In this document: positions 1-64,000 of the stretch, in pieces
How positions within the stretch are numbered: the stretch's first letter is position 1
How the letters are laid out: every line of letters starts with the position of its first letter
Assembly: GCA_026396275.1 (NCBI GenBank)
Contig: JAPLXC010000007.1
Span: forward strand, 37,084 to 101,083
Source: Candidatus Moraniibacteriota bacterium
Lineage (GTDB): Bacteria > Patescibacteriota > Minisyncoccia > Moranbacterales > JAPLXC01
DNA length: 64,000 nucleotides
Direction: 5' to 3'
Notes under the pieces: model-generated
Database searches by the model: none
Told to the model about the DNA's origin: nothing
What the model saw: only the letters and a program-made list of their open reading frames with translations
Translations under genes and position numbers: made by a program

Positions 1-1080
1 GCATTCCTTCATTTGAAGCAGAAAAGGAGAATGGACCGCGGTTCCCTTGCCGTGAAGAACGTTCTCAATAATTTCCTGGCGGTTTGTGCCATAAGCCAGA
101 GCCTTGCGAACATCGTCATTGGCTAGCGCTATGTTCTTGGTCTGATTAAAAAAGACGGCAAAATATCGAGGAATGTTTAATTCATGAATGCGCGTGCTTT
201 TGGACACCTTAATTTCGGAAATTTTCTCCGGAGCAATATTTCCTATTCCTTTTATTTCCTTTTCATTGTAAGCGGAAACTGCGGCATCCTCATCCGGATA
301 GAAATTAAAAGTAATCTTTGAAATGTTGGGCTGGCCTTCGAAATAGTCCTTAAAGGCTGCAAGATTATAAGTCAGAATATTACCACTGGAATCCTTTTGC
401 AAATCAGAAAACTGATAAGGACCGGAACCGATCGGACGAAGATTGTATTCAGCCAGTGAAAATTTTTCCGGAGCAATATTTTCCCAAATATGCTTAGGCA
501 GGATTCCCATTGTTAAGTTGCGAGGAAAGCCGAAGTAGGGGCTGTTCAACGCGAAGGAAAGCGTATAGTCGTCAACCTGGCTAACTTCTACTCCCTGCCA
601 ATTCTGACGAAGAGGACTTTTGTAAGCCGGATCCTGAACAACACTTAAGGTGAAAAAGACGTCGCTCGCGTCCAGCTGCTCCCCGTCATGCCATTTTATG
701 TTTTTCCTTAGATGAACAGTGTGGGTTTTCTGATCAGAAGAAATTTCGTAGCTTTCCGCAAGATTATTAACCAAGTTCCCCTGATTATCGTACTTCAGCA
801 AACCGCTGTATATTAACTGGACCAAATCGGAATCGGCTTCGCTTGTTTGAGAAAGCAGAGGATTTACGTACATCGGCTGTCCCACAACTCCTTCTATATA
901 TTCTCCTCCTTGTTTCGGAACCTCTTGAGTAAGTCGGAAATACCAAGAGCCAATCCAGAAAAAAAGAGAGGTCACAATAATAGTCGCAAGCAACGTAACA
1001 AATGCCTTCTCTCGAAAGCTAAGGGTCTTACTGACATAGAACCAGTTAGAAGGCAGAAGAAATTTAATTTTTTCCTTGAT
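1..1080 (-). CDS. ABC transporter substrate-binding protein, family 5 (peptide/nickel; OppA/DppA-like), 3' end outside window; start codon uncertain
   Basis: Reverse-strand translation gives N-terminal signal/TM segment (AFVTLLATIIVTSLFFWIGSWYF) followed by GGEYIEGVVGQPMYVNPLL, typical of SBP_bac_5 N-terminus; no ATG/GTG found just upstream of the TM so start is unresolved. Confidence 0.55.
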   Translation of the reverse strand, partial: MKEKIKFLLPSNWFYVSKTLSFREKAFVTLLATIIVTSLFFWIGSWYFRLTQEVPKQGGEYIEGVVGQPMYVNPLLSQTSEADSDLVQLIYSGLLKYDNQGNLVNNLAESYEISSDQKTHTVHLRKNIKWHDGEQLDASDVFFTLSVVQDPAYKSPLRQNWQGVEVSQVDDYTLSFALNSPYFGFPRNLTMGILPKHIWENIAPEKFSLAEYNLRPIGSGPYQFSDLQKDSSGNILTYNLAAFKDYFEGQPNISKITFNFYPDEDAAVSAYNEKEIKGIGNIAPEKISEIKVSKSTRIHELNIPRYFAVFFNQTKNIALANDDVRKALAYGTNRQEIIENVLHGKGTAVHSPFLLQMKEC

Positions 1081-1103
1081 GCTAATATGTTTTTTCTAGA
1101 AAA

Positions 1104-1325
1104 TTAAGATCTCGCGAAAAAAACAGTGGCCACTGCCATTGCCAGAAAAAGCACAGATAATACTACCGAGAATTGAAAGAGAAATTTTTCTATTCCCCGT
1201 TTTGTGTAATAGCCCCCGAAATCACCGCCAAATGCCGCGCTTAGCCCCGACCCGCGGTTTTGAAGCAGAATGGAAACCACAAGCATAATCGCTATAACAA
1301 TCTGCGCAATTGTGAGTATTTTCAT
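1104..1325 (-). CDS. secG: preprotein translocase subunit SecG
   Basis: 73 aa, two TM segments, LLQNRGSGLSAAFGG motif characteristic of SecG. Confidence 0.6.
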   Translation of the reverse strand: MKILTIAQIVIAIMLVVSILLQNRGSGLSAAFGGDFGGYYTKRGIEKFLFQFSVVLSVLFLAMAVATVFFARS

Positions 1326-1365
1326 ACAACTAATACCCTATCACAAGTGTGCTGGGAAATCAACC

Positions 1366-2040
1366 TCAAAAAATAATTATTGCTAATTCTCCTTTTATTT
1401 CCCCTTTTTTTTCGCTAAAATACCGCTGTACTTCCTCGATACTTCCCCGGACGATCTCTTCAAACATTTTCGTAAGTTCCCGGCCGACAATTACATTTTT
1501 CTTAGTTTCCATCCGGTTGAGAAGTTCAAGATTTTTGAGCAAGCGGTGAGGCGATTCATAGTATAGTACTGGATGGCGCAAAACGGAAATTTCCCGAAAA
1601 AATGTTTCTCTTCCCTTTTTGTGAGGAGGAAATCCCATAAACGCAAACCGCTGCATATCAATTCCTGCCACGCTTACCAAGGCAGTAAGAGCCGAGGGAC
1701 CCGGAATCGGAATGGATAAAAATCCATCTTTAACCAATTCTCCAACTAACTTATTTCCTGGATCAGAAATTCCGGGAGTGCCGGAGTCCGTTACTAGGGC
1801 AATATTCTTTCCCTGGGTCAGTAAGTCCTTGAGATAATTTTCCCGTTGGCGGGAACTGTGCTGATGATAGGATATCAAGGGTTTTTGTATGTTATAATGG
1901 CGGAGAAGCTTTTGGGTCACGCGCGTGTCCTCGCAGGCAATAAGATCAACATTCTTTAAAACTTCAAGAGCCCTTAAGGTTATATCTTTTAAATTCCCTA
2001 TCGGAGTGGCAATGACGTATAATGTTCCAAAATTGTTCAT
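1366..2040 (-). CDS. rsmI: 16S rRNA (cytidine1402-2'-O)-methyltransferase RsmI (tetrapyrrole methylase family)
   Basis: YVIATPIGNLKDITLRALEVL...LIACEDTR...TDSGTPGISDPG motifs. Confidence 0.85.
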   Translation of the reverse strand: MNNFGTLYVIATPIGNLKDITLRALEVLKNVDLIACEDTRVTQKLLRHYNIQKPLISYHQHSSRQRENYLKDLLTQGKNIALVTDSGTPGISDPGNKLVGELVKDGFLSIPIPGPSALTALVSVAGIDMQRFAFMGFPPHKKGRETFFREISVLRHPVLYYESPHRLLKNLELLNRMETKKNVIVGRELTKMFEEIVRGSIEEVQRYFSEKKGEIKGELAIIIF

Positions 2041-2127
2041 TAAATTATTAACGAGTTAATGTGTTAACGAGTTATTTTTATTAACCCGTTAATTCGTGAA
2101 CCCGTTAACTGGATAATTTTTTAATAT

Positions 2128-2583
2128 ATGCTTTTAGCTACTCACGCTCTTACCGGTGCGATTATCGGGAAAAACATAGCGAGCTCCTGGCTGGTAATTA
2201 TTTTTTCCCTGATACTGCATTACGTTCTGGATATTTTTCGCCACGGGGAATACTTGAACCGAAATTCCCGCTGGATCGAATTCTGGAAAGTGCTGGCCGA
2301 TCTGGCAGTAGGATCTTCAATTCTTGCGCTAGTAATTTATTTTTTAAATCCTCCGGCGGCAGTGACAAAAAATATGCTAATTGGCGCTCTTTTTTCAATG
2401 TTTCCCGACTTTTTCTCCCTTATGTATTTTAAGTTCAATGTCGGATTTCTCAAAAAACTATTTGATTTTCATGTCTGGATCCACCGCTACCCGCCGCTTT
2501 CTCCTGAGAGGGAATGGAATTTAAGAAACGCATTTAATGATATTATCGTTTCAATAACTGCTATTATACTTTTAATAGTTTAA
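2128..2583 (+). CDS. hypothetical membrane protein
   Basis: 151 aa, several hydrophobic helices; divergent from rsmI across a GTTAA-repeat region. Confidence 0.4.
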   Translation: MLLATHALTGAIIGKNIASSWLVIIFSLILHYVLDIFRHGEYLNRNSRWIEFWKVLADLAVGSSILALVIYFLNPPAAVTKNMLIGALFSMFPDFFSLMYFKFNVGFLKKLFDFHVWIHRYPPLSPEREWNLRNAFNDIIVSITAIILLIV

Positions 2584-2652
2584 TGCAAAGTGAAAATCTC
2601 AAATTGCTTTTTATATTGTCATTTTGATTTTTGATATTTGATTTTTGATTTT

Positions 2653-5502
2653 TTATAAATACTTCGCTGTCCAGCTTTTTTTGCATTTCTTTAATTTATC
2701 AGGCGTTCCTTCATAGACAATTTCTCCGCCTTTTTCTCCCCCGTCCGGCCCCAGTTCAATCACCCAATCGGCATTGCGGACAACGTCAAGATTGTGCTCC
2801 ACCACCAGAACCGTGTTGCCTCTTTCCACCAGCGCGTCCAAAACGCTAAGAAGGCGTTTAGTATCATCAAAGTGGAGTCCGACCGTGGGCTCATCCAGAA
2901 TATAAAGAGTTTTTCCGGTAGATTTTCTCGCCAGTTCGGCCGCCAGCTTGATCCGCTGCGCTTCCCCGCCGGAAAGATTGGTGGCGCTTTGGCCCAGCTT
3001 GAGATATCCCAGTCCCACTTTCTCCATTATCTCCAGCTTTTCGGCAATAAGCGGATAATCGCTGAAAAAGTTAAGGGCAAAACTTACATCCATATCCAAC
3101 ACTTCAGCAATATTGAACCCCCTGAACTCAACATCCAGGGTCTTTTTGCTGTACCGAGTGCCATCGCAGGCCTCGCACTTGATGTACATGTCCGGCAAAA
3201 GATACATTTCAATTTTATTCATTCCCTCTCCCTGGCAGACCTCGCAGCGCCCGCCTTTCATATTAAAACTGAACCGGCTGGCGGCGTAACCCCGAGAGCG
3301 AGCTTCTTCCGTTCCGGCAAAGAGGTCGCGAATTTGAGAAAACACACCGGTGTAGGTGGCGGCATTGGAGCGGGGAGTTCTTCCGATCGGGCTCTGATCA
3401 ACACTGATTACTTTATCAATGGCGCTTATTCCCTGTACGTCTTTATGCTTTCCTGGCTCATCTTTGGCCTTATAGAAATAACGGGCAAGAGCTTTAGCTA
3501 GAATATCTTGAACCAGGGTTGATTTTCCCGATCCCGAGACCCCGCAGATAACCACAAATTTTTCCAATGGAATTTTAACATCAATGTTTTTGAGATTGTG
3601 CTCGCTAGCCTTAATGACTTCAAGTGTTTTTTTGCTTCCTTTCCGATAATCTTCTTTTTCGCAGACCTTCTTTCTTCCGACCAAATAAGCAGCGGTAAGA
3701 GTTTTCGATTGGAGAAGTTTATCTAGTGTTCCCTCAAACACTACGGTCCCCCCATTTTCTCCTGCTCCCGGCCCCATATCAATAATCCAGTCGGCGGCGC
3801 GAATGATGTTTTCGTCATGTTCCACAATCAGCAAGGAATTGCCAGCGTCCCGCAGTGACTTCATAGTCGCCACCAATTTGTCGGTATCGCGGTTATGAAG
3901 TCCGATGGATGGCTCGTCTAAAATATAAGTAATTCCCATGAGACGAGAATTTATTTGCGCTGCGAGGCGAATTCTTTGGGCTTCTCCGCCGGAAATCGTC
4001 TGGGCGCTTCGCGCCAAATTCAGATACTCCAAACCGACATTTTCCAGCGACTCTAGTCGTCTTATCATTTCACGAACCAAGGGCTTGGCAATTTTTCTTT
4101 CCCGATTTTCAGCTTTCCACTGATTACTGTTTGCCAAAAAACGCTTAAGCCGCACCATGTCAAGATTTACTACTTCATCAATCGAACGTTCATCAATAAG
4201 AACAGAAAGATACACTTTTCTTAAGCGTTTTCCTTCGCAGATAGGGCACTGCTGGGAAACCATGTACTTTTCCATTTCGGCTTTCAGAAAATCAGATTTC
4301 GTTTCTTGGTATTTTCTCTCCAGGCCGGGAATAACTCCTTCAAATGGGATCAGAACTGAAGAAACTCCTCCTAAATCGTACTCCCTTCGTTCGGCAATCA
4401 GCTCATCCTTGTCTCCAAAAAGAATGATATCCAGATGCTTGGAAGAAAGCTTTTTCACAGGAACATTGACGGAAAAGCCATATATTTTCGCCAAGGATTT
4501 TAAAACGGAGAGATGATTCGTCTGGCTGTTCATTTTTCCTCCGGCTTTGCTCCAGGGCTGAATAGCTCCTTCGGAAAGTGACAGATTTTTATTGGGAATA
4601 ATTAGATCCGGGTTTATCTTGAGCACAAATCCCAATCCGGAACATTGCAGACAGGCCCCTTCCGGGTTGTTAAAAGAAAAGTGGCGAGGAGTGAGTTCCC
4701 GCAGCGCAGTGCCGCACTGCCGGCAAAGAAAGTCCTGATTGTAAGTTTTTTCTTTACTGTTATCAATTACAACAAGAGTTGATCCCTTTCCCAGTTTCAT
4801 AGCCGTTTCAATCGAATCCACGATTCGCTCCCGATCCGGATTTTTTCGGTCAAGGATAATTCTATCGACCACAATCTCGATATCAGCAGGAATTTTATCA
4901 CTGGCAATCAGCAAGGCCTCAGGTGCTCCCATCACTTTTTTGTTAAAGCGCACTCGGGCATAACCGGCTTGTTGAATACCGCGCAGTATCTCTTTGGAAT
5001 TTTTATTTTTGTCCAATGGTTTAGCTAAAATCATAATGTGGCTCCGGTGGGGCAGCGGCAGAATCTCGTCCAGAATTTCCTGATTGCTTTTTTTCTGCAT
5101 CAGCGTTCCGCACTCGGGGCAATGGGGTTTTCCGATTTTGGCAAAAAGAATTCGCAGATAATCGTAAATTTCCGTGAGCGTTCCCACAGTGGAGCGCGGG
5201 CTGCGGCTGATTGACCGCTGATCAATGGCAATGGTGGGGCTCAGGTTCTCGATCTTATCAACATCGGGCTTGACGGAGGCATCCAAAAAATTGCGCGCGT
5301 AAGAAGAAATCCCTTCCATATAGCGGCGATTGCCTTCGGTAAAAATTGTGTCGAAAGCCAAAGAGGATTTTCCCGAACCGGAAAGTCCTGTGATTATTAC
5401 CAGTTTGTCGCGGGGAATGTCGACATCAATATTCTTCAGGTTGTTCACCCGCGCACCCCGAACCAGAATTTTGTCCCTTTGGCTTGAACTTTTTTTTGCC
5501 AT
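2653..5502 (-). CDS. uvrA: excinuclease ABC subunit A
   Basis: 949 aa, two ABC ATPase modules ([26 protein letters not shown]), zinc-finger cysteines, LSGGE signature x2. Confidence 0.95.
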
Positions 5503-6036
5503 TTGAGAGGAAAGTACACCCCCACATCAATTCCAGGAAAACCCGAGATAATTTAAAGTCATAAGTCGAAGCCGCTTATCGGCTTTAGTAATCGATTACT
5601 AAAGGTCTTTATAAGAATTGGTGTGGAGGTAAATAAATCACGCTAATTGTAAATGGTAAAGGATTTTTAGGGATTTGTAAAGACCTGAATTCCGGACATA
5701 GACAAGTTACGTCCAAATAAATAATATTAACCCCGGAGCAAGCTCTGGACTTTATTTGCGCAGTTCCGCTGCAGCTTGAGAGAAGAAGAAAGCAATCGAG
5801 AGCGAATTAGATCAGATGAGACTCAAACTTCAGCAACTTAAAGTCATTTTTGACACGATTACAGTTCCAACTCAGCAATGAGCTACCCGTCCAGGCAGGA
5901 GTAATAAGTTCAAACTTATCTCCTGCTTTTTTATTTCTAAATCAGTTTGTAGTTTACTTTTCTAGCTATGGCTAGAAAAGTAAACTAATCGCGGATTGGA
6001 AGTTATTAATAAAATTAATTATGCTATAATTTCCTT

Positions 6037-6258
6037 ATGAGAACCAAAAAAATCAAAGCTCCTGCCCGCAATGTAACCCATAATAAAAACCAGCAAAAAC
6101 CATTAACTGAAATGGATACTGATGAAATTTTAGAAGCATACGGGCATAGCGTTGCAGGCGGGGAAAAACGCGAGATTAAAAAACGAAAGAAAATGATGGT
6201 TTCCGGCAAAAGCGTGTTTAAAATCAAGGAAATTATTGACAAAAAATCGAAGAACTGA
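6037..6258 (+). CDS. hypothetical lysine-rich small protein
   Basis: 73 aa, TATAAT box about 16 nt upstream; no recognisable family. Confidence 0.3.
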   Translation: MRTKKIKAPARNVTHNKNQQKPLTEMDTDEILEAYGHSVAGGEKREIKKRKKMMVSGKSVFKIKEIIDKKSKN

Positions 6259-6331
6259 TAAGCTTTTATTACAACTTAGAAAGTCCCGATTCGCTTCGCT
6301 CCGATGTTGCGTCGGAGATAAGGCGAAATAA

Positions 6332-6364
6332 TCCATCAAAAGGGCTTTCTTTGGTGGATATTTT
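6332..6364 (+). terminator. hairpin (10-bp stem, 1 mismatch) followed by T-rich tract downstream of 6037..6258
   Basis: atccatcaaaagggctttctttggtggat then attttaata. Confidence 0.4.
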
Positions 6365-6437
6365 AATAACAAAACTTGAAGCTTGAAACGTAAAAATAAA
6401 TTTGTTTCATGTTTTATGTTACATGTTACATGAACTA

Positions 6438-6884
6438 ATGCTCTACGAACTTTGTTACCTCGTCGGTGAATCCAATGAGCCCAAACTGGAAGAAATAAAA
6501 AAGGAAGTGGCAGCTATCGTCACCCAGACAGGAGGCATTTTTCAGGAACCCCAAATTATTGAAAAAAGAAAAATGTCTTATAAAATAAAAGGACAGTTTC
6601 GGGGAACATACGCTGCCCAGCGTTTTGAAATACCGGAAAAAGATTTTTCTGAACAAAAGCCCGGGGAGGCAAATGCTATCCAGGCCATAACCAAAAAGCT
6701 GAATCTTGACCAGAACATCCTTCGCTTTATTATCGTAAAAACCGATGATCTTCCTGAACTTAGGCCGAAGGAAATTGCTCCCAGAGAAAAAGTAGTCGCT
6801 GCACCGGTCAAAAGAAAAGATAAGGAGAAAACCGCGCCGGCTAAAAGCATTGACGAGAAATTAGAGGAAATTTTAAACATATAA
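6438..6884 (+). CDS. rpsF: 30S ribosomal protein S6
   Basis: MLYELCYLV...AAIVTQTGGIF...ILRFIIVKTDD matches bS6; ORF-track start at 6402 lies inside an upstream palindromic repeat, the third ATG (6438) fits the S6 N-terminus. Confidence 0.85.
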   Translation: MLYELCYLVGESNEPKLEEIKKEVAAIVTQTGGIFQEPQIIEKRKMSYKIKGQFRGTYAAQRFEIPEKDFSEQKPGEANAIQAITKKLNLDQNILRFIIVKTDDLPELRPKEIAPREKVVAAPVKRKDKEKTAPAKSIDEKLEEILNI

Positions 6885-6955
6885 TTCACAAAACATGAAA
6901 CATGAAACATGAAACAATTAATGTTACATGTTGTATGCTACATGTTATATGACGT

Positions 6956-7408
6956 ATGAACGTCAACAAAGCAATCTTAGTCGGCCGCTTAACCCGCGAT
7001 CCCGACATCCGCACCACTCAATCCGGACAAACCGTGGTCACGATAGGGCTGGCCACCAACACTTTCTGGACCGACAAAAGCGGCCAGAAACAGGAAAGGA
7101 CAGAATTTCACAATGTTGTTTTGTGGGGACGCCTCGCCGAAATTGCCGGCCAATATCTGACCAAAGGGCAGGAGGCCTATTTTGAAGGTCGTCTTCAAAC
7201 CAGAACCTACACCGGCAAAGACGGCGTGGAGCGAAGAGCAACTGAAATTATCGCCGAGAATATGCAGCTGGGCAGCCGTCCGCGAGGGGAAGGTGTGTCT
7301 CCGTCCTCTGCCGCTGCGGCGCAAAAAAAAGAACTGACTGAAGAAATCCCCACTATCAACCTTGACGAAGAGCAGGGAGAAGTGAAAATTGAGAATGTCC
7401 CGTTTTAA
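6956..7408 (+). CDS. ssb: single-stranded DNA-binding protein
   Basis: MNVNKAILVGRLTRDP...HNVVLWGRLAE OB-fold motifs and acidic C-terminal tail ending NLDEEQGEVKIENVPF. Confidence 0.9.
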   Translation: MNVNKAILVGRLTRDPDIRTTQSGQTVVTIGLATNTFWTDKSGQKQERTEFHNVVLWGRLAEIAGQYLTKGQEAYFEGRLQTRTYTGKDGVERRATEIIAENMQLGSRPRGEGVSPSSAAAAQKKELTEEIPTINLDEEQGEVKIENVPF

Positions 7409-7493
7409 TAACTATCCTCGCATGCGACATATAGCATAAAACACGCAATAATGGAGAATGTTTTATGTTACATATTTCGTGTTACGTGAAAAT

Positions 7494-7700
7494 ATGGAAG
7501 CAAAAATCTGCCACTTTTGCGATCAAAAGATGGATAAAATCGACTATAAAGACGCCTACCTTTTGCGCCGGTTTATGAATTCGCAGGGGAAAATCTATCC
7601 GCCCCGCCGGCACGGAACGTGCTCCAAACACCAGCGAACTCTGGTTCGGGCTATCAAAAGAGCCAGAATTATGGCATTGGTGCCGTTTACAGTTAAGTAA
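7494..7700 (+). CDS. rpsR: 30S ribosomal protein S18
   Basis: MEAKICHFCDQK...YLLRRFMNSQGKI...RAIKRARIMALVPF; true start is the internal ATG at 7494. Confidence 0.9.
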   Translation: MEAKICHFCDQKMDKIDYKDAYLLRRFMNSQGKIYPPRRHGTCSKHQRTLVRAIKRARIMALVPFTVK

Positions 7701-7772
7701 AATCATGAAACATAAAACACGAAACATGTAACAATAAGTTACAAATGTTTTATGTTGTATGCTACATGGAAT

Positions 7773-8330
7773 ATGTTGGGTATTTCTGAAATCAAAACCG
7801 GAAAAAACATTGTCCTAGACGGCGAGCCATACGCTGTGCTTTATCACGAACATTCCAAAATCGGGCGAGCCGGAGCGGTACTGCGCACTAAAATAAAAAA
7901 TCTGGTGACCGGCGCAGTACTTGAAAAAACTTTCCAAGGAGCAGATAAAGTTGAAGAGGCGGACATTAGCAAATCCAAAGCGCAGTATTTATATAGAGAA
8001 GGAAATAGTTATTTTTTTATGGATACTGAAAGTTATGATCAATTTTCATTGCCGGATAAAGTATTGGAAAACGCAGTAAATTACCTCATTGAAGGAACCG
8101 AAGTTACCATTCTCAATTTCAACGAAAATTCCATAAATGCGGAACTGCCGATAAAAATGAAACTGAAAGTTGTCGATGCTCCGCCGGGAATCAAAGGCGA
8201 CACAGCTTCCTCGGGCGGAAAATCAGTAACCGTGGAGACGGGAATGAAAGTAACCACTCCTCTTTTTGTTAAGGCCGGTGATGAAATAATAGTAAACACT
8301 GAAACGGGAGAATATGTCTCCCGGGCATGA
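7773..8330 (+). CDS. efp: elongation factor P (Arg-type loop: SKIGRAGA)
   Basis: KTGKNIVLDGEPYAVL...three-domain length; Arg at the position equivalent to E. coli Lys34. Confidence 0.9.
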   Translation: MLGISEIKTGKNIVLDGEPYAVLYHEHSKIGRAGAVLRTKIKNLVTGAVLEKTFQGADKVEEADISKSKAQYLYREGNSYFFMDTESYDQFSLPDKVLENAVNYLIEGTEVTILNFNENSINAELPIKMKLKVVDAPPGIKGDTASSGGKSVTVETGMKVTTPLFVKAGDEIIVNTETGEYVSRA

Positions 8331-8682
8331 GTTATTCTTTACGAATTACGACGTAAAGTCGCGTGGCGACCACGTCGCTTTACACGAATCAATTACGAAT
8401 ATACTAATTCTTCAATCAGATATTCATATATTTGCCCGCCTGCTGTGAAATTCCTTAAAACTAGTACTGACTCAATAAATTTCTGTTAATAACAAATTTG
8501 TAGAATTTTATTACGGCAGCATTTCGAGCAGGTACGAAATTAATAATTAGTAAACCATTAAAAAAGACGAAGTATGTTACTCCGCCTTTTTTTATTTTCA
8601 AGCGAAGCGAGTGAAATGAAAATTTATTTTCATTTCCGAGCGAGCGCTGAAAAATTTATTTTTTGTCTGGCAGTTCTCGTTT

Positions 8683-8757
8683 TTATATTATCCCTATCTG
8701 GCCGAATAGCGTCATGGCCAAAAGAGGCGTCAGCGCTATAAGCACAGCGAGATTCAT
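8683..8757 (-). CDS. putative 24-aa hydrophobic peptide (MNLAVLIALTPLLAMTLFGQIGII)
   Basis: Strong SD (aaaggaggaa) 6 nt upstream of ATG; lies just downstream of recA terminator; below ORF-track length cutoff. Confidence 0.25.
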   Translation of the reverse strand: MNLAVLIALTPLLAMTLFGQIGII

Positions 8758-8852
8758 TTCCTCCTTTTCTTTCTCCTCCTGCTCCCTCCTTTCGCAATGA
8801 GGGCATTTATCGGTTGTTGGCTCCATAGTATTGGGAATTAATAATTAAAAGC

Positions 8853-8878
8853 AAAAAACGGGCTGCCACCCGTTTTTT
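8853..8878 (-). terminator. rho-independent terminator downstream of recA (A-run/T-run flanked hairpin, potentially bidirectional)
   Basis: aaaaaacgggctgccacccgtttttt. Confidence 0.6.
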
Positions 8879-8933
8879 AAGCTCTTTATAGAGATTATAG
8901 CAGATTTTTAGCAGGTTGTCAATAATGGAACTT

Positions 8934-9941
8934 CTATCCTTTGGCTTTCTGGATAACGCTTTTTTCTACGTCTTTGATAATTTTCGGATTTTCTTTCAGG
9001 AACTGCTTGGCATTTTCCCTTCCGGTCCCCAGTTTTACTCCTTCAAACATATAAGAATTTCCTGTTTTTTTAATTATTTCGTATTTCACTCCGGTATCAA
9101 CCAGATCCCCCGTTTGGGAAATTCCTTCATTATACATAATATCAAATTCGGTTGTTCTGAATGGAGGAGCTACTTTATTTTTCACCACTTTGGCTTTAAC
9201 GCGGTTGCCCACTACTTCATCCCCTTTTTTGATTTGGGCCGAGCGCCTTACTTCGATCCGGACTGATGAATAAAATTTCAGGGCTTGCCCGCCGGTAGTT
9301 GTTTCTGGATTGCCGAACATTATGCCGATCTTCATCCGGATTTGATTAATAAAAATTACAAGTGTATTTGATTTAGCGATAATGGCGGTTAGTTTGCGAA
9401 GGGCTTGGGACATGAGGCGTGCTTGTCTTCCAATGTGCAGGTCACCCATCTCTCCTTCAATTTCAGCCCGCGGGACCAGAGCCGCTACCGAGTCAATCAC
9501 TATCACATCCACCGCGCCGGAACGGACCAGGGTTTCCACGATATCCAACGCCTGCTCTCCGGTATCCGGCTGGGATATCAAAAGATCGTTAATCTCCACT
9601 CCGATCTTTTTCGCGTATTCCGGATCCAGCGCGTGCTCTGCATCAATAAAAGCTGCCGCTCCGTCCGCTTTTTGGGCATTAGCAATAATGTGAAGAGCGA
9701 GAGTTGTTTTTCCCGACGACTCCGGCCCGTAAATTTCAATTACTCGTCCCCGGGGAACTCCCCCGATTCCCAATGCAATATCCAAGGATATTGAGCCGGT
9801 AGGAATGGCTTCCACATCCACTTTGCGGGCGTCACCCAATTTCATAATCATTCCCTCCCCGAATTTTTCCTTAATTTCCTCCATTACCTTGTCAACTTCT
9901 TTTTCCAAGCCCCTATCATGAATTTTTTGTCCTTTTGGCAT
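8934..9941 (-). CDS. recA: recombinase RecA
   Basis: [13 protein letters not shown] Walker A, full-length RecA conservation. Confidence 0.95.
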
Positions 9942-9985
9942 ATGTTTATTGAATAGTTAGATGATTAATTATGTTATTTAGTCCG

Positions 9986-10975
9986 TTAATATTTTGTATT
10001 AGCGTCAAATATAACGTCCCGCACGATTCCCGGATCGTTACTCAAGACCCCGATATCCTTTCCGTTTATTTTCAAATAGGTGTTATTGCCTTTCCCCGAG
10101 GTGATGCTTATTTTTTCATTGGCGGAAAATTTCTGAACGGCTTGAGGCAAAAGCGTTCCGCTAAAAACAACGCTTCCGTCCGCTTCCACTGAAAGCCAGG
10201 TGGAGTTGGGCTGGACCGTAATTTCTACTTCCAGCTTCTTTTCTGTCTGCGATTTATTCTCGCCTCCAGTAGCGGAATTTCCTTCAGCCGGCCCCGCGTA
10301 ATTGGCTTTCACCGAAACGGTGCGGATTGACTCCTTGCGAAATTTGTTTACTGCTTTCACGGTGATCGTGTTAATCCCTTCCTGAAGGCCTATATGTTCA
10401 TTGAATTCTCCATTTTCGCTTACCAGAACCGGCTGGTCGTTTATGAATACTTCCGCGTCCTTTTCCGCGATTCCTTTGACGTTCACAGTATCTCCTTCAA
10501 TAATCTCTCCGTCTGCCGGCTGGACGACAACCAGACGAGGAGTGGCAATGAAAGTATCCACTTCTTTGTAAAGATAGAAAATACCGACTAGTATTACCAG
10601 GATAACAAAACTTATAACCAAAATCCGCGGAGTGATGACCAAGCCGGAAATTTTTATCGGCCCAATGTATTCTTTCTTGCCATCTGTCTTTTTGATATTC
10701 TTTTGGATGCCCTCCTCACGCTCGTAGAGCTTGATTAACGCCTTTTCGCTAACTCCGGTATAAGCGGCGTAGCTTTTCAAAAAACCTTTTACGTAAACAT
10801 CGGCCGGAAGTTTTTCATACTGTCCGTTTTCCAGATATTCCAAATACTTTGCCTGAATCTTGGTATTCTTTGAAATTTCACTCAAACTCAGCCGCCTCTC
10901 ACTTCTGATTTTTTTCATTCGCTCTCCTAAAGTCAGAGAGTCAATCTTTTTTCTAGTAAAGTCACGACGAGCCAT
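9986..10975 (-). CDS. RodZ-like cytoskeleton protein (XRE-type HTH + single TM + C-terminal domain)
   Basis: N-terminal LTLGERMKKIRSERRLSLSEISKNTKIQAKYLEYLENG HTH, central TM helix, extracytoplasmic C-terminus. Confidence 0.55.
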   Translation of the reverse strand: MARRDFTRKKIDSLTLGERMKKIRSERRLSLSEISKNTKIQAKYLEYLENGQYEKLPADVYVKGFLKSYAAYTGVSEKALIKLYEREEGIQKNIKKTDGKKEYIGPIKISGLVITPRILVISFVILVILVGIFYLYKEVDTFIATPRLVVVQPADGEIIEGDTVNVKGIAEKDAEVFINDQPVLVSENGEFNEHIGLQEGINTITVKAVNKFRKESIRTVSVKANYAGPAEGNSATGGENKSQTEKKLEVEITVQPNSTWLSVEADGSVVFSGTLLPQAVQKFSANEKISITSGKGNNTYLKINGKDIGVLSNDPGIVRDVIFDANTKY

Positions 10976-11014
10976 AAAAAAACTTAAAAACGCAAAAATT
11001 AAACCTTAAATTTT

Positions 11015-13324
11015 CTACATTTGCCACCTATTCTGTTCTTCCTCGTTCTCTAAAGAAATGGGATTGTCATGTCCTTCCTTTTTCGCTAAAACTTCCCGCG
11101 GCTTGGCTCCTTCTCCCGATCCCACTACTCCCCGCTCTTCCAGCACATCAATGAGGCGCGCCGCCCGGGCGTAACCGATGCGCAGCCGCCGCTGGAGAAG
11201 AGAGGAGGAGGCCTTCCCAGCTTCAATTACAACGCGTTTGGCTTCTTCATAGAGGTTGTCTTCATAAAGATCACTTGCCGCAACAGTACTAAAGTCAACT
11301 TTCCCGTTTTCCAGAAGGCCTGAATTTTCTTCGCCTGCCTGCCGGCCAGGCAAGCTTTCCAGTTCTTCTTCCTTTATCTCCCACTTTTGACTTTTAATAA
11401 AATTCACCACTTTTTTCACTTCCGCTTCAGACACAAAAACGCCTTGAATGCGGCGCAGTTTGGCGGACTGCGAAGAAAGATAGAGCATGTCGCCATTGCC
11501 CAGCAATTTATCGGCGCCGCCAACATCCAGGATTGTTCGCGAGTCAACTTGAGTGGCTACTTTAAAAGCAATTCGGGTGGTAATATTGGCTTTAATAAGC
11601 CCGGTCAATACTTCCACGCTGGGGCGCTGGGTGGAAACCACCAAATGAATCCCTACCGCCCGCGCCATCTGGGCCAGACGAATAATGGCTCCTTCCACTT
11701 CTTTGCCGTGTGAGGCCATCAAATCCGCTAACTCATCAATAACAATGATAATATAAGGCAGTTTTTCCAATTTTTCTTCGCGGACTTCCTTTGTTTCAGA
11801 ATCAGTGTAAATTATTTTTTGGCCGGATTGGATTTTTTGATTGTAGGAAAGAATATCTTTCGAGCCCGTGTCCTGAAGCAGATGATAGCGATGCTCCATT
11901 TCTCCAATCGCCCATTTGAAGGCACCCAGCACTTTTTTGCTTTCCACGATAACATCGGAAAGAAGATGAGGAATGTCGTTATACAAAGAAAGCTCCACCC
12001 GCTTAGGATCAACCATAATCAGCCGAAGATCATCAGGAGAATTTTGATAAAGAAAAGAAAGGAGAATGGAGTTGATGCACAAACTCTTTCCGGAGCCGGT
12101 GGATCCGGCAATAAGAAGATGCGGCATTCTGTGCAGGTCGGAAAAAATATGGCTGCCACTCACATCTTTCCCCAGAGCAATTGTCAAGTTGGATTTTCGG
12201 GACTTAAAAGCATCGCTTTGAAGAAAATCCTTAAGCCGGACCAAAGCCGGCTGTTTATTGGGAACTTCAATTCCAACAAGTGACTTTCCGGGAATGGGCG
12301 CTTCGATGCGGATAGGATGGGCTGCTAGCGCTAGAGACAGATTATTGCTAAGTGCGGTGATTTTGCTCAATTTTATTCCCACCGCCGGACGAAAACTGTA
12401 CTGGGTGACTGTCGGTCCCACTTGAATGTCGCCCAGTTCCACCTCAATGCCAAAGTGTTTAAGCGTATCCTCGATAATCTGAGCGCGTCTTTTAACATCT
12501 CCGCCGTAGGCCTTGCCTGACTCCGGCTCCAGCAAATCCAGGGGTGGAAACTGCCAGGATCGTTTGTGAGAAGTCGGCTCTTCCATTTTTTTATCGCGGG
12601 AAAGCCAGGGAATTGATTTAATTGAAAACTGGGGTTCAACTTTTTCTTCTTCTTTAATTCCTTCACTCTTGGCTTCTTTTTTCTCTTCTTCCGGACTATC
12701 CACAAATTCTATTCCGGAATCGGCCGCTGGTTGTGAGCTGATGACTTCTTCTTCCTTAATTGTCTTTTCTCTTTTCCAGAAAGCTGACATTCCCCGGAAA
12801 AAACCGGCAATTGAGACATTAAAAGCGATAATAATTCCAATTAGAAAAAGGGCTGCTAAGACAACTGTTCCTGCCGTTACTTCAGAAACTTTAAGCAAAA
12901 GATAGGCCAGGCCGAAACCGACATATCCTCCGCCTTCTCCGTTTTGAGCAAATTTTGCCAATTTTTCCGGATCAAGAAAAAGGTGGAAAAAACCCAGCAA
13001 GGCCAGGAAGGCCACTGCCAATCCCACTAGCTTAGTGACATAAAAGAGTGTTTCTTTGCGAAAAAGGAGAATTATTCCCGCAACAATTAAAACTAAAGGA
13101 GAAAGCCATTTGCCCCAGCCGAAAAGAAGACTGACCATCTTATCAAGGTATTTCCCCAAGGCACCGGCGCTTTCAAAAAAACCCAGGACGAAAATTATCG
13201 CCAGGGCAAACAAAAAAATCGCCACTGCACTGCGCTTGGCATCGCCATGGACATTGCCTTTTTTAGCGTCATCGGACTCCTCTTTGTCCCGTTCTTTCCT
13301 TTCTTTATTCTTTTTTCTTGCCAT
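11015..13324 (-). CDS. ftsK: DNA translocase FtsK/SpoIIIE
   Basis: N-terminal TM helices, GSTGSGKS Walker A, C-terminal gamma wHTH (LYEEAKRVVIEAGKASSSLLQRRLRIGYARAARLID). Confidence 0.9.
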   Translation of the reverse strand: MARKKNKERKERDKEESDDAKKGNVHGDAKRSAVAIFLFALAIIFVLGFFESAGALGKYLDKMVSLLFGWGKWLSPLVLIVAGIILLFRKETLFYVTKLVGLAVAFLALLGFFHLFLDPEKLAKFAQNGEGGGYVGFGLAYLLLKVSEVTAGTVVLAALFLIGIIIAFNVSIAGFFRGMSAFWKREKTIKEEEVISSQPAADSGIEFVDSPEEEKKEAKSEGIKEEEKVEPQFSIKSIPWLSRDKKMEEPTSHKRSWQFPPLDLLEPESGKAYGGDVKRRAQIIEDTLKHFGIEVELGDIQVGPTVTQYSFRPAVGIKLSKITALSNNLSLALAAHPIRIEAPIPGKSLVGIEVPNKQPALVRLKDFLQSDAFKSRKSNLTIALGKDVSGSHIFSDLHRMPHLLIAGSTGSGKSLCINSILLSFLYQNSPDDLRLIMVDPKRVELSLYNDIPHLLSDVIVESKKVLGAFKWAIGEMEHRYHLLQDTGSKDILSYNQKIQSGQKIIYTDSETKEVREEKLEKLPYIIIVIDELADLMASHGKEVEGAIIRLAQMARAVGIHLVVSTQRPSVEVLTGLIKANITTRIAFKVATQVDSRTILDVGGADKLLGNGDMLYLSSQSAKLRRIQGVFVSEAEVKKVVNFIKSQKWEIKEEELESLPGRQAGEENSGLLENGKVDFSTVAASDLYEDNLYEEAKRVVIEAGKASSSLLQRRLRIGYARAARLIDVLEERGVVGSGEGAKPREVLAKKEGHDNPISLENEEEQNRWQM

Positions 13325-13408
13325 ATCGTCTTCATTCTAGCATATAATTTTTAATTTATCCAACTAAAAAGTAAAAAGGGCGACATTTTTTGCCGCCCGG
13401 AAATTAAC

Positions 13409-13771
13409 TTAATCGGTCTTTATTTTTCCCTTTTCTTTTCTTTGCTCTTTTAATTTTTCCACTTTTTTAAGAGCTTCTTTCTCCTTTTCGGTAGTTTTTT
13501 CCCTTTTTATTACTCTGATTTCTCGAACGCTTCCTTTTTCATCCTTCCCGAATAACCTGAATCTAAGTCGAAGATATTTTTTACTTCCTTTCAGAAGCAT
13601 AACGAGATTTTCGTCAATTACCAGCACTCTGTGAATTTTCGTAAAGCCATAAGATACTCCCAGAACAGTGGTTATTACCAGACCAGTTTCAGTTATCACA
13701 TCAGTGATGGTTTTGTTAGTATTGCTGTCTAAGGGCTCAACGTAGTATTCCTTATAAATTTTTCCTGCCAT
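13409..13771 (-). CDS. hypothetical protein
   Basis: 120 aa, Lys/Glu-rich C-terminus; no family recognised. Confidence 0.4.
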   Translation of the reverse strand: MAGKIYKEYYVEPLDSNTNKTITDVITETGLVITTVLGVSYGFTKIHRVLVIDENLVMLLKGSKKYLRLRFRLFGKDEKGSVREIRVIKREKTTEKEKEALKKVEKLKEQRKEKGKIKTD

Positions 13772-13892
13772 TTCAAACCTCGCCTCCTCTATTTTTTAAT
13801 AGTTTTTACAAAGAACGAAACATTATCTTGTTTTAGCACCTCGTAGCCGTTATGTCAACTGCATGGCGGAAGAATTCCAAATATTGCTAATG

Positions 13893-14162
13893 TCATTCCA
13901 TTGCAAAGCCGTCAAATTCTTTCGTGTCCGGCTGGTATTCAAAATCAACTTTTTCCACCCGGGCGAGCGGCGGCCCTTTCCGGCACCACTCCAAGAATTT
14001 CTCAAGTTTAACCTTGCCGCCCTCGGCTTCAATATAGACCGTGCCGTCCGGCTCATTGCGGGCAAAACCGCTGATTCCCAGTTCTTCCGCTTTTTCTCTG
14101 GCTGAATGGCGAAAAAATACCCCCTGCACCCGCCCGTAGATTTTAATCCTCAAATGCCACAT
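13893..14162 (-). CDS. acyP: acylphosphatase
   Basis: IYGRVQGVFFR ... GFARN..DGTV motifs. Confidence 0.8.
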   Translation of the reverse strand: MWHLRIKIYGRVQGVFFRHSAREKAEELGISGFARNEPDGTVYIEAEGGKVKLEKFLEWCRKGPPLARVEKVDFEYQPDTKEFDGFAME

Positions 14163-14249
14163 AACAGTCCGGTATAATTCTTAGCTCCTTTATCTTTGTA
14201 ACACTATACAGCCGTAAACAAAAACCGGTTCAGGAAAGAGCTGGATAAA

Positions 14250-14903
14250 TTATTTTTGACTTTTAATCTTCTTCTGAAACGCGCGGTAGAGAAAGTAAGA
14301 ACCAGCTGTTCCCAAAAGCAGGACGCCGGCGAAAAGAAATATACTCTCGCTAATTAGTATATAACTTGAATAAATAACAAAAATAGCAAACGGCAGTTCA
14401 GCCAAAATCGTAGCCAGCAAGTATTTTTCGAAATCATAGCGGATGATGCCCAAAGTGTAGCTGGCTACTTCAGAAGGAACTGCCAGACGAAAGAAGAAAA
14501 CCAGCCAAAACTGGGATCGCGGAGATATCCGCTCTTTATAGTATTCTATTTTTTCAAAGGAAACGAAGCGCTCGATTAGTTTCTCCCGCGAGTAAGAGCC
14601 GACCAGATAGGCAACGATGCCCCCGATGATCCAGCCGGTAAAAAGAAGCAGGAATGTCAGAAAGTTTCCCCACGCCAGAACGGCTGAAGGAACAAGCGGA
14701 ACACTGCTGAAGGGCGAGAGCAAGACGGAGAAAGCGGAAATCCCGATAAATAAAATTCCTCCGAAGAACTTGTTTTCTTTAAGATAGTCGCCAAGATATC
14801 CTATTGAACTTAAAACGACATTATAAAGATATGAGGAACAAAATATAATCAGAGCCAGGGCGGCCAAAACGGACAGGATTAAAAAAATTTTCTTGCTGTT
14901 CAT
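14250..14903 (-). CDS. TVP38/TMEM64 (DedA-like) family membrane protein
   Basis: 217 aa, 5-6 TM helices, LSPFSSVPLVPSAVLAWG-type DedA core. Confidence 0.45.
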   Translation of the reverse strand: MNSKKIFLILSVLAALALIIFCSSYLYNVVLSSIGYLGDYLKENKFFGGILFIGISAFSVLLSPFSSVPLVPSAVLAWGNFLTFLLLFTGWIIGGIVAYLVGSYSREKLIERFVSFEKIEYYKERISPRSQFWLVFFFRLAVPSEVASYTLGIIRYDFEKYLLATILAELPFAIFVIYSSYILISESIFLFAGVLLLGTAGSYFLYRAFQKKIKSQK

Positions 14904-15039
14904 ATTTGCATTATAACACTAAAAATACTTGTCCGCCCTCTACTCAAAGAGGATAAATTAGGCGGAAAACCCAGCCCCGGAGAAGCTGGAAAACATCACA
15001 TTAATTTACCCACGCACCAGAAAGCCCCGGACGTCAGTC

Positions 15040-15170
15040 CAGGGATGAATGACAAAAGCCCGAAAGGCTTTCGGTACGGGGTTCCGCTCCACGGAACTCC
15101 GAACAGAAAGAAACCACGGGCGTAAGCCCGTGGAGCTTCACTTGACGAATTAATGACAAAGTACTATGCT
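15040..15170 (+). ncRNA. candidate structured RNA / cis-regulatory leader (GC-rich, GNRA-type hairpins) upstream of 15227..15460
   Basis: aaagcccgaaaggcttt hairpin, ccacgggc-gtaa-gcccgtgg GNRA hairpin, and ctccacgg (15087-15094) can alternatively pair with ccgtggag (15128-15135); GC-rich island in AT-rich genome. Confidence 0.35.
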
Positions 15171-15226
15171 ACGCTCATAAACTTGAGCAGTTTCTTAATT
15201 AAAAGAACTCAAAGAGGAGGTAAAAA

Positions 15227-15460
15227 ATGGGATCCGGTCCGGAAAGACATCACAAAATTGATCTCATAGAAGATCTGGAAAAAGTTTACAAAGAGAAAGG
15301 AAGAATTCCGAGAGCTACCGACCTTATGGAAGCTCATCAAAAAGGAAAGTGTGTTTCTTACACCGTGTATTGCCGCAGGTTCGGAAACTTTAAAAATGCC
15401 ATTAGACAATTGGAGAAAAAACTGGGAAGAAACCCTTCCGATCAAGCAAAACTGTTTTAA
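15227..15460 (+). CDS. small protein with homing-endonuclease-associated-repeat-like motif (YCRRFGNFKNAIRQL)
   Basis: Strong SD aggaggt 6 nt upstream; 77 aa. Confidence 0.45.
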   Translation: MGSGPERHHKIDLIEDLEKVYKEKGRIPRATDLMEAHQKGKCVSYTVYCRRFGNFKNAIRQLEKKLGRNPSDQAKLF

Positions 15461-15521
15461 ACGCACTCAAAAAGTAAGATCCCGTCTTAACACAAGGCGG
15501 GATTTCTTTTTTTTGTGAACT

Positions 15522-16181
15522 TTACCTTAAACCAAAAACTTTCTCAAAATCCAGCCACTGGGAAAGCTCCCTTTCATTTTGAACGTAACCCCGAAAATCT
15601 GTTTTTCCGCCTTTGTGAATTCCCAGATGCAGGTGTTTTCTCTCCCCGCTGGTTTCCCGGCTGAAGGGCTCACCCAGAATTGCAATTAGTTCTCCTTTTT
15701 TAACTGGCGCATTAATTTGAGCCGGTGATTTTTGGAGGGAAAGATGACCATAAAGCACTGTTACTGCTTCATTATTTATCGCGCAGGATTCGATTATCAC
15801 GCCCCCATAACCATTTACTTGCCCTTTAAAAATCACTTTCCCGTCGCAAATGGCAAAAACCGGGACATCCTGATTTTCTTCTCCGGCAAATATTTCAAAA
15901 TCCGTCCCGGTGTGAAATCCGGTAAACTTTTCCGGCTGAACCGGAGAATTTTGCGGCGTGACATAAATCCCAAACGGTTTTTTTGTAATTCTTTCCCTAG
16001 CTTTTACTAATGGAATATCCAGTGAAGGAATTTCTTGGCTGGGAGTACTAATTCCGCCCGCGGCCGGACTCGGTCCGGAGGATGGCTCGTTTTTTGAAAT
16101 TTTTTTATTGGCGGAAAAGAAGGAAAAGGCAACCGTCGCCGCCAGCAGGAATATGATGCCGATTGCTAAGTACTTTTTCAT
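15522..16181 (-). CDS. M23 family metallopeptidase (LytM-like)
   Basis: N-terminal TM/signal, HTGTDFEI ... LHLGIHKGG M23 motifs. Confidence 0.8.
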   Translation of the reverse strand: MKKYLAIGIIFLLAATVAFSFFSANKKISKNEPSSGPSPAAGGISTPSQEIPSLDIPLVKARERITKKPFGIYVTPQNSPVQPEKFTGFHTGTDFEIFAGEENQDVPVFAICDGKVIFKGQVNGYGGVIIESCAINNEAVTVLYGHLSLQKSPAQINAPVKKGELIAILGEPFSRETSGERKHLHLGIHKGGKTDFRGYVQNERELSQWLDFEKVFGLR

Positions 16182-16290
16182 TTTCTTGCGAACTTTATGA
16201 AATTTTAGGCATTTCTATCCTATGCTAAAAACCAACTGCGGTCAAAAGAAAAACGGGCAAGGAGTGTAATCCTGCCCGTCAAGGTGAGTG

Positions 16291-16524
16291 CTAGTTTCTC
16301 CCGATGACTAACCTGTATTGTCGTTTGCGGGAGATGTCCTCTTTTTTAAGAAATTTGCTAATTTCTTCATCTTTGATACTGCTGGTCTCGGATATAACGA
16401 ATCCGTTTCGCTTGAGCCCTTTCCGATAACCGGCAGTTCTTTTGGCTTCAATTAGGGAAAAATAGGCTTTCCCTTCTCGGCTAAATATGAACCCGACGTA
16501 ATTTAATGCAACTGATTGTTCCAT
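16291..16524 (-). CDS. hypothetical small protein
   Basis: 77 aa; no family recognised. Confidence 0.3.
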   Translation of the reverse strand: MEQSVALNYVGFIFSREGKAYFSLIEAKRTAGYRKGLKRNGFVISETSSIKDEEISKFLKKEDISRKRQYRLVIGRN

Positions 16525-16631
16525 CTACTCCTCCTTTTTTCGTTAACAAAAGAGCAAATCAAATAATTATACAAAAATCGCGTTTATTGTCAAGATCATA
16601 AGCCCCTACTTGATTTTTTTGCGGAATTTAT

Positions 16632-17258
16632 TTACTGCGTCTTCTTGAACGTAGCCAGAATCTCATCGCAAACGTCGCACTGGTTGGTAAAAATTATTCG
16701 GCATCCTTCATTGCCCTTGGTGATGTAATAAGTGAATATCTTTACGCTTGAATCCCCTGGGGTCTGGTCTTCCGAGAATTTTATTGCCTCCATTCCGTTA
16801 ACTGTCAGTTTTTCATTACTTTTTCCTTCCTGAAGCATAAACTTAACTTCTCCAATGCTATCAAGGTTTCCTTCATAAAGGCAAGTGACGTCAAAGCCAT
16901 ATACTCCCGGCTTCATTTGGTTTTGCGCATATTCCAGTTTCTTGCTTGAGTAATTGTTGAGCGTCACATTGGCCGGCGGTGGAGGACAGCAGCCGTCCTT
17001 GAGGAAGTACCAGTTTTTGGGATATTTTATTTCATAGTTATAACTTTCATTTTTGTAGGTTTGCCAATCCGTATAAAGATCGGCTTGACCTTCTTCAACA
17101 GCTTGATTATCAGACACTTGATCGGCAGCCGGCTGACCAGAAATTTTTGCTCCGTTTTGATTTTGCGTTTGGGTATTTTTCGCGTTTTTGCAACCGGCTA
17201 AAATAAATACAAAACCGACCAGCAAAATAAACATCGGTAAAAATTTAAATTTTTTCAT
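16632..17258 (-). CDS. lipoprotein, hypothetical (lipobox LAGC)
   Basis: MKKFKFLPMFILLVGFVFILAGC signal peptide with lipobox; CCPPPP motif. Confidence 0.5.
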   Translation of the reverse strand: MKKFKFLPMFILLVGFVFILAGCKNAKNTQTQNQNGAKISGQPAADQVSDNQAVEEGQADLYTDWQTYKNESYNYEIKYPKNWYFLKDGCCPPPPANVTLNNYSSKKLEYAQNQMKPGVYGFDVTCLYEGNLDSIGEVKFMLQEGKSNEKLTVNGMEAIKFSEDQTPGDSSVKIFTYYITKGNEGCRIIFTNQCDVCDEILATFKKTQ

Positions 17259-17452
17259 TTAAGTTTTATTATTATAATTACGCTTTTATTCTACCACAAA
17301 AATCATACAACATTCCAACATTCTGCAGAAAATGAGAATGTTTTTAGTATTGCTTGATGACTGCTATAAATTGCGTACGCAATCCATAGCAACTGTTAGG
17401 TTTGATGGCCGAAGCGAGAACGGTTCTCGAGTGATCTCTTTATAGCATTAAA

Positions 17453-17490
17453 AACAGGAGTTAGTCAGCGACTAGCTCCTGTCGAATTCA
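17453..17490 (-). terminator. rho-independent terminator for 17506..17958 (13-bp stem, 3-nt loop, T-run on minus strand)
   Basis: acaggagttagtcagcgactagctcctgt preceded (plus) by taaaaac. Confidence 0.55.
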
Positions 17491-17505
17491 TTTGGTGTTA
17501 ATATT

Positions 17506-17958
17506 TCACCAAACAACCGCCCATAATTCTCCGTCCGTAGAGAAAATGAATTGGTTATATTCTGGCTCTGTTTTTAAGAGGACTCTTTCTAACCAAGGAG
17601 TTTTACATGTTTGTGAAACTTGCTTGATTAAGCTATGCGCTTTTTTATGGTTCGTGCGAAGCGCATGTAGTCTCAAATCGAAACCCAAAGATCCGTCTTT
17701 CATGCGATAGGCTCCACTAGTGCCGAAAAAACCAACATTTGGAATGCCATCGCTCAAGCGCTGTAAAAAAATCCTGACAGCCTCAATATGCTGTGCTGGT
17801 ACTTTCCCTATAAAATTATAGGGCTTTTCATAGTGAAAGAAACGAGTTTTTCTTTTTTTCATCCGTACTCTTTCTATCTTTTTTTTCGGCATTCTTACCT
17901 CCTTTTTTAACATTCTCCGACCAGTTCTTTTAGAACTTGCGTATAAACTTCCAGCCAT
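17506..17958 (-). CDS. hypothetical protein (basic N-terminus; start uncertain)
   Basis: 150 aa ORF; GIPNVGFFGTSGAYRMKDGSLGFDL region; overlaps the upstream small gene so real start is probably an internal Met. Confidence 0.4.
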   Translation of the reverse strand: MAGSLYASSKRTGRRMLKKEVRMPKKKIERVRMKKRKTRFFHYEKPYNFIGKVPAQHIEAVRIFLQRLSDGIPNVGFFGTSGAYRMKDGSLGFDLRLHALRTNHKKAHSLIKQVSQTCKTPWLERVLLKTEPEYNQFIFSTDGELWAVVW

Positions 17959-18044
17959 TTTTCATTAAAATTACCCCCTGTTTCCTTATAATATTCTTCG
18001 GCTTCTCGGTCTGCAATATGTGCGGCTCTTTCAACTATATTATG
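17907..18044 (-). CDS. hypothetical 45-aa protein (GTG start with perfect SD AAGGAGGG)
   Basis: ORF-track 66-aa ORF contains its own SD inside; GTG 5 nt downstream of the SD is the likely start; promoter-like TTGACA-17-TATGTT with a 9-bp perfect palindrome (acatagcat/atgctatgt) in the spacer. Confidence 0.3.
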   Translation of the reverse strand, partial: HNIVERAAHIADREAEEYYKETGGNFNEKWLEVYTQVLKELVGEC

Positions 18045-18183
18045 TGTGTGATGTTTCACTAATTCCCTCCTTCTTTTTTTAATGTTCTGAATAAAATAAC
18101 ATAGCATGAAGCTATGCTATTGTCAATATCTTGCTTAGAGAGATTATCGAGGTTCAACCTCGATAGGAAATACTCTGAAGGGC

Positions 18184-18645
18184 TTATTCCCCTCTTTTGT
18201 ATTTGAAAGAAATATTCGGATAAACTTTAATTAATTTATCAAGAGAATCAGCATCTCCCAATATTCTCAGAACTTCCCCAAATATGTGCTGGTCGCTCAT
18301 TTGACTGTGATGGTATTCCACATCTTCAGGCTTGGCATCGTTACGCAGTGTTATATACAATACGATCTTTGGATCGAGGACATCTTTTGAATCATTTAAT
18401 TTAATCTCTGCGTATCTTGCTATTCCTAATGCCTGTTGTATAGAACTGCTTACTTGCAGATTCTCTCTGTCGAGGGTGCGTGTTTTATTCATCCCATCAA
18501 GGACACTCTGATAATCTTTTTTATTGATAATCCCGCCTAATTCCAAATAGCGTTGATAACTATTTTCGAGGATATCTGCATTTCTTTCTCTTCCTTCGAT
18601 ATCTTGTGTAGCCACGACTTTATTTTCAATAGATTCTCTGCTCAT
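18184..18645 (-). CDS. hypothetical protein
   Basis: 153 aa; no family recognised. Confidence 0.4.
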   Translation of the reverse strand: MSRESIENKVVATQDIEGRERNADILENSYQRYLELGGIINKKDYQSVLDGMNKTRTLDRENLQVSSSIQQALGIARYAEIKLNDSKDVLDPKIVLYITLRNDAKPEDVEYHHSQMSDQHIFGEVLRILGDADSLDKLIKVYPNISFKYKRGE

Positions 18646-18841
18646 ACTTATTTTTTTATAAATAAAAAATAACTTATATATATATTATCACAACCGTTTA
18701 GTGATTATTACTCATCTGCTCCGAACGCTGAACGCCTGTCCGCCTTTGGCGGAAAATCTTTACCCCTTAGTGCCCCGCCACAGCGGGACTACTACTGGGG
18801 TTTCCACCGCCGCCGAATTCCTGCCTGCCGGCAGGCAGGTT

Positions 18842-19423
18842 TTACCCCAAAACAACTTTCAACAGTTCCGGAAATTCTTCTGTTCCCATATCACCCAATG
18901 TATAATGCCCCTTACTCTTAAGCTCAATTATTTTGCCATCTAAAACCTTATGGTAAATTTGAAGGCTTTTTTTGCCATCCTCTTCCTCGTCATCAGCGGT
19001 AAACATGATAATCTCTCCAATCCTATCTTTAATTTTCTCGTCTATTGGATAGACATAGAAAGCTTCCCTAAATTTATCGCCCGCGTCAGGAATTTTCCAG
19101 GGAGCTACCAGTATTAATTTTCTTATTTTCTGTCTTGTTTCACCCAGCCAGCGCACCAAAAAAGCACATCCGCAACTATGTCCAATTAAAATCGTATTTT
19201 CCGTAACTTCATATTTTTCAAATTCTTTTTTGAATTTTTCATAATCCGGCGCCCAGGGTTCAGGCAAAAGCGGAGTTTCTGTCTTTATTCCTTTGGCAAT
19301 TAATTTTTCCTTAATCCACGGAATCCAATGTTTGTCATATGTCCGCGTCTGCGGATCCATTGCTTTCTCTTTGTCCGAGGGACACCCATGAATTATTATG
19401 CAATTTATTTGTGACTGATCCAT
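18842..19423 (-). CDS. alpha/beta hydrolase, YdeN/RBBP9-like serine hydrolase family
   Basis: IIIHGCPS ... LIGHSCGC nucleophile elbow, about 190 aa typical of the family. Confidence 0.6.
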   Translation of the reverse strand: MDQSQINCIIIHGCPSDKEKAMDPQTRTYDKHWIPWIKEKLIAKGIKTETPLLPEPWAPDYEKFKKEFEKYEVTENTILIGHSCGCAFLVRWLGETRQKIRKLILVAPWKIPDAGDKFREAFYVYPIDEKIKDRIGEIIMFTADDEEEDGKKSLQIYHKVLDGKIIELKSKGHYTLGDMGTEEFPELLKVVLG

Positions 19424-19506
19424 ATAATAAAGTTGAGGTAAGCTTGTCCCGTGATCCGCCGCGGATTTTACGGGGTAATTAATTACGTAATTCTGAATAT
19501 TACACT

Positions 19507-19534
19507 ATCCTTAAATTCTCAAGTATTTAAGGAT
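19507..19534. promoter_or_regulatory. 28-bp inverted repeat atccttaaattctcaagtatttaaggat (copy 1, downstream of ArsR gene / upstream side of the hydrolase gene)
   Basis: 10-N8-10 palindrome, exact second copy at 19843..19870. Confidence 0.6.
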
Positions 19535-19538
19535 GGTG

Positions 19539-19844
19539 TTATTCTGTCTGGAATGTTTTTAAGAATCGGACGAACATTTTACCATAAGGCGACAGGGCGT
19601 GCTCCACAAAATTGCCGCGATATTTTTTGTTAATAAGCCCCGCCTGATAAAGTCTTCTGGTATGCTCGCTGATTGTTTTCTCATTGGCTTTCAGTTTTTT
19701 AACTATATTATCAAGTGTAATGTCTTTTTGTTCATCTATTAGTAGCAATATATCAATGCGGTGATGGTTGGCCATTCCTTTCAAGTGCCGCTCCATTTGT
19801 TTTGCCGTTTTGATTTTCCTCATATTAACATTATACACAACCAT
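19539..19844 (-). CDS. ArsR/SmtB family transcriptional regulator
   Basis: RIDILLLIDEQKDITLDNIVKKLKANEKTISEHTRRLYQAGLINKK winged-helix signature. Confidence 0.7.
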   Translation of the reverse strand: MVVYNVNMRKIKTAKQMERHLKGMANHHRIDILLLIDEQKDITLDNIVKKLKANEKTISEHTRRLYQAGLINKKYRGNFVEHALSPYGKMFVRFLKTFQTE

Positions 19845-19870
19845 CCTTAAATTCTCAAGTATTTAAGGAT
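19843..19870. promoter_or_regulatory. 28-bp inverted repeat (copy 2) overlapping ArsR start region: candidate autoregulatory operator
   Basis: Identical to 19507..19534. Confidence 0.6.
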
Positions 19871-20062
19871 AGTTTAGTAGTTAGGTGTTTCTTGAAAACT
19901 CCTATTCAACCCAATCCCAATGCCCAAAGGCAAAATCAAAACTCCGGCAAGGATGATTATAGATTTTTTGGAGATGAACATGAACGAAATTTATTTATTA
20001 TATTTGTGCCAGCGACTTGTCCCGAGTTTATTGAGGGAAGCTGGCGCGCCGCTTTCATATTT

Positions 20063-20434
20063 CTAATTTATCACGCCTCTGCAATTTTTACTGCCGCATT
20101 TGCATTTAAAAGAAACCAAACTACCTTTTCCGTAATCAGAAGTTATTTCCTCACCTTTCTTAATGTCTCTAACGGCGACATCGCAATAGTTTTTTACTCG
20201 CGTGTTTGGTTCGCAAGAATGATTAACAAATTTTTCAGGCGATTGCATTAATAAATATTTATTCCTTCCGGCTTTATAAATATAATGTCTTTGGCCATTT
20301 CTTAACTTTTCAATTTCTGATTTTCCCAAAAATTTTGGGGTCCACTTTAAAACAATTTCGCCTTTCTTGAAATTTCTTGCGGCAAATACACCTTTCTTTT
20401 CGATTTTCGACTTTTTTACTATTATGTTTTTCAT
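20063..20434 (-). CDS. SET domain protein (putative protein lysine methyltransferase)
   Basis: FVNHSCEPNT, GEEITSDYG and post-SET CKCGSKNCRG cysteine cluster. Confidence 0.8.
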   Translation of the reverse strand: MKNIIVKKSKIEKKGVFAARNFKKGEIVLKWTPKFLGKSEIEKLRNGQRHYIYKAGRNKYLLMQSPEKFVNHSCEPNTRVKNYCDVAVRDIKKGEEITSDYGKGSLVSFKCKCGSKNCRGVIN

Positions 20435-20584
20435 TCAAAATTTTTGAGATAAGCTTACCCCGCCTGCCCCGTAGGGAAACTTTGTTTCTCCTTTGGGGTA
20501 GTGAGTCCCTGACTCTACTACTGGGATTATACCACCAAAATAAAAACCGGCCTCATTGCGAGAGCCGGTATAGAAACCGCGAGA

Positions 20585-20869
20585 TTAAAATAGTTTTTCC
20601 TGAATATATTTGATTTTAATGGCTTTTTTCTTTCTCTTTTTCGGCGCGTGACTTTTTTGAATTCGCAGATTGTCTGCTTGTTCAATGGTAGTGCCTTTTC
20701 CGTACTTTCTCGCGGCCATCCTTTTGGCATAAGCGATTGCCATATTTTTCGCCGCCGCTGGAAAATAAGCTTCAAAGATTTTGTTGATAAAGAACTGGTC
20801 GGTTATAAGGATTCCGAGCTTATTGTGCGCTTCAAATCTTCCCGAAGCTTTATAATACTCTGTCTTCAC
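20585..20869 (-). CDS. hypothetical basic protein (GTG start, SD ggagaaagg)
   Basis: 94 aa; C-terminal KKRKKKAIKIKY. Confidence 0.35.
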   Translation of the reverse strand: MKTEYYKASGRFEAHNKLGILITDQFFINKIFEAYFPAAAKNMAIAYAKRMAARKYGKGTTIEQADNLRIQKSHAPKKRKKKAIKIKYIQEKLF

Positions 20870-20891
20870 ATCCTTTCTCCTTTCCTTCTGA

Positions 20892-21389
20892 TTAATTTCT
20901 TGAGCGCCACTCGTTTTCTATGGCCTCTATCTTCGCTTTCTCCTCGCCTAAAATTTGCTTCAGCTTGGTAGGATCATTGGAATAAGTCGGACGTCCGGGA
21001 GTGTTCTCCAGAGTAAACACATTGTCATTATTGGCCGGGAAGGAATCAGCTGCTCCGCCGCCAATAAGAGTGGGGATGCGATTAACAATTCTTAAACCGC
21101 ATTCTGTAGCAACTTTTTCCATAAGATGAGACTTTTCCTTAGGAATGCTTATCATAATCCAGATAATCTCCTCCCACTTAAACGCTTTTAATAAAAACTC
21201 GTCGTTGCTGGGCGTACCGGGGATAAAGTAAGTGTATTCAAGCTTTACTGAGCAGAGCATTACTCCCGGGTGCGGCGGCTTAACCATTCCAACATAATGA
21301 ATATACTTTGAATCCCTGACAAATTTTTTGAGGGATTCATAACTTTTCCCATGATCCATCCTGCCATATCTTTCTCTGCTATTTTCCAT
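20892..21389 (-). CDS. hypothetical protein
   Basis: 165 aa; no family recognised. Confidence 0.4.
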   Translation of the reverse strand: MENSRERYGRMDHGKSYESLKKFVRDSKYIHYVGMVKPPHPGVMLCSVKLEYTYFIPGTPSNDEFLLKAFKWEEIIWIMISIPKEKSHLMEKVATECGLRIVNRIPTLIGGGAADSFPANNDNVFTLENTPGRPTYSNDPTKLKQILGEEKAKIEAIENEWRSRN

Positions 21390-21704
21390 TATCTCCTCCT
21401 TTACAATCCCTCAATGTTTATGGTTTATTGTTAATAAAAAGAACTGGTGCTTAATCTTAGCGCAGTTTACCATTTTGTCAAATAAAAACCAGCCGCTTGG
21501 GGCTGATGGGAAGGTAAGCCTGCCCCGAAGTGAGCCCTGCTCTACTTCTGGGGTTTACCCCGTACCGCCTTACTGGTGCGTGGGTAATTTTTATCCGCCT
21601 TTGGCGGAAATTACGTAATTTTCCAGCCGCCGAATTTCGTGCCAGCAAAGCTGCCGCGCCGCCCAAGATTAATGCAATTTCTCCTAATTTTCTTGTTGGC
21701 CAAG

Positions 21705-22556
21705 TCATAGATTATTTTGCCTTACAATTTCATCGATTCTAGCCTTACTTTTTTTTCTTGTTTCATTTATTTCTTCTTCAAGCTTTTTCATTTCAATAGA
21801 TATTTCATTAGTTAAATTATGAGGATATTTAGCCGCTGCTATCAAATGAACGATTTTAGTAAAAATCGGCTTTTCTTTCATTAATATCCTAGTTTTTACA
21901 ACAATCTTTTTATTTTCACTTTCAAGATCTTCCAAGAAAACTTTTAGCTCTGCTACTTTTTTTATTAAAATCTCAATGTTTATTTTATAAGTTTCAAAAT
22001 CAATATGTTTTTGAATAAATGCTTTTTTTATTTCGCTATAAAATCTATTCGTAGAATTAATCGATCCATTCATTTTATCTACGCTTGTTTCAAAAGAAAA
22101 AACTTCGTTGACTAAATCTAAATTCATTAGATCTACGGATATTTCTTCGTCTAAAGCAAATTCATGTAGAACATTAAAATAAACAAATGGCCTGTTATAT
22201 TCTATTGCGTCTTGGGCAATATTAATGAAATCATCAATTATAAAGATGTTGTCGGAGATGACATTCAAATATCGATTGCAAATTCTTTCAATCTTTACAA
22301 GGGCATTGTAATGCTTAACTTGTCTATCATAAATTCTGGTGAGTGCATCTGCAAGTCTTATAAACAAGAAAGCGAAAAACGCCCCCATGAAAGCACTTAT
22401 TGCGCTGTTGATATATCTGATGTCATTAGAAATGAAGATTTTATTAAAAATAAAAAATCCAAAAACAAATATAAATGAACAAATTAAAGTTAAAAGCAAA
22501 AGTGGATATGTTTTTTTAATACATTCTCTTAATTTTTTTGTTGGCCAGTTATTCAT
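21705..22556 (-). CDS. hypothetical membrane protein with cytoplasmic coiled-coil domain
   Basis: Two N-terminal TM helices then long helical/coiled-coil region; very AT-rich; start overlaps stop of RusA-like gene. Confidence 0.5.
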   Translation of the reverse strand: MNNWPTKKLRECIKKTYPLLLLTLICSFIFVFGFFIFNKIFISNDIRYINSAISAFMGAFFAFLFIRLADALTRIYDRQVKHYNALVKIERICNRYLNVISDNIFIIDDFINIAQDAIEYNRPFVYFNVLHEFALDEEISVDLMNLDLVNEVFSFETSVDKMNGSINSTNRFYSEIKKAFIQKHIDFETYKINIEILIKKVAELKVFLEDLESENKKIVVKTRILMKEKPIFTKIVHLIAAAKYPHNLTNEISIEMKKLEEEINETRKKSKARIDEIVRQNNL

Positions 22557-22557
22557 T

Positions 22558-23022
22558 TTATATCAACCTACTAATCTGCGAGGATATTCTTTTAATGATC
22601 TCTTCGTCCAGTATTTTAACAGATATACGAAAAAAACTTTCTTGTGAATTTATTATAAATGCTTTGTGAGTCCAGAGCATTTTAACTTGGGAGTCATCAA
22701 AATAAACAACCCCTTTAAGTGCATCTAGTATACATTTTGCGCGATTATCTAAATCACATTTTTTATATTCAGTACCTGAATTTATACCATGCACTATTGA
22801 GACAAGGACATTTTTATCTGTTGGAAAAATATTTACATTTTTTAATTCTTTTTTAAGATCTTCTTTTAATTCATTCTCGAATTTATGGGTACTAGCTTTT
22901 TCAATCACAATATTCTTTTCTATTTCACCGTCATACTTATAAGCTATGCTTTTAGATGGTACCAAAGTGTTACCTTGAAGATATACTATTTCTGGATTGA
23001 TAATTTCTTTAAGCTTTCTCAT
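22558..23022 (-). CDS. RusA-family crossover junction endodeoxyribonuclease (Holliday junction resolvase)
   Basis: KKCDLDNRAKCILDALKGVVYFDDSQV matches the RusA catalytic core (D-L-D-N ... LDAL ... DD); start set at internal ATG that overlaps upstream stop (aaaTGAtATG). Confidence 0.7.
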   Translation of the reverse strand: MRKLKEIINPEIVYLQGNTLVPSKSIAYKYDGEIEKNIVIEKASTHKFENELKEDLKKELKNVNIFPTDKNVLVSIVHGINSGTEYKKCDLDNRAKCILDALKGVVYFDDSQVKMLWTHKAFIINSQESFFRISVKILDEEIIKRISSQISRLI

Positions 23023-23023
23023 A

Positions 23024-23191
23024 TCATTTTTTCTTTTTCGCCAAAAATTCAACTCTCACGGATTTTGGAATAAATTTTTTTGCTCTAAAACTTACCTCCT
23101 CGCCCTTTCTAGTATAAAAAATAACTTTTACAGGTTTAGAAACTATCTTAGTCGCTTTAAACGAAATATGTTGTCTTGCTTGTTTTGGCAT
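23024..23191 (-). CDS. small basic protein (55 aa) translationally coupled to RusA-like gene
   Basis: MPKQARQHISFKATKIVSKPVKVIFYTRKGEEVSFRAKKF...; stop 1 nt before RusA ATG. Confidence 0.35.
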   Translation of the reverse strand: MPKQARQHISFKATKIVSKPVKVIFYTRKGEEVSFRAKKFIPKSVRVEFLAKKKK

Positions 23192-23349
23192 AAATTTTAT
23201 CTTAATCAAAAATAAATACTATTAATCTCCTTCATAATTTTATCCGTCTCAACCAGCACGCACTCGGCTTAAATTTTTTCTAGATTTCTCCTAAAGTTGT
23301 TTTTTTATTTCTTGTTCATAGAAAATTATATCTTCTTCATTTTCAAGAG

Positions 23350-23514
23350 CCTTTTTCAATTTCTTGAGATTCCTCGCTAAATTCTCCTACATCCTCACCA
23401 AATTCAACTTTTTGGCCATCCTCAATAAAACCATCATTTTTATCTTTCTCTTCTTGTTTTTCAGAATTCTCATCTTCAAGATCATTTTCTTGATCAATTC
23501 TCATATATTTCACA
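23350..23514 (-). CDS. small highly acidic protein (54 aa), unannotated
   Basis: MRIDQENDLEDENSEKQEEKDKNDGFIEDGQKVEFGEDVGEFSEESQEIEKGS; 15 nt downstream of the preceding membrane gene; below ORF-track cutoff. Confidence 0.3.
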
Positions 23515-23528
23515 AAGATATTATTAGC

Positions 23529-24002
23529 TTAGATTGATAAAACTAACAGTACGACACCTGCAATTAGAAAAATAATTGAAAATTTAAACCACAGAGCAAG
23601 TTCTGAAGATATTTTTTCATTATTAGTGATATCTGTTTCTAATTTTTTATTGAATTTCATTACTAATTTTTCATGAGGCCACTCGAAGCTTTTTTCTATT
23701 AGTTCTTTTAATTTTGGTCCTTGACTATATTTTTTTGACCAAATTGAACAAACAGCAAACAACAAAGAGACAGCAACTAGAAAAAAAGATTTTTTTTGAA
23801 AGCCACTAAGACATGAACTCTTACTGATTAGAAATCCCAATAAAGCAACATCTGCCACAATAATCCAATTAAGCTTATTATTAAGATAATCTATGGCTTT
23901 TTGTTGGCTATTGGAAAATTCTACAATTTTTTCATGAACAAAAAGTGTCTTGTGTAGATCGTCTTTGCTATTATTCTCTTTTTCTTCATTGTTATCCACC
24001 AT
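23529..24002 (-). CDS. hypothetical membrane protein
   Basis: 157 aa, hydrophilic N-terminus then 3-4 TM helices; AT-rich. Confidence 0.5.
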   Translation of the reverse strand: MVDNNEEKENNSKDDLHKTLFVHEKIVEFSNSQQKAIDYLNNKLNWIIVADVALLGFLISKSSCLSGFQKKSFFLVAVSLLFAVCSIWSKKYSQGPKLKELIEKSFEWPHEKLVMKFNKKLETDITNNEKISSELALWFKFSIIFLIAGVVLLVLSI

Positions 24003-24341
24003 ATTCGTTATTCTTTAAATTTAATCTATTGGCAGTCAGCGCTTATATTTCAAAATTTTAATAACTTTTTGAATCGTCTTTTCCAGATTTTTTTGAATTT
24101 CATGCTCCCGCCGCTGAATTTTCCGCCTGATATACTAATTACAGGCAGGCTGTAAATTTTGCGATAGCAATAAATACAGCCTGGTTGGGATTTATTGAGA
24201 GTGGAATACTGTACAAACCCCGGCGAGGATGATTGAAAGTTTTTTAAAATAAACGCGGGCGAAATTTGGGTTTTTTGGATTATGTAACATATGTAATTTT
24301 TCCATCAAAGTTGTATTTTTAATTTCTCTCTCTCATAATTT

Positions 24342-25622
24342 TTAATAGTCAATGTAAAACTTAGTTATTCCGAACCCCTTGTCGTCATCAAACATACCAA
24401 ACTCCCATGGATGTGATGGGTATACCTGTATATTGTTATCTTTTCGTTCAATAAATTTAAAATCACGGGGTGACTGCATGAGAAAATCTTTCTCTTCGCC
24501 GCCTGATGTAAATTGCCTTTCATAAATCGAAAGGGCATTGCACAACATTGCAAAAAGAAATGAACAGAAAATATTACCTCTCGTAATAACTCCCCTCTCT
24601 TTAAAATCATTAAAATATTTCCTGTCTGACTTATTATCAATTTTGAAATACTTTGCTGCCTCTATGCACAATGTAACTCGGAAATCCGGCTCAAGCCCAT
24701 CATCTACCTGATTTTTGTATATAAGATCGGCTTTCCTGATTATTAACTTCAAAAGTCGCATATTTGTCTCCACTCTTTCTACAAACAATCCTTCAAGAAA
24801 ACTAATTATTTGACTCTTTCTGTTTGCACCGGTCCAAACCAATTTATTATTATCCTGTCTATTGAATGAGCCTGTGAATAAATTATTACGAAAAATTTCA
24901 TCAACGAATTTATCAAGCTTTACCTTTTCAGGTTGAAAAAAGTCGAAATAATCAATGCACTTTAAATACGACTCTAAATTTTTATAGTAGTTCTCATTGG
25001 CTATAGGAACAATAACCACAAACTTTTTCTTAAAGCTGTAGGAGTGCAAAAATTGTTTCAATGTTTCCAGAAAAAACACACCCGCATCTCCTGACCTATC
25101 TATATCTTCAACAATAATAAACAGATTGCTATCAGCTTTTTCTACCTGCTCTTTTAAAATTTTCTGTATCTCATCAACTCTTCTTGCTGGAGACGTTTCG
25201 AAAAAATGATTTATGCCTTCAAGAACTGCAAATCCTGGTATTCTAGAAATAGTTTTAATTAATGTTTTTTTATCCTCATTTTGTGTTCCCTGAATTTTTT
25301 TCTCTGTTTCTGCAAAATCTTTCGGACTTATTTCCTTTGAAAAATCTAAAATAAACCCCTCCCACAAATCTTTCCTGTCTGGATATTTCCAAGCATCAAA
25401 CTCTATCCACTTTTCACCGCTTCCTCGCTCGTTCATAACTCGATTTATCATAGTGCTTTTCCCGCTTCCAAAGGGCCCAACCAAAGCAATGATTGAGGAA
25501 GTGGGAAGGGAATCTATTTTCTTAGCAAAACTGGCAACAATGTCAGAAAAACCTAGTAGATCATTGACCTTGCTATGTTCTTTTAATAATTCGTGATTTT
25601 TTACGAAACCTTGATTAGCCAT
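24342..25622 (-). CDS. KAP family P-loop NTPase
   Basis: LVGPFGSGKSTMINRV Walker A, WKYP, LFIIVEDIDRSGD Walker B-like; 426 aa; candidate sigma70 promoter TTGCAA-17-TAATAT about 35 nt upstream. Confidence 0.7.
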   Translation of the reverse strand: MANQGFVKNHELLKEHSKVNDLLGFSDIVASFAKKIDSLPTSSIIALVGPFGSGKSTMINRVMNERGSGEKWIEFDAWKYPDRKDLWEGFILDFSKEISPKDFAETEKKIQGTQNEDKKTLIKTISRIPGFAVLEGINHFFETSPARRVDEIQKILKEQVEKADSNLFIIVEDIDRSGDAGVFFLETLKQFLHSYSFKKKFVVIVPIANENYYKNLESYLKCIDYFDFFQPEKVKLDKFVDEIFRNNLFTGSFNRQDNNKLVWTGANRKSQIISFLEGLFVERVETNMRLLKLIIRKADLIYKNQVDDGLEPDFRVTLCIEAAKYFKIDNKSDRKYFNDFKERGVITRGNIFCSFLFAMLCNALSIYERQFTSGGEEKDFLMQSPRDFKFIERKDNNIQVYPSHPWEFGMFDDDKGFGITKFYIDY

Positions 25623-25745
25623 ATGATTCTATTAAACTCCCATCTCTCCGCTCATTAACTTTGGCAAAAGCAAATTGCAGAGAAATCATATCTTATATTA
25701 ATATCCACAGGGCATATTTGCAAGTATGGTATAATTAATTTAGGA

Positions 25746-25788
25746 AGAGGGCGAATATCTATCTTTTGGATAAAATATTCGCCCCTCT
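25746..25788 (-). terminator. strong hairpin terminator (13-bp perfect stem) downstream of 25790..26107
   Basis: agagggcgaatat ctatcttttggataaa atattcgcccctct. Confidence 0.55.
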
Positions 25789-25789
25789 T

Positions 25790-26107
25790 TTACTTAATCC
25801 CGCATGGGGGATTCTTCTTATTTCGGATGTCTTTTTCAATCTTCAATCGATCTTCTAGAGAATACTTATCGGTTGGCATCCATTTAACTGCGACAGAATA
25901 ACCACCGTGTTTATCCCAACATGGTTTTCTTTCATGTGTCAGCAACCTCGTTCCCGTTTCACCGGATTGTCCAACATCAATAACTGAGTATATCACATTG
26001 AGGATTACGTAAATTGCAGCTCTATCAATCTTAATCTTACCAATTTTATAAGGTCCATCGAAATTATAACCTGCGATTGTAACCATTGGACTTAATTTTC
26101 TAGCCAA
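25790..26107 (-). CDS. hypothetical protein, possible GIY-YIG-like nuclease fold
   Basis: AAIYVILNVIYSVIDVGQSGETGTRLLTHE resembles GIY...YIG...R..H pattern; weak. Confidence 0.35.
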   Translation of the reverse strand: MARKLSPMVTIAGYNFDGPYKIGKIKIDRAAIYVILNVIYSVIDVGQSGETGTRLLTHERKPCWDKHGGYSVAVKWMPTDKYSLEDRLKIEKDIRNKKNPPCGIK

Positions 26108-26238
26108 CTTTTCGGCTGGATTAATAATTATTTAAACCTTAGGGAAATACCGACCTATTTCCCATAGGCACCTGTGGATAACTTGACCTTGTTTAGGTTT
26201 TCTTTAGGTATTATAATATAAGTAGTAAAAAAGTCAAT

Positions 26239-27771
26239 ATGATCTCAAAAAGATTATCAAAAAAACAAAAGGAAGTTCTTGATTTTATTACCGCTTTTCA
26301 ACAAAAGCGCGAGTATTCCCCTTCCCTAGAAGAAATCGCTAAACATTTCAATATTGCAATTCCCACTGCTCACCAACATGTGCAGGTATTAAAAAGAAAA
26401 GGATTTATAAGCGCAAGAAAGGGGGAAAAACGATCTATCTCAGTAAAAGAAAAAGCTTCAATGGTACAAGTCCCGCTGCTTGGTGTTATTACTGCTGGCC
26501 AGCCGATTGAAGCGATAGAAAATAAAGAGACAATTGCTGTACCACAAAATAAACTCTCCCATTCCGGAGAATTTTATGCTTTACGAGTTTTGGGCAATAG
26601 CATGATTGATGAAAATATAAAAGACGGCGATATTGTTTTAGTAAAAAAACAAGAAGTTGCAGAAAATGGACAAAAAGTCGTTGCTTTAATTGATAACTAT
26701 GAAGCAACACTGAAAAAATTTTATAAGGAAAGAGGACACATTCGGTTGCAACCAGCTAATAAGAACATTGAACCAATAATTATAAAAAGGGATAGAGAAC
26801 TAACTATTCAGGGCATTGTAATAGATGTAATTAAAAATGAAGAGGAATTGCAAGCGGAAGAAATTTTAACTGCAGGAAAGGTTAAAAGACACTTAAAACT
26901 TCCTCTTAATAAAATTATTTTAGGAGACGCTGTTAGAGAATTAAGAAAATTACCGGATGAAAGTTGCGATATTATTATTATCGACCCGCCTTATAATATC
27001 GGAAAGGATTTCGGAAATAATATTGATAAAAGAGAATTAAGCGAATATATTGAATGGAGCAAAAAATGGATTAATGAATCTATAAGAGTAATGAAATCAA
27101 CTGGTACAATGTTTATTTACGGATTTAGTGAAATTTTAGCGTACTTGTCAGTTGAAATTCCTATAAATAAGCGATGGCTCATTTGGCACTATACTAACAA
27201 AAATGTTGCATCTTTAAATTTTTGGCAAAGAAGCCACGAAGCAATTATTTGCGCCTGGAAAGAAAAACCAATTTTCAACCGGGACGAAGTGAGAGAGCCA
27301 TATACTGAAGGATTTCTAAACGGCGCCGCTGGAAAAGTACGTAAAGGAACTATGGGAAGATTCAGCCGAGGTGGACAAGAAACTGTTTATAATGCACACG
27401 AAGGTGGCGCGTTACCAAGAGACGTTATAAAAATACCCGCTCTAGCAGGAGGAGCGGGAATGGTTGAAAGGTGGTTTTTATGCAAAACATGCAATGACGT
27501 TTTTGAGCCACGTGAATTAAAAAAACACCAAAATCATGAGATTATAAAACATCCGACACAAAAACCCTTGGAACTTTCAAAAAAACTTATAAAATCAGCC
27601 TCCTCAAGCAAAGAAGGCGTTATTTTGGTACCATTCGTCGGCAGCGGTTCAGAATGCGTCGCAGCCAAAGAACTTGGTAAAAATTATCTTGGTTTTGAAT
27701 TAAACCCAGATTATGTAAAGTTGGCCGAAGAGTGGTTAAAATCTACAAAGACTGCTCCTAAGTTATTTTAA
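26239..27771 (+). CDS. LexA-like repressor (wHTH + S24 peptidase) fused to N6/N4 DNA methyltransferase (beta class, DPPY then FxGxG)
   Basis: N-term: KQKEVLDFI...VPLLGVITAGQP (Ala-Gly site), GNSM catalytic Ser, VVALIDNYEATLKKF catalytic Lys; C-term: IIIDPPYNIGKDF (motif IV) and VPFVGSGSECVAAKELGKNYLGFEL (motif I). Confidence 0.85.
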   Translation: MISKRLSKKQKEVLDFITAFQQKREYSPSLEEIAKHFNIAIPTAHQHVQVLKRKGFISARKGEKRSISVKEKASMVQVPLLGVITAGQPIEAIENKETIAVPQNKLSHSGEFYALRVLGNSMIDENIKDGDIVLVKKQEVAENGQKVVALIDNYEATLKKFYKERGHIRLQPANKNIEPIIIKRDRELTIQGIVIDVIKNEEELQAEEILTAGKVKRHLKLPLNKIILGDAVRELRKLPDESCDIIIIDPPYNIGKDFGNNIDKRELSEYIEWSKKWINESIRVMKSTGTMFIYGFSEILAYLSVEIPINKRWLIWHYTNKNVASLNFWQRSHEAIICAWKEKPIFNRDEVREPYTEGFLNGAAGKVRKGTMGRFSRGGQETVYNAHEGGALPRDVIKIPALAGGAGMVERWFLCKTCNDVFEPRELKKHQNHEIIKHPTQKPLELSKKLIKSASSSKEGVILVPFVGSGSECVAAKELGKNYLGFELNPDYVKLAEEWLKSTKTAPKLF

Positions 27772-28470
27772 TTTTGAATCAATTTCTTCTTTCTTTTGTT
27801 CAAAAATGTAGGGCTCAAAAATAACAAAGCCATTCGAGAATACACGAAGCATTTTTGTGTCTAGATAGTTTTTCTTAAAAGTAAGATATGATTTTAAAAA
27901 TCCCGTCCCTCTTTTCTTTTTAGGATGCAAAATGGTTTTAAGATCAGGTACTTCATAGCGGATTGGAATTGTTATGCCCGGAATCGGCTCTTTCGGCTTA
28001 TGACTACGCCCCATTACACCACTATTTGATTTCTTCTTTACATCATAATTAATAACTAATTCCCTATATTGTACCTGAATGTCAGCCCCTTTATGATCAA
28101 GTTCCTCTGACATATTGACCGTATTTTTTCCAAATACTGACTCGGCAACATATCCTGCATGCATTTGAGTAATAAGCCCTGCCCATGTCCTATATATACG
28201 CGCCTCGATTCCTTTCTTAAAACAACTAGGACACATCCCAATTTTCTTTCGAAACTCGCTGAGTTTTTTTCTATTTTCCCTTCTATAAATATCATAGAAG
28301 GCGTTAAAATCAACAAAGTTCTTTTCATCCCAGTAAATTCGATATAACAGCTTAATAGCTTGAATATTCTTTGGCAGATTCATTTCCACTATTTTAATAG
28401 AACTATACTTTTCTCTGTAAGCACTTAGGTTAACTGTTTTCAAAAAATCACTAAATTTTTGTAGATACAT
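27763..28470 (-). CDS. putative restriction endonuclease partner (PD-(D/E)xK-like), convergent and overlapping with methyltransferase gene
   Basis: GADIQVQYRELVINYDVKKK fits D-x(n)-D-x-K; convergent 9-nt overlap with MTase 3' end as in many type II RM pairs; assignment is inferential. Confidence 0.4.
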   Translation of the reverse strand: MYLQKFSDFLKTVNLSAYREKYSSIKIVEMNLPKNIQAIKLLYRIYWDEKNFVDFNAFYDIYRRENRKKLSEFRKKIGMCPSCFKKGIEARIYRTWAGLITQMHAGYVAESVFGKNTVNMSEELDHKGADIQVQYRELVINYDVKKKSNSGVMGRSHKPKEPIPGITIPIRYEVPDLKTILHPKKKRGTGFLKSYLTFKKNYLDTKMLRVFSNGFVIFEPYIFEQKKEEIDSKLK

Positions 28471-28514
28471 ATATTTAACAAATAATTTACTTTTTCCAAT
28501 CTTTTAAATATTTC

Positions 28515-29108
28515 TTACAAATTTTTGATTTCCTCTACGATTTCCGGGAAGTGTTCTTGGTTGAAATGCTGGCGGTCTTCAAAAATATGCGCTTTAACAC
28601 TTGGTAAATCTTTCTTATATCTTTCAACTTCATTAAAAGGCACAATTGGATCATCCTTGCTTTGATACAAATGAATTATTGGGCATTGCTTTTCAACTCC
28701 TTCGAGCGATTTTTTAAAAACAAAATCACTAATCTCATGGGTTTCTGAATGTGGCGGAGCTACCAAAAAAAGAGCTTTTATTTTTTTAGGAAATTCGTTT
28801 TCAGATAAATATTTAACCAGAAAGATGCCTCCTTGCGAATGTCCGATTAAAATCGGTTCACTTTCCATAAATGGAAACATTCTTTTAAACCATATTTTCC
28901 ATTCCTCATACCTGGCATTATTTGAATTGGGCATACGGGGCGCAAGCACTTGGAATTCTCCTCCCAATTCCGATTGCAGGTGAATTTTCCAATCTTTTTT
29001 GGGCAGAAATGATTCAATCGTTACTTCCTGATTTTTAAGATCATCCAAAAATTTTTTGTACGAATCAAACGAACTTCCGCCATGTATAATAATAACTTGT
29101 TGTTTCAT
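28515..29108 (-). CDS. alpha/beta hydrolase, YdeN/RBBP9-like (second, divergent paralog)
   Basis: VIIIHGGSS ... LIGHSQGG. Confidence 0.6.
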   Translation of the reverse strand: MKQQVIIIHGGSSFDSYKKFLDDLKNQEVTIESFLPKKDWKIHLQSELGGEFQVLAPRMPNSNNARYEEWKIWFKRMFPFMESEPILIGHSQGGIFLVKYLSENEFPKKIKALFLVAPPHSETHEISDFVFKKSLEGVEKQCPIIHLYQSKDDPIVPFNEVERYKKDLPSVKAHIFEDRQHFNQEHFPEIVEEIKNL

Positions 29109-29273
29109 ACTGTAAATTTTTTACTTTCTCTAATCCCATCCTTCGCCATAAAGCTTCCACCGACGCCAAGGCTTTGGCGGACAAGTCGGAAGGACATGCC
29201 TAATTATTTACTTCTATAATCTCTAATCACCCCGTAAAATCCGCGGCGGATAACGGGGCAAGCCAACCCTCCC

Positions 29274-29293
29274 CCCAGTTAAATAATACTTCC
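29274..29293 (+). repeat. 20-nt direct repeat cccagttaaataatacttcc (copy 1)
   Basis: Exact second copy at 29905..29924; the pair brackets gene 29327..29806. Confidence 0.7.
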
Positions 29294-29326
29294 GCAAATT
29301 AGCGGGACAGGCATTCAGGGTAAAAT

Positions 29327-29806
29327 CTAAATTTGCCGGGTTTTCAGATTTTGATACTCTAAGTAAGTTAATGTTACGACAAAAATGTCCAAAATGGTTA
29401 AGACAATCAGCCAGGCAGAATGAGAAATTGAATAGCGATACATCTGGTAGAAAATAAATATTCCAAATACGGCGATTGCGAGCGGATAAGCCCACAATTT
29501 TTTTCTAAAAAGGGCGGCAATCAGAAATATTTTTATGAGCCCGTGGCTCAAGAGGAACAAACCTCCAAAAATTTGGCTGCTCACGGAAAAGCCGCGGGCC
29601 GCGTGAACCAGAAAATTGGCAAAGAGGTCTTTCGGATCCTCGCTTAATTCGTTTTGAGTAAGGAGTCTTACCAAATAGTTAAGGGTTTCAGGGCGAATGA
29701 AAAACAGCAGTATTCCGCCGATAATTTCCAAAATTCCATTCAGCCCTTTAAGAAGGATGCCGACCCGAAACGTGTCATGGATTACCTTGGCATACATTTT
29801 ATCCAT
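29327..29806 (-). CDS. hypothetical membrane protein (DUF2127-like)
   Basis: 159 aa, 4 TM helices. Confidence 0.45.
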   Translation of the reverse strand: MDKMYAKVIHDTFRVGILLKGLNGILEIIGGILLFFIRPETLNYLVRLLTQNELSEDPKDLFANFLVHAARGFSVSSQIFGGLFLLSHGLIKIFLIAALFRKKLWAYPLAIAVFGIFIFYQMYRYSISHSAWLIVLTILDIFVVTLTYLEYQNLKTRQI

Positions 29807-29904
29807 GAATAAAGTATAAATTCTTTACCGCAAAAACACCAGCCACTAACCACTTCCCAACATCGTACGCCAAGAAATAAAAACTAAGGGGCAGGCGGGG
29901 TAAA

Positions 29905-29924
29905 CCCAGTTAAATAATACTTCC
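29905..29924 (+). repeat. 20-nt direct repeat cccagttaaataatacttcc (copy 2)
   Basis: See 29274..29293. Confidence 0.7.
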
Positions 29925-29926
29925 TT

Positions 29927-31105
29927 TTATTTTTCAAACAATTTTAAGTATCCAGAAAACACAAATAACCGGTTTCTTTTAAATCCGGTGATTTCTTTAA
30001 AAATCCCGATCTTTTCAAATTGTTTGACCAGCGTGCTTGCTGAAGGATGAGTTATTTGTAATCTTTTAGCTATCTGTTTAGTGTTTAAGATGGGCTGAGA
30101 ATACAAATGTTTCAGCAGTTCTTGTCCTATTTTTGCTCTTTTACCAAGAGACATAATTTTTTGTTCGGATTGATGTCTAAGAGCAATAATTTTTTCAAAC
30201 GTCAATTTGCCGTTTTTTGCCGTTTCCGCAACACCAACCAAAAAAAACTTGATCCAGTGTTCCAAGTCATTTGAAGTTCTCACAACGGTAAGCGCATCGT
30301 AATAAGCACCTTTGTTTCTTTCAAAGAAATCCGATAAATATAGCGTTGGTTTTGAGAGAATCCTCTGTGACACAAGATAGAGAGTAATAAGTAATCGGCC
30401 AATGCGACCATTGCCATCTAAAAATGGATGTATGGTTTCAAATTGATAATGACTAATAGCAATCTTAATCAGGTGAGGCATATCAATTTTCTTATTATGC
30501 CAAAACTTTTCTAAGTCGCTAAGCAAATACGGCATTTCATTGGGATGCGGCGGAATGAATACGGCGTCTTTCAATGTTGCGCCGCCAATCCAGTTTTGAC
30601 TGGTGCGTATTTCTCCGGAATCTTTATGTTTGCCGCGAACACCAGTTAATAAAATCTTATGAGTATCTTTAAGAAGTCGCATTGAAAGCGGAAGTTTTTC
30701 TAATTCAGCAATTGCATAATCCATTGCCTTTGTATAATTTTGAACTTCTGCCCAATCATCTCTTCTTTCGGGATTGATTTCTTCTTTAGGTAAAAGCGCC
30801 TCATCCATTCCCGTTTTAGTCCCTTCAATTCTACTGGACGTTGTTGCCTCTTTGAAAACATGCATGCGGATAAAAAAATCCACATCAGGCACAAGTAAAG
30901 AATAAGCATTCAATTCTCCCAGGTATCGTGTCGCTTCTTCAAGCAATACGTCAATCTTAGGGTCCAACCATTTAAAAGCCACATTGATCAGAGACGGGGA
31001 AAAACTTTTATATTCATATTGCTGTTTATATACGCCTGACTTAAATGTTGTATTTTTCATAATAATTGACTTTACATAAGAATATTTATATTTAAAGTTT
31101 AGCAC
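29927..31105 (-). CDS. Fic family protein (Fic/DOC domain with C-terminal winged helix)
   Basis: [14 protein letters not shown] Fic motif. Confidence 0.85.
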
Positions 31106-31344
31106 CTAACTTTACATATGTCAATTCATGTTAAAAGTTGGATTGTGGATAAAAGCGGGCAACCGCCTGCCTGCCCGCTTCGCAGTGAGGCGACCAGGCC
31201 TCGTAAAATTGACACCATAACGGGGTAAACAATCCATATCAGACGCTATATTATCCGGTAAAATCACGTGTTCAAAATACCAAACTATATCACCTAGTAA
31301 TTGCGGGTAATTACGAATTTTATGACGCCTTCTTTACGAATCTA

Positions 31345-31722
31345 TCAAAAATCATCCTCGCTTTTTTCATGAAAATATTTAAACCTCAATTCGCTGTAGC
31401 GCGGGTCGCTGACTATCTTATTAATTTTTTTTGATGTGTGTTTAATCTGAACATACAAGTCGCGCAATTCTTTTTCCATAGCCGCGATGAGATTTTTGCC
31501 GGTTTTCAGTTCAACGTAATTAAGCTTTTTTCTCATTTCAAAATCGGCCTGCTCCTTTTTTACCCTTTCAAGAATCCGCTTCTTTTCCGTATACTCTTTT
31601 TTGAGCGCAAGATACGCGCCGATCTCCATTTTTACGGCCTCTAGCTCCTCACGAAATTCCTCGTCGCCTTTTTCGCTTTTTTCACCAGCCGGAAACTGGA
31701 AATTTTCTAATTTTTGAGCCAT
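31345..31722 (-). CDS. hypothetical helical protein (downstream of AbrB/MazE-like gene)
   Basis: 125 aa, charged coiled-coil-like. Confidence 0.4.
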   Translation of the reverse strand: MAQKLENFQFPAGEKSEKGDEEFREELEAVKMEIGAYLALKKEYTEKKRILERVKKEQADFEMRKKLNYVELKTGKNLIAAMEKELRDLYVQIKHTSKKINKIVSDPRYSELRFKYFHEKSEDDF

Positions 31723-31749
31723 AAATTTACTTCTTCCAATCTTTAATCA

Positions 31750-31785
31750 CAATCCTGCCTCTAAACGCGCAATAATCGCGCAAGA
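31750..31785. promoter_or_regulatory. three direct CGCGCAA repeats at 11-nt spacing (iteron-like)
   Basis: aacgcgcaataatcgcgcaagaaatcgcgcaatag. Confidence 0.4.
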
Positions 31786-31799
31786 AATCGCGCAATAGT

Positions 31800-31976
31800 T
31801 TATCTATTTTTATTCCTATAATCCCTAATAACAATTCCTCCCTTAATCCTTTTCACCCTCACTCGCTGTTTTTCCTTCCAGCCGAGCGCATCGGTCATCT
31901 CTTTAGGTAAAGTCGTGGCCAAGCTCGTTTTGCCCAGCCGCACCAATTTTCTCGTGTTTTTGTCCTTTAATTTCAT
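31800..31976 (-). CDS. AbrB/MazE/SpoVT-family DNA-binding protein (antitoxin-like), 58 aa, unannotated
   Basis: MKLKDKNTRKLVRLGKTSLATTLPKEMTDALGWKEKQRVRVKRIKGGIVIRDYRNKNR: swapped-hairpin signature (VRLGKT.L..P......LG...G..V.V); palindrome atatacttaagtatat in its leader. Confidence 0.55.
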   Translation of the reverse strand: MKLKDKNTRKLVRLGKTSLATTLPKEMTDALGWKEKQRVRVKRIKGGIVIRDYRNKNR

Positions 31977-31982
31977 AGGCGA

Positions 31983-31998
31983 ATATACTTAAGTATAT
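31983..31998. promoter_or_regulatory. perfect 16-bp palindrome atatacttaagtatat between promoter and AbrB-like start: candidate operator
   Basis: Seen directly. Confidence 0.5.
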
Positions 31999-32016
31999 AC
32001 TTGGGTATATACCTCC

Positions 32017-32052
32017 ATCCTACGCCAAAAAGGCCTGGAAATCAAATAAAAA
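32017..32052 (-). promoter_or_regulatory. 36-nt exact repeat containing sigma70-like promoter on minus strand (TTGATT-17-TAGGAT), copy 1
   Basis: atcctacgccaaaaaggcctggaaatcaaataaaaa; identical copy at 32536..32571. Confidence 0.5.
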
Positions 32053-32137
32053 ACGGCGGGAGTTTGCGCCGTGAAAATCGGTTTGCCCGCGCCTCTTTTT
32101 TTCAAACAAAAACCCTGCCTCAATAATTGGGCAGGGC

Positions 32138-32365
32138 TTAGATGTTCATCCAGTGTTTCAGCAGGTACATATTTTCTTTAATTGAAATAGCAAGATAAAA
32201 CAGTAGAAAAGCTATGAGTATGGCAGTGTAATAAATCTCTTTGCGCTTTCGTGCCGCGGCATCAATCCGGCAACCCGTCTCAATGGCAAAAATACCCAGG
32301 CCGCAAATGACGACTTTGCCAAAGATGACGCCTCCCAATCCCCACAGTTCGTAATAAATTCCCAA
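32138..32365 (-). CDS. possible small membrane protein (TTG start; weak)
   Basis: 75 aa with two hydrophobic segments; no ATG start; downstream of second promoter copy. Confidence 0.2.
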   Translation of the reverse strand: MGIYYELWGLGGVIFGKVVICGLGIFAIETGCRIDAAARKRKEIYYTAILIAFLLFYLAISIKENMYLLKHWMNI

Positions 32366-32392
32366 GACAGGGCCCTTTTCTGCCGCTCCTCC

Positions 32393-32473
32393 TCATCCTG
32401 ACTGAATGACTAAAACAGTATAAACCAGATCAACAAAACAAAGCAGCAAGAAACACATCGCCAATCTACTCAC
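32393..32473 (-). CDS. possible 26-aa hydrophobic peptide (GTG start, strong SD aaaggaggtgg)
   Basis: MSRLAMCFLLLCFVDLVYTVLVIQSG; SD 5 nt upstream of GTG. Confidence 0.25.
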   Translation of the reverse strand: MSRLAMCFLLLCFVDLVYTVLVIQSG

Positions 32474-32535
32474 CTAAACCACCTCCTTTAAAGAACTGTC
32501 CTTTTATTCATCTTAGCTTCTTTTCAGACACTTAT

Positions 32536-32571
32536 ATCCTACGCCAAAAAGGCCTGGAAATCAAATAAAAA
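32536..32571 (-). promoter_or_regulatory. 36-nt exact repeat / promoter copy 2
   Basis: Identical to 32017..32052. Confidence 0.5.
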
Positions 32572-32634
32572 GCAGATGCTAATTATTTTTATTGTGATAA
32601 AAAAATACCCTAAACACCATGCTGGCATTTAGGG

Positions 32635-33219
32635 TTAAAAGAGGGTTAATATTTTTCTAAAAAAGGACTTTTTTTCTTTGGCAGTTCTCTGCCCTTCTTT
32701 TTTAACATCAACAATCTGCCCATATCCGATTTCTTTGAAATAAGCGATAGCCGTGGACTGGCCTAATATGCCATGAACCATCCTTTCCCTTGCTACACAG
32801 TATTTTGATTTAACTGTGCCAATGAAATTATTGGCACTTATTTTCCGGGAAAATTCTAAGGAAAATTCATTGTTGAACACAGTAAGCAAGGCTTCGATAT
32901 ATGCCAATAAGTAGGAACTACTATCGAAAGAAATCCCGTTTTTCGCAATTAAGTTTCTCTGCTCCAAGGATAACCCCATCTCTTCTAGATATGATATTAT
33001 CTCTTCTTTGTCCTGATCTGATATTTTGCAATCCCCGCTCATGATTGGAAAATCGAAACGCACAGACACATTGCATTCAAAAACAATGAGTCTGATCTCC
33101 TGTTTACCTATCCGCTTTGATAATTTCACTAAGTTGAACTGCATGGCATTCCTCCTTTCATAAAAAATTTCAAATAACTGCTGAAAACAGAATATATCAC
33201 AGTTTTTATTTTTTGTCAA
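32635..33219 (-). CDS. hypothetical protein
   Basis: 194 aa (likely starts at internal MQFNLVKL); hairpin terminator ccctaaa...tttaggg downstream. Confidence 0.4.
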   Translation of the reverse strand: MTKNKNCDIFCFQQLFEIFYERRNAMQFNLVKLSKRIGKQEIRLIVFECNVSVRFDFPIMSGDCKISDQDKEEIISYLEEMGLSLEQRNLIAKNGISFDSSSYLLAYIEALLTVFNNEFSLEFSRKISANNFIGTVKSKYCVARERMVHGILGQSTAIAYFKEIGYGQIVDVKKEGQRTAKEKKSFFRKILTLF

Positions 33220-33386
33220 TCAAAAGCACCGTCCGAATTTGCATCACGATTTGGACTTTTTATATTTTTATCCTAAGCTAAAAGTTTTTCTTTAATGAAA
33301 TTGGAAAAAAGATTTAAAAATAAAAAGAGAGATCGGCCGATCTCTCTAAAGGATAAAAGAATAAATGGAAGAATTACCCCGGAAAA

Positions 33387-36300
33387 TTAGGGTGATTTTT
33401 TTCGAAATCCGGTTCCGGCGGGAATGAGCCGTCCGATGATGACGTTTTCTTTCAACCCCCGCAACCGGTCTTCCTTGCCGATAACCGCGGCGTTGATGAG
33501 AACGCGCGCCGTTTCTTGAAAAGACGCCGCCGAAAGAAATGATTCAGTGGAAAGTGCCACTTTGGTAATGCCCATAATTATCTGTTCGCCTTTGGCTGCT
33601 GCGCCTCCGGTTTTCTTTATTTCCCTGTTGGCCTCTTCAAACTGATCTTTTTCCACAATGTCTCCCGGCAGCAGTTCAGTGTCTCCCGGGTCAAGAATTT
33701 TAATCCGACTCAACATCTGGCGGATGATAACCTCAATGTGCTTGTCGTTAATTCCTTCACCCTGGGAAGCATAAATTTCCTGAATTTCCCGGGTGATATA
33801 GCGCTGCACCTCTTCTCTTCCCAGCAGGTGGTAAAGTTTCTTAAGATCAATATTTCCCGCGTTGATCAAGGCGCCTTTGGCAATTGCCTGCCCTTTCTTC
33901 ACTAAAAGAGTTAACTCCGCCGGCACCGCATATTCCCGAATATCTTTTTTCTTGCCCTCGGTCTCGATTATAACAGTTATGGTTTTGTGATTTTTATTGT
34001 TAATATCCGCCACCTTTCCGTCCACTTCGGAAATAAGGCCTTCTCCCTTGGGCGGGCGGGCTTCAAATATTTCCTCCACCCGGGGAAGACCCTGGGTGAT
34101 GTCGGTTCCGGCCACTCCCCCGATATGGAAGGTTCTCATAGTGAGCTGGGTTCCCGGTTCTCCAATAGCCTGGGCGGCCACAATTCCGACGGCCTGGCCC
34201 AAGTGGACTACTTCATTTCTTCCCAGATCAATGCCGTAACATTTCTGGCATACTCCGCGCTTCGTCTTGCAGGTTATCACGCTGCGAATTTTCACCTTTT
34301 CAATATTAAGGCCTTCGATTTTTTTGGCATCTTCGCGGCTAATCAGGATATCTTTCCCGACAATTACTTTTTTGCCTTTGGGATCAGTGATGTCCTCAAT
34401 GGTCACTCTTCCCTCAACGCGGGCGGCAAAACTTTGCCCGATTTTATCGGAATCGGCTTTGTAAAGATAAGATCCTTCTTTGTCTTTGCAATCCTCTTCC
34501 CGGACAATCACGTCTTGAGCCACATCCACCAGGCGGCGGGTGAGATATCCGGCGGTGGAAGTACGGAGAGCCGTGTCGGCCATTCCCTTCCGGGCGCCGT
34601 GGGTGGAAATAAAATATTCAAGCACGTTGAATCCTTCTTTGAAAGAACTCTTCACGGGAAGTTCAATGGTCTCCCCGGTGGGACCGGCCACCAATCCTTT
34701 CATTCCCGTCATCTGCACTACCACCGATTCGCTTCCCCGGGCCTTGGAATGGATCATGAAATGAACCGCCCCTTCTTTATCCAGAGAATTACGAACCGCT
34801 TCCGCGATTTTATTCTTGGCTTCGTTCCAGACCTCGATCACCCGGTTCTTTCTTTCTTCTTCAGTCAGCAGTCCCATATTGTACTGCTGATTAATCGTTG
34901 CCACACTTTGCTCGGCCTGAGCCAGCACTGCTTTTTTCTCTTCCGGAACTTTCAAATCATCCATTCCCCAGCTGATGCCGGAACAGGTAACTGCCTGGAA
35001 GCCCAGATTTTTAATCCGGTCAATGTAATAAGCCGTTTTTTCCTGCCCAATTTCCTGGAGTAATCTAGCCACCAATCCCTTAAGTTCTTTCTTGGTCATT
35101 TCCTCATTAATGAAGCGCAACTGTTCGGGAAGGGCGTCGTTCAGGAGAACTCTGCCCACCGTTGTTTCAATAATCTTTTCGTTGAGCAACAGTTTTACTT
35201 GAGCATTAACTCTTACTATTCCCAGCTGATAAGCGTGAATGGCTTCTTCTTCCGAAGAGAATGCTTTTCCTTCTCCCTTTACGCCTTTTTTAATATGAGT
35301 GAGGTAATAAATTCCCAGTACCACATCCTGGGAAGGAACGGTGATGGGCTCACCGGTAGCGGGCTTAAGCAAGTTTTTAGTTGAAAGCATTATCTGGGAA
35401 CTTTCTTCCCGGGCCTGATCGGTAAGAGGAACGTGAACGGCCATTTGGTCGCCGTCAAAGTCAGCATTAAAGGCGGCGCACACCATCGGATGAATCTGAA
35501 TGGCTTTCCCTTCAATGAGCACCGGCTGGAAGGCCTGGATGGAAAGGCGGTGCAGAGTCGGCGCCCGGTTGAGGAGCACGTAGTGGCGTTCGATAATCTC
35601 ATCCAGAATTTCATAGGCCTCTTCGGCTTCAGCGTCCACCATTCTCCCGGCGGTGCGGACGTTGTGAGCGTATTCTTTTTCAATGAGTTGGTTAATGATA
35701 AATGGTTTGAATAGTTCAAGGGCCATTTTTTTCGGCAGCCCGGCTTGATGCAGTTTGAGCTGCGGTCCTACTATAATCACGCTCCGACCGGAGTAATCAA
35801 CTCTTTTTCCCAGTAGGTTCTGGCGAAAGCGTCCCTGTTTGCCTTTGAGAGAATCCGCCAGTGACCGGAGTGGCCGGCGCTGTCCGGTGGAGGCAGCCAC
35901 AGCCATCTGGCGCCGGCGGGCGCTATTGTCAAAAAGAGCGTCTACTGCTTCCTGCAGCATCCGTTTTTCATTGCGGGTAATTACTTCCGGAGCTCCCAAG
36001 TCAATGAGTTTTTTGAGACGATTGTTACGGTTGATAATCCGCCGGTAGAGATCGTTAAGGTCGGAAGTGGCAAAGCGGCCGCCATCAAGTGCAACCATTG
36101 GGCGAAGGTCGGGAGGAATGACTGGAATAACAATTGGCAGCATCCATTCAAGACGCAGTTTGGCTTTTTTAAACCCTTGAAAAAGTTTCAAGCGTTTGAG
36201 AAATTTTTTCCGATCGGTTATCTCTTCAGATTCCAACTCTTTCTTGAGGCGCTGGATCTGATCATCAACATTCATTTTCTCCAGAACCCGGCGGACAGCT

Positions 36301-36977
36301 TCAGCTCCAATGCCGGCGGAAAACACCTGGCCAAAACGGCTGGAAAGATTGAAATACTCCAGCTCCGAAAGAATCTGAAGGGAATGAAGACCCCTGAGCT
36401 CCTCCCGGGCGGAGCGGTAAATTTCTTTTAGCTCCTCCAAAAGTTTTTCGGGTGATCCGTCTTGAGTTAATTTTCCGCTCTTAATCTCTTTTTGCTTGGC
36501 TTTGTACTCATTGTCCAGCTGTTCCAGAGCCCGGGTGCGAGCCCCCTCGTCTAATTCCATAATTAGGTAGGCAGAAAAGTAGACAACTTTTTCAATATCC
36601 TGAAGCGATATTCCCAGAGCCAGTCCTATCTTGGAAGGAACCCCCCGCAAAAACCAGATATGCGAAACCGGAACAGCCAGCTTGATATGGCCCATCCGCT
36701 CTCGGCGCACAATCGAACGGGTTACTTCCACGCCGCACTTATCGCAGACAATGCCTTTATAGCGGATGCGTTTGTATTTGCCGCAATAACATTCCCAGTC
36801 CTTCGAAGGACCGAAAATCTTTTCGCAAAACAGTCCGTCCTTTTCATACCGCTGGGTGCGGTAATTGATGGTCTCTGGCTTGGTTACTTCTCCGTGAGAC
36901 CAGGTCAATATTTTGTCGGGACTGGCCAGTTTCAGCTGAACGCTGTTAAAATCGCTTACTCTGATAATGTTTTCCAT
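33387..36977 (-). CDS. rpoC: DNA-directed RNA polymerase subunit beta'
   Basis: [14 protein letters not shown] catalytic motif, zinc-binding Cys cluster at N-terminus, 1196 aa. Confidence 0.97.
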
Positions 36978-37044
36978 AAATTATAGAATATATTAAGGTA
37001 TATTTTTCAGTGGTATCTTTTTCATTCTTGAATAATAGGCTGTT

Positions 37045-40000
37045 TTATTTCTTTTCCTTTTTGGCGATACCCTTTTCTTCCGCATTTACTAATTCCACAT
37101 CCAGGCATAATCCTTTCAGCTCATTGACCAGCACCTGAAAGGAAGCTGGAATGTTTGGGCTTTTGATTCTTTCTCCTTTGATAATCGACTCATAGGCCTT
37201 TGACCTTCCCAGAACATCATCTGATTTGATAGTGAGCATTTCCTGGAGAGTATAGGCCGCGCCGTAACCTTCGAGCGCCCACACTTCCATTTCCCCGAAC
37301 CGCTGGCCGCCGAATTGGGCTTTACCTCCCAAGGGCTGCTGGGTAATGAGCGAATAAGGGCCAATGGAGCGCATATGAATTTTGTCTTCTACCAAGTGAT
37401 TGAGTTTCATAATATACATTATGCCTACCGTTGATTCGCTGTCAAAATATTCCCCGGTCTTTCCGTTAATAAGAAGGATTTTTCCGTTTTCCGGCAGTCC
37501 GGCTTTACGCAGCTCCTCTTTGATGGTTTCTTCCGGCACTCCATCAAGAGATGGACTGGCGGCTTTATAACCCAGTTTCAGAGCTGCCCAGCCAAGATGG
37601 GTTTCCAGGATCTGGCCGATATTCATCCGGCTGACTACTCCCAAGGGATTAAGGATAACATCCACGGGAGTTCCGTCAGGAAGATAGGGCATGTCTTCCA
37701 CTGGAGCAATGCGGGAAATCACTCCCTTGTTGCCATGGCGCCCGGCCAGTTTATCACCGACGGAAACCTTGCGCAGCTGCGCCACCGAAACCTGAATTTG
37801 TTTGATGACGCCGGTGGAAAGTTTGTCGCCCTGATCGCGCGAGAGTATCCTGATGTCCACCACTTTTCCGTGTTCGCCGTGAGGGAGATAAAGAGAAGAA
37901 TCCTTGACATCTTTTGACTTTTCACCAAAAATTGCTCGGAGCAGCCGCTCTTCGGGGGTAAGATCGCCCTCTCCTTTGGGAGTAATCTTCCCGACTAAAA
38001 TATCCCCGGATGATGCTTCAGCGCCGATGCAGATAATTCCTGTTTCATCCAAATCCTTCAAGCGCTCCTCGCCGATGTTGGGAATATCGCGAGTGATAAT
38101 TTCCGGACCCAGTTTTGTGTCGCGCACGTCAATGGAAAAATCCTCAATGTGAATTGAACTATAACGGTCATTCTGAAGCAATCTTTCGGAAATAATAATA
38201 GCATCCTCAAAGTTATAGCCCTCCCAGGGAAGAAGAGCCACCAGCACATTTTGTCCCAAGGCCAGCTCTCCGTGATCAGTGGCGGCTCCATCAGCTAGAA
38301 GCTGTCCCTTTTTCACTCTTTCACCTTTTCCTGCCCGGGGAATTTGACTCATACTGGTAAAAGCATTGGACTTGAGGAAATTCTGCAAACGGTATTCCCG
38401 CTTTATGTAGTCCTTTTTGACTCCCGAGGGCGCTTTTTCCTTGACGATGATATGATTGGCATCCACTTCCACTATTTCGCCTTCCTCCGCTGCCAATACC
38501 ACTTGTCCGGAATCAGCGGCCGCCTTGTCTTCAATCCCCGTTCCGACAATCGGCGACTCCGGTACGACGCAGGGAACAGCTTGGCGCTGCATATTGGATC
38601 CCATCAGCGCCCGGTTGGCATCATCGTGCTCCAGAAAAGGAATGAGAGCTGTAGCGATTGAAACGCATTGCTTGGCGGAAACATCAATATAGTTCAGCTT
38701 TTTCGCTTCAGTCATTTCCGGGTGGCCTTTGACTCTCGCTTCCACAAATTCACCAATAATGTTACGGTGATCATCTAGTTTTATCCCGGCGTGGGCAATA
38801 ATATTGCGGTCTTCCACCACGGCATTGAGATACTCAATTTCGTCAGTGACGAAAGGTTTTACTTTAATGGTTTTGCTAGAGGTCTTAGAGATTTTTTTAG
38901 CCAGTTCTTCATTAATAAAGTCACCGGCTTTGCCTGCTTCTTTAATCTCTTGGTTCAAAATTCTGTTCGCAAGCGCTTCCGGCTTATTTTCCACTTCTTG
39001 AGCAATTATAATATAAGGCGTCTCCAGAAAACCATACTCGTTAATTCGGGCATAAGTAGCCATATGCCCCACCAGCCCGATGTTTGGGCCTTCCGGCGTT
39101 TCCACCGGACAGATTCTTCCATAGTGGGAATGATGAACATCCCGAACTTCAAATCCGGCTCGTTCCCGCGTAAGGCCTCCCGGACCCATGGCACTCATCC
39201 GGCGCTTATGTTCCAGTTCTGCCAGAGGATTAACCTGATCCATAAATTGGGATAATTGGGAGCTGGAGAAAAATTCTTTAATGGCGGCAGCCACCGGCCG
39301 GGAGTTAATAAGCTGGCCGGGAACCACAGTGGCGATATCGCAAGTACTCATCCGGTCCTTAATATTGCGCGCCATTCGAGCCAGGCCCACCCGCAGTTTG
39401 TTCTGGACCAGTTCGCCCATGCTCCGGATTCTCCTGTTTCCCAGATGATCTATATCATCTTCCTTCGCCAAGGGATTATTATTAAGACGAATAATTTCTT
39501 TGATAATCAAAATAAAATCCTCCACTCTCAGGACCCTGTTTTCTTCATTGTCTGGCCGATCGACGTTGAGCCGCTGATTGAGCCGGTAGCGTCCCACGCT
39601 TCCAAAATCATATTTTTCAAAATCGAAAAACATTGAATCAACCATTTGTTTGGCGTTCTCTTCTGTCGCCAGATCCCCTGGGCGAATCCTTTTGTAAACT
39701 TCCTTATATCCCTCCTTCTGATTTTTGGCAGTGTCCCGGCTGATGGTCACTTCGAGGTAGCGAACTTCTCCGTTATCTACATCAGAAAACTGGCGAATCA
39801 ATTCCTCGTCGCTTCCAAAACCAAAAGCGCGCAGCAGTGAAGTAACCGGCACTTTTCTTTTGCGGTCAATTTTTACAGATATCATTCCTTCGAGATCCGT
39901 ATCAATTTCAAGCCAGGCTCCCCGATTGGGAATAATTTTGCCACCGAACAATTTCTTTCCTTTCTGATATTCCATGGTGAAAAAGACACCGGGACTTCTG

Positions 40001-40458
40001 ATCATCTGGCTGACAACAACGCGCTCCACTCCGTTGATTACAAATGTTCCCCGATCTGTCATCACCGGAAAGTCCCCGAGATAAATTTCCTGCTCTTTCA
40101 CTTCACCGGTTTTTTTAACGGTGAGTCGGGCCTTGACCCGAAATGGCGCTTCATAAGAAATATTTTTGTTCTTGGCTGTCAGCTCGTCGCATTTTGGCTC
40201 ATCGAGGTAGTAGTCGCCCAGCTTCAATTCCAAATCTTTCCCCGTAAAATCTTGGATGGGGTTTATTTCGTCCAGCAGCTCTTTGAATCCTTTTTCTAAA
40301 AACCAGCGACAGGAACTGACTTGGGCTTCAATCAGATTAGGCAACGATACCATTAAATGTTTCTTGAAGAATTTTCTCCGAGAAAGCGAAGAAGAAGGAC
40401 CAAAAGTGTCCTTGATTTTTAAGACCTTCTGGTTTGTAAACATAAAAACAACTCTCAC
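37045..40458 (-). CDS. rpoB: DNA-directed RNA polymerase subunit beta (true start probably internal Met near 40443)
   Basis: Full-length RpoB conservation (SLPNLIEAQ..., GDKLAGRHGNKG, etc.). Confidence 0.97.
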   Translation of the reverse strand: MRVVFMFTNQKVLKIKDTFGPSSSLSRRKFFKKHLMVSLPNLIEAQVSSCRWFLEKGFKELLDEINPIQDFTGKDLELKLGDYYLDEPKCDELTAKNKNISYEAPFRVKARLTVKKTGEVKEQEIYLGDFPVMTDRGTFVINGVERVVVSQMIRSPGVFFTMEYQKGKKLFGGKIIPNRGAWLEIDTDLEGMISVKIDRKRKVPVTSLLRAFGFGSDEELIRQFSDVDNGEVRYLEVTISRDTAKNQKEGYKEVYKRIRPGDLATEENAKQMVDSMFFDFEKYDFGSVGRYRLNQRLNVDRPDNEENRVLRVEDFILIIKEIIRLNNNPLAKEDDIDHLGNRRIRSMGELVQNKLRVGLARMARNIKDRMSTCDIATVVPGQLINSRPVAAAIKEFFSSSQLSQFMDQVNPLAELEHKRRMSAMGPGGLTRERAGFEVRDVHHSHYGRICPVETPEGPNIGLVGHMATYARINEYGFLETPYIIIAQEVENKPEALANRILNQEIKEAGKAGDFINEELAKKISKTSSKTIKVKPFVTDEIEYLNAVVEDRNIIAHAGIKLDDHRNIIGEFVEARVKGHPEMTEAKKLNYIDVSAKQCVSIATALIPFLEHDDANRALMGSNMQRQAVPCVVPESPIVGTGIEDKAAADSGQVVLAAEEGEIVEVDANHIIVKEKAPSGVKKDYIKREYRLQNFLKSNAFTSMSQIPRAGKGERVKKGQLLADGAATDHGELALGQNVLVALLPWEGYNFEDAIIISERLLQNDRYSSIHIEDFSIDVRDTKLGPEIITRDIPNIGEERLKDLDETGIICIGAEASSGDILVGKITPKGEGDLTPEERLLRAIFGEKSKDVKDSSLYLPHGEHGKVVDIRILSRDQGDKLSTGVIKQIQVSVAQLRKVSVGDKLAGRHGNKGVISRIAPVEDMPYLPDGTPVDVILNPLGVVSRMNIGQILETHLGWAALKLGYKAASPSLDGVPEETIKEELRKAGLPENGKILLINGKTGEYFDSESTVGIMYIMKLNHLVEDKIHMRSIGPYSLITQQPLGGKAQFGGQRFGEMEVWALEGYGAAYTLQEMLTIKSDDVLGRSKAYESIIKGERIKSPNIPASFQVLVNELKGLCLDVELVNAEEKGIAKKEKK

Positions 40459-40775
40459 GAAAATCCTCCCGTTCCGTTTATTTTCTTGAAAACGGGAATG
40501 ATTGCAATGAGATTAAGTAAAGATGTATTTAATTTTTATTGATAGTGAGTATCAAAAGTATCTTGACAAGTATTCTCTTATTATACATGCCTTGGAAAAT
40601 AATGCAAGAAGTAAAGCACTTTTCTTTTACCTTTGGTATAGGAACGATTGTATCATTTCTGCCTGCCTATGTCAAATATGGCTTTAAATAGGCATAATTT
40701 AAAAATCGCGCGTTTACCGGCTGCCTGGTTTCCTGTTCGGGTCTTCTTTTTTCTCTGTCAAGTTATTGACAGTTT

Positions 40776-41057
40776 TTACACGTTTTTGGTTTTGTTTTTT
40801 GTTGCAAAGTTATAGGCCCTGGTTACTGCTTGGGCGATGCGGGAGGTGGTAAAACTTTTGGGAGTATCGGTTTGGACAATAACTTTCTTAATATCTCGCG
40901 GGATTAATTTATTTTTCTTTAACAACTTATCGATTTCTGGGAGCAGTTTTTCGGAAAGATTATAATTCTCGGTAAAAGACAGCCGGCTCAATGTTTTTTT
41001 TCCGTAATATAATTGGATGCTAACCTTTTTATCTTTTATTTTAATTAAAAGCCTCAT
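40776..41057 (-). CDS. short TsaB/YeaZ-like protein (N-terminal domain only)
   Basis: IKDKKVSIQLYYGKK ... DIKKVIVQTDTPKSFTTSRIAQAVTRAYNFA resembles TsaB GPGSFTGLRIG region; 93 aa. Confidence 0.35.
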   Translation of the reverse strand: MRLLIKIKDKKVSIQLYYGKKTLSRLSFTENYNLSEKLLPEIDKLLKKNKLIPRDIKKVIVQTDTPKSFTTSRIAQAVTRAYNFATKNKTKNV

Positions 41058-41398
41058 TTGCTTTCCGGTTTGATTTTCTTAAATTCATATTCGGCGATTT
41101 CATCAGCAAGACCTTTTAATTTTTCAAGAGAACATTTTTCTGTAACCTTGTTCCAGGCCTCTTTGGAAGAAGGATTTTCAATCCCGTTCTGCTCGGCCAG
41201 TTTTTCAATGATTTTGAATTTCATATTAGAAAAAAAGGCGTCTGTGAATTGGTCTTTATCCGCGCTTCCCTCTAATACTCTTTCAAACAAAGCGGTGACA
41301 GCATCGTAATTGTCATAAACAACTGAATTCATTATTTTCTTCAACCTTAAATCTCCCGTCCGATTGATATCTTCAACGCTAAATTTTTCCTTTTCCAT
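41054..41398 (-). CDS. hypothetical protein
   Basis: 114 aa acidic helical protein. Confidence 0.4.
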   Translation of the reverse strand: MEKEKFSVEDINRTGDLRLKKIMNSVVYDNYDAVTALFERVLEGSADKDQFTDAFFSNMKFKIIEKLAEQNGIENPSSKEAWNKVTEKCSLEKLKGLADEIAEYEFKKIKPESK

Positions 41399-41434
41399 TT
41401 TTTGAGTTGTTAATGATTATGTAACTTACACGCT

Positions 41435-41522
41435 TGATGTCATTCCGGCCCCTGAGCCGGAATCTAGAATAAAAATAAGGATTATCTACTGGATTCCTGG
41501 TCAAGCCAGGAATGACATCGAG
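41435..41522. other. nested inverted-repeat element (11-bp outer stem gatgtcattcc/ggaatgacatc enclosing two 8-bp hairpins)
   Basis: cgatgtcattccggcccctgagccggaatc ... ggattcctggtcaagccaggaatgacatcg. Confidence 0.5.
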
Positions 41523-41547
41523 GGACATTAAATGAACTTTGTGTTTA

Positions 41548-42318
41548 TCAGTTTACTCTATCCCACTCAAAATTCCAAGGATCGGATTTTCTTCCGGATG
41601 CAATCTGATTATGTCCCAGGACATATTTAATTTTATATTTACTACGTAGATATCTCAGTAGATAATTAAGGGAATCATACTGATCATCCGTGAATTTTCC
41701 GCTTTCTTTATTCATCAGCTCAATTCCGATGGAAAAATTGTTGACATCGGTTCTTCCGTCCGGCACTTTGCTTTCTCCCGCGTGGTAGGCAATATTGTTT
41801 TCTGAAACCAGACGATAAATATTTCCCTGGCGGTCAATCAAATAGTGCGACGCCACTCTATACTGCTTGTATTCTTTCAGCAGTCCAGCTAAATCATAAG
41901 GATTTGATCCTAGTGCGTCATAGGAAGAATGGATCACTAGGGTATCAATGGAACGGCTGGCGGACTGCTGATAGCCCCAAGAAACATAGCGAGAAATAAT
42001 AACCGGATTTTCCGTTGTTTTTTTCTTTTCTTCCGGCACTGAATTATTCCCGCCTTTTGGCTGTTGGAATGAGACACTTTCTGATAAAGAATTATCATCA
42101 TCTGGTATTTGAGATACGGCTGGATCGTTTTGCGCTGATTGTTCTTCCGGGGCTTCCGTCTTGCTTCTTTCATTTTCCGGCACAGCCCGGAATTCTTGCT
42201 TGTCCGCTGAAAACCAGGACGTTTGAGTAGCAGCAATATAAATCACCGCTCCTAAGAGCGCGATAAAAACACTGCTAATCAAAAAATTTCTTTTATTTGA
42301 ATTAAAATAACGCATCAC
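41548..42318 (-). CDS. N-acetylmuramoyl-L-alanine amidase (Amidase_2/PGRP-like) with N-terminal TM anchor
   Basis: IDTLVIHSSYD ... NIAYHAGES motifs. Confidence 0.7.
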   Translation of the reverse strand: MMRYFNSNKRNFLISSVFIALLGAVIYIAATQTSWFSADKQEFRAVPENERSKTEAPEEQSAQNDPAVSQIPDDDNSLSESVSFQQPKGGNNSVPEEKKKTTENPVIISRYVSWGYQQSASRSIDTLVIHSSYDALGSNPYDLAGLLKEYKQYRVASHYLIDRQGNIYRLVSENNIAYHAGESKVPDGRTDVNNFSIGIELMNKESGKFTDDQYDSLNYLLRYLRSKYKIKYVLGHNQIASGRKSDPWNFEWDRVN

Positions 42319-42333
42319 GAATTATTCTAATAC

Positions 42334-43545
42334 TTACCTGTATGTCCCGCGCAGAATTTTATTAATGGCCTCCTCGTCCTTGCAGCGGTAATTGTGGTCG
42401 GGCGAATAAAAATGTTTATCGGGGCCATAACAGCCGTTATTTTCTTTATTCAGCACCGCCAGAAACGGCATAAGAAATCCCATTTTCCGGGAAGAAAAAA
42501 ATTGGTGCAAATTGCTAAGTGTCTTGGCGCGGGTGTTCCTGTCCATTCGGGCGAATATTCCCATATCATCCCATGGCAGACCGCTCCAATCAAGGTGTAA
42601 AATCACGTCATTGGCCCGAAGACGAAAATTATCATGCCACAGTAAAGCCCAGCATCCGCCCTTGCCGCTCAAGCACGGGCCGTTTTCAATTTGACCCTGC
42701 GAATCAATGCCAATACCGCCTTCAATATAGTCAAAAAGCCGCAAATATCTTTCATCAGTGATGCTGTTGGTCTGGGCGCCGATTATAATATCTATACCTA
42801 ATTCATTAGCGTACCGTCGCATTTCACCTAAAACTTTTTCAATATCAGCGGTGTTGCCGCCGGGACGCTCGTCCTGAAGCATAATCTGGCCGAAGAGAAA
42901 CCCTTGAATTCCCAGATTCATCGCCTGACGGGTAATGGAACGGAGGTATCGGCGATACTCCGGCTTTTGAACGCTCGGGATGCAAGTGTGATCGCCCCAC
43001 CGGTTTTCCGATCCCTCCCGGCACATCTGGGAAAAGCCGTAGTCCTTGCCGGTCAGCGGGTCATCATATTCGCCCTTGGCGGAAATGGCTTCTGCCAGAA
43101 ACATTCCGTAGACCATCGGGCGTTTTTCCACTTTCTGCATAATTTCGCTCGCTTTTTCAAAATCCGGCTGATCAAGCCAGGTTTCCAGCGCCCGATGAAG
43201 ATAAGTGCATTCGGAACGGTTGATCAATTTAACCATTTGCTTTGTTTTTCCGCCATACTCTGACAAAAAACCATCAGCCACGCAACCTTTGCTTTTTACC
43301 AGATCCATAGAAATCGGCCCCGGGATATAGCGCCAAGCGGGGGGCTTCGGGGTAGGCGCCGGCTTGGATTGGGGTCGAAACTGAACTATTTCAGTGCTCA
43401 TTTCATTTTTCACCCGTGATGCCTTGCCGACAAGAAACCAGGCGGCAGCGCCAGCCAAAATTATAACCATCGCCAAGGCCACTAGCGGCGGCACGCGCCT
43501 CTTCCAAATTTCCTGTTTTTCATTTGTCCGTAAATCAATGTACAT
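42334..43545 (-). CDS. hypothetical membrane-anchored protein
   Basis: 403 aa, one N-terminal TM, higher GC than neighbours. Confidence 0.45.
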   Translation of the reverse strand: MYIDLRTNEKQEIWKRRVPPLVALAMVIILAGAAAWFLVGKASRVKNEMSTEIVQFRPQSKPAPTPKPPAWRYIPGPISMDLVKSKGCVADGFLSEYGGKTKQMVKLINRSECTYLHRALETWLDQPDFEKASEIMQKVEKRPMVYGMFLAEAISAKGEYDDPLTGKDYGFSQMCREGSENRWGDHTCIPSVQKPEYRRYLRSITRQAMNLGIQGFLFGQIMLQDERPGGNTADIEKVLGEMRRYANELGIDIIIGAQTNSITDERYLRLFDYIEGGIGIDSQGQIENGPCLSGKGGCWALLWHDNFRLRANDVILHLDWSGLPWDDMGIFARMDRNTRAKTLSNLHQFFSSRKMGFLMPFLAVLNKENNGCYGPDKHFYSPDHNYRCKDEEAINKILRGTYR

Positions 43546-43577
43546 AACACCCTATAATTATATACCAAAAATCAAAA

Positions 43578-43606
43578 AAATCCTTTCGGAGGATTTTTAC
43601 GGATGG
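43578..43606 (-). terminator. A/T-flanked hairpin terminator downstream of tRNA-Gly
   Basis: aaaaaaatcctttcggaggattttt. Confidence 0.5.
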
Positions 43607-43623
43607 AAAATATCTTCAGGATG

Positions 43624-43695
43624 AGCGAGTGATGGGAGTCGAACCCACGTCTTCAGCTTGGAAAGCTGACATAATAGCCGTTATACTACACTCGC
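43624..43695 (-). tRNA. tRNA-Gly (anticodon UCC)
   Basis: 7-bp acceptor GCGAGTG/CACTCGC, anticodon stem TCAGC/GCTGA with loop TTTCCAA, T-arm GTGGGTTCGACTCCCAT. Confidence 0.85.
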
Positions 43696-43780
43696 ATTTC
43701 GGCAGGCGGGGAAAGGAGCCGTACTATCATTATACTAATTCCGCTTTTCATTTTGTCCAAAGTATACATATAATATAACT

Positions 43781-44227
43781 ATGGCTACCCTTGCCGTCAA
43801 TAAGCGCGCCCATTTTGATTACGAAATTTCGGATAAATTCGAAGCGGGTTTGGTTTTGACTGGCCAGGAAGTGAAGTCCGCCAAGACCGGTCATATTTCG
43901 CTCAAGGGCAGTTTTGTGACAGTTCACGGCAACGAGTTATATCTTACCAACGCTAATATCCCTCCCTATCGGCATGCGGGCGACGTGAAAAATTACGACC
44001 CGACAAGATCCCGAAAACTGCTGCTCAAAAGGACGGAAATCAAATCACTTATCGGAAAAGCCCGCGTTTCCGGCTTGACGCTGGTGCCGATTCGTGTGTA
44101 TACTAAGAAGCGACTCGTGAAACTGGAATTCGGCGTCGGACGCGGGAAGAAAGAATTTGATAAAAGAGAAAAGATTGCCAAGAGAGAAGTAAAAAGAAGA
44201 ATGGAAAGGGAACTTAAAAATTTCTAA
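43781..44227 (+). CDS. smpB: SsrA-binding protein SmpB
   Basis: VLTGQEVKS...KGSFV ... conserved SmpB core, basic C-terminal tail. Confidence 0.9.
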   Translation: MATLAVNKRAHFDYEISDKFEAGLVLTGQEVKSAKTGHISLKGSFVTVHGNELYLTNANIPPYRHAGDVKNYDPTRSRKLLLKRTEIKSLIGKARVSGLTLVPIRVYTKKRLVKLEFGVGRGKKEFDKREKIAKREVKRRMERELKNF

Positions 44228-44282
44228 TTAACCTAGTGTATTAGACATTCCCGCTCGCGGCGCAAAGTGTAGCGATGCGGGC

Positions 44283-44681
44283 GGGGTTGTCTAGCTTCGA
44301 CATTTTGCACTTTAAAAAATTTGCAAACCGATTATGACAGTCATATCGTTAAACTGCCTGTCAAAATTATAAGTGCAAACTTATACTCAAAAGTAAAGGC
44401 CAGCATCGCGCAAGCGTTTGCTCCGGCTTTTGCTACCGCTTTGGCTTAATTTAAGCTTTAGCCATCGGACTATTGACTCCTTATAAATAGCAACCGGTGC
44501 CAACCATAAGGATAGCCCGCCTGATATTTTCTAAGTTAAGCGGGCAAAATTAAATTAGAAATAGATTAAAAAGATTTTGCTTGTTTATTACTTTTTAGTC
44601 AAAATAAATAAACCGGCTAAGTTTGTAGAAAATTTTTTAAAAGCAACAATGGACGCGAGTGCAATTCTCGCCAACTCCACC
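44283..44681 (+). ncRNA. ssrA: putative tmRNA (SsrA), ~399 nt, tag ORF ...AQAFAPAFATALA*
   Basis: 5' GGGGTTGtctagCTTCGAC resembles tmRNA 5' acceptor/D-loop; 3' GGACGCGAGtgcaattCTCGCcaactccACC = T-arm + complementary acceptor strand (one G-U) + ACC; in-frame gcg caa gcg ttt gct ccg gct ttt gct acc gct ttg gct taa at 44408..44449; adjacent to smpB. Confidence 0.65.
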
Positions 44682-44682
44682 T

Positions 44683-45228
44683 ATGCGCAGACGCTACGGG
44701 TTTCGACCCAAACCAAAACCAATTTCCCCCCAGCACCGGGCCAACGAACGCATCCGCGCCTGGAAGGTGCTGGTTATTGACGAAACCGGAAAAAACCTTG
44801 GGGAGATGGATACTCAAGAAGCGCTGGCTCTTGCCCGCGAGCGGGAGCTTGATTTGGTCGAGGTCTTTCCTAAAGCCGATCCGCCTGTCTGCCGCTTAAT
44901 GGACTTCGGAAAATTCCAGTATCAACAATCAAAACAGGACCGGCTGGCTAAAGCCAAGCAAAAGAAAGTGGAACTCAAAGGAATCCGGATAGGACTGCGC
45001 ACCGACGAGCATGATTTAACTTTCAAAAGAAATCAGGCGGAAAAATTCCTTAACAAGGGAAGCAAAATAAAAATAGAAATTCTGTTAAGAGGAAGGGAAA
45101 AAGCTCACCCGAATTTAGCCAGAGAGAGTTTGCTTAAGTTCATCAAACAAATTCAGACCCCTCATCGGATTGAAGAGGAAATAAAACGCTTTCCGGAGGG
45201 ATTCAATACAATTATCGCTCCGGAATAA
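44683..45228 (+). CDS. infC: translation initiation factor IF-3 (alternative ATT start at 44722 possible)
   Basis: ANERIRAWKVLVIDETGKNLG ... IF3 N- and C-domain conservation; ORF-track start 44659 would lie inside the tmRNA. Confidence 0.85.
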   Translation: MRRRYGFRPKPKPISPQHRANERIRAWKVLVIDETGKNLGEMDTQEALALARERELDLVEVFPKADPPVCRLMDFGKFQYQQSKQDRLAKAKQKKVELKGIRIGLRTDEHDLTFKRNQAEKFLNKGSKIKIEILLRGREKAHPNLARESLLKFIKQIQTPHRIEEEIKRFPEGFNTIIAPE

Positions 45229-45319
45229 GCCATAAAACACGTAACATGAAACATGTAACACAGTAAAGTCGTTAAACGGAAAAATCAAATGTTATATGTT
45301 TTATGTTTCATGAATAATT
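45229..45319 (+). repeat. ~90-nt palindromic intergenic element (catgaaacatgtaaca ... tgtta(t/c)atgtt...tttcatg), copy A, abutting rpmI start
   Basis: Near-identical copy at 45518..45617; shorter relatives upstream of rpsF, ssb, rpsR, efp. Confidence 0.7.
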
Positions 45320-45517
45320 ATGCCTAAACTAAAGACCAATAAAGCAGTTTCAAAGAAAATAAGGGTGACCGGAAGGGGGAAAGCCATGAGGCGCTATACC
45401 AAGCAAAATCATTTTAATTCCCGCGAAACGGGAAAGTTCAAGCGTTTCAAAAGAAAAGATCAGCGGCTTTCTGAATATGACGAAAAGAATGTTTTAAGAG
45501 CCCTGCCATACAATTAA
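45320..45517 (+). CDS. rpmI: 50S ribosomal protein L35
   Basis: MPKLKTNKAVSKKIRVTGRGK... typical bL35. Confidence 0.9.
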   Translation: MPKLKTNKAVSKKIRVTGRGKAMRRYTKQNHFNSRETGKFKRFKRKDQRLSEYDEKNVLRALPYN

Positions 45518-45617
45518 AAATCATGAAACACTTAACATGAAACATGTAACAAAGTAAAGTCGTTAAACGGAAAAACCAAATGTTACATGTTATGTGTTTT
45601 ATGCTCCATGAATAATT
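45518..45617 (+). repeat. ~90-nt palindromic intergenic element, copy B, abutting rplT start
   Basis: Shares loop agtaaagtcgttaaacggaaaaa(t/c)caaa with copy A. Confidence 0.7.
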
Positions 45618-45965
45618 ATGACTAGAATCAAACGCGGCGTTGCCGCTTCAAAACGAAGAAAAAAAGTCTTAAAAATGGCCAAAGGTTTCCGCTGGCGCCG
45701 AAAATCACACTACCAGGCGGCTAAAGAAGCGCTGCTCAAAGCCGGAAAATATGCCTATCGTGACCGTCGGGCTAAAAAAAGAACGGCAAGATCGCTTTGG
45801 ATTCTGCGTCTCAATAATGCCGTGCGCAACTTCGGCCTCACCTACCGGGAATTTATTAAAATCGCCGGGAGCAAAAAAATTCAGCTGGACCGCAAGGTAT
45901 TGTCCCAGCTGGCTGTTGAACATCCTGCTGTTTTTAAAAAGTTGATTGAAGAGATAAAAAAGTAA
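45618..45965 (+). CDS. rplT: 50S ribosomal protein L20
   Basis: MTRIKRGVAASKRRKKVLK...RDRRAKKR typical bL20. Confidence 0.9.
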   Translation: MTRIKRGVAASKRRKKVLKMAKGFRWRRKSHYQAAKEALLKAGKYAYRDRRAKKRTARSLWILRLNNAVRNFGLTYREFIKIAGSKKIQLDRKVLSQLAVEHPAVFKKLIEEIKK

Positions 45966-46424
45966 TTATTCCGATTTGGAAAAACTTCCTGCTTCTGCAG
46001 GAAGTTTTTTGTTTCGCCAATTCCGCCACAATAAAAAAAGATTCCAAATTACCAGACCGGCCAATATTCCCAGCGCGTCAATTCCAACATCCAGAATTTT
46101 TCCTTCTCTTCCAGCCACAAAGACCTGATGAATTTCATCTGAAATAGCATAGAGAAGTGAAGCAAAAAATGCCCAATGGTATAATTCGGTCTTTTGGTAA
46201 AAATAATGCATCCTAAAAATACGCAGCCAAAAAACTGCTAAAATGACATATTCAAAAAAATGAGCCCCTTTGCGCTGGGCGTAAAACCAGAAGTCGCGGC
46301 TTCCTGCGTCAGCTGATCCGGAAAGAGAAGAAAAATAAAAAATGATCCCCATCCAGAGTAGAAGGGGTAAATAATAATATAATACCAATCGTCTTTTGTT
46401 ATTTAATAGTGCGTTTTGTTTCAT
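45966..46424 (-). CDS. VanZ-like family membrane protein
   Basis: 4 TM helices; HFFEY ... SDEIHQVFVAGREGKILDVGID pattern. Confidence 0.5.
   Translation of the reverse strand: MKQNALLNNKRRLVLYYYLPLLLWMGIIFYFSSLSGSADAGSRDFWFYAQRKGAHFFEYVILAVFWLRIFRMHYFYQKTELYHWAFFASLLYAISDEIHQVFVAGREGKILDVGIDALGILAGLVIWNLFLLWRNWRNKKLPAEAGSFSKSE
45981..46012 (+). terminator. rho-independent terminator after rplT
   Basis: aaaaacttcctgcttctgcaggaagtttttt (8-bp perfect stem, T6). Confidence 0.7.
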
Positions 46425-46602
46425 TGCTCATTCGCAAAATCAATTCCCTGGTTAAATTATACAGGGCGTAAAAAGGAAGCCAGACCCAAAGAATTCTTCT
46501 TAGCCATTTCTCGATAAAAGGATTGGTTCCGCTCATGAAAAAATCAACCAGAAGAAGGACTATAATGATTAATATTGCTATTAGGATAATTAGTGCGGTC
46601 AT
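46399..46602 (-). CDS. small membrane protein, hypothetical
   Basis: 67 aa, two TM helices. Confidence 0.3.
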   Translation of the reverse strand: MTALIILIAILIIIVLLLVDFFMSGTNPFIEKWLRRILWVWLPFYALYNLTRELILRMSNETKRTIK

Positions 46603-46606
46603 AAGA

Positions 46607-47329
46607 TTATTTTATATTATCACTGCTGTTTATTTCATAAATAACGTCCTTTTTTTCTACCACTATTCTCCATTTTTTCTCCTTGGCAATTTTGGTAAGG
46701 TTGTGATTGGGATTAAAAGCAATGGGATGCTCCACCATTTCCAGAAAGCTCACATCTGACTCCGTGTCTCCTATTCCGTAGGAATCCTGCCAGCCGAAAT
46801 TATTCTCAAAAATATATTGCTTGATCACCTGGCCTTTGTTGCGGGTGGGCTCAAAAACCACTCGTCCGGTGTATCTGCCTTGCTTATCGATTTCATAAAC
46901 ACTGCCGAATACCGCGCCAAAATTCAGATGGCGGCGATTGTACTCCTCAACAACCTCCAGGGGCGACCCGGATACAGCTATAATGTGATAATTTTTATTC
47001 TTAAGCTGGCTGATTAGATTTTCAGCAAATATATAGGTGCGATTTTCATGAAACGGCACCACGATCCGGCTGGCTTCCTCCACATCCAATTTCCGGCAAC
47101 CTTTGATATACCGGGAGTAAAGATCAACCAGGGCTTGACGATAGGTCTCATAAGTTCCTTTATGTTCCAGCCAGTCAGTGTATAAGTCAACTAATTGATC
47201 ACGGACCTTATGGGGAAAAATCTTCATCCAGGCCAGCTCATTAATCAATTCAAAATGGAGGTTTTTGCGGAAAATTGTCCCGTCAATGTCAAAAACGGCA
47301 ACTTTATTTTTTTCTTTCATATTTTTCAC
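46607..47329 (-). CDS. HAD-IB family hydrolase (phosphoserine phosphatase-like)
   Basis: VAVFDIDGTIF motif I; about 240 aa. Confidence 0.6.
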   Translation of the reverse strand: MKNMKEKNKVAVFDIDGTIFRKNLHFELINELAWMKIFPHKVRDQLVDLYTDWLEHKGTYETYRQALVDLYSRYIKGCRKLDVEEASRIVVPFHENRTYIFAENLISQLKNKNYHIIAVSGSPLEVVEEYNRRHLNFGAVFGSVYEIDKQGRYTGRVVFEPTRNKGQVIKQYIFENNFGWQDSYGIGDTESDVSFLEMVEHPIAFNPNHNLTKIAKEKKWRIVVEKKDVIYEINSSDNIK

Positions 47330-47840
47330 CTGATTTTTTCTCTAGTGAGTCACGAATTGAAAATCCAACAATTCCCAAAGCGACGGCCACGTTGAGGGAC
47401 TCTTTTTTTCCCCGCATCGGAATTTCAATAATTTTATCGCAGATTTTTAAAATTCTTTTATCAATTCCCAGCGGCTCGTTTCCCACTACGAGAACCAGGG
47501 AAATCCGCGGCTGAAATTTTTCGTAACTAATGCTTTTTTCGTCTTGCTCTATAGCTGCGATGAAGTGTCCTTTCTTTTTAAGCTTTTTTATAAGCGCCGA
47601 GATGTTGCTTACTTTTTCCTAGTGAATGTACTTTTCTGCTCCCAAGGCGGTCTTGGCAATCATTTTTCGGGCTTGGCTGTGATAGAGCGCCTTGCCAGCC
47701 GAGGGGGATGGAGTATAACCGGAGAGATAAATCCTGCTTGTTCCCATTCCGTCAGCCGTGCGAAATATGGCTCCGACGTTGTAGGCACTGCGAATATTGT
47801 GGGCGATGATGTAAACCTCTTCTCCGGCTGGATGTTTCAT
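47304..47840 (-). pseudogene. SpoU/TrmH-family RNA 2'-O-methyltransferase, interrupted by a frameshift between ~47490 and 47619 (pseudogene or sequencing error)
   Basis: N-terminal piece VYIIAHNIRSAYNVGAIFRTADGMG (ORF 47619..47999) and C-terminal piece NEPLGIDKRILKICDKIIEIPMRGKKESLNVAVALGI (ORF 47304..47486) are in different frames. Confidence 0.55.
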
Positions 47841-48072
47841 AGTTTTTTTATGAACCTCCGCAAGCTTACGCATTCGGTATTTTCTGAATCTTTGGCGGAG
47901 TGAAATCCGCCGAAGCAGAAGATGCATCTTCGCATTATCCCCTGGCTCACGCCCGAGGTCTTCTGCGAAGGCGGATAAAAACAGAATTTTCAAGAACAAG
48001 AGAAACGCAGAAAATTATTTTCTCGTTGAAGTAATTAATGAGATAATTTGGTAAATTATCATGCTTAAAAAA

Positions 48073-48261
48073 TTAGGCACCTGGAGCTTGACGCTCGCCA
48101 AAATAAAGCGCGTATACTGCTAAAGCAATGGCTATAAGTATCCACTGCGTGCCGGCCAGCCAGAGATTAATCTGAAAAACGGAAACAACAGTTGCGGCGA
48201 CCAGCGCCACGACTGAAAGCCAAAAAGCGATTGTCGCAAAAGTTTTTGTGTTCTGCATCAT
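48073..48261 (-). CDS. small membrane protein, hypothetical
   Basis: 62 aa, 2 TM; SD gaaaggaggtg. Confidence 0.35.
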   Translation of the reverse strand: MMQNTKTFATIAFWLSVVALVAATVVSVFQINLWLAGTQWILIAIALAVYALYFGERQAPGA

Positions 48262-48481
48262 TTTTCACCTCCTTTCGCGAATTTTATCAAAATTTATAAT
48301 TTTGTTATAAAATTCAGCGTCCCGCTTCTTTTCTTTAATCAATCTATTTATTGCCACAATTTCAGGCGTAGCCGTTCCGCGCCTCTGATATGGAACGCCC
48401 TAAGCTTATTTCGGAAAAGAGGCAGGACTTGTCATATATTCCTTCCTCTATTTTACCACATATTTGCTCTTTTGGTAGTTA

Positions 48482-49282
48482 TCAACTTTGCCCGTCAATT
48501 ACGATCATGGCTTTTCTGCCCTCATTAATCTTGTTCTTGTCTCCCGGAAAATCGTGAATGGCATTATACAAAACATCAATTGGATAGCGGTATCCTTCCC
48601 CTTTTCTTGTTCCCGGATCATTAGTGATAATTTTGTCACCGCTGTATCCCACTAGAACAAGATTGTGATACAAGGGTCCCGGTTGAGTATAATAAGGATT
48701 GCCCAAAAGCCGGCCGGCCGCCGGCACGATGATGGGATTCCCCTTGGCCAGTTCTTTTTTAATTTCCCCTTTACTAAAATCGTAAATTACTCTCAAGTTT
48801 TTAATTCCGTAAAAATCTTCCGCTAACTTTACTATCTCACCGACATTGCTGTCTTTATAATCGCCATATTTTTCTATTTGAAATTTTATCAATTCCTGAA
48901 CCTCCTTTTCAGCTATCTCTTTATTTAATTTCTCTCCCTGAAAATAATAGGCCAACATCAAAAGCGATGCTTCTTCACAGGCCTCCTCGTGCCGTATATC
49001 CCAAACCGCAAAAGGGGCTTGGGAAGTAAAGGGAACTTTAATAAAAATTTTTTCGGGAAGCGTTTTTTCTTCCTTAATAGATCCTGCTGGTTCTGCAGTT
49101 ACTGCCTTTTCTTCCGGCTGGCTAACATCTGCACCCGGGCTTTTAACAATATCCTTAAATTCCTCCAAATACGTTTTTGGAGCTTTACTGCTCCGCAACA
49201 AAAAATATCTGCCGGCAAACAGTGCCGCCAGAACAACTAAAACGACTATTCCCGAAATATAAATTTTTTTCCGGCTAAACAT
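48482..49282 (-). CDS. C39-like (YvpB-like) peptidase domain protein, membrane-anchored
   Basis: N-terminal TM; Q...EEACEEASLLMLAYY ... YHNLVLVGY ... D pattern. Confidence 0.5.
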   Translation of the reverse strand: MFSRKKIYISGIVVLVVLAALFAGRYFLLRSSKAPKTYLEEFKDIVKSPGADVSQPEEKAVTAEPAGSIKEEKTLPEKIFIKVPFTSQAPFAVWDIRHEEACEEASLLMLAYYFQGEKLNKEIAEKEVQELIKFQIEKYGDYKDSNVGEIVKLAEDFYGIKNLRVIYDFSKGEIKKELAKGNPIIVPAAGRLLGNPYYTQPGPLYHNLVLVGYSGDKIITNDPGTRKGEGYRYPIDVLYNAIHDFPGDKNKINEGRKAMIVIDGQS

Positions 49283-49288
49283 AATTTA

Positions 49289-50428
49289 TCAATTGTGGAC
49301 AACTACCGGCGTTCCGATCTCGGCCCAATTATAAACAAATTGCGCCGGCCCGACTCCCAGCCGGACACAGCCATGGGAAACGGGAGTCCCCAGATGGGCT
49401 GCTCCTTCCTTGAAACCGCCCGGCCATTCCGGGAGTTCATGAATTCCGAAATCGCCTGACGGTACCAACGCCATCCAATAGGGCATAAAGAGGCCGTATT
49501 TTTTTGACCAAGCGCGGGGAAATTTATTGGAAATATGGAAAGTTCCCTGAGGAGTGCCCATTCCCCGCTTCCCCGATGAAATGAGAAAAGCGTCCACTAA
49601 TTTCCCGTTTTCAAAAATGGTCATTACTTGGCTTTCCACATTCAGGTCAATGTATTTTCCCTCTTTAATTTTCGGATCGGAAAATCTCCTGGCTTGCTCT
49701 AGCCGCAGATTAAGGTCTTTTTCCCAGGTGGCGGGAGGAAATGGTTTGGTTTCAAACCAAGTCGTGTAGATCTTCTGATATCGGCTTTCGCTTTCATCCT
49801 TATGGCGAACCATAATTTCTACGTCGTAGCGCTGGCCTCGCTGAAAACCATTTTTCGAAAGAAAGTCAACTTTCTTTTTTTCCAGATCCAGCTGATTGAC
49901 AAGATTTTCGGCAGGATTAATAACAACTTTAACGCGGAAGTCCTCAATTGATTTGCTAAAAACAGCAGTCATTGGATCCTCGATATCAAAAATAACATCT
50001 CTTTCTCCCATCTTTGGATAAAATTCTGATACTCGGGGATAAGCGACTGTCCGAAAGGTAAGGCGTTCATTAATTTCAGTAAGCATTATGCTTATTCCCC
50101 CAGAGATAGTAATGTTGTATTCTTGCTCGGGCTTCCAGGAATCAAAAGGAGTGATAACTAAGGATTTATTTCCATTCAGCCAATGAAAGTTGACTTCCTC
50201 CTTTGGACTTATTGTCACAACACTGCTAGTTCGCTCCACTATCATTGGCTCTGAAAAGTTCAACTGCAGCGCCTCTCTGGGCGTGATGTCGCGATCTGAT
50301 TCCAACTGGACATCAACCCGAAAGACCTGCGGATAGGCGCGGACACTGTAAACAATCCCCAGTACTCCGGCGATAAAAATAATTGCGGCTAAGATATGAT
50401 GTATTTTGTGTTTTAATTTTTCGTCCAT
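49289..50428 (-). CDS. L,D-transpeptidase (YkuD domain) with N-terminal TM and Ig-like region
   Basis: C-terminal GTPVSHGCVRL catalytic motif. Confidence 0.75.
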   Translation of the reverse strand: MDEKLKHKIHHILAAIIFIAGVLGIVYSVRAYPQVFRVDVQLESDRDITPREALQLNFSEPMIVERTSSVVTISPKEEVNFHWLNGNKSLVITPFDSWKPEQEYNITISGGISIMLTEINERLTFRTVAYPRVSEFYPKMGERDVIFDIEDPMTAVFSKSIEDFRVKVVINPAENLVNQLDLEKKKVDFLSKNGFQRGQRYDVEIMVRHKDESESRYQKIYTTWFETKPFPPATWEKDLNLRLEQARRFSDPKIKEGKYIDLNVESQVMTIFENGKLVDAFLISSGKRGMGTPQGTFHISNKFPRAWSKKYGLFMPYWMALVPSGDFGIHELPEWPGGFKEGAAHLGTPVSHGCVRLGVGPAQFVYNWAEIGTPVVVHN

Positions 50429-50481
50429 TATTTAAAAAAGAAAAGGGTGATGTTTCACCCTTTTAGTATAACATTAATTTT

Positions 50482-50646
50482 TCAATTTATTAATTTGTCT
50501 TCACTGCAAGGACAGTTCGGATGATGTTCTTGATCATCACCTTTTCCGCAGCCGGAACAAATTCCCTTTCCATTATTATTTTCGACAATTCCCTCTTTTT
50601 TTTTCTTTGCATTCAATTTTTCTATTGCTTCTACTATATCTGCCAT
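50482..50646 (-). CDS. small Cys-rich (CxxC...CxC) zinc-ribbon-like protein, 54 aa, unannotated
   Basis: MADIVEAIEKLNAKKKKEGIVENNNGKGICSGCGKGDDQEHHPNCPCSEDKLIN; SD AAGGAGG 5 nt upstream; contains an A9 homopolymer in codons for KKKK. Confidence 0.5.
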   Translation of the reverse strand: MADIVEAIEKLNAKKKKEGIVENNNGKGICSGCGKGDDQEHHPNCPCSEDKLIN

Positions 50647-50720
50647 AACTACCTCCTTAAATTTATTTCAAAAAAAGAACTGTTTATAATCAATTCGTTA
50701 ATCTTATTATAGCTCACATT

Positions 50721-51731
50721 TCATTTGGAAAAAAGTCCCTTGGCTTCCTCCCAAACCTGCGGATAATTTTTCTTTTCTTTCAGCCAATACCACCACTCGG
50801 CTCCCCAGAGATAAATCGGCGAAAATCCCGTCTTTTCGGCAAATTCCACGTTGCTCCGGAGCTTTTCGGCGTTCATCGACTCAAGTTGCTCCTCCAGCGG
50901 CTGATCCACTGTCCAGCCGTCCAGCCAGGGCTCTCCCTGAAGCTCAACGATCATAATATTTTCCTGCCCGGCGAAAGTTTTGATCAGCCAGTATTTAAAT
51001 TTAAAAAAATTGGGTCCAATGGGATAATCAAAGGCGATTCCCAGTTTTCCGCTTACCACTGAACGGTATAAAGTCGTTCCAAAAACATCGGCTCGCTTAG
51101 CTGCCTGGATCCACAAGCTCAATTCCCCGCTATCAGTGACAATAACCGGCCGGCTGGAATCCAGGTTTCGAACAAGAGCTAGCTCTTCATCAAGAAGTTT
51201 CACATCCAGCGGGGGGCAAATGCCAAAAGGAAGAAACGGTTCATTCTCTACTTGCCAATAAGTAACAGTGGGATTATTTTTATACCGCTTAACAACTACT
51301 TCAATGTATTCCAGTAATTCCTGCTTCTTAATTCCTAATTCCTGATTCCTAATCCATTCGGGCTCGTGGCATTCCGGCCAGCGGGGAACTTTTTGTCCGA
51401 TTATTAAAATTACATCAACTTTTCTCTTTTCGGCCTCTGTCAACTGCCAGTCAATTTCAGAAAAATCAAAATAATCCGGATGCGGTTCAACGAAATCCCA
51501 GTATAAAGGAAGGCGAATGTGCCGCGCTTTCAAATCGTCCAGTAATGCCAGATACGCCTCCTTTTCGTCAAGGCCAATGGCTCTCGCGTAACGGGAGGAA
51601 TAAGTGACTCCCAGTTCCGGTTTTTGGAAAGAACTTTTTACGGGAAGATTGAAATAAATCAAAAGAAGGCCGGTAAAAAGAAACAATAGTCCGCAAGTTA
51701 TGACAATGACCTGAATAATTTTTCTAATCAT
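50721..51731 (-). CDS. glycoside hydrolase, clan GH-A (cellulase/beta-galactosidase-like), membrane-anchored
   Basis: WQVENEP acid/base motif and downstream IVELQGEPW nucleophile-like Glu. Confidence 0.5.
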   Translation of the reverse strand: MIRKIIQVIVITCGLLFLFTGLLLIYFNLPVKSSFQKPELGVTYSSRYARAIGLDEKEAYLALLDDLKARHIRLPLYWDFVEPHPDYFDFSEIDWQLTEAEKRKVDVILIIGQKVPRWPECHEPEWIRNQELGIKKQELLEYIEVVVKRYKNNPTVTYWQVENEPFLPFGICPPLDVKLLDEELALVRNLDSSRPVIVTDSGELSLWIQAAKRADVFGTTLYRSVVSGKLGIAFDYPIGPNFFKFKYWLIKTFAGQENIMIVELQGEPWLDGWTVDQPLEEQLESMNAEKLRSNVEFAEKTGFSPIYLWGAEWWYWLKEKKNYPQVWEEAKGLFSK

Positions 51732-51736
51732 TTCTT

Positions 51737-52690
51737 TTATGGCTTTAACAGTAAGCTCTCAATGGAAACTAGCGAAGAAACAAGCGCTACACCGATGGCA
51801 ATAATGATAATCGCTCCAATTTTCTGTGCCCAGTCCCAGAACAGCAATTTTTCCGAAAACACTTTGGGGTGCCAAGTGGCTGCCAGCGTCGCCAAGATCA
51901 AAACGAAGACATATTGAGAGGAAACAAGCGCGTTAATCAGCGTGGCGCTTCCCAGCGACAGCGCGTAGTTAAAAAGAATGGAACTCGTTCCGCCAATTAG
52001 TTTATTGATTATAACTAACGCTCCCGTTCGGTATTGCGTATGGGTGGGACGACGAAATCCTCTTAAGCTGCCGATAATATCTTTTCTCCATTTTGGAATT
52101 ATAAAAAATCCGGCGATAGCAACGGCTGACCCGAATCGCGTCCAAATGAAGCCGTTGAAAAAGGCCTGCTCATTATAGACGACCTTAAAAAGCAAATAGG
52201 CAACCGCCAGAACTACTCCCGACAGCAATGCGTAGTAAAACCCCGAGAAAAATTTTTTCCTGCCAAGCTGCAAAGGCAAATCGAAAGAAATTAAAAGCCC
52301 TCCGAAAATTAAGAGGACTGCTCCGATTAGCTGGACGCTGTTCAGCTTTTCCTGAAAAAAAACAATGGAAAAAAGATATACGGCCAGCGGGGTAACCGCG
52401 CCAATCACCGTCGCCACCCGGCTGGCCTCCGCTTTTTGGATGGCAAAATAAAGGGCCAGAATCCCGAAAGTAAAAAGCGCTCCAGACGTTAAACTGATGA
52501 CAATTTGATAACCGGAAGGAAGTGAAAATCCAAAAGGAGCAAAAATCAGCGCACCTAGTCCTAAAAGACCGATGTAAAAAGAGTACACCGGCGGGGAGGA
52601 AATTCTTTTCGAGCCCAGGATGAATTTATCAAGAATTACCGCCAGTGCGCTAAGAAAGTAAGATGTGAGGGCGATGGATAACCAAGTCAT
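51737..52690 (-). CDS. EamA/DMT family transporter
   Basis: 317 aa, ~10 TM helices in two repeats. Confidence 0.55.
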   Translation of the reverse strand: MTWLSIALTSYFLSALAVILDKFILGSKRISSPPVYSFYIGLLGLGALIFAPFGFSLPSGYQIVISLTSGALFTFGILALYFAIQKAEASRVATVIGAVTPLAVYLFSIVFFQEKLNSVQLIGAVLLIFGGLLISFDLPLQLGRKKFFSGFYYALLSGVVLAVAYLLFKVVYNEQAFFNGFIWTRFGSAVAIAGFFIIPKWRKDIIGSLRGFRRPTHTQYRTGALVIINKLIGGTSSILFNYALSLGSATLINALVSSQYVFVLILATLAATWHPKVFSEKLLFWDWAQKIGAIIIIAIGVALVSSLVSIESLLLKP

Positions 52691-52752
52691 TCACATTGTG
52701 TCACTGCGAGGAGTCCCGCCGTTCGGCGGGATAAACTCCGCGACATGACCAT

Positions 52753-54051
52753 TTAACTTTTAGATTCCTCGGCTTCCTGCCTCGCCGGCGGGCGGGCACT
52801 CGGAATGACATTCGTTATTAAGCCGTTATTTTTTATTATCTCTTCATACGCGTAAAAGCTTTTCCTCGGCTTCCGTTCCAGCGTTTGGTAATCAATTTCA
52901 ACAAGACCGAAACGCGGCCAAAAACCCTTGTCCCATTCGAAATTATCCATCAGCGACCAGTAGAAATAACCGCGCACATCCGCCCCTTCGTCAATAGCTT
53001 TTTTAATCCACTGCAGATGATTTTTGATAAAATCAGCACGCTTTTCGTCTGCGTCCGCCAACCCGTTTTCCGTCACATAGATCGGCAAATTATATTCCTT
53101 AAGCCATTTTAACACATGGTACAAACCTTCCGGATATATTTCCCAGTTAAGATCATTCACGGGCTTGTCACCTAATCGAATCTTTCTGGGAAATTTGAAA
53201 CGATTATGAAAATAATACTGAACAGTAAGAAAATCATTGTATCCTTTCGTAAGATTAAGCATTCGCTTATTGACAAAGTAAAGGCCAACAGCCACGCTCA
53301 ATTTGTCCAGCCAGGAATTTTTGCGATAAGGCTCAAAAGAATGGAGAGCATTGGCAAATCCCACTCTAGCATCTTTAGAAATTAAACGAATTATTTTATA
53401 TGCTTCAATGTGAGCCCGAGCAAAGTTTCCATATAATTTCCAAGCGACAATAAGGTTTTTCTTTTGCGGCGGCCAATTCCCAATGCAGTAAGAGGCAGCT
53501 ATTACTGATGTCGGCTCATTTAACGTGATCCAAAATTTCACGCTCTCCCCTAAATTTTTGACGACATATTGAGCATAACGGGAAAAAAAGAAAGGAAATT
53601 TTTTGCTTTCGCATCCTCCTTTTTCTTCCAGCCATAAAGGGTTGGTCCAGTGCCAAAGAGTGGCAAACGGCTCGATATTTCTTTTGCGAAGGGCCAGAAT
53701 AACTTTCCGGTAATGTTCAATTTCTTTCTCATTGAATTTTCCCTCCTCTGGTTCAATCCTTGACCACTCAATGGAGAAACGATGAGCGTTGTGTCCGCTG
53801 GATTGCGCTAAATCGAAATCCTCTTCATAGCGGTTGTAATGATCGCAGGCCCGGCCGGAAATATAGTTTTCCGGGTTAAACATTTCCGGAAATTTTTCTT
53901 TTTGCCAATCCTGCCATTTATCTTTAGCTTCTTTAGCTAGACGCCCGGCGTTCTCCCTTTCCCACTGCGACCAATTATTAACATTATTTCCTTCTACCTG
54001 ATGAGCCGACGTCGCCGCTCCCCAAAAAAAGTCCTTTGGAAATTGTTTCAT
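52753..54051 (-). CDS. glycoside hydrolase family 1 (beta-glucosidase)
   Basis: FPKDFFWGAATSAHQVEG, TLNEP, YVTENG signatures. Confidence 0.85.
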   Translation of the reverse strand: MKQFPKDFFWGAATSAHQVEGNNVNNWSQWERENAGRLAKEAKDKWQDWQKEKFPEMFNPENYISGRACDHYNRYEEDFDLAQSSGHNAHRFSIEWSRIEPEEGKFNEKEIEHYRKVILALRKRNIEPFATLWHWTNPLWLEEKGGCESKKFPFFFSRYAQYVVKNLGESVKFWITLNEPTSVIAASYCIGNWPPQKKNLIVAWKLYGNFARAHIEAYKIIRLISKDARVGFANALHSFEPYRKNSWLDKLSVAVGLYFVNKRMLNLTKGYNDFLTVQYYFHNRFKFPRKIRLGDKPVNDLNWEIYPEGLYHVLKWLKEYNLPIYVTENGLADADEKRADFIKNHLQWIKKAIDEGADVRGYFYWSLMDNFEWDKGFWPRFGLVEIDYQTLERKPRKSFYAYEEIIKNNGLITNVIPSARPPARQEAEESKS

Positions 54052-54160
54052 AAGCCTATTTTACAACAATTACCCAATATAAAAAAGCGGCATCTCTGCC
54101 GCTATTTTAAGTTTTGCATTTTCAACTGTAATTTTGCGCTTTTCGCTTTGAACTTTTAAT

Positions 54161-54892
54161 TTATTTATAAGCAATCTGATTGTAATAGCCGCTTACGTCG
54201 CTAATCCATTTCTTCACGCTTCCAGGATCATGCCCAGCGCAACTGGCACCGCATTTCCAGATCACCATCTTTTCCGGAGTGTTCAGTTTCCGGCTGACAA
54301 AAAACTGAAGCCGCTGGGCAACTGCTTCCACGCCTTCTTTGGGACTGGCAAAACATCCGTAGCCCAGTGCTGTTCCCCGACTGCCGCTGCCTTTGTATCC
54401 CCAGTAGTTGTAACAATTTTGTCCATCTTTTGAGGGGGTATGCTCGCCCCATCCGCTTTCCTTCTTAGCAATTCCCACCAGAAGGCCAGCTATCACCCGA
54501 TCATATTCACTGATAAAGGGCACCATTTCCCGAATAGGATAATTTCCTACCAGCTGGTAGAGCTCTTCCTCCAGTTGCTGTTTTTCCAAGTTGCCGATTT
54601 TATTCTTAAGGCCGCAATTGGAAATATCCTTCCTTTTTTCCTTCCAAGGATCATTTCGCAGCAACTGGTTAGGTAAATCAGAAAGAAAACCGGCTTGCTC
54701 AAGGGAAATAACGCTTTCCTTATGTATCTGGATATAAAGGCGCGGGAACGCTTCTCCGCTTCTTAGCCAAAAAAAACAACCTAATACTAAGATTAGGGTC
54801 GTTAAGAGAATAATATCAGTTGATTGATGCTGGTTATTCTTCTCTCGCCTCCAGGAAATCAGCTTTTTCAGCCGATCCGTAAAAACACCCAT
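54161..54892 (-). CDS. hypothetical membrane-anchored protein, possible glucosaminidase-like domain (paralog 1)
   Basis: LLVGIAKKESGWG ... NYWGYKG ... KMVIWKCGASC; paralogous to 55002..56087. Confidence 0.4.
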   Translation of the reverse strand: MGVFTDRLKKLISWRREKNNQHQSTDIILLTTLILVLGCFFWLRSGEAFPRLYIQIHKESVISLEQAGFLSDLPNQLLRNDPWKEKRKDISNCGLKNKIGNLEKQQLEEELYQLVGNYPIREMVPFISEYDRVIAGLLVGIAKKESGWGEHTPSKDGQNCYNYWGYKGSGSRGTALGYGCFASPKEGVEAVAQRLQFFVSRKLNTPEKMVIWKCGASCAGHDPGSVKKWISDVSGYYNQIAYK

Positions 54893-55001
54893 ACCTTGAA
54901 TTCAATGCTTAAGTCCTCCTGAAAAACACGCTTCCTATCCTAGCATTAAAGGGAGTCGGGCGTCAAGAAAAATATGATTTTTTGGCTTCATAAAGCTTAA
55001 T

Positions 55002-56087
55002 TTAGTTGTTAAGTTTCTCAAAATACATGCTTACGTCACTAATCCACTTGCGTACCGCTGCTACATCGTCCTTGTCGCAGGCCGAGCCGCATTTCCAGAT
55101 AACCATCTTAGTCGGCGTATTCAATTTTTTATTTTTAATAAGCCATTCCAGCCGCTTGGCAACTGTGTCCACTGCGTCTTTCGGACTATTAAAGCAAGTG
55201 TGCCCGCCGGTGCCCATCAGGCGGCGCTGTTCCCGATAACCCCAGTAATTATAACAGTCCTGGCCGGCAAGTAACGGCACATGCACTCCCCAACTGCTTT
55301 CTTTTCTGGCAATGCCAATAAGAAAAGCCGCCACTATCCGGTCTTTTTTTACAATATAGGGAATCATTTTTTCTATCGGGTAGCCCTTAACCATTTTTCT
55401 TATTTCTTTTTCAAATTCCTCTTTTTTGGCACTTTCCAAGTCCCTGATAAGATTGGCAATGTATTCACCGTTTTCCTCTCCGCTTATATCAAAGCCGGCT
55501 GAATTTAGCACTAATGTTTCTTCTCCCAGCACTAAGCCAGTTGTTCCACTGGGATCCTGATATTGCGCCGCCTGGCTTACATCCCGGGCCGAAGCACTCA
55601 GTCCCAGATAGTGATAAATAAGCGCCATGGAAATCATTCCCAAAAGAACAGCGCTAATAATTGACATATTCCAGATTTGAGCTAGCGGCCACCGGCTGGC
55701 AATAAAAACTGGACGGCCGGAAACTGCCTCGCGAAGCGCTTGACGATGCTTGGCAAAAGTTTTGTAAAGAATATCTCCCGATTTCGGCCTGCCAGGTTGA
55801 TAACTTTTCAAAATCCTCCGGTTCAAACTGTCTAAGCCCTTTATCACTTTATTGAAAATGACACCGCTTTCCATCAGTTTTTTCTCCTTGGGGGTTATAT
55901 ACAGTTTGGAGTCCTCGGTAAAAAAACACTCCATCCTCCGGCTGCGGGAAAATAGAGTGGATTTTATTTTTCCGGACTGAAAATTTTGAATTACTTTTTG
56001 GGTTCCGGGGAAGGGAATAAAATAAACGGCTTCTTTTTCAATTGAAGCGCTGTCAAAAAAATATCTTTCTTGCCTGTTTTTGTTCAT
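55002..56087 (-). CDS. hypothetical membrane-anchored protein (paralog 2, longer N-terminus)
   Basis: FLIGIARKESSWG ... NYWGYRE ... KMVIWKCGSAC. Confidence 0.4.
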   Translation of the reverse strand: MNKNRQERYFFDSASIEKEAVYFIPFPGTQKVIQNFQSGKIKSTLFSRSRRMECFFTEDSKLYITPKEKKLMESGVIFNKVIKGLDSLNRRILKSYQPGRPKSGDILYKTFAKHRQALREAVSGRPVFIASRWPLAQIWNMSIISAVLLGMISMALIYHYLGLSASARDVSQAAQYQDPSGTTGLVLGEETLVLNSAGFDISGEENGEYIANLIRDLESAKKEEFEKEIRKMVKGYPIEKMIPYIVKKDRIVAAFLIGIARKESSWGVHVPLLAGQDCYNYWGYREQRRLMGTGGHTCFNSPKDAVDTVAKRLEWLIKNKKLNTPTKMVIWKCGSACDKDDVAAVRKWISDVSMYFEKLNN

Positions 56088-56117
56088 CTGCGGATAAAAT
56101 GTAAATAATAGGATTTT

Positions 56118-56549
56118 CTACGGTATTTCCGCTTCTTTCTTAAAAAAATCAACCACATCTGGCGTTCCGATAAGACACTTTCCCTGGGCGTAAAGAAACG
56201 GGACGCCAACTTTGCTTTTGTCCAGTCCGCATTCTTCCGCCCGCTGTTCCAGTTCTGCCGCGTTTTCCCGGTTGTGCCAGACCTCTTTTTTGGAAAAACT
56301 GACTTTCTCGGCGATTTTATTTTCCTCAAGAAATTTAACGACTTCCTGGCAATGAGAGCATTCCTGGCCGTAATAGTAAACGATTCCGTTCGCAGGAGAT
56401 GCTGGTGCTTCGGCCTTTTTTGGCTGATTGATACCCCAAATAATCAATCCGCCAATTATCAAAAGGGTTACTCCCGCAATCGGAAGCACCCCTTTTTTCT
56501 TAAAAAGCGCGAAAAAACTCGGATTCTTTATTTTTTCCATTTTTTTCAC
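56118..56549 (-). CDS. membrane-anchored glutaredoxin/thioredoxin-like protein
   Basis: N-terminal TM, CSHC active-site motif. Confidence 0.55.
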   Translation of the reverse strand: MKKMEKIKNPSFFALFKKKGVLPIAGVTLLIIGGLIIWGINQPKKAEAPASPANGIVYYYGQECSHCQEVVKFLEENKIAEKVSFSKKEVWHNRENAAELEQRAEECGLDKSKVGVPFLYAQGKCLIGTPDVVDFFKKEAEIP

Positions 56550-56550
56550 T

Positions 56551-59346
56551 TTACGGCGCTACTTCTTTCCAGCTTGGACCGCAGTTCTTGGTCCCGGGGC
56601 AAACGGAGTTGCCGCAACTGTCATTGCAATTAGTGCCCTTGCAAATACTAGCTTCGCAGCCGGTGTTGCAAACACACACGGGGAGAGATGAAACATTGAC
56701 TGTGAAATTTACCGTATAGCCGCTACTGGCGGAGGATCTCATACTCACTCCTTCGGAGCCGGGATTATCAGCTGTTAAAACTTTAGGATTAGTGCCAGAC
56801 AAACTAACCGCGTTGTTAGGAGTATTATTGTCGCTCCAGAAGACAAGATTGGAATAGGTAATATCCCCGCTTGCATCGTCACACGCCGATGAGAGATTAT
56901 GGCAGGCCTTCAGATTTAAAGTTTGACCAACTGTCATAGTTCTGGAAGACTCATTGGCAATTAAAATTCCACTGTCGCAGGCATTCACGCACAATTTTGT
57001 GGTAGATGATTGGTACTGAATGGGAACATGAGCGATGGTTTTGATATAATTTGCCGCCTTATTTAAACGACCGTATGCCATAAGATAAGCGTAAAGATTG
57101 CCATTGGAAAAACTACCGGGAGCGGTTCCTTTATCGCCGGATCCGGGAAAGGAAAGAAACGTTATGTCATAGATGAAATAATCATTAGAAGAAGGACCCG
57201 GAGGAACAGACGGAAAAGTATAGTAATTAACCGCTGAAAGCGAGGAAGGACTGACGATTCCTGATTCACTGCTTCCGTAAGGTTCAACTGTATAGCTGAA
57301 CTGCTCACTGGAAATGCTGAACTGCAAGTTGTCCAGATTAGTAGCAGAGCCGTTTTCACAGACATTATTGGACAACATCCCGCTGAATGTTATCGGATTG
57401 CCCGCCCCGAACGAAGAATTGGGAACTGGATTTCCCCATTCCGTCAGATATAAACCTTCGGGGACACCAGAACTAGAATTATAATAATAAAAATCCATCA
57501 CGACTTGCGAAGAGCGAGCTGGCAACACAGTGTGGGATATTCCCGCTGTCATATAGCATCCGGGACTGGCTTCTATATAATCAATAGAACCGAAATAAAT
57601 ATAGCGACTGTCTCCGCTAAATTGTCCTTGGCTTCCAGTGTTAAGCATGGGCTGAATCTCGTTAAACGAGGAATGAACTGTTTTAGGAAGCATAACATAA
57701 TTTACATTTTTTAAAATTTCAAATATTCTGCAGCTATCACTGGGGGCAAAGGGGAAGGTGATAGGAGAATCAGTTATTATGAAGTGCCCCTCATCGCCAT
57801 TCCGATCTCCTTTCAAGCGCAGTCCGAAATAGTCCGGGGTGTATTCCGCCTGGAAGCAGGGATTGTCTCCATAATCCTTTATTGAGTTATCTGTACAACC
57901 TTTACCGCCACCAGGATAATCCTGCGATTGAACCTCCGGAGAAAATCCAAGCAGTACTGCCGAAGCCAAGGCCAGGGTTCCGATAAAAACGAAGATTAAC
58001 ATAACATTCTGCCTTTTTCTGATCTTCCAGATTACCAAAGCACTGATAATTAGCACTAAAACAAGTGCCCCAACGGCGGCGATTTTTCCTGCCGTCATTT
58101 TTCCTTTGGCTTTTTCAACTTCAACTGGAGCTGATTTAGGTCCTTCCAGTAAGGAGGATAAATCAGAGGGATTGAGTTTGACTGAATAACTGTCCAGAGT
58201 TGAGTTATCCTTTGATATTTTCGCTTCAGCGCTTAAAACCGCGGCCAGTTTTTCTGGTTTCACATTAGAAAGATCAATAGCCACATTTTCCGTGAAAGTT
58301 CCGGAGAGCCGGATATCTTTTTTAGCCGAGCTAAGAATTTCCCCGCCATTCTTGATGTCAACAGACAGCGTTCCGGTTCCGGCATTGGACATATCCGCCG
58401 GCCCGGCGTAACTCACAGCGAAAGTTAATGCTTTCTTTCCAATTTCCCCTTGAGAGGAAGCCAGTGAAACACTTAGTATTTTAGCGCTCACTCCTTTCAC
58501 TACCCAGCGGAAATAGACCTCATTGGAAACAGCTTCATTTGTTTGGAGATCAATGATCTGGATTCTGGCTAAATACGATCCTCCCGGCTTATCTATTTGA
58601 GGAAGAACGATGGTTAAATTGCTTTTGCCAGCTGAAACAGCTAAATCTTGAGTTTCTTCTTTTAATTTTTCCAGTAAGGTATCGCGGTAATAAACCTGAG
58701 TTTTTATTTTGACATTTTTGAGATCAGTTTTATTCTCTACCGTAAAAGCGGCTTCTATCTTGTCTCCCTTATCAACACTTACTCCTTCAATGGGAGAGCC
58801 GGCGGCCGTTCCGTTCGCCAGCAATTTAGTATCGGAAATGGAAAGATATTTCCCGCTGGCGTCAGTCACCGTAATTTTGGCGCTTTTCCAACTGGCCATC
58901 GTGCCAGATGATCGGAATGCTTCGATTAGGAACAGGTGTTCGCCGGATTGGAGATTAAGGGGAACAACGTAACTAAAATTAATATTCTTTTCCCCTAGGA
59001 TGCCAAGGGAAATAAAATCTGGAGATATTTGAGTATCAATAGGAACACGGGGTGTGTTGTCAATATACCCTTTCCCTGTGTCTCCGGCTGGCTTCTCAAA
59101 GAGCCGCATTTTGTAGCGCAAATCAGAAACAATTTGGCCGCTGTTATTTACCAGCGTAAAGCTTCCCGTCAGTTTTTCTCCCGCCTTAACAGTACCGCTG
59201 CCTAATTTAATATCCTTGATTTGAATTTCCGTAGGACTGGCATTCATCCCGCTGTTTCCCGTCTGGGCCGAAGCTAGGAAGGGAATCAGCCCCAAAAACA
59301 GGAATGGCGCTAAGGCAAAAAGATAAACTTTTTTGTTTTTCCGCAT
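56551..59346 (-). CDS. large secreted/surface protein with internal TM segments and Cys-rich C-terminus
   Basis: Signal peptide, 931 aa, C-terminal CVCNTGCEASICKGTNCNDSCGNSVCPGTKNC. Confidence 0.5.
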   Translation of the reverse strand: MRKNKKVYLFALAPFLFLGLIPFLASAQTGNSGMNASPTEIQIKDIKLGSGTVKAGEKLTGSFTLVNNSGQIVSDLRYKMRLFEKPAGDTGKGYIDNTPRVPIDTQISPDFISLGILGEKNINFSYVVPLNLQSGEHLFLIEAFRSSGTMASWKSAKITVTDASGKYLSISDTKLLANGTAAGSPIEGVSVDKGDKIEAAFTVENKTDLKNVKIKTQVYYRDTLLEKLKEETQDLAVSAGKSNLTIVLPQIDKPGGSYLARIQIIDLQTNEAVSNEVYFRWVVKGVSAKILSVSLASSQGEIGKKALTFAVSYAGPADMSNAGTGTLSVDIKNGGEILSSAKKDIRLSGTFTENVAIDLSNVKPEKLAAVLSAEAKISKDNSTLDSYSVKLNPSDLSSLLEGPKSAPVEVEKAKGKMTAGKIAAVGALVLVLIISALVIWKIRKRQNVMLIFVFIGTLALASAVLLGFSPEVQSQDYPGGGKGCTDNSIKDYGDNPCFQAEYTPDYFGLRLKGDRNGDEGHFIITDSPITFPFAPSDSCRIFEILKNVNYVMLPKTVHSSFNEIQPMLNTGSQGQFSGDSRYIYFGSIDYIEASPGCYMTAGISHTVLPARSSQVVMDFYYYNSSSGVPEGLYLTEWGNPVPNSSFGAGNPITFSGMLSNNVCENGSATNLDNLQFSISSEQFSYTVEPYGSSESGIVSPSSLSAVNYYTFPSVPPGPSSNDYFIYDITFLSFPGSGDKGTAPGSFSNGNLYAYLMAYGRLNKAANYIKTIAHVPIQYQSSTTKLCVNACDSGILIANESSRTMTVGQTLNLKACHNLSSACDDASGDITYSNLVFWSDNNTPNNAVSLSGTNPKVLTADNPGSEGVSMRSSASSGYTVNFTVNVSSLPVCVCNTGCEASICKGTNCNDSCGNSVCPGTKNCGPSWKEVAP

Positions 59347-59386
59347 ATGTTTTTTGTTTACGCTTTAGTTAGTTAACTGCTTGAAA

Positions 59387-60238
59387 TTATACCATATTTT
59401 TCCTCCTTAACAAAAAGGTAGCTGTGGATAAAATAATTAGCGCTATTGATAATATTTGCCCCAGCGTAAGCCAATTATTTGCCAAAATTGCTCCTTTCTC
59501 CGGCTCGCGGAAAAATTCTATAAAAAATCTAAAAAAACCGTAGCCGAAAAGATATAACATAAAGCATGGAACATGGAACACTTTATTTTTATATTTTATT
59601 CCATTTCTCAATGCCCAAAGAATGGCAAACAGCACTATTCCCTCCAGAAATGCTTCATAAAGTTGCGAAGGGTGGCGCAGCAGTCCCAGTCCATCAGCCG
59701 GAAAGTACATTCCCCACGGCAGATTTGTCGGCACGCCATAGAGCTCGCCGTTTAAGAAATTTCCTATCCGACCGAAAAAGTAGCCGGCGGGAACGGCGGG
59801 AATGACAAAATCGGCCAGCTGCCAAAAATTAAGATTATTTCTTTTGGCGAACACAAGGCCGGCAATTATCACTCCGACAAGCCCGCCAAAGTAGCTCATT
59901 CCGTAAAAACCGGTATACTCAAAGCCCGCAATCTGCAATCCGTAACCCTCTATGCTAAACGGCAAAAAAATTTCCAAAGGATGTTGAAGATAATACGGCA
60001 AACCATAAAAAATAACATAGCCCAGCCGCGCGCCAATAAGTAATCCTATAATCAAATAAATCATTAAATCCGGAATGGAAATTTTATTTGGCGACTCTTT
60101 TATTCTATATTTAAGTAATAAATACACTGTCAGGAAACCCGCTAAATACATAATTGAGTACCACTTAACAGAAAAAGATCCGATTGAAAAAACAATCGGA
60201 TTGATGTGTTCAGGAATATGTTGATACCATTCAAGCAT
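59387..60238 (-). CDS. lgt: prolipoprotein diacylglyceryl transferase
   Basis: GRIGNFLNGELYG signature, multi-TM. Confidence 0.85.
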   Translation of the reverse strand: MLEWYQHIPEHINPIVFSIGSFSVKWYSIMYLAGFLTVYLLLKYRIKESPNKISIPDLMIYLIIGLLIGARLGYVIFYGLPYYLQHPLEIFLPFSIEGYGLQIAGFEYTGFYGMSYFGGLVGVIIAGLVFAKRNNLNFWQLADFVIPAVPAGYFFGRIGNFLNGELYGVPTNLPWGMYFPADGLGLLRHPSQLYEAFLEGIVLFAILWALRNGIKYKNKVFHVPCFMLYLFGYGFFRFFIEFFREPEKGAILANNWLTLGQILSIALIILSTATFLLRRKNMV

Positions 60239-61391
60239 TATAGTCCTTTAATTGCCCTTTAAACTCAATCGCGTAAATCTCCCAAAGGGTGAGAAAAAGC
60301 GCCATGATAATGGGACCGATGAGAAAACCGGGAAGGCCAAAAACCGCCAGTCCTCCCAAAGTGGCGAAAAAAACCAAAAGAGGATGCATTTGAGTGTCAC
60401 GCCCCACTAACTTGGGCCGGAGCAGGTTGTCAATGGTGGAAATAATTCCTAATCCCACCGCTAAAATTAAAATTCCCTGCCAAACATTGCCCAAAAGAAT
60501 CATAATAACGCCGGCTGGAAACCAAACGACGGCCGGACCCACCATCGGAACGAAGGAAAAAATCAGCATCAGCACCGTCCAAACAACCGGTGAAGAAACA
60601 CCAGCCGCCGCCAAAGTAATGCCCCCGATAGTTGCCTGAATAATGCCAATAACCAGCGACCCTTTGAGCGTAGCCCGGGTAATGGAAACAAATTTATCAA
60701 TGAGCAGTTTTTCGTGAACATCCCGCAAAGGACTAAGTTGCGTAATTTTCCGAACTAACTTACCTCCGTCAGTTAAAAAGTAAAAAAGAGTAAAAAACAT
60801 TACGAAGGTCCAAAAAATAAAATGGACTGCGCCTTGGTAGGTTTTTTGAATGATATTCAGCGCTCCTTGGCTGATGTTTTTGAGAGAATCAATTGTTTCT
60901 TTCTGCTGGAAAAGTTTCTCCAGTTCAAAATTTTGAACGAGGGGAAGATTTCTAAAATACTGCAATCCCTTATTCAGTTGTTCGGGAAAGACCGTTTCCC
61001 CGGCGGAGATGTCTTTTACTAAAGAAGCGACTTCATTGGCTACCAGCCCCAAAATTACAAAGAAAGGGGTGACGATTACTATTATTACCAAAAGAGAAGT
61101 AAGCAAAGCGCTCACGCCGGAGCGATTCCCGGTAATTTTGAGGAAAAAGCGGTGGGGTTTTTGAAAAATGACGGCTAAAATCGCCGCTGTTAAAACAGCC
61201 GTGAGAAACGGCTGGAAAAGAAAAAAAGCGATCGCGCTCACTAAAACGAGAACAAGAAAGAAAAAATATACATTAAAATTGCGAAGTTCCATTCGTTTTG
61301 AAATAAAACCGGCATCTGCTAAAATTATATCATAGAGAAAACTAATATCAAATTTAAGAAAAATGGAGCACCAGAAAATTTCAGTGGTCAT
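60231..61391 (-). CDS. AI-2E family transporter (PerM/UPF0118)
   Basis: 8 TM topology and length; start likely internal MELRNFNVYFF. Confidence 0.55.
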   Translation of the reverse strand: MTTEIFWCSIFLKFDISFLYDIILADAGFISKRMELRNFNVYFFFLVLVLVSAIAFFLFQPFLTAVLTAAILAVIFQKPHRFFLKITGNRSGVSALLTSLLVIIVIVTPFFVILGLVANEVASLVKDISAGETVFPEQLNKGLQYFRNLPLVQNFELEKLFQQKETIDSLKNISQGALNIIQKTYQGAVHFIFWTFVMFFTLFYFLTDGGKLVRKITQLSPLRDVHEKLLIDKFVSITRATLKGSLVIGIIQATIGGITLAAAGVSSPVVWTVLMLIFSFVPMVGPAVVWFPAGVIMILLGNVWQGILILAVGLGIISTIDNLLRPKLVGRDTQMHPLLVFFATLGGLAVFGLPGFLIGPIIMALFLTLWEIYAIEFKGQLKDYNA

Positions 61392-62121
61392 TCCCTGCTT
61401 TAACGAGGGAAAGACGATTTATCAAAATATCAAAAAAATAAGCGAATACCTTGTCCAGAACTTTTCCGATTTTGAAATTATCGTTGTCAACGACGGCAGT
61501 ACTGACAATACTCTTTCAGAATTGCGCATCGTCAAGCAGGAAGTGCCGCTCAAAATCATCAATAACGAGCAAAATGAAGGTAAGGGCAAGGCAGTGAGAG
61601 ACGGAATTTTGGCGAGCAGCAATGAGATTGTGATGTTTCTGGACGCTGATCTGGCTATTCCTATCGAGGAACTGGGAAAGTTTATGGAAGAATTAAAAAA
61701 AGGCAACGACATTGTCATTGCTTCCCGCTTTATTCCCGGTCTTAAAATTTTAAGGCCGGTCTTGTGGTATCGCAAAATAATGGAAAGAATATTTAGAGCC
61801 CTGCGAATGATAATGCTCAATTCCTGGAAAGTCAAAGACACCCAGTGCGGCTTCAAGGTTTTTCGGAAAGAAGTCGCTCAACGGATATTTTCTATGGCGA
61901 CTATCAACCGTTTTGCTTTTGACGCGGAAATAATCTTTGTCGCCAAAAAATTCGGCTACCAAATAAAGGAATTGCCAATTTCTCTTCAAAATCCGCCGAA
62001 AAGCCATGTCAGAATTTTCCGCGATTCTATCAATATGTTTTTTTCCCTCATAAAAATCCGCTTTAACGACTTAAACGGAATATACAAATGGAAACAGAAA
62101 GTAATTACCGAAAAAAACTAA
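61363..62121 (+). CDS. glycosyltransferase family 2 (dolichyl-phosphate glycosyltransferase-like)
   Basis: ISVVIPCFNE ... VVNDGSTDNT ... DAD motifs. Confidence 0.8.
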   Translation: MEHQKISVVIPCFNEGKTIYQNIKKISEYLVQNFSDFEIIVVNDGSTDNTLSELRIVKQEVPLKIINNEQNEGKGKAVRDGILASSNEIVMFLDADLAIPIEELGKFMEELKKGNDIVIASRFIPGLKILRPVLWYRKIMERIFRALRMIMLNSWKVKDTQCGFKVFRKEVAQRIFSMATINRFAFDAEIIFVAKKFGYQIKELPISLQNPPKSHVRIFRDSINMFFSLIKIRFNDLNGIYKWKQKVITEKN

Positions 62122-62780
62122 TCGTCTCGGCTGACGATTTTGGCCTAAGTGGCAGGGCAAATGAAAATATTTTGAAATTAGCCAGGCTCGGAAAAATTGA
62201 CCGGGTCTCTATTTTAATTAACGGATTTGTTTTAATGGAAGATATTAAAGAGCTCCAGAAAAGTAATGTTAAGATTGATTTGCATCTCACTTTTCCGGAA
62301 GGAATAAGAAAAAGAAGGGGAATAATTCGCCGTTCTTTCGTGTTTCTTTCCAAATACGCTCTTCACAAGTCAAGCGTTTCGGTTCTCGAAAAAGAATGGC
62401 GAAAACAGATTGACTTGTTTTTTGAAAATTACGGCCGCGCGCCTGACGGCCTGAACTCGCACGAATACATTCACTTTTTTCCCGCCTATTTTAAGATAGC
62501 TGCCGGCCTTTGCGAAAAATATAACATTCCATACCTGCGCTTCGGAAAAAAAGGCGTGATAAAAAACAGCAGCGCCGTTTCCAGAATACTAGGCATCCTT
62601 TGCGAAAAAAACAAGCGTGCCTTTTCAGCTTCGGGATTGCTGACTTCGGATTACCTGATCAGTCTTGACTGGATAAAGGACGCGCAAAAATTAAAAAACT
62701 CCTTCCCGAAAGGAACAATTGAAATTGTTTGCCATCCGCAAAGAGAAAAAGAATTTAAAATAATTAGACAGAATTTCTAA
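62088..62780 (+). CDS. ChbG/YdjC family carbohydrate deacetylase
   Basis: LIVSADDFGLS ... HLTF ... HEYIHFFP motifs. Confidence 0.7.
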   Translation: METESNYRKKLIVSADDFGLSGRANENILKLARLGKIDRVSILINGFVLMEDIKELQKSNVKIDLHLTFPEGIRKRRGIIRRSFVFLSKYALHKSSVSVLEKEWRKQIDLFFENYGRAPDGLNSHEYIHFFPAYFKIAAGLCEKYNIPYLRFGKKGVIKNSSAVSRILGILCEKNKRAFSASGLLTSDYLISLDWIKDAQKLKNSFPKGTIEIVCHPQREKEFKIIRQNF

Positions 62781-62823
62781 GCCAGCCAACGCCTGTGATC
62801 CCCGCTAAACTTTCATTCACTTC

Positions 62824-63393
62824 CTATTCCTTGCAGCAATCCATTATCTTTTCAATGATATTTCCCAATTTTCCCCAGAGGGTGATTTTTTTTCCGCCGG
62901 ATGGAGAATCATCTCTCGGAACTATCACTTCCAAATTTTCTTCCTTATTTTCTGCCTCGCTTTCTATGTCTTTAACTCCCAACAAATCAAGATTTAATCC
63001 CCAGAAAATATTCCAGAGAGTATAGGCCTTGTCAAATAATTCTCTGGCCTCTTTTTCTTCACCCACGCCTAACTTTTTCGTTCCAACCTCAATAAAACGC
63101 ATCGCCGCCGCCAGCAGGTGCTTGGAAATGCACCATACCTCTCCTTTGGTATTTTTGACAATCTTCGCCAGCATTTCTTTGCGCATTTCTCTTACTTCCC
63201 CGAGAAGCTGCAAAAAATTATCGTCTTTTGTTTTTTGATAGGTAAAGTAAAAATGTTCTTCCAGTGAAATCAAATTCATTACTCCGATTCCCAAGTCCTC
63301 TTTGGAGGAAAGATCAAGCTCATGGCTTTTTTCCTTCAGAACTTTTATTCTGTCAAGAAGGTTACGAACTTTTTCTTCATTATGAGTAGTCAT
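62824..63393 (-). CDS. hypothetical protein
   Basis: 189 aa; no family recognised. Confidence 0.4.
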   Translation of the reverse strand: MTTHNEEKVRNLLDRIKVLKEKSHELDLSSKEDLGIGVMNLISLEEHFYFTYQKTKDDNFLQLLGEVREMRKEMLAKIVKNTKGEVWCISKHLLAAAMRFIEVGTKKLGVGEEKEARELFDKAYTLWNIFWGLNLDLLGVKDIESEAENKEENLEVIVPRDDSPSGGKKITLWGKLGNIIEKIMDCCKE

Positions 63394-63410
63394 AAAAATC
63401 TAATAAAAAA

Positions 63411-63845
63411 TTAAAGCATCCAATAAAATACAGCACTTATCGCCAGCAGTCCAGCTAAAGGAATAATAATACGCTGGTAATGAAAATATATCTGGCCGTT
63501 ATGGCGGGAAATAGCAAAATCATTTATCTTAGCAATGAGGAAAAGCATCACGGCTCCCGCCAAAGAGCCGGCAATTACCCTAGGAAGTCCCAAAATAATA
63601 ACAGAGGAATCCCAAGAAAGCTGCCTATAGATTGGGAAAAAGGAAATAAGCCAAGTTGCCAGCAGAATAAGCCAAAAACTGAAAGGGAAACCCTTCCCTT
63701 TTTTAATTAAAAATTTATTAAGGACAACCGAAAATGACACGATGAGGGCTCCAATCCACAAGCCCAGAATAAATTCATCAACTCCCAGCAGACGAGCCAG
63801 TCCCAGACCACCGGCTATTCCTACCGGGCAAAGAGGGCCGCACAT
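63411..63845 (-). CDS. hypothetical membrane protein
   Basis: 144 aa, 4 TM helices. Confidence 0.45.
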   Translation of the reverse strand: MCGPLCPVGIAGGLGLARLLGVDEFILGLWIGALIVSFSVVLNKFLIKKGKGFPFSFWLILLATWLISFFPIYRQLSWDSSVIILGLPRVIAGSLAGAVMLFLIAKINDFAISRHNGQIYFHYQRIIIPLAGLLAISAVFYWML

Positions 63846-64000
63846 ACAGCATTATGTGAATTTTAACTTTTACAACTGTTTTATTATACTCTGTTTTTAG
63901 AGTTTAGAAAAGCGATCGCTTCCCAACCAGTCGCTTTTCTAAATCATGTCTTCAATTATTCCCGTCAGTCGGAAAATGCCAAATACGCTGGAATGAAAAA

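Follow-up and report, generated by a model that had tools for sequence, protein, structure and literature searches.

What are the short GC-rich repeats that lie between genes in this 64 kb stretch of a Candidatus Moranbacteria (Patescibacteria/CPR) genome? The sequence-only reading of the stretch, here called the window, proposed remnants of a repeated mobile or structured-RNA element, or recombination sites that assembled an accessory island. The census of repeats within the genome covers the window. Orthologous loci, related genes and phage contigs from elsewhere are referred to by their handles (L002 and so on).

Palindromic units of the islets

The GC-rich islets between genes are stacks, in tandem or nested, of short (15–38 nt) palindromic units. 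These are called M1 (15 nt), beta (33 nt), gamma (36–38 nt), delta (a perfect 20 nt palindrome) and D-outer (a 29 nt hairpin). An asymmetric 3' tail, RCARGY, is present on the beta and gamma units and on some M1-like units. The GC content of the units is 0.57–0.80, versus 0.29–0.40 per kb over the surrounding 17–33 kb. The units in the window, in islets lettered A to G, are:

11330–11352, − strand: candidate decayed delta in the FtsK linker, encoding ...SLPGRQAGE... (similar to the L003 PorA insertion CLPTGQAGG); 13 nt exact delta match, only possibly an insertion.
14927–14966, − strand: islet G unit 1, read from the sequence as an M1-like hairpin TCCGCC...GGCGGA with a 23 nt loop insert, then the − strand tail ACAAGT; stem and tail type as in 18739–18753 and 29154–29192; DNA fold of 14925–15000, z = −2.1.
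15008–15082, − strand: islet G unit 2, a D-outer hairpin (ACCCCGTACC.../...GGTGCGTGGGT) with a long nested loop insertion; arm matching 21569–21587 inverted (19/19 nt, one mismatch, E = 5e-3).
18739–18753, no strand: M1 unit TCCGCCTTTGGCGGA, 15 nt, 6 bp stem; exact second copy at 21594–21608.
18763–18800, − strand: gamma unit CCCCAGTAGTAG[TCCCGCTGTGGCGGGG]CACTAAGGGG, whose loop holds a second, nested hairpin, in the islet A fold; homologous to 20497–20525, 21518–21553 and L003 5647–5683.
18820–18839, no strand: delta unit, perfect 20 nt palindrome CCTGCCTGCCGGCAGGCAGG, immediately 3' of the hydrolase-1 stop codon.
19442–19474, − strand: beta unit CCCGTAAAATCCGCGGCGGATCACGGGACAAGC, 33 nt, 18 nt upstream of the hydrolase-1 ATG.
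20453–20498, − strand: islet C long hairpin CCCCAAAGGAGAAAC...GTTTCCCTACGGGG, then the doubled tail CAGGC-GGGGTAAGC; fold z = −2.7; 3' half repeated on the other strand at 29884–29905 (20 nt, 95%).
20497–20525, − strand: islet C gamma unit (CCCAGTAGTAGAG-TCAGGGA-CTCACTACC), from its fold structure and a 26 nt gapped match to 21529–21552.
21518–21553, − strand: islet D gamma unit (CCCCAGAAGTAGAG-CAGGG-CTCACTTCGGGG) with tail CAGGC; dG −9.9 kcal/mol as DNA.
21557–21585, − strand: D-outer hairpin ACCCACGCACCAGTAAGGCGGTACGGGGT, the short-loop version of 15008–15082 by the BLAST match of islets D and G; homolog at L085 5512–5542, with identical flanks AATTAC/ and /TTACCTCA.
21594–21620, no strand: second M1 (21594–21608, exact copy) adjoining the AT-rich palindrome AATTACGTAATT (21609–21620); the 20-mer ATCCGCCTTTGGCGGAAATT from this segment is identical to L064 porB 10723–10742.
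29154–29192, + strand: islet E unit 1, nested hairpin CTTCCACCGA[CGCCAAGGCTTTGGCG]GACAAGTCGGAAG, M1-like, with GACAAGT tail; DNA fold z = −2.5.
29231–29263, + strand: second beta unit, 33 nt, inverted relative to 19442–19474.
29274–29312, + strand: 20-mer CCCAGTTAAATAATACTTCC (29274–29293), repeated exactly at 29905–29924, and hairpin CCGCAAATTAGCGG with matching tail GACAGGC (29292–29312), overlapping by 2 nt; the segment resembles 18728–18741 on the other strand.
29884–29924, + strand: islet F, from repeat matches a truncated copy of the islet C hairpin 3' half (CTAAGGGGCAGGCGGGGTAAAC), then the 20-mer of islet E.

The four modules picked out previously were all found, with coordinates off by only 1–2 nt. 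Module CCGCCTTTGGCGGAAA is at 18740 and 21595 (+ strand), with a partial relative near 29170; CTACTWCTGGG is at 18789, 20515 and 21542, all on the + strand; and CCCCGCCTGCCCC is at 20458 (+), with an inverted copy at 29888 (−). The hairpin at 19437–19481 is inverted relative to 29224–29268, with 89% identity over 45 nt (BLAST 40 nt at 92.5%, E = 3e-12). With the 64 kb window as the search space, islet pairs give BLAST E-values of 8e-4 (A–D), 8.5e-4 (C–F), 2e-5 (E–F) and 5e-3 (D–G). Allowing up to 2 mismatches, TCCGCCTTTGGCGGA has 3 matches against 0.24 expected; the common 3' tail GGGRCARGC has 6 against 1.66 expected, and all 6 are in intergenic islets at 19.4–29.9 kb. The module matches are real, non-random and beyond chance. 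Two further links are the 20-mer CCCAGTTAAATAATACTTCC, present at both 29274 and 29905, and the inverted match of islet D at 21569–21587 to 15006–15024.

DNA folding of the islets gives z-scores of −4.2 (A), −3.75 (D), −5.4 (G, 15003–15140) and −2.7 (C), and the beta unit alone folds no better than shuffles (z = −0.9 and −0.7). Compensatory changes among gamma copies are seen in the inner stem (GAAGT/ACTTC, GTAGT/ACTAC and GTAGC/GCTAC). Nesting is illustrated by one outer stem that has a short loop at 21557–21585 and a 50 nt insert at 15008–15082.

Confinement of the family to the island, as first proposed, holds only in part, for the clear copies within the window: an islet at 14.93–15.14 kb falls beyond the range given at that time, and the candidate decayed delta is in the linker of FtsK, near 11.33 kb. 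The open reading frame at 21478–21708, taken to be a mere artefact of GC content, is not purely so, as its first 24 nt duplicate the start of the adjoining gene.

Filled and empty sites at the hydrolase locus

The YdeN-like identity proposed for both hydrolases is confirmed (PF06821). At the nucleotide level, orthologs in L085 and L086 are 82% and 81% identical to the window; for the protein, L085 has 88% identity. Upstream of hydrolase-1 the window reads AATTAC/33 nt/TTACCT, and the orthologous L085 sequence is unbroken (GTAATTAAATAC/TTAC). In L086 the 5' palindrome (ACGTAATTAATTAT) is kept and runs directly into the ATG, with no beta. Downstream, the window has GGGGTAAAA/20 nt delta/AATTCGGCGGCGG where L086 has GGGGTAAAAAATCCGGCGGCGG; the position of delta is an exact 20 nt gap in both L085 and L086. 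Relative to these two loci there is no target duplication at either the beta or the delta insertion flanking hydrolase-1, which are clean insertions. A functional tie of the hairpin to the hydrolase paralogs is not supported, since the same AT-rich sequence precedes the L085 and L086 orthologs and contains no hairpin there. Elsewhere the hydrolase-1 ortholog is found in other gene neighbourhoods, without the units.

Five beta or D-outer copies are preceded by TTAC and then followed by TTACCT. An AT-rich flank of about 18 nt (AATTACGTAATTAATTAC) is common to three beta/D-outer sites, a likeness that may stem from target preference, from copying that depends on homology, or from transfer of the flank along with the unit.

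Copies in genes and phages elsewhere

Units are found in frame in porB and porA of other Parcubacteria, at three different sites in porB. In porB of L002 and L003, the 33 nt beta unit contributes 11 residues that PDB chains 9bt4_C and 5c4i_C, and over 50 further porB loci, lack; islet B (beta) matches the L003 insertion over 58 nt at 96.6% (E = 2.5e-23). An M1 double hairpin (30 nt), of which the M1 unit is the first half, is in frame at porB site 1 in L010 and site 2 in L064, with 29/30 nt identical, and is also carried by phage contig L084. Other GC-rich hairpins occupy porB site 1 of L002, L006 and L013, and L004 has a longer related insertion there. In L003, a tRNA T-arm fragment is split by a gamma unit, removal of 37 nt restoring GTCGG-TTCGATC-CCGAC.

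The delta palindrome is identical in L011, and variants with 1–2 differences are present in L029, L063 and L003 porA, some of these falling outside the scan pattern. It is found in 48 stretches of IMG/VR viral contigs, giving 56 distinct sites with those of the window and L011. Up to 6 copies are present per contig, in tandem in some, and in one case delta forms the extra arm of a 92 nt phage tRNA-Met. There is no consistent target-site duplication at delta; flanking direct repeats of at least 6 nt are found at 3/56 sites, versus 1.2% in controls. The motifs thus have some of the ubiquity outside the island that would make them a general family: units lie far beyond it, in other Patescibacteria and in phage contigs.

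Origin of the islets

Judged against orthologous empty sites, the units are shown to be insertions that recur in unrelated contexts and genomes. Their occurrence within protein-coding and tRNA genes of related bacteria and phages, together with their absence at the matching sites of close relatives, makes them look like inserted selfish DNA. The islets are probably accumulations of ultra-short (15–38 nt), GC-rich, non-autonomous palindromic insertion elements of several families (M1, beta, gamma, delta and D-outer). The sequence-only proposal of a repeated mobile element with shuffled modules is to that extent supported: the islets consist of a repeated family behaving like mobile DNA, with modules that are also nested and in tandem.

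It is unlikely that the hairpins are instead cis-acting transcript elements (intrinsic terminators, 5'-UTR regulators or RNA-stabilising stem-loops) whose similarity is due to selection for function. Their position at gene boundaries and strongly negative fold z-scores would fit this, as would the TTTT after delta on the + strand, the location of islet C after a −10-like box (TGGTATAAT) and ahead of the start of a SET-domain gene, and the terminator-like hairpin and T-run (21507–21488) that ends islet D. However, the units are in both orientations (islets A–D versus E and F) while every flanking gene is on the − strand, and the T-run of delta is on the strand without an upstream gene. Identical units are in frame in porB and porA and within tRNA genes, and the orthologous hydrolase flanks lack them. 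An Rfam search of the islets found no family at gathering or E-value thresholds, nor do the islets have a tRNA match. These orientations, in-frame copies and the Rfam result also argue against a structured-RNA gene, as proposed earlier, or a known ncRNA.

Recombination (att or attC-like) sites, or inverted repeats for assembling or inverting accessory genes as cassettes, are a quite improbable source. The small, mostly same-strand accessory genes separated by islets suggest such an arrangement; the two beta copies form a 45 nt inverted pair around 9.7 kb, and islets C and F form a second. Yet no integrase, transposase or nuclease domain, including tyrosine or serine recombinases and integron integrases, was found in the scanned ORFs of 13.4–33.2 kb, a set without the smallest (e.g. 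17907–18107). There is no integron attC match in the islets, and inspection by eye found no paired attC core sites, only a single partnerless ATTTAAC/GTTAAAT match. Identical units in unrelated core genes (porB, porA), tRNA genes and phage contigs, and the unit-free neighbourhoods of the hydrolase-1 ortholog, likewise do not fit sites that assembled the island. Descent from decayed genes, notably porB (pyruvate:ferredoxin oxidoreductase beta) fragments that are GC-rich by origin, is very improbable. Of the islet B match to L003 porB, 19 nt do correspond to codons (NYVINY) native to porB in L010 and L014, and islets D and E contain parts of the same segment. Against this, tblastn finds no further porB or porA similarity in the window, and three copies of about 60 nt in two orientations would need three independently decayed genes. 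In addition, the AT-rich flank belongs natively upstream of the hydrolase in L085 and L086, which are without the hairpin, and the presence of the hairpin in porB is itself due to a lineage-specific insertion.

The preferred explanation, palindromic insertion elements, has parallels. REP/BIME/REPIN sequences are imperfect 20–40 nt palindromes with an asymmetric conserved tail by the stem, arranged in clustered mosaics, intergenic, non-autonomous and without target duplication. The window units share the palindromes, tails, BIME-like mosaic clusters, non-autonomy and lack of duplication. REPs are essentially extragenic, genome-specific and accompanied by a RAYT gene, whereas the units here are also in coding and tRNA genes, common to distant genomes and phages, and no Y1 transposase was found. 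Miniature IS200/IS605 (PATE-type) elements move by single-strand 'peel and paste', in which a hairpin is recognised and insertion is 3' of a short specific sequence without target duplication. The hairpin, the missing duplication and the five copies after TTAC are similar; the single hairpin here differs from the two distinct PATE ends, TnpA/TnpB was not found, and the flank likeness of about 18 nt exceeds a tetranucleotide target. An IS200 TnpA query gave no match in 882 kb by tblastn, a weak search. Rickettsia palindromic elements are in frame in unrelated protein genes and in RNA genes, adding a tolerated peptide, as here, but are about 100–150 bp and encode their own conserved peptide (PMC10969869). 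The window units are 15–38 nt (5–12 codons), of different sequence families. Yeast mitochondrial GC clusters and related organelle elements, including sponge mitochondrial RHEs, are GC-rich palindromes of about 20–45 nt in AT-rich DNA, mostly intergenic but occasionally within genes, non-autonomous, transferred between genomes and subject to 'merger and shuffling' into composite clusters (Wu & Hao 2015, PMC4478555; PMC2800124). Short scattered GC-rich palindromes, occasionally within genes, and that modular pattern are seen here too. The organellar clusters typically have a putative short AG/TAG target duplication, a feature not observed for the units studied here; these have Patescibacteria or phage hosts and belong to unrelated sequence families.

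We infer element activity solely by comparison between genomes. The elements would be non-autonomous, the scanned ORFs of the window encoding no plausible mobilising enzyme. New copies would enter the genome without target-site duplication, most likely through a hairpin- or homology-guided copy-in event. Candidates for this are gene conversion or template switching between sites with common short flanks, or a single-strand HUH enzyme (IS200/IS605 or RAYT-like) acting in trans. A unit in a coding sequence would be tolerated if it adds a length divisible by three at a surface loop, and one in a tRNA gene if an extra arm is tolerated. The elements probably have no dedicated function for neighbouring genes, and individual copies may be incidental terminators or recombination substrates. 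Targets would often be A/T-rich, or the loops and flanks of resident units, and such insertion would turn intergenic spacers into GC-rich islets whose modules are tandem, nested and truncated ('shuffled').

Short palindromic units of the GC-rich islets

The intergenic GC-rich islets A to G are most simply accounted for as accumulations of palindromic insertion elements that are very small and non-autonomous. On a single strand, every islet can be read as a handful of palindromic unit types, each 15–38 nt long, with a GC content of 0.57–0.80 against 0.29–0.40 per kb across the surrounding 17–33 kb.

Table. Unit types found in the islets
M1: TCCGCC-NNN-GGCGGA; 15 nt
beta: CCCGTAAAATCCGCGGCGGATNACGGGRCAAGC; 33 nt
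gamma: CCCCAGWAGTAG...CACTWNGGGG; 36–38 nt
delta: CCTGCCTGCCGGCAGGCAGG, a perfect palindrome; 20 nt
D-outer: a hairpin; 29 nt

Positions in the window of the units and genes discussed below:
18820..18839, delta unit
18842..19423, hydrolase-1, a YdeN-like (PF06821) gene
19442..19474 (-), beta unit
21557..21585 (-), D-outer unit
28515..29108, second PF06821 hydrolase
29231..29263 (+), beta unit

Islets A and D have units arranged in tandem, and in A (a gamma unit), G (15008–15082, compared with the short form at 21557–21585) and E (29154–29192) one unit is nested in the loop of another. Tandem or nested mosaics are present in A, C, D, E and G, and islet F has one truncated copy. A common tail, RCARGY, closes the beta and gamma units as well as several M1-like ones; it follows the stem in six copies and gives the units a polarity. 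The strand on which they read forward is the minus strand in islets A–D and the plus strand in E and F, with the flanking genes all on the minus strand. The 3' tail motif GGGRCARGC was observed six times against 1.66 expected, always within islets. Folded as single-stranded DNA and compared with shuffles, islets A, D, G and C have z-scores of -4.2, -3.75, -5.4 and -2.7, respectively; the beta unit alone folds no better than its shuffles (z about -0.8). The inner stem of gamma shows compensatory changes between copies, being GAAGT/ACTTC in islet D, GTAGT/ACTAC in islet C and GTAGC/GCTAC in the related contig L003.

All of the repeat modules listed by the sequence-only reading were found, displaced by at most 1–2 nt, and their pairwise matches are well above chance for the 64-kb window. 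The hairpin pair 19442–19481 and 29224–29263 is 92.5% identical over 40 nt (E=3e-12), the 17-mer TCCGCCTTTGGCGGAAA occurs twice in the window (E=8e-4), and TTACCCCGCCTGCCCC(G/T)TAG has an inverted second copy (E=8.5e-4). Two further matches were absent from that list, an exact 20-mer repeat at 29274 and 29905 and an inverted recurrence of a 19-nt arm of islet D at 15006–15024, the latter revealing a composite islet at 14.93–15.14 kb. Confinement of the family to the island, as had been claimed, holds for the clear copies within the window, but the composite islet lies outside the range reported and a possible decayed delta is present in ftsK (11015–13324, -). This candidate palindrome, CTTGCCTGGCCGGCAGGCAGGCG at 11330–11352, falls in the linker between the motor and gamma domains of FtsK and encodes ...ESLPGRQAGEE..., which is similar to the CLPTGQAGG of the L003 PorA insertion; it hints that the unit family extends beyond the island. 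The ORF at 21478–21708 is not wholly the spurious product of GC content that it had been taken for. Its first ~10 codons (MTWPTRKLGE; 21679–21702) repeat the beginning of the neighbouring 283-aa gene (22524–22547) over 24 nt at 92%, therefore islet D also holds a short 5' gene fragment. A protein search for homologous islets, in which the query was the 76-aa ORF spanning islet D, gave no matches.

Filled and empty sites in related genomes and phages

Comparison of orthologous loci showed the units to be insertions relative to empty sites. Close orthologs of hydrolase-1 are found in other Patescibacteria contigs, with nucleotide identities of 82% in L085 and 81% in L086 and an alignment that extends into both flanks. 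Upstream of hydrolase-1 the window reads AGAATTACGTAATTAATTAC / CCCGTAAAATCCGCGGCGGATCACGGGACAAGC / TTACCTCAAC...ATG, the empty site of L085 reads TTAATTGCGTAATTAAATAC / TTACATAAAT...ATG, and ACGTAATTAATTAT is retained immediately 5' of the ATG in L086. Downstream, the window has GGGGTAAAA / delta / AATTCGGCGGCGG as against GGGGTAAAAAATCCGGCGGCGG in L086. As judged from these alignments, the beta and delta units at hydrolase-1 are exact insertions without target duplication. The contiguity of the unit flanks in relatives (window versus L086) speaks against their being an artefact of the library or of assembly. The empty sites also indicate that the AT-rich palindrome beside beta belongs to the promoter region of the hydrolase itself. 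This palindrome happens to match the porB codons for NYVINY, GTAATTAATTAC/GTACC, in L010 and L014, both of which are without the hairpin. The comparison suggests that the sites entered by the beta unit have the form ...AATTAC / (N)TACCT. A D-outer-type unit is found in L085 at a third, intergenic place between matching flanks. L089, a relative at DUF2127 from a non-CPR context, has no homologous flanks and hence cannot serve as the empty counterpart of islets E and F.

Copies are also found inside the genes of relatives. A 20-mer of the beta unit matches two CPR MAGs, in both cases within porB, the gene for the beta subunit of pyruvate:ferredoxin oxidoreductase. The insertion encodes ...NYVINY-PVKSAADHGASL-PKERK..., adding 11 residues relative to the solved PorB and oxalate oxidoreductase structures, and these residues are likewise missing from more than 50 other porB loci from metagenomes. 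Further lineage-specific in-frame insertions are present in the porB alignment, and every one folded is a GC-rich hairpin. The 30-nt double M1 hairpin TCCGCCAAAGGCGGA-TCCGCCTCRGGCGGA, encoding SAKGGSASGG, is found after LLKK in L010 and after LYEI in L064, which places the same DNA at two sites of one gene across two genomes. In L002, L006 and L013 the first site is filled by unrelated hairpins, and in L004 by a longer, related insertion outside the folded set. In-frame insertions were thus found at porB sites 1, 2 and 3 and in porA, across L002, L003, L004, L006, L010, L013 and L064. The L003 porA (6850–6900, -) carries a delta variant in frame with a 12-nt direct repeat, GCTACAGGTTGC, on both sides; as its period, 35 nt, is not divisible by three, one extra base must have restored the frame. 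Also in L003, a gamma unit interrupts the T-arm of a tRNA 3' fragment, and removal of 37 nt restores GTCGG-TTCGATC-CCGAC. The exact delta palindrome is present in the porB–tRNA-Thr spacer of L011, and variants with one or two differences are present in intergenic spacers of L029 and L063, the L063 variant being nested within another hairpin.

In the IMG/VR phage contigs, a degenerate delta pattern was found in 48 stretches, giving 56 distinct sites when the window and L011 are included. There are up to six copies per contig, some as tandem pairs. One phage contig has a double M1 hairpin in an intergenic GC islet; the beta unit gave no matches in viral contigs. Delta is found inside phage tRNA genes in L121 (2239–2330), L092 (8616), L132 (515) and L107 (339). 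One copy forms the 20-nt extra arm of a 92-nt tRNA-Met that is still called by ARAGORN, the others being in D-loop-like and T-arm-like contexts in sequences that ARAGORN no longer calls. Stop-free stretches across the phage delta copies are uninformative because those contigs are GC-rich. That delta is common to Patescibacteria MAGs and dozens of phage contigs, with GC contents of 0.33–0.70, points to phage-mediated spread. A systematic test found flanking direct repeats of at least 6 nt at only 3 of the 56 delta sites, and therefore no general target duplication. A few phage copies do have flanking repeats, and the 12-nt repeat of the L003 porA type is not consistent at other delta insertions. 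Taken across genomes, near-identical units (at least 29 of 30 nt) stand at non-homologous sites, and units nest, concatenate and are tolerated in protein loops and tRNA arms.

Island gene content and alternative origins

Two proteins, hydrolase-1 and DUF2127, match Candidatus Moranbacteria proteins at 100% identity, which places the window in a Patescibacteria (CPR) genome. The ~15–33 kb stretch has 29–40% GC and small genes, nearly all on the minus strand. These include two PF06821 hydrolases, a MarR-like regulator, a SET-domain protein, RusA, a KAP NTPase, a LexA-S24-methylase fusion with a TaqI-like nuclease, DUF2127, Fic and a MazE-like antitoxin. In the scanned ORFs adjoining the islets, neither integrase nor transposase nor nuclease domains were found, and comparison with PHROGs added nothing further for the island ORFs. 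In the fusion, a single ORF (26239–27771, +) joins LexA DNA-binding, S24 peptidase and N6/N4 DNA methylase domains and overlaps the end of the TaqI-like restriction endonuclease gene (27763–28470, -), an unusual restriction-modification architecture. The MarR-like gene (19539–19844, -) lies between two copies of the palindrome ATCCTTAAATTCTCAAGTATTTAAGGAT, at 19493–19537 and 19840–19884, which is probably its operator. A perfect 36-nt direct repeat at 32017–32052 and 32536–32571 is 93% conserved upstream of a DUF5698 gene in L085 (3941–3983); on the minus strand it reads TTGATT-17 nt-TAGGAT, which is promoter-like, and a diverged copy of its -10 part is found in islet E at 29136–29153. AT-rich arrays built on CATGAAACATG and ATGTTACATGTT, in direct and inverted copies, are present at 6355–6965, 7458–7789 and 45225–45631, one cluster being around the ORFs at 6.4–8.3 kb and the other immediately downstream of the tmRNA gene.

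One alternative is that the islets are functional RNAs or terminators. An intrinsic terminator has a GC-rich stem and, behind it, a T-run on the same strand as the gene upstream, and such hairpins do occur at 21507–21488 and ~20569–20547 (-); these are separate from the M1, beta, gamma and delta units, and the T-run of delta is on the plus strand, where there is no gene upstream. The mixed orientation of the units, their copies in coding sequences and the empty orthologous sites speak against this explanation. Derivation from a tRNA or known ncRNA, the structured-RNA origin that had also been proposed, finds no counterpart in Rfam 15 or ARAGORN, which give nothing credible in 14.8–33.5 kb and only a far-off tmRNA and tRNA-Gly in the window. 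A role for the hairpin as a hydrolase-linked regulator, drawn from its position upstream of both paralogs, was rejected, since the orthologs in L085 and L086 have no GC-rich hairpin there and in L087 and L088 the hydrolase begins directly after the preceding gene, leaving no space for one. Decayed porB genes were the first reading of the porB match and were dropped after the empty sites of L085 and L086: the window has no other porB similarity and the AT-rich flank is part of the hydrolase locus proper, so islet B need not be a porB relic.

The small same-strand genes prompted consideration of an integron cassette array. Integron attC sites have paired R''/R' cores (RYYYAAC...GTTRRRY) on either side of an imperfect palindrome, with IntI nearby. 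By eye the only attC-type core is an ATTTAAC that has no partner, seen in islets E and F, and the ORFs scanned hold no integrase; the array was rejected on these grounds. Cassette recombination sites in general, and the att sites suggested by the sequence-only reading, fare no better, as there is no recombinase in the scanned ORFs and the units lie within core genes of other genomes. The inverted beta pair and the C/F pair could still be secondary mediators of rearrangement. The reading of the modules as mobile elements is the one supported, by empty orthologous sites, gene-internal copies elsewhere and nesting.

Known palindromic elements and possible mobilisation

In REP/BIME sequences a short imperfect palindrome carries an asymmetric tail that is conserved, the copies are arranged as intergenic mosaics, and the gene for their RAYT (a Y1 HUH transposase) is flanked by REPs. 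The window units are alike in their 15–38 nt palindromes, RCARGY tail and tandem or nested mosaics. However, REPs are strictly extragenic, with many copies genome-wide, whereas these units are in frame in porB and porA of relatives and possibly in FtsK. No RAYT was found among the window ORFs scanned. MITEs differ in having the terminal inverted repeats of a parent IS and a target duplication of fixed length; the window units lack such a structure, and a search for a parent IS found none. Rickettsia palindromic elements (PMC10969869) are similarly inserted in frame in unrelated protein-coding genes, yet are ~100–150 bp with a family-specific peptide, compared with 15–38 nt here. The closest behaviour is that of the mitochondrial GC clusters, GC-rich palindromes of AT-rich DNA that undergo 'merger and shuffling' and horizontal transfer (PMC4478555). 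Both form GC-rich palindromes in AT-rich DNA, with composites here arising by nesting and tandem arrays, but the mitochondrial clusters have a di- or trinucleotide target duplication and an organellar host, where the window units have none and their hosts are Patescibacteria and phages. A literature text search gave no account of such elements in CPR/Patescibacteria, and neither full unit sequence was in the text searched.

Copying could proceed by two routes. Units may be copied in with the help of homology or the hairpin, through ectopic gene conversion or template switching, which is favoured by the ~18 nt of similar flank that beta and D-outer sites have in common. Alternatively, the units may be moved in trans by a single-strand HUH enzyme (IS200/IS605 or RAYT type), which is favoured by the recurrent TTAC beside units and by their strand polarity. 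Both would fit units that consist of a hairpin plus a tail and insert with no target duplication. A tblastn with an IS200 TnpA query, a weak search, gave no matches in 882 kb of related loci, and the window ORFs scanned showed neither Y1_Tnp nor any other transposase domain. A 77-aa ORF at 15227–15460 (+), adjoining islet G, consists of a 'homing endonuclease associated repeat' alone (PF18780, E=5.5e-9), without a nuclease domain; as a clue to the mobilising enzyme it is only a lead.

We propose tentatively, and with rather less than even confidence, that the units represent a previously undescribed class of mobile elements, GC-rich palindromes of 15–38 nt that circulate among Patescibacteria, other bacteria and their phages. 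Such elements would insert without target duplication, whether between genes, in tRNA arms or in frame in protein loops, by a mechanism or enzyme so far unconnected with elements of this kind, and would form a bacterial and phage counterpart of the mitochondrial GC clusters. If this is correct, they would be among the smallest bacterial insertion elements and the first of their kind found for the Candidate Phyla Radiation. They may have given rise to lineage-specific Gly/Ser/Ala-rich loops in PorA, PorB and perhaps FtsK, to extra tRNA arms, to spurious ORFs and GC anomalies that confuse MAG annotation, and to inverted repeats able to rearrange defence islands. The delta palindrome would be a tractable marker toward the enzyme that mobilises them.

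Follow-up and report, generated by a model that had tools for sequence, protein, structure and literature searches.

Candidate defence cassettes of the restriction-modification-embedded kind, apparently stranded beside a separate KAP NTPase gene in a defence island

Embedded defence genes and the present locus

Defence genes embedded in type I restriction-modification (R-M) systems are documented (bioRxiv 10.1101/2024.01.29.577857; PMC11411939; PMC12707154). PrrC in EcoprrI, TgvAB in VPI-2 of V. cholerae, rlo of Campylobacter and the "guilt-by-embedding" candidates of Payne et al. 2024 are the closest known counterparts of U1 and U3, two of the three gene units considered here, which lie in an AT-rich block within a 64,000-nucleotide stretch of DNA (the window) from a Candidatus Moraniibacteriota bacterium. 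Like those genes, relatives of U1 and U3 share a strand with hsdM and hsdS and lie between the two, beside HEPN_AbiV, DUF6602, PIN_12, NYN and RloB, and they follow the same logic, in which an R-M operon carries second-line or "guardian" genes (PMC12707154; PMC11411939; 10.1101/2024.01.29.577857). The present locus differs in that its families are unannotated and absent from PADLOC 2.0, in that copies of the hsdS start delimit its cassettes, and in that the R-M genes are gone from the window, where tblastn found no hsdM, hsdR or further hsdS and only a 17-codon hsdS stub is left. The text of the Payne preprint (10.1101/2024.01.29.577857) contains none of the terms hsdS, recombination and integron, and uses "repeat" and "duplicat" once each, in unrelated senses.

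The block is probably pieced together from three independent accessory units, whose normal place is inside or directly behind R-M operons and which have become stranded here, with a separate KAP NTPase gene adjoining (Table 1). U1 (24002-23343) would be a membrane protein that ends in an acidic, repeat-bearing tail. U2 (23259-22558) would be a translationally coupled pair, a basic protein and a RusA-family nuclease, which was copied along with the final codons of a Type ISP R-M gene. In U3 (22556-21705), both its own start and the 17-codon stub that follows it would reproduce the first ~10 codons of hsdS. Each unit may be a self-sufficient gene for conflict or phage defence, of the R-M-embedded type exemplified by PrrC in EcoprrI. 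As effectors of abortive infection, U1 and U3 could act on the membrane. U2 could cleave branched DNA as a structure-selective nuclease, partnered by the basic protein in a DNA-binding or regulatory role.

Table 1. Features of the AT-rich block and the adjoining KAP gene (window positions)
Feature	Positions	Strand	Remarks
17-codon hsdS stub, MTWPTRKLGEIALILGG	21658-21708	-	Its ATG overlaps the 283-aa stop codon; bounds the AT-rich block on the right
283-aa protein (U3)	21705-22556	-	First codons are the hsdS-start core
RusA-family endonuclease, 154 aa (U2)	22558-23022	-	Catalytic motifs intact
55-aa basic protein (U2)	23024-23191	-	pI 10.97; internal two-fold repeat
Stub, 3' end of a Type ISP R-M gene, VLVETDKIMKEINSIYF then stop	23206-23259	-	Left edge of U2
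Possible degenerate third core copy (tentative)	23284-23304	-	17/21 identity to the copy at 21677-21697
Acidic ORF, detached C-terminal tail of U1	23343-23513	-	Same frame as 23529-24002
157-aa membrane protein (N-terminal part of U1)	23529-24002	-	Three hydrophobic segments
Short gene remnant, REHEIQKNLEKTIQKVIKILKYKR then stop	24036-24110	-	In the 340-nt gap that precedes the 157-aa gene; common to locus L036
KAP-family P-loop NTPase, 426 aa	24342-25622	-	Pfam PF07693 above cut-off

Composition and content of the block

Between 21.7 and 24.0 kb the GC content is 27-32%, against 41.5% for the whole window, and the ORFs listed in the first-pass annotation are all present as described, on the minus strand. 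Its description of an AT-rich foreign block is borne out gene by gene, with GC of 0.270 for the 283-aa gene, 0.288 for rusA, 0.310 for the basic, 0.322 for the acidic, 0.285 for the 157-aa and 0.343 for the KAP gene, compared with 0.426 for the adjoining 165-aa gene and 0.415 for the window. The drop relative to the flanks that had been reported is abrupt on one side, where GC passes from 0.46 to 0.24 at about 21.66-21.70 kb (200-nt bins), the higher value being reached just beyond the hsdS stub; on the other side it climbs gradually toward the KAP gene and past it. Tight packing describes only the basic/RusA, RusA/283-aa and 283-aa/hsdS stub junctions, while elsewhere there are gaps of 133 and 340 nt, which hold gene remnants. 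The proposed defence-island setting stands, in that a TaqI-like restriction endonuclease with its methyltransferase and the KAP NTPase are present; the RusA pair and both membrane-protein families also recur inside or adjoining R-M operons at other loci. The GIY-YIG-like gene counted with them (25790-26107) may be such a gene, its one supporting match being to a PHROG family at E=0.025.

One of two readings first offered for the block, a decayed prophage fragment of lambdoid type with its RusA gene retained, would fit a nuclease that is typically phage-borne and that matches several PHROG RusA-like resolvase families (best 8.1e-10), as well as the foreign GC. It is nevertheless very improbable. 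IMG/VR holds no full-length relatives of this RusA subfamily, and the RusA, basic and 283-aa proteins have no tblastn match in 50,697 GenBank phage records or 72,556 plasmids. A model of the 283-aa protein found no match in BFVD at E<=1e-3, and the sequences flanking RusA are remnants of R-M genes, not phage genes. The ORFs scanned from 16.3 to 33.2 kb include no capsid or other structural, terminase, integrase or lysis families, in agreement with the original observation that capsid, terminase and lysis genes are missing.

The KAP assignment is secure, since the protein scores well past the cut-off for Pfam KAP_NTPase (PF07693; 3.3e-10, 40.2 bits versus 20), and its Walker A motif reads GPFGSGKST. 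Comparison with PADLOC 2.0, suggested at the outset, gave partial matches for the KAP protein and a weak one, to PycTM, for the 157-aa protein. The KAP matches are to PifA (2.3e-10, about a quarter of the profile), PDC-S20 (3e-7) and QatA (1.9e-6), with which it has in common the P-loop domain and N-terminal similarity. It differs from PifA in that only its P-loop region aligns (~160 of 720 profile positions), from QatA systems in having no QatBCD partners, and from defence KAP NTPases in having no transmembrane (TM) insertion; no TM-like segment was found in it. The KAP gene is a separate gene, outside the cassette string.

Three units with separate contexts

The other first reading was of a compact membrane-associated nuclease module, in which all five genes would form one abortive-infection system whose membrane proteins sense or execute and whose RusA cuts DNA. 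A single strand, a single AT-rich block, three tight junctions and the defence-island surroundings speak for it. This reading breaks down on the lack of joint conservation: homologues of the 283-aa, 157-aa, acidic and KAP proteins are missing from all 10 other distinct RusA-pair loci, RusA and the basic protein are missing from all 34 other distinct 283-family loci, and the five-gene order was found in neither set. Among the loci compared, U1, U2 and U3 stand side by side in this window alone, whereas each recurs singly in R-M contexts. Between the supposed parts lie remnants (the Type ISP stub, another gene remnant and hsdS-start cores), and one part contains a nonsense codon, all of which leaves a single system very improbable.

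The 157-aa protein of U1 has TM-like segments at residues 46-66, 70-91 and 133-157. The acidic ORF (pI 4.05), which bears a tandem GFSE.SQE[IV]E[KF]G motif, continues in the same frame after a TAA at 23529-23531 and five codons. It aligns at 52.6% identity over 57 residues with residues 157-212 of a fused 223-aa homologue (P0083), and at 47% with a separate 53-aa ORF at locus L084. Rather than the gene of its own that had been proposed, it is the tail of the 157-aa protein, the two ORFs constituting one unit split here by one nonsense codon. Only two homologues of the 157-aa protein were found among 5.8 billion proteins, and both are embedded in type I R-M operons, one with the order HsdM-[223]-205-PIN_12-HsdS-AAA_15/21-RloB-HsdR (L083) and the other upstream of HsdS (L084).

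Pycsar and CBASS 2TM effectors are thought to kill through membrane disruption. The 157-aa protein resembles the SLATT, PycTM and CBASS 2TM effectors in being small and having a TM hairpin; all three family members match PADLOC PycTM weakly (best 5.4e-4), two of the three match the CBASS "2TM effector" profile, and Pfam SLATT_4 gives 12.8 bits against a cut-off of 27. It differs from them in scoring far under family thresholds, in lacking a cyclase, SMODS or SLOG partner at all three loci, and in that U1 adds a third TM segment and the acidic repeat tail. The remnant upstream of U1 is 89% identical over 38 nt (24109-24072) to L036 3292-3329, and may resemble the C-terminal tail of Vsr/DUF559-type endonucleases.

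For U2, the RusA-like assignment of the first-pass annotation holds by Pfam, fold and motif. The protein scores 41.2 bits against a PF05866 cut-off of 22.8 (E 3e-10), its AF2 model (pLDDT 89.4) has E. coli RusA structures (2h8e/1q8r/2h8c) as the top seven Foldseek matches in the PDB (E 1.6e-6, TM(target) 0.69-0.77), and DLDN...DD.Q is invariant across 20 relatives. Translation most likely begins with the ATG at position 23022 rather than with the TTG at position 23052. With the RusA of E. coli DLP12 and of lambdoid phages it has in common the fold, the Pfam family and the invariant motif, but it is only ~16% identical to E. coli RusA, the subfamily profile misses E. coli RusA by sequence, and the model has extra N-terminal beta-hairpins and a C-terminal helix. 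The subfamily also differs in standing beside R-M or defence genes, not in phages, and in always being preceded by the 55-aa basic protein, which lies directly upstream (52-80% identity) in 10/10 other distinct loci with a full-length member and is an obligate partner of the subfamily. Here a 1-nt spacer separates the basic ORF from the RusA ATG; the basic protein had no match in Pfam, PHROGs, PADLOC, NCBIfam or a PDB profile search.

The surroundings of the pair vary. It directly follows a Type ISP enzyme gene at L036, lies within type III Mod-TM-Res-[pair]-Zeta_toxin-Shedu SduA_C at L044, adjoins a methyltransferase fragment and DUF6996/6997 at L037, and RadC and PhdYeFM/ParE at L038; several other loci (L039, L046) place it among housekeeping-looking genes. 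Window positions 23259-22545 correspond to L036 2560-3275 in a 717-bp homology of 84% identity, which begins in the last ~17 codons of an 870-aa ORF (Type_ISP_C 3.7e-81, plus Eco57I/N6_Mtase) and stops exactly at ATGRATAAYTGG. The central stretch of the two copies is near-identical, which suggests recent transfer or conversion.

The pair may alternatively belong to CPR recombination and repair, as a Holliday-junction resolvase with a small DNA-binding cofactor; it would then be no defence gene, its presence here would be incidental, and it might rescue forks or breaks arising from translocating R-M enzymes. Intact catalytic residues under purifying selection (57% mean column identity), the strict pairing, the loci amid UvrC, PheRS, gyrB, MsrA and PolA-like genes, and the adjoining ATP-dependent R-M enzymes (types I, ISP and III) are all consistent with such a role. 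The very patchy distribution (24 clusters among 5.8 billion proteins), the varying position, the foreign GC, the L036 copy with its near-identical centre and the placing at L044 between Shedu, zeta toxin and R-M genes make repair rather unlikely.

The family of the 283-aa protein of U3 is large (817 clusters at 50% identity) and unannotated, and combines two TM helices with a four-helix bundle. In the closest relatives the gene is placed after hsdM and before hsdS in a type I operon. Members of the family stand in HsdM-210-195-HEPN_AbiV-DUF6602-[283]-HsdS-HsdR (L030), HsdM-177-[282]-HsdS-NYN-HsdR (L034), HsdM'-310-209-[281]-158-178-HsdS (L085) and HsdM-214-110-[252]-HsdS-HsdR (L002), and just after HsdMSR (L033). 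Among the two neighbours on either side at 29 species-representative loci, R-M methylases and ResIII are the commonest Pfam families, followed by resolvase and rve. About three quarters of these loci have no R-M gene within two genes; R-M genes are enriched near the family without being a constant neighbour.

Copies of the hsdS start

One and the same 23-bp hsdS-start sequence (the core) opens both the 283-aa gene and the hsdS stub. The copy at 21680-21702 is one of two matches in the window with at most one mismatch, where 0.01 would be expected by chance; the tentative third copy in Table 1 was not recovered by an nhmmer profile of the core. The stub, absent from the earlier ORF description, shares its ATGA overlap and N-terminus with the intact HsdS of L034 (MTNWPTKKLGEI) and of L085. 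The type I operon may have decayed in place, or the cassette may have arrived with a piece of hsdS attached.

In related operons one hsdS-start copy precedes each embedded gene; of the five copies at L030, four precede embedded genes, one apiece, and the fifth is at hsdS. An M..WPTKKL start is common to unrelated proteins (DUF6602, a 195-aa protein, a 178-aa protein and the 283-aa family). Repeated starts of this kind would supply captured genes with a start codon and translational coupling, and could provide the short homology for gain, loss and exchange of cassettes.

An alternative history is that the hsdS-like starts are one or a few old gene fusions, or duplications of the hsdS 5' end, kept for translation initiation, while cassettes move by illegitimate recombination. 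The WPTK start is confined to one 283-family clade (12 of 188 representatives), for which one old fusion alone could account; the core is A-rich, as is favoured downstream of start codons; the arrays encode no recombinase; and other type I arrays, L083 and L002 among them, lack the core. Against this, at least four unrelated families bear the start, and homology breakpoints coincide with the core, one falling exactly within it. At L030 a non-coding degenerate copy precedes the AbiV gene, which has its own start, and at L086 a 283-family gene is flanked by the core on both sides, away from hsdS and not within a type I operon. Synonymous sites show more conservation than codon bias would give (Thr is ACA in 11/11 versus a 33% background, Leu is TTA in 9/9 versus 36%), the core copies being non-independent samples with several contigs from one sequencing project. 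On balance an origin in translation initiation is possible but the less probable account, and the core as a site of cassette exchange is preferred.

Such arrays may be compared with integron cassette arrays by analogy only. The hsdS-start arrays have neither an IntI recombinase nor attC hairpins, their repeat is coding and supplies the start codon, and any exchange at hsdS starts would need short homology. Common to both are tandem, mostly single-gene cassettes on the same strand, each following one copy of a short sequence, and a shared upstream expression platform.

Three units with separate histories

The five small genes of the block have GC contents of 0.27-0.32, against 0.43 for the adjoining 165-aa gene and 0.415 for the window, and the AT-rich composition ends abruptly at about 21.66-21.70 kb, which bears out its first description as foreign DNA. 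The window belongs to a MAG of Candidatus Moranbacteria (CPR/Patescibacteria), and NCBI entries from one 121,715-nt contig match its 283-aa, RusA and 157-aa proteins at 100%.

Features of the AT-rich block and its surroundings (window coordinates)
Feature	Position	Strand	Remark
Third copy of 36-nt repeat	16217-16252		64% identical
Ser_hydrolase paralogues	18842-19423; 28515-29108
45-nt GC-rich palindromic element	19437-19481; 29224-29268		copies 89% complementary
Palindrome ATCCTTAAAT...TATTTAAGGAT	19504-19537; 19840-19873		both sides of ArsR/MarR-like gene
Terminator-like hairpin	21507-21488
GC-rich stretch	21470-21680
hsdS stub	21708-21658		17 codons
283-aa membrane/helical protein	22556-21705	minus
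RusA	23022-22558	minus
Basic 55-aa protein	23191-23024	minus
Segment shared with L036	23259-22545		L036 2560-3275
Degenerate third core copy (weak)	23284-23304		possible
Acidic ORF	23513-23343	minus
157-aa membrane protein	24002-23529	minus
Remnant	24036-24110		weakly identified
KAP NTPase	25622-24342	minus	GC 0.34
105-aa basic protein	25790-26107	minus	strong hairpin after stop
LexA-methyltransferase fusion	26239-27771	plus
TaqI-like restriction endonuclease	27763-28470	minus
36-nt direct repeat	32017-32052; 32536-32571		perfect; 519 nt apart, intergenic
rpoB/rpoC-sized ORFs	33.4-40.5 kb		47-49% GC
tRNA-Gly(TCC)	43623-43695	minus
tmRNA	44283-44682	plus	146.5 bits

The first-pass annotation offered two readings of this gene string, a single compact membrane-nuclease system or a decayed prophage fragment, and neither survives comparison with relatives of the individual parts. 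Relatives of the 283-aa, 157-aa, acidic and KAP proteins are absent from all 10 distinct RusA loci besides the window, and neither RusA nor the basic protein occurs at any of the 34 other distinct loci of the 283-aa family (29 species representatives and five metagenomic loci). The five-gene order was not found in the neighborhoods of relatives, among which the gene combination is unique to the window. As for a prophage, the ORFs scanned from 16.3 to 33.2 kb include no structural, packaging, integrase or lysis families of phages. Full-length phage relatives were likewise not found: neither a phage collection (INPHARED), searched by tblastn with RusA, the basic protein and the 283-aa protein, nor a plasmid collection, searched with RusA and the 283-aa protein, gave any match, and RusA relatives in IMG/VR match the catalytic core only. 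The block instead consists of three units with separate evolutionary histories: the 157-aa membrane protein with the acidic ORF (U1), the basic protein with RusA (U2), and the 283-aa protein (U3). Each recurs in or beside restriction-modification (R-M) operons elsewhere, and a restriction endonuclease and a methyltransferase lie in the flank, so that the proposed "defense island" setting is upheld; PADLOC has no match for the 283-aa, basic or RusA proteins. For annotation the case is a caution, as a neat same-strand string of AT-rich genes can arise by cassette shuffling and need not be a system.

The acidic ORF of U1, originally listed as a separate small gene, does exist and is acidic, but it continues the reading frame of the 157-aa ORF, from which one TAA and five codons part it. 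It matches both the C-terminal tail of P0083, a 223-aa homologue at L083 in which the two are fused, and a separate 53-aa ORF at a third locus (L084). The two ORFs are therefore one unit, split in the window. The 157-aa protein has three hydrophobic segments and scores 12.8 bits with Pfam SLATT_4 (threshold 27); the PADLOC PycTM model gives E-values of 5.4e-4 to 1.9e-3 in all three family members, matches that the transmembrane (TM) segments may drive. Similarity to the PADLOC PycTM and 2TM-effector models is weak, though consistent across the three members, and far under the Pfam SLATT threshold; the likening of the family to SLATT effectors is weak as well. No nucleotide cyclase or SMODS/SLOG partner occurs in the window, L083 or L084. 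Both 157-family homologues lie inside type I operons.

U3 belongs to a larger family. A profile search with the 283-aa protein gathered 817 clusters (50% identity), of which 305 reach E<=1e-30, and the members among the matches listed are 194-315 aa long with no fused domains. In the AlphaFold2 model (pLDDT 85.5) a pair of TM helices at the N-terminus runs on into a long bundle of four helices, and the motif F.GAFFAFLF in the second TM helix is invariant. The protein has no match in Pfam, PHROG, PADLOC or NCBIfam; Pfam applied to all 36 family members yields no consistent family, and its model has no significant Foldseek match among viral structures (BFVD). At the loci of its closest relatives the gene lies within an R-M operon, flanked by same-strand core genes (L002, L030, L034 and L085, as does the 157 family at L083 and L084), comes just behind HsdM-S-R with HEPN, NYN and patatin genes beyond it (L033), or adjoins DndB (L086). 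Counting two neighbors on either side at the 29 representative loci, N6_Mtase (4) and Eco57I (4) are the most frequent Pfam families, followed by Resolvase (3), rve (2), ResIII (2), MmeI_Mtase (2) and HsdM_N (2). Since many 283-family loci have no R-M gene, the association is an enrichment and not a rule. The family stands as a large, Pfam-less group of membrane proteins enriched near R-M genes, and as an unstudied candidate.

Gene orders at loci of the 283-aa and 157-aa families (family member in brackets; other numbers are ORF lengths in aa)
Locus	Order	Remark
L002 (Saccharibacteria)	HsdM-214-110-[252]-HsdS-HsdR
L030	HsdM-210-195-HEPN_AbiV-DUF6602-[283]-HsdS-HsdR, 99-aa ORF, GmrSD	JGI Ga0190360_1000096, 3300-7100: embedded 195-aa, HEPN_AbiV, DUF6602 and 283-family genes; GmrSD downstream of HsdR
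L034	HsdM-177-[282]-HsdS-NYN-HsdR
L085	HsdM'-310-209-[281]-158-178-HsdS
L083	HsdM-[223]-205-PIN_12-HsdS-AAA_15/21-RloB-HsdR
L084	[156]-53-83-178-HsdS

The neighboring KAP NTPase (PF07693, 40.2 bits against a cut-off of 20) carries the Walker A motif GPFGSGKST. It resembles PifA, QatA and PDC-S20 in the P-loop region only; with PifA, residues 18-176 align to profile positions 14-193 of 720. QatBCD partners were not found. The KAP family as originally described typically has TM helices inserted in the NTPase domain; no hydrophobic segment of this protein passes a 19-residue Kyte-Doolittle scan.

The basic protein-RusA pair

The RusA-like assignment stands up to three tests, and the protein belongs to the RusA family. 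It scores 41.2 bits with Pfam PF05866 (cut-off 22.8; E 3e-10), a domain present in all 24 relatives (24 clusters of the subfamily). Its AlphaFold2 model (pLDDT 89.4) has the RusA alpha/beta fold, the best seven Foldseek matches in the PDB all being E. coli RusA (probability 1.00, target TM-score 0.69-0.77). Across 20 subfamily members residues D90, D92, N93 and D110 do not vary, nor does the motif DLDN...DD.Q; the catalytic acidic residues of E. coli RusA are D70, D72 and D91. The subfamily profile found nothing in the PDB at E<=0.01, and that of the basic protein chance matches only (E>1).

The 55-aa protein (pI about 11) lies directly 5' of RusA in 10 of the 10 distinct loci with a full-length member besides the window, at 52-80% identity. 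At L036 the pair follows a Type ISP enzyme gene at a distance of 16 nt, and at L044 it follows a type III Res gene at 15 nt; in both cases it adjoins R-M genes and is not placed between core R-M genes. L044 (427-7025) is a compact defense island in which HTH, type III Mod, 180-aa membrane protein and type III Res genes precede the pair, and a zeta-toxin-like kinase and Shedu SduA_C follow it. Elsewhere the pair sits beside a methyltransferase fragment and DUF6996/6997 (L037), beside RadC and PhdYeFM/ParE (L038), or amid housekeeping-looking genes (L039, L046). Never without its basic partner and found behind ATP-dependent restriction enzymes, this RusA subfamily has a setting outside phages that is unusual among Holliday-junction resolvases. 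The strict pairing outside phages is new, and the pair is an uncharacterized candidate flagged for study.

U2 would be expected to cut branched DNA, with its strongly basic partner binding DNA or controlling the nuclease. An anti-phage role for the pair and a role in repair, linked to translocating restriction enzymes, are each less likely than not, the former being slightly favored.

hsdS starts at the seams of the block

An ORF with the sequence MTWPTRKLGEIALILGG overlaps the stop of the 283-aa gene and continues into GC-rich DNA. This is the N-terminus of HsdS, as found intact at L034 (MTNWPTKKLGEI...) and at L085. The window does not hold the hsdM, hsdS and hsdR set of a type I R-M operon: tblastn with 14 Hsd proteins detected only this N-terminal stub, which is thus a remnant or transplanted fragment of a type I operon. 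The 283-aa gene itself begins MNNWPTKKL. The underlying 23-nt "core", TGGCCAACAAAAAAATTAGGAGA, is a copy of the hsdS start; allowing a single mismatch, the window has two such sites where chance predicts 0.01. The same start is shared by unrelated embedded genes, namely the 195-aa gene (MTDWPTKKF) and the DUF6602 gene (MTNWPTKKLGE) of L030 and the 178-aa gene of L085 (MSYPTKKLKE). L030 is the clearest case of the cassette-array pattern, with five core copies, one before each of four embedded genes (that ahead of HEPN_AbiV being a non-coding remnant) and one at hsdS. In all, hsdS-start copies precede embedded genes at five loci whose 283-family proteins are only 52-61% identical to that of the window; the contexts are mostly from short metagenomic contigs, several of one project. 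Conservation of the core at synonymous sites exceeds what local codon bias would give (ACA encodes Thr in 11 of 11 copies against a 33% background, and TTA encodes Leu in 9 of 9 against 36%), the copies not being independent samples. IMG/VR holds no exact match to the core.

Breakpoints of homology fall at the same kind of site. The U2 region is 84% identical to L036 over 717 bp, with a near-identical central stretch. This homology begins in the last ~17 codons of the Type ISP gene, so that the window retains the stub VLVETDKIMKEINSIYF and its stop, and its other end falls precisely at ATGRATAAYTGG, which makes up the first four core codons; past this point the loci diverge. A second match, of 38 nt, puts a further L036 remnant in the 340-nt gap that precedes the 157-aa gene. 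At L086 (1434-2340) the closest 283-family relative (61% identity) has a degenerate core at its start and, right after its stop, a truncated core ORF (MPWPTKNNPKLI and stop) and a terminator, outside any type I operon. With stubs at the edges of homology and cores at the joints, the block is a patchwork seamed by R-M gene stubs and hsdS-start cores. Either a type I operon decayed in place or a cassette brought a piece of hsdS with it.

Defense genes embedded inside R-M, BREX and Hma operons are already known. "Guilt by embedding" has been described for type I R-M operons (10.1101/2024.01.29.577857), and PrrC and TgvAB are precedents for R-M-embedded defense genes (PMC12707154, PMC11411939). 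The preprint by Payne et al. (10.1101/2024.01.29.577857) does not contain the terms hsdS, recombination or integron and does not explain the origin of embedding. An hsdS-start repeat ahead of embedded genes was not found in the literature searched and is new, as are the particular families, none of which, besides RusA and KAP, is in PADLOC 2.0 or Pfam; RusA, KAP NTPases and 2TM effectors are already known kinds.

From these contexts we infer that the units are conflict or anti-phage genes, independent of one another. U1 and U3 would act on the membrane as effectors of abortive infection, perhaps restrained by the R-M complex or sensing its failure. A repeated hsdS start would supply a captured gene with a start codon and translational coupling, together with homology for exchange. 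The core repeats differ from integron sites in being coding hsdS starts and not attC hairpins; precomputed Pfam annotation of the called genes of L030, L033 and L034 includes no recombinase, a Pfam scan of the block gave none either, and the L085 genes have no Pfam match on record. Whether the core is used in recombination we judge to be evenly balanced. In its most extended form, the proposal is that type I R-M operons in a lineage of CPR bacteria could be cassette-capture platforms, with insertion by recombination within the first ~10 hsdS codons and each cassette lying between ~23-30-bp coding repeats. These repeats would then permit cassettes to be gained, lost and transferred, an integron-like logic that needs no integrase. 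The block would be a fragment detached from such an array and would carry two uncharacterized defense candidates, a family of at least 817 clusters with two TM helices and a four-helix bundle, and an obligate basic protein-RusA pair targeting branched phage DNA. Taken whole, this is rather unlikely. The hsdS-start copies do offer a concrete mechanism of embedding that is testable by comparative genomics and population metagenomics. Help from RusA in cassette exchange, at the GGCC within the core, was considered as speculation only and set aside; the core is absent around other RusA pairs.

Elements in the flanks

The flanks code for Fic, two Ser_hydrolase paralogues, DUF2127, SET and an ArsR/MarR regulator, as well as a LexA-methyltransferase fusion and a TaqI-like restriction endonuclease. 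In the fusion, a full-length LexA (TIGR00498 at 174.8 bits, cut-off 110.95; domains LexA_DNA_bind and Peptidase_S24) is joined to an N4/N6 DNA methyltransferase, and its gene is convergent with that of the endonuclease, with a 9-nt overlap. An R-M methylase that carries a DNA-binding domain cleavable in the SOS response could couple control of restriction to DNA damage. The sole support for calling the 105-aa protein "GIY-YIG-like" is a PHROG endonuclease match (E=0.025); it has no Pfam, NCBIfam or PADLOC match.

Rfam gave nothing relevant for the window or in a permissive run on 21.3-24.4 kb, the GC-rich stretch at 21470-21680 folds no better than chance (z = -1.38), and promoter-like sites are no commoner than in shuffles; the promoter/terminator scan did return the one terminator-like hairpin. 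The 45-nt inverted repeats were considered as island borders and rejected, for each copy is palindromic and lies just 5' of one of the paralogous hydrolase genes; the element looks like a shared regulatory or REP-like hairpin. The palindrome flanking the ArsR/MarR-like gene is also found at about 3373-3401 of L036, at the end of that contig. As L036 is also the contig with the 84%-identical copy of the basic-RusA pair, the organisms may be related, or else the element may be mobile. Farther out lie the 36-nt direct repeats, a tRNA gene, a tmRNA gene and the rpoB/rpoC-sized ORFs, whose GC content provides the native composition baseline.

Follow-up and report, generated by a model that had tools for sequence, protein, structure and literature searches.

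The window, a 64-kb stretch of a 121.7-kb contig, carries on its minus strand a gene for a 426-residue KAP-like P-loop ATPase. The gene is part of a variable region of low GC content that is full of defence-type genes, in line with the island setting given in the first-pass annotation. The features on which the following analysis is based, with coordinates of the window, are:

24342–25622, minus strand: KAP-like P-loop ATPase gene, 426 aa, ATG start (open reading frame, Pfam and AF2)
24345–24941, minus strand: family-specific C-terminal module, aa 228–426 (AF2, Foldseek and profile search)
25086–25121, minus strand: Walker B FIIVEDIDRSGD, aa 168–179
25374–25397, minus strand: DAWKYPDR motif, aa 76–83
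25452–25478, minus strand: Walker A GPFGSGKST, aa 49–57
25629–25685, minus strand: relic of an hsdS 3' end, FLCNLLLPKLMSGEMGV followed by two stops (17 codons)
25695–25723, minus strand: promoter-like element TTGCAA (25723–25718), 17-nt spacer, TAATAT (25700–25695)
25745–25790, minus strand: strong hairpin between a 105-aa ORF and the ATPase gene, dG -22.2 kcal/mol
26171–26181, minus strand: second exact copy of the 10-mer TATCCACAGG, a perfect DnaA-box-like TTATCCACA, in the divergent promoter region of the LexA-methyltransferase gene
26239–27771, plus strand: fusion of LexA DNA-binding domain, S24 peptidase and N6/N4 DNA methyltransferase (Pfam)
27763–28470, minus strand: TaqI-like restriction endonuclease (Pfam RE_TaqI, E 3.6e-36)
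29927–31105, minus strand: Fic/DOC protein (Pfam and tblastn)

The encoded protein is an exact match to an NCBI 'P-loop NTPase fold protein' from a Candidatus Moranbacteria MAG (P0001). Its earlier assignment to the KAP family held in a profile search, in which PF07693 (KAP_NTPase) matched residues 26–219 over profile positions 2–202 of 293 with 40.2 bits (E = 3.3e-10), above the curated cut-off of 20 bits; a precomputed PF07693 match is present in most of the 120 homologues listed. Alignment of 40 homologues showed that Walker A and Walker B are invariant or nearly so: G49, G52, G54, K55, S56 and T57 are invariant in the former and E172, D173, D175, R176 and S177 in the latter, the acidic portion of which (IIVEDID, aa 169–175) is invariant in the 40 sequences. 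The DAWKYPDR motif, placed after the second strand of the ATPase core, has A77, W78, K79, P81 and R83 invariant. The window copy holds all 37 invariant positions, trivially so because it is one of the 40 sequences, and at the 33 nearly invariant positions the residues listed are those of the window copy; its start and stop align with those of the homologues. The full-length protein was predicted by AF2 with a pLDDT of 88.8 and a pTM of 0.83.

The claim that the transmembrane insertion of many KAPs is lacking was borne out by both hydropathy and the predicted structure. The highest 19-residue Kyte-Doolittle mean (1.53) is located in the C-terminal half of the protein, and hydropathy at the KAP insert position does not exceed 1.5 in any of the 40 homologues. 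At the site where KAPs bear the insert the AF2 model has soluble helices, and what remains there is a low-confidence, mildly hydrophobic loop at 125–139. Transmembrane helices associated with the NTPase domain, which this protein does not have, are a typical and not a universal KAP feature. PifA, the prototype prokaryotic KAP, likewise has none (PMC13001434), so a missing insert is not unusual and does not exclude KAP membership.

Beyond the ATPase core lies the C-terminal module, made up of lid-like helices and an alpha/beta domain that ends in an invariant F-Y-x-x-Y-COOH. Modelled alone, it was predicted with even higher scores (pLDDT 94.3, pTM 0.90). Foldseek found no match to it in PDB (best E 3.5) or BFVD (best E 1.5), no recognisable effector fold and no winged-helix match in PDB, and there was no PDB sequence match and no Pfam match. 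Conserved residues of the C-terminal part in the 40-homologue alignment are K221, R289, R296, P312, Y423 and Y426; no histidine is conserved in this half, and no nuclease fold was found there. The stretch P312-D313...E321-x-x-K324 resembles PD-(D/E)xK on paper and was rejected as a C-terminal nuclease: it is helical in the model, and Foldseek returned no restriction-endonuclease fold. A profile search of 1.84 billion representatives retrieved only 159 clusters, mostly from CPR bacteria; matches of full length (about 400–440 aa) bear the module at about aa 230–425, and shorter ones look like fragments. The family is rare and is defined by a C-terminal module without detectable structural or sequence relative. 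The window gene itself encodes an intact, soluble KAP-type P-loop ATPase, with an ORC/Cdc6-like core, a lid and this family-only module.

Comparison of the loci of relatives revealed where such genes usually reside. In 16 loci (L001, L004, L012, L014, L016, L031, L059, L061, and L064, L065, L069, L073, L074, L076, L077, L085) the gene is embedded in a Type I R-M operon, preceded by hsdS, followed by hsdR, or both, all in the same orientation, and the embedded members share 36–72% identity with the window protein. The usual order is hsdS-ATPase-hsdR, often tightly coupled, with gaps from a few-base overlap to about 16 nt except in L016 (73 nt), L073 (116 nt) and L076 (looser). In the 13 of these loci in which hsdR was seen, the ATPase gene lies upstream of it on the same strand, at a distance of about 15 nt or less in all except L073 and L076. 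This position 5' of hsdR is kept across 36–64% identity, whereas other cargo genes change position. The native state of the clade is that of a fourth gene of a Type I operon, hsdM-(cargo)-hsdS-ATPase-hsdR. Linkage of the ATPase family to Type I operons was not found in the literature searched.

The window copy can be traced to such an operon. In an NJ tree its protein is sister to that of the embedded locus L061, within the embedded clade, and the 57 nt 5' of its ATG encode ...LLLPKLMSGEMGV followed by two stops, the conserved C-terminus of HsdS. In L012, L059 and L061 an intact hsdS gene directly adjoins the homologous ATPase gene, and the relic aligns with the ends of these hsdS genes; the motif L[LI]P[KQ]L[MV][STNA][GE] appears a single time when the window is translated in six frames, and in 0 of 200 shuffles. 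From its nesting in the embedded clade and the hsdS relic, the window gene is an orphaned R-M accessory gene: the hsd genes have been lost and the last 17 hsdS codons are left, which now provide the ATPase gene with its 5' leader and ribosome-binding region. L062, a second and independent orphan, has a similar hsdS relic and an intact ATPase gene, with a Fic gene in the place of hsdR. Sensitive tblastn and blastn searches of 23990–24360 found no hsdR relic 3' of the window gene, and no hsd genes were found elsewhere in the window; because the window covers 64 kb of the contig, the genome could still have an hsd operon outside it. The gene had been described as a stand-alone unit, which does not fit the nature of its clade or the leader that it has kept; its solitary state is secondary.

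The expression signals proposed for the gene were only partly confirmed. The 'strong hairpin terminator' exists as a hairpin and is stable (z -4.34; 0 of 200 shuffles equally stable), but it is upstream of the ATPase gene, after the 105-aa ORF, is bulged, has no T-run behind it and is absent from the output of the terminator scan. Possibly it terminates transcription of the upstream 105-aa ORF, though it has no U-tract. As a repeated element it was rejected, since its arm does not occur again within the window. The promoter-like TTGCAA-17-TAATAT is present in the sequence, but with 8 of 12 consensus positions it is a weak putative promoter, below the listing threshold of the promoter scan. Hairpin and promoter-like element now separate the gene from its neighbours; on its 3' side, however, there is no significant structure (z -0.1). 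With no terminator behind the gene and 339 bp to the next gene downstream on the same strand, independent expression cannot be shown.

The spacer of the promoter-like element holds the 10-mer TATCCACAGG (25702–25711, plus strand), of which the window has exactly two copies, the other lying in the LexA-methyltransferase promoter region. The same element is found upstream of LexA-methyltransferase genes in L122, L132 and L134. A general SOS box was considered and rejected, the core 7-mer being missing upstream of recA and uvrA. Because the promoter-like element is weak and a DnaA-box consensus lies inside the shared 10-mer, its meaning is ambiguous.

The present neighbourhood contains restriction genes of another type. 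The ATPase gene is two genes away from a Type II R-M pair, formed by the LexA-methyltransferase fusion, which is widespread in CPR bacteria, and the convergent TaqI-like endonuclease gene, which overlaps the methyltransferase gene by 9 bp. The pairing recurs in L130–L136 (CPR genomes). Genes on its divergent flank vary among genomes (ThsB_TIR, Abi_alpha or the window ATPase), and some of them are defence genes. The Fic/DOC protein is 61–63% identical by tblastn to Fic genes adjoining family members in L004 and L028; across the family such neighbours are nucleases and defence genes, with Fic also in L057/58, L062 and L124, SduA_C nuclease in L010, L031 and L052, and DUF4268 in L030, L016 and L059. 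The 105-aa, 157-aa TM, RusA-like and 283-aa neighbours were rejected as conserved partners, having no homologue in 136 related loci. A search of the window with Rfam and tRNA models gave matches only at 43.6–44.7 kb and no RNA genes near the ATPase gene.

Type I operons already house a protein with which this family can be compared. The prrC gene is placed between hsdS and hsdR. Location inside a Type I hsd operon is also found for the present clade (the 16 embedded loci) and, for the window copy, in the form of the hsdS relic only. PrrC combines an NTPase with an effector and is genetically linked to an hsd locus; the Type I enzyme keeps it silent, and inhibition of that enzyme sets it free (PMC1484252). 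Like PrrC and RloC, the family comprises genes of about 400 aa linked to Type I hsd genes (PMC1484252 for PrrC), with an N-terminal P-loop NTPase, a distinct C-terminal module, a sporadic distribution and relatives without R-M genes; a further likeness would be the proposed back-up logic, by which the protein would stay silent while the restriction enzyme is intact. Unlike the ABC-type NTPases of PrrC and RloC, the window NTPase is KAP/ORC-like, and its C-terminal fold is unrelated to known ones. Homology to PrrC was rejected, as the protein has no Arg-Glu-His nuclease triad and neither the PADLOC PrrC model nor Pfam AAA_13 appears among the matches listed (25 of 27 Pfam families).

The reading that best explains these data, to which we give a probability of roughly 60%, is that the gene is an orphaned Type I operon ATPase whose product is an ATP-driven defence switch working with restriction nucleases. 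We infer a mechanism coupled to restriction enzymes that would be PrrC-like in position and not by homology. In the native operon the ATPase would probably be made together with the Type I enzyme and associate with it. It would serve either as a second line of defence triggered when restriction is blocked or engaged, or as a helper active under those conditions, following the logic of PrrC. Sensing, or the effector function, would fall to the C-terminal module. The orphan protein has probably kept an R-M-independent defence activity, and its expression may be driven by the new promoter-like element that shares TATCCACAGG with the methyltransferase promoter region. A much bolder version, which we regard as doubtful, would cast the family as a 'guard' of restriction enzymes not described before: a KAP/ORC-like ATPase, equipped with a novel effector fold, that rides with Type I complexes, is wired here to the LexA-methyltransferase Type II system by a shared operator, and turns on a back-up response once a phage has disabled or overloaded restriction; it would be an independently evolved functional analogue of PrrC concentrated in CPR bacteria.

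The alternative that survives best is autonomous abortive infection or defence by a single gene, as in PifA or EF_KAP: the protein would sense a phage product and act alone, and its proximity to R-M genes would only reflect the clustering of defence genes in islands and hot spots. We consider this possible, though rather unlikely. KAP NTPases with uncharacterised C-terminal regions do protect against phage, and both Walker B and the C-terminal region are required (PMC13552941). Like PifA, Enterococcus EF_KAP and the metagenomic KAPs of that study, the window protein has a Pfam KAP_NTPase core fused to a C-terminal region of unassigned role, and it shares with defence KAPs a defence-island or mobile-element setting. 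It resembles PifA in having no TM helices (PMC13001434) and differs in this from EF_KAP, which has them; with 426 aa it is also much shorter than the 720-position PifA model. Its weak PADLOC matches are to PifA (E 2.3e-10, profile positions 14–193 of 720) and the single-gene candidate PDC-S20 (positions 17–192 of 464), yet these models match its N-terminal 160–190 residues only, and QatA matches residues 25–81 alone (positions 14–74 of 593), so that no full-length match to any of the three was found. Many family members, including most of the more distant ones (below about 45% identity), have no R-M gene next to them, and the orphan copies of the window and L062 remain intact. Moreover, the same Type I operons contain unrelated cargo (SLFN/AlbA_2, RhuM, HEPN-like and AAA_15/21), and with so many unrelated embedded genes the co-location of the ATPase might be hitch-hiking. 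Against this stands the constancy of its position: in the embedded loci with hsdR seen (13 of 16) the gene is 5' of hsdR and in the same orientation, while other cargo shifts.

Other P-loop NTPases of defence systems are more remote. Tmn/YobI-family proteins and QatA gave weak model matches around Walker A (YobI-ATPase PF20693, residues 43–74 only, 18 bits against a cut-off of 27). Unlike Tmn and YobI, which have two TM helices inside the P-loop domain, the window protein has no TM segment and does not belong to them, and unlike QatA it has no qatBCD neighbours at its locus.

The best PDB matches of the AF2 model are Orc1/Cdc6 and ORC subunits (E 7e-7 to 1e-4), and initiators of this type are also ATP-dependent switch proteins. 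A role outside defence, as an ORC/Cdc6-like DNA-binding ATPase of a mobile element acting in replication initiation, partition or DNA transfer, would accord with these matches, with the DnaA-box-like element in the promoter-like region, and with distant members flanked by an HTH_3 gene and a TraG/VirD4-like coupling-protein gene (L037, L039; a conjugative-element context) or adjoining a serine recombinase and a reverse transcriptase (L008). We nevertheless judge it very unlikely. The structural matches have low TM-scores (0.32–0.46) and a large rmsd and cover mainly the ATPase core and lid; unlike Orc1/Cdc6, the protein has no recognisable winged-helix domain, the module alone has no match of this or another kind, the Pfam assignment is KAP, and the TIGR02928 orc1/cdc6 model falls short of significance (E = 0.13). 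The surroundings of the window copy contain no integrase, relaxase or replication genes; homologues were absent from 50,697 phage records and limited to one weak match, archaeal, in 72,556 plasmids. With PHROG matches that are weak only, a phage or plasmid origin was likewise rejected.

Least probable of all is a decaying leftover of the lost Type I operon with no present function, for although nothing but the hsdS stub is left of the hsd genes and the promoter-like element is weak, the ORF has its full length, with start and stop in register, every residue invariant in the family alignment is present, the predicted fold is confident and the independent orphan L062 is intact too.

Phage defence by KAP NTPases has been demonstrated only recently. 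To the question of how they work the family offers a tractable entry point: it is small, its proteins are soluble and have a confidently predicted structure, and the Type I enzyme is its defined genetic partner. The hsdS relic shows in addition that a short leader can reveal the source operon of an apparently solitary defence gene. If the link to the Type I enzyme is functional, the family would be a second NTPase family, unrelated to that of PrrC, embedded in hsd operons, which would suggest that the guarding of restriction enzymes is a recurring strategy, and defence biology would be extended to CPR bacteria, in which it has been little studied.

We searched the 426-aa product of the ATPase gene against Pfam, and KAP_NTPase (PF07693) matched residues 26-219 (E=3.3e-10, 40.2 bits, cut-off 20), placing the protein in the KAP family by sequence; the remaining P-loop families in Pfam scored lower. 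An identical protein, from a Candidatus Moranbacteria MAG (121,715-bp contig), is listed at NCBI as 'P-loop NTPase fold protein'. Across 40 aligned homologues, the key residues of the ATPase motifs did not vary.

24342-25622, minus strand: ATPase ORF, 426 aa
aa 49-57 of the ATPase: Walker A, GPFGSGKST
aa 76-83 of the ATPase: DAWKYPDR motif
aa 168-179 of the ATPase: Walker B, FIIVEDIDRSGD

Transmembrane hydropathy was reached by no segment, the maximum 19-residue mean being 1.53, in the C-terminal half. In the AF2 model of the whole protein (pLDDT 88.8, pTM 0.83), the interval between Walker A and Walker B, the site of the KAP membrane insert, was built of soluble helices, with a low-confidence, mildly hydrophobic loop at 125-139. 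The Pfam match, motifs, hydropathy and model show that the first-pass annotation was correct in describing a KAP-family P-loop NTPase with GxxGSGKS, WKYP and Walker B motifs and no transmembrane insertion. Several known proteins were rejected as identities for the ATPase: PifA, PDC-S20 and QatA (N-terminal matches only), Tmn/YobI (below threshold, and no transmembrane segments in the ATPase), PrrC/RloC (a different NTPase class, and no catalytic triad) and, by sequence, Orc1/Cdc6 (P-loop matches in NCBIfam all sub-threshold).

A word-indexed protein search with the ATPase returned 253 proteins; among the matches listed, the great majority were 400-460 aa long and aligned end to end, with identity down to 37%. 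Genome matches came mostly from Patescibacteria/CPR, with some from Zixibacteria, Bacteroidota and others. The C-terminal half (aa 228-426) alone folded confidently (AF2 pLDDT 94.3, pTM 0.90) and had no match in the PDB by Foldseek (best E 3.5) or by sequence, in viral predicted structures by Foldseek (best E 1.5), or in Pfam. Because a profile of this half found only 159 clusters among 1.84 billion representative proteins, with the module at residues about 230-425 of the full-length matches (about 400-440 aa), the module is exclusive to the ATPase family and not shuffled among architectures; shorter matches resembled fragments. Conserved C-terminal residues in the 40-homologue alignment were mainly basic or aromatic (R289, K292, R296, R315, K324, R393), together with P402-S-x-P-W and a terminal F-Y-x-x-Y, and included no histidine.

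Relatives of the ATPase gene were embedded in Type I restriction-modification (R-M) operons at 16 distinct loci (L001, L004, L012, L014, L016, L031, L059, L061, L064, L065, L069, L073, L074, L076, L077 and L085), flanked on the same strand by hsdS (upstream), hsdR (downstream) or both, and the identity of their products to the window protein was 36-72%. The gaps to hsdS and hsdR ranged in most loci from a few-base overlap to about 16 nt, which suggests co-translation with the hsd genes there; the exceptions were L016 (73 nt), L073 (116 nt) and L076 (looser). The closest homologue is P0002 (72% identical), whose gene has a 4-nt overlap with the end of hsdS, and a neighbour-joining tree placed the window protein as sister to P0002, within a clade embedded almost throughout. 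By these data, the stand-alone state described earlier is secondary. The position of the ATPase gene before hsdR was constant, unlike the variable cargo of the same operons (SLFN/AlbA_2, RhuM, a HEPN-like protein, an AAA_15/21 ATPase, DUF4268 + Mrr). Type I operons of CPR bacteria with several extra embedded genes were seen at L059, L012, L014, L016 and L004; additional cargo in such operons included a 269-aa protein of no assigned family, and DUF4268 + Mrr after hsdR.

The 64-kb window contains no hsd genes. The 57 nt right before the ATPase ATG (25685-25629, minus strand), however, translate to FLCNLLLPKLMSGEMGV followed by two stop codons, which is the conserved HsdS C-terminal tail; intact HsdS proteins end in RDLLLPKLMNGEMEI (L012) and RDLLLPKLMSEEINL (L059). 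With respect to the ATG, this relic occupies the position that the hsdS end has in embedded loci, and the two align as DNA too. With all six frames of the window translated, the tail motif occurred a single time; 200 shuffles gave none. The window ATPase gene is therefore an orphan of a Type I R-M operon. The relic includes the purine-rich stretch that forms the ribosome-binding region of embedded homologues, and its survival may be explained by this role; downstream, no trace of hsdR was found. L062 (58% identical) is a second orphan with a comparable relic, ending in FLIPQLVAVKRELK, and a Fic gene occupies the expected hsdR position. Since the embedded locus of P0002 (L061) branches between the two orphans, the hsd genes were lost at least twice, with the ATPase kept.

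The signals flanking the gene are as follows.

25745-25790: hairpin upstream of the ATPase gene, directly after the 105-aa ORF stop, dG -22.2 kcal/mol, z -4.3
25723-25695: promoter-like TTGCAA-17-TAATAT upstream of the ATPase gene, sigma-70 consensus 8/12
26237-26210: promoter-like TTGACT-16-TATAAT upstream of the 105-aa ORF, sigma-70 match 11/12
23529-24002, minus strand: gene of a predicted 157-aa membrane protein, the next same-strand gene, which starts 339 bp beyond the ATPase gene

The strong terminator of the first-pass annotation is a real hairpin, but it lies upstream of the gene, has no U-tract and is absent from the terminator-scan list. The promoter proposed there is present as sequence, but its 8/12 match falls under the listing threshold of the promoter scan. 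Read-through from the TTGACT-16-TATAAT element may reach the ATPase gene. Downstream there was no significant structure (z -0.1), and the 157-aa protein gene may be co-transcribed with the ATPase gene; its product had no Pfam or PHROG match and no homologue in related loci, and by eye shows about three hydrophobic segments.

The ATPase gene lies in a low-GC stretch (0.29-0.37 versus about 0.42-0.47) bounded by the core genes recA + ftsK on one side and rpoC + rpoB on the other; the tRNA-Gly(TCC) (43623-43695, minus) and tmRNA (44283-44682, plus) genes, the sole Rfam/tRNA matches in the window, are not adjacent to this variable region. The stretch also holds a SET-domain protein gene and two paralogous Ser_hydrolase (alpha/beta hydrolase) genes (20063-20434, 18842-19423 and 28515-29108, minus), and a RusA-like resolvase gene (22558-23052, minus) followed after a 1-bp gap by the gene of a 283-aa protein (21705-22556, minus) in which two membrane helices near the N terminus and a long coiled coil seem discernible by eye; neither of the latter two had a homologue in any related locus. 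Near the ATPase gene lies an R-M pair whose divergent flank varies between genomes.

26239-27771, plus strand: LexA-methyltransferase fusion (LexA DNA-binding domain + S24 self-cleaving peptidase + N6/N4 DNA methyltransferase), two genes from the ATPase gene
27763-28470, minus strand: TaqI-like endonuclease gene, convergent with the fusion, 9-bp overlap
Window 25790-26238: divergent flank, KAP-like ATPase side
L134-L136 2721-3908: divergent flank, ThsB_TIR + 8xMP
L132 2178-3649: divergent flank, Abi_alpha
L130 2814-3914: divergent flank, genes of no assigned family
L122 3224-3808: divergent flank, independent case, ATPase family member 52% identical

The fusion is very common in CPR, the best 120 matches all being full-length with 72-79% identity, and the TaqI-like gene was paired with it in every locus examined. 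Modules of this kind were seen at L122 and L130-L136; many of the homologues among the best 120 matches are annotated simply 'LexA', and the cleavage-site and catalytic-residue motifs (AG, GNSM, LKKF) seem intact by eye. An R-M methylase joined to an SOS-type repressor domain seems to merit separate study. The LexA-methyltransferase fusion at L122 is a different one, 290 bp away from the family member. The divergent flank thus looks like a cargo slot, or putative hot spot, for defence genes.

The ATPase promoter-like element and the methyltransferase promoter region share a 10-mer, TATCCACAGG, with exactly two occurrences in the window against a chance expectation of about 0.1.

25702-25711: TATCCACAGG copy 1, spacer of the ATPase promoter-like element
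26171-26180: TATCCACAGG copy 2, LexA-methyltransferase promoter region
Window 25701-25711, 26171-26181, 31144-31152, 59423-59431; L122 3245-3254; L132 3919-3930: CCTGTGGATA[A/T] sites

LexA-methyltransferase genes are also preceded by the element, as CCTGTGGATA[A] in L122 and L132, as TTGTGGATAA in L134 and in degenerate form in L130; CCTGTGGATA[A/T] occurred in 4 of 5 distinct regions upstream of these genes, and was absent upstream of recA and uvrA. Its complement holds the DnaA-box consensus TTATCCACA; further perfect copies precede the Fic gene by 39 nt and a 931-aa ORF by 75 nt. The element may be a DnaA box, a promoter element or an operator bound by the LexA-like domain, and its sharing suggests a common regulator of the ATPase and methyltransferase genes. 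A perfect inverted repeat, GGGAAATA-N6-TATTTCCC (26142-26163), between the LexA-methyltransferase gene and the 105-aa ORF adjoins the TTATCCACA element.

Outside the embedded clade, contexts vary; SduA_C and Fic neighbours are listed here for embedded loci and the window too.

L010 4562-5998: SduA_C (Shedu-type) nuclease gene directly upstream of a family member
L031 842-1915: adjoining SduA_C nuclease-domain gene, order hsdS - SduA_C-like - ATPase - hsdR
L052 7969-9174: adjoining SduA_C nuclease-domain gene
L030: DUF4268 + RecQ
L037, L039: HTH_3 + TraG-like gene
L008: methylases, serine recombinase, reverse transcriptase
Window 29927-31105, minus strand: Fic gene, Fic_N-Fic-HTH protein
L004 10529-11686; L028 4196-5323; L058 399-1544; L124 493-1644: Fic genes

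A single Fic subfamily, 51-63% identical to the window Fic, stood beside family members at L004, L028, L057/58 and L124, and this recurrent linkage is independent of hsd genes. The loci with Fic of this subfamily beside KAP-family genes are bacterial and also include Methanobrevibacter contigs.

The ATPase combines an intact KAP/ORC-type P-loop core with a unique C-terminal module, and its gene is tightly coupled at a conserved position within Type I operons, persists after their loss and recurs beside nucleases and defence genes. Our preferred reading is a defence role coupled to R-M, with autonomous activity kept, in which the ATPase would be an ATP-dependent switch working with restriction enzymes; we give this whole statement a probability of roughly 0.6, and have much higher confidence in the features named in the preceding sentence. 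PrrC, an NTPase-plus-effector protein genetically linked to the hsd locus, is latent under the Type I enzyme and activated once phage inhibits that enzyme (PMC1484252); it is the closest analogy, sharing an NTPase with a further module and the hsd linkage. Recent work reported that KAP NTPases fused to C-terminal regions of unassigned function confer phage protection that depends on Walker B and on the C-terminal region (PMC13552941). The main rival, a fully autonomous PifA-like protein merely travelling in defence islands, is consistent with the solitary copies and varied neighbours, and the constant place before hsdR makes it less likely. An ORC-like role for a mobile element is quite improbable. 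In its favour, the ATPase core and lid of the full-length model resembled structures of Orc1/Cdc6 and ORC subunits (E 7e-7 to 1e-4); against it, the TM-scores were low (0.32-0.46), and homologues numbered none in the phage collection and only one weak match in the plasmid collection. Similarly improbable is a dead remnant of the lost operon: the window ATPase retains every invariant position of the 40-sequence alignment, of which it is itself a member, and is probably functional.

None of the literature searched described a KAP-type gene embedded in a Type I operon. The family is a KAP-like subfamily without transmembrane segments, with a private C-terminal module and Type I R-M linkage, of which the window copy is secondarily solitary, and it would provide a useful lead to the mechanism of KAP NTPases and to PrrC-like guarding.
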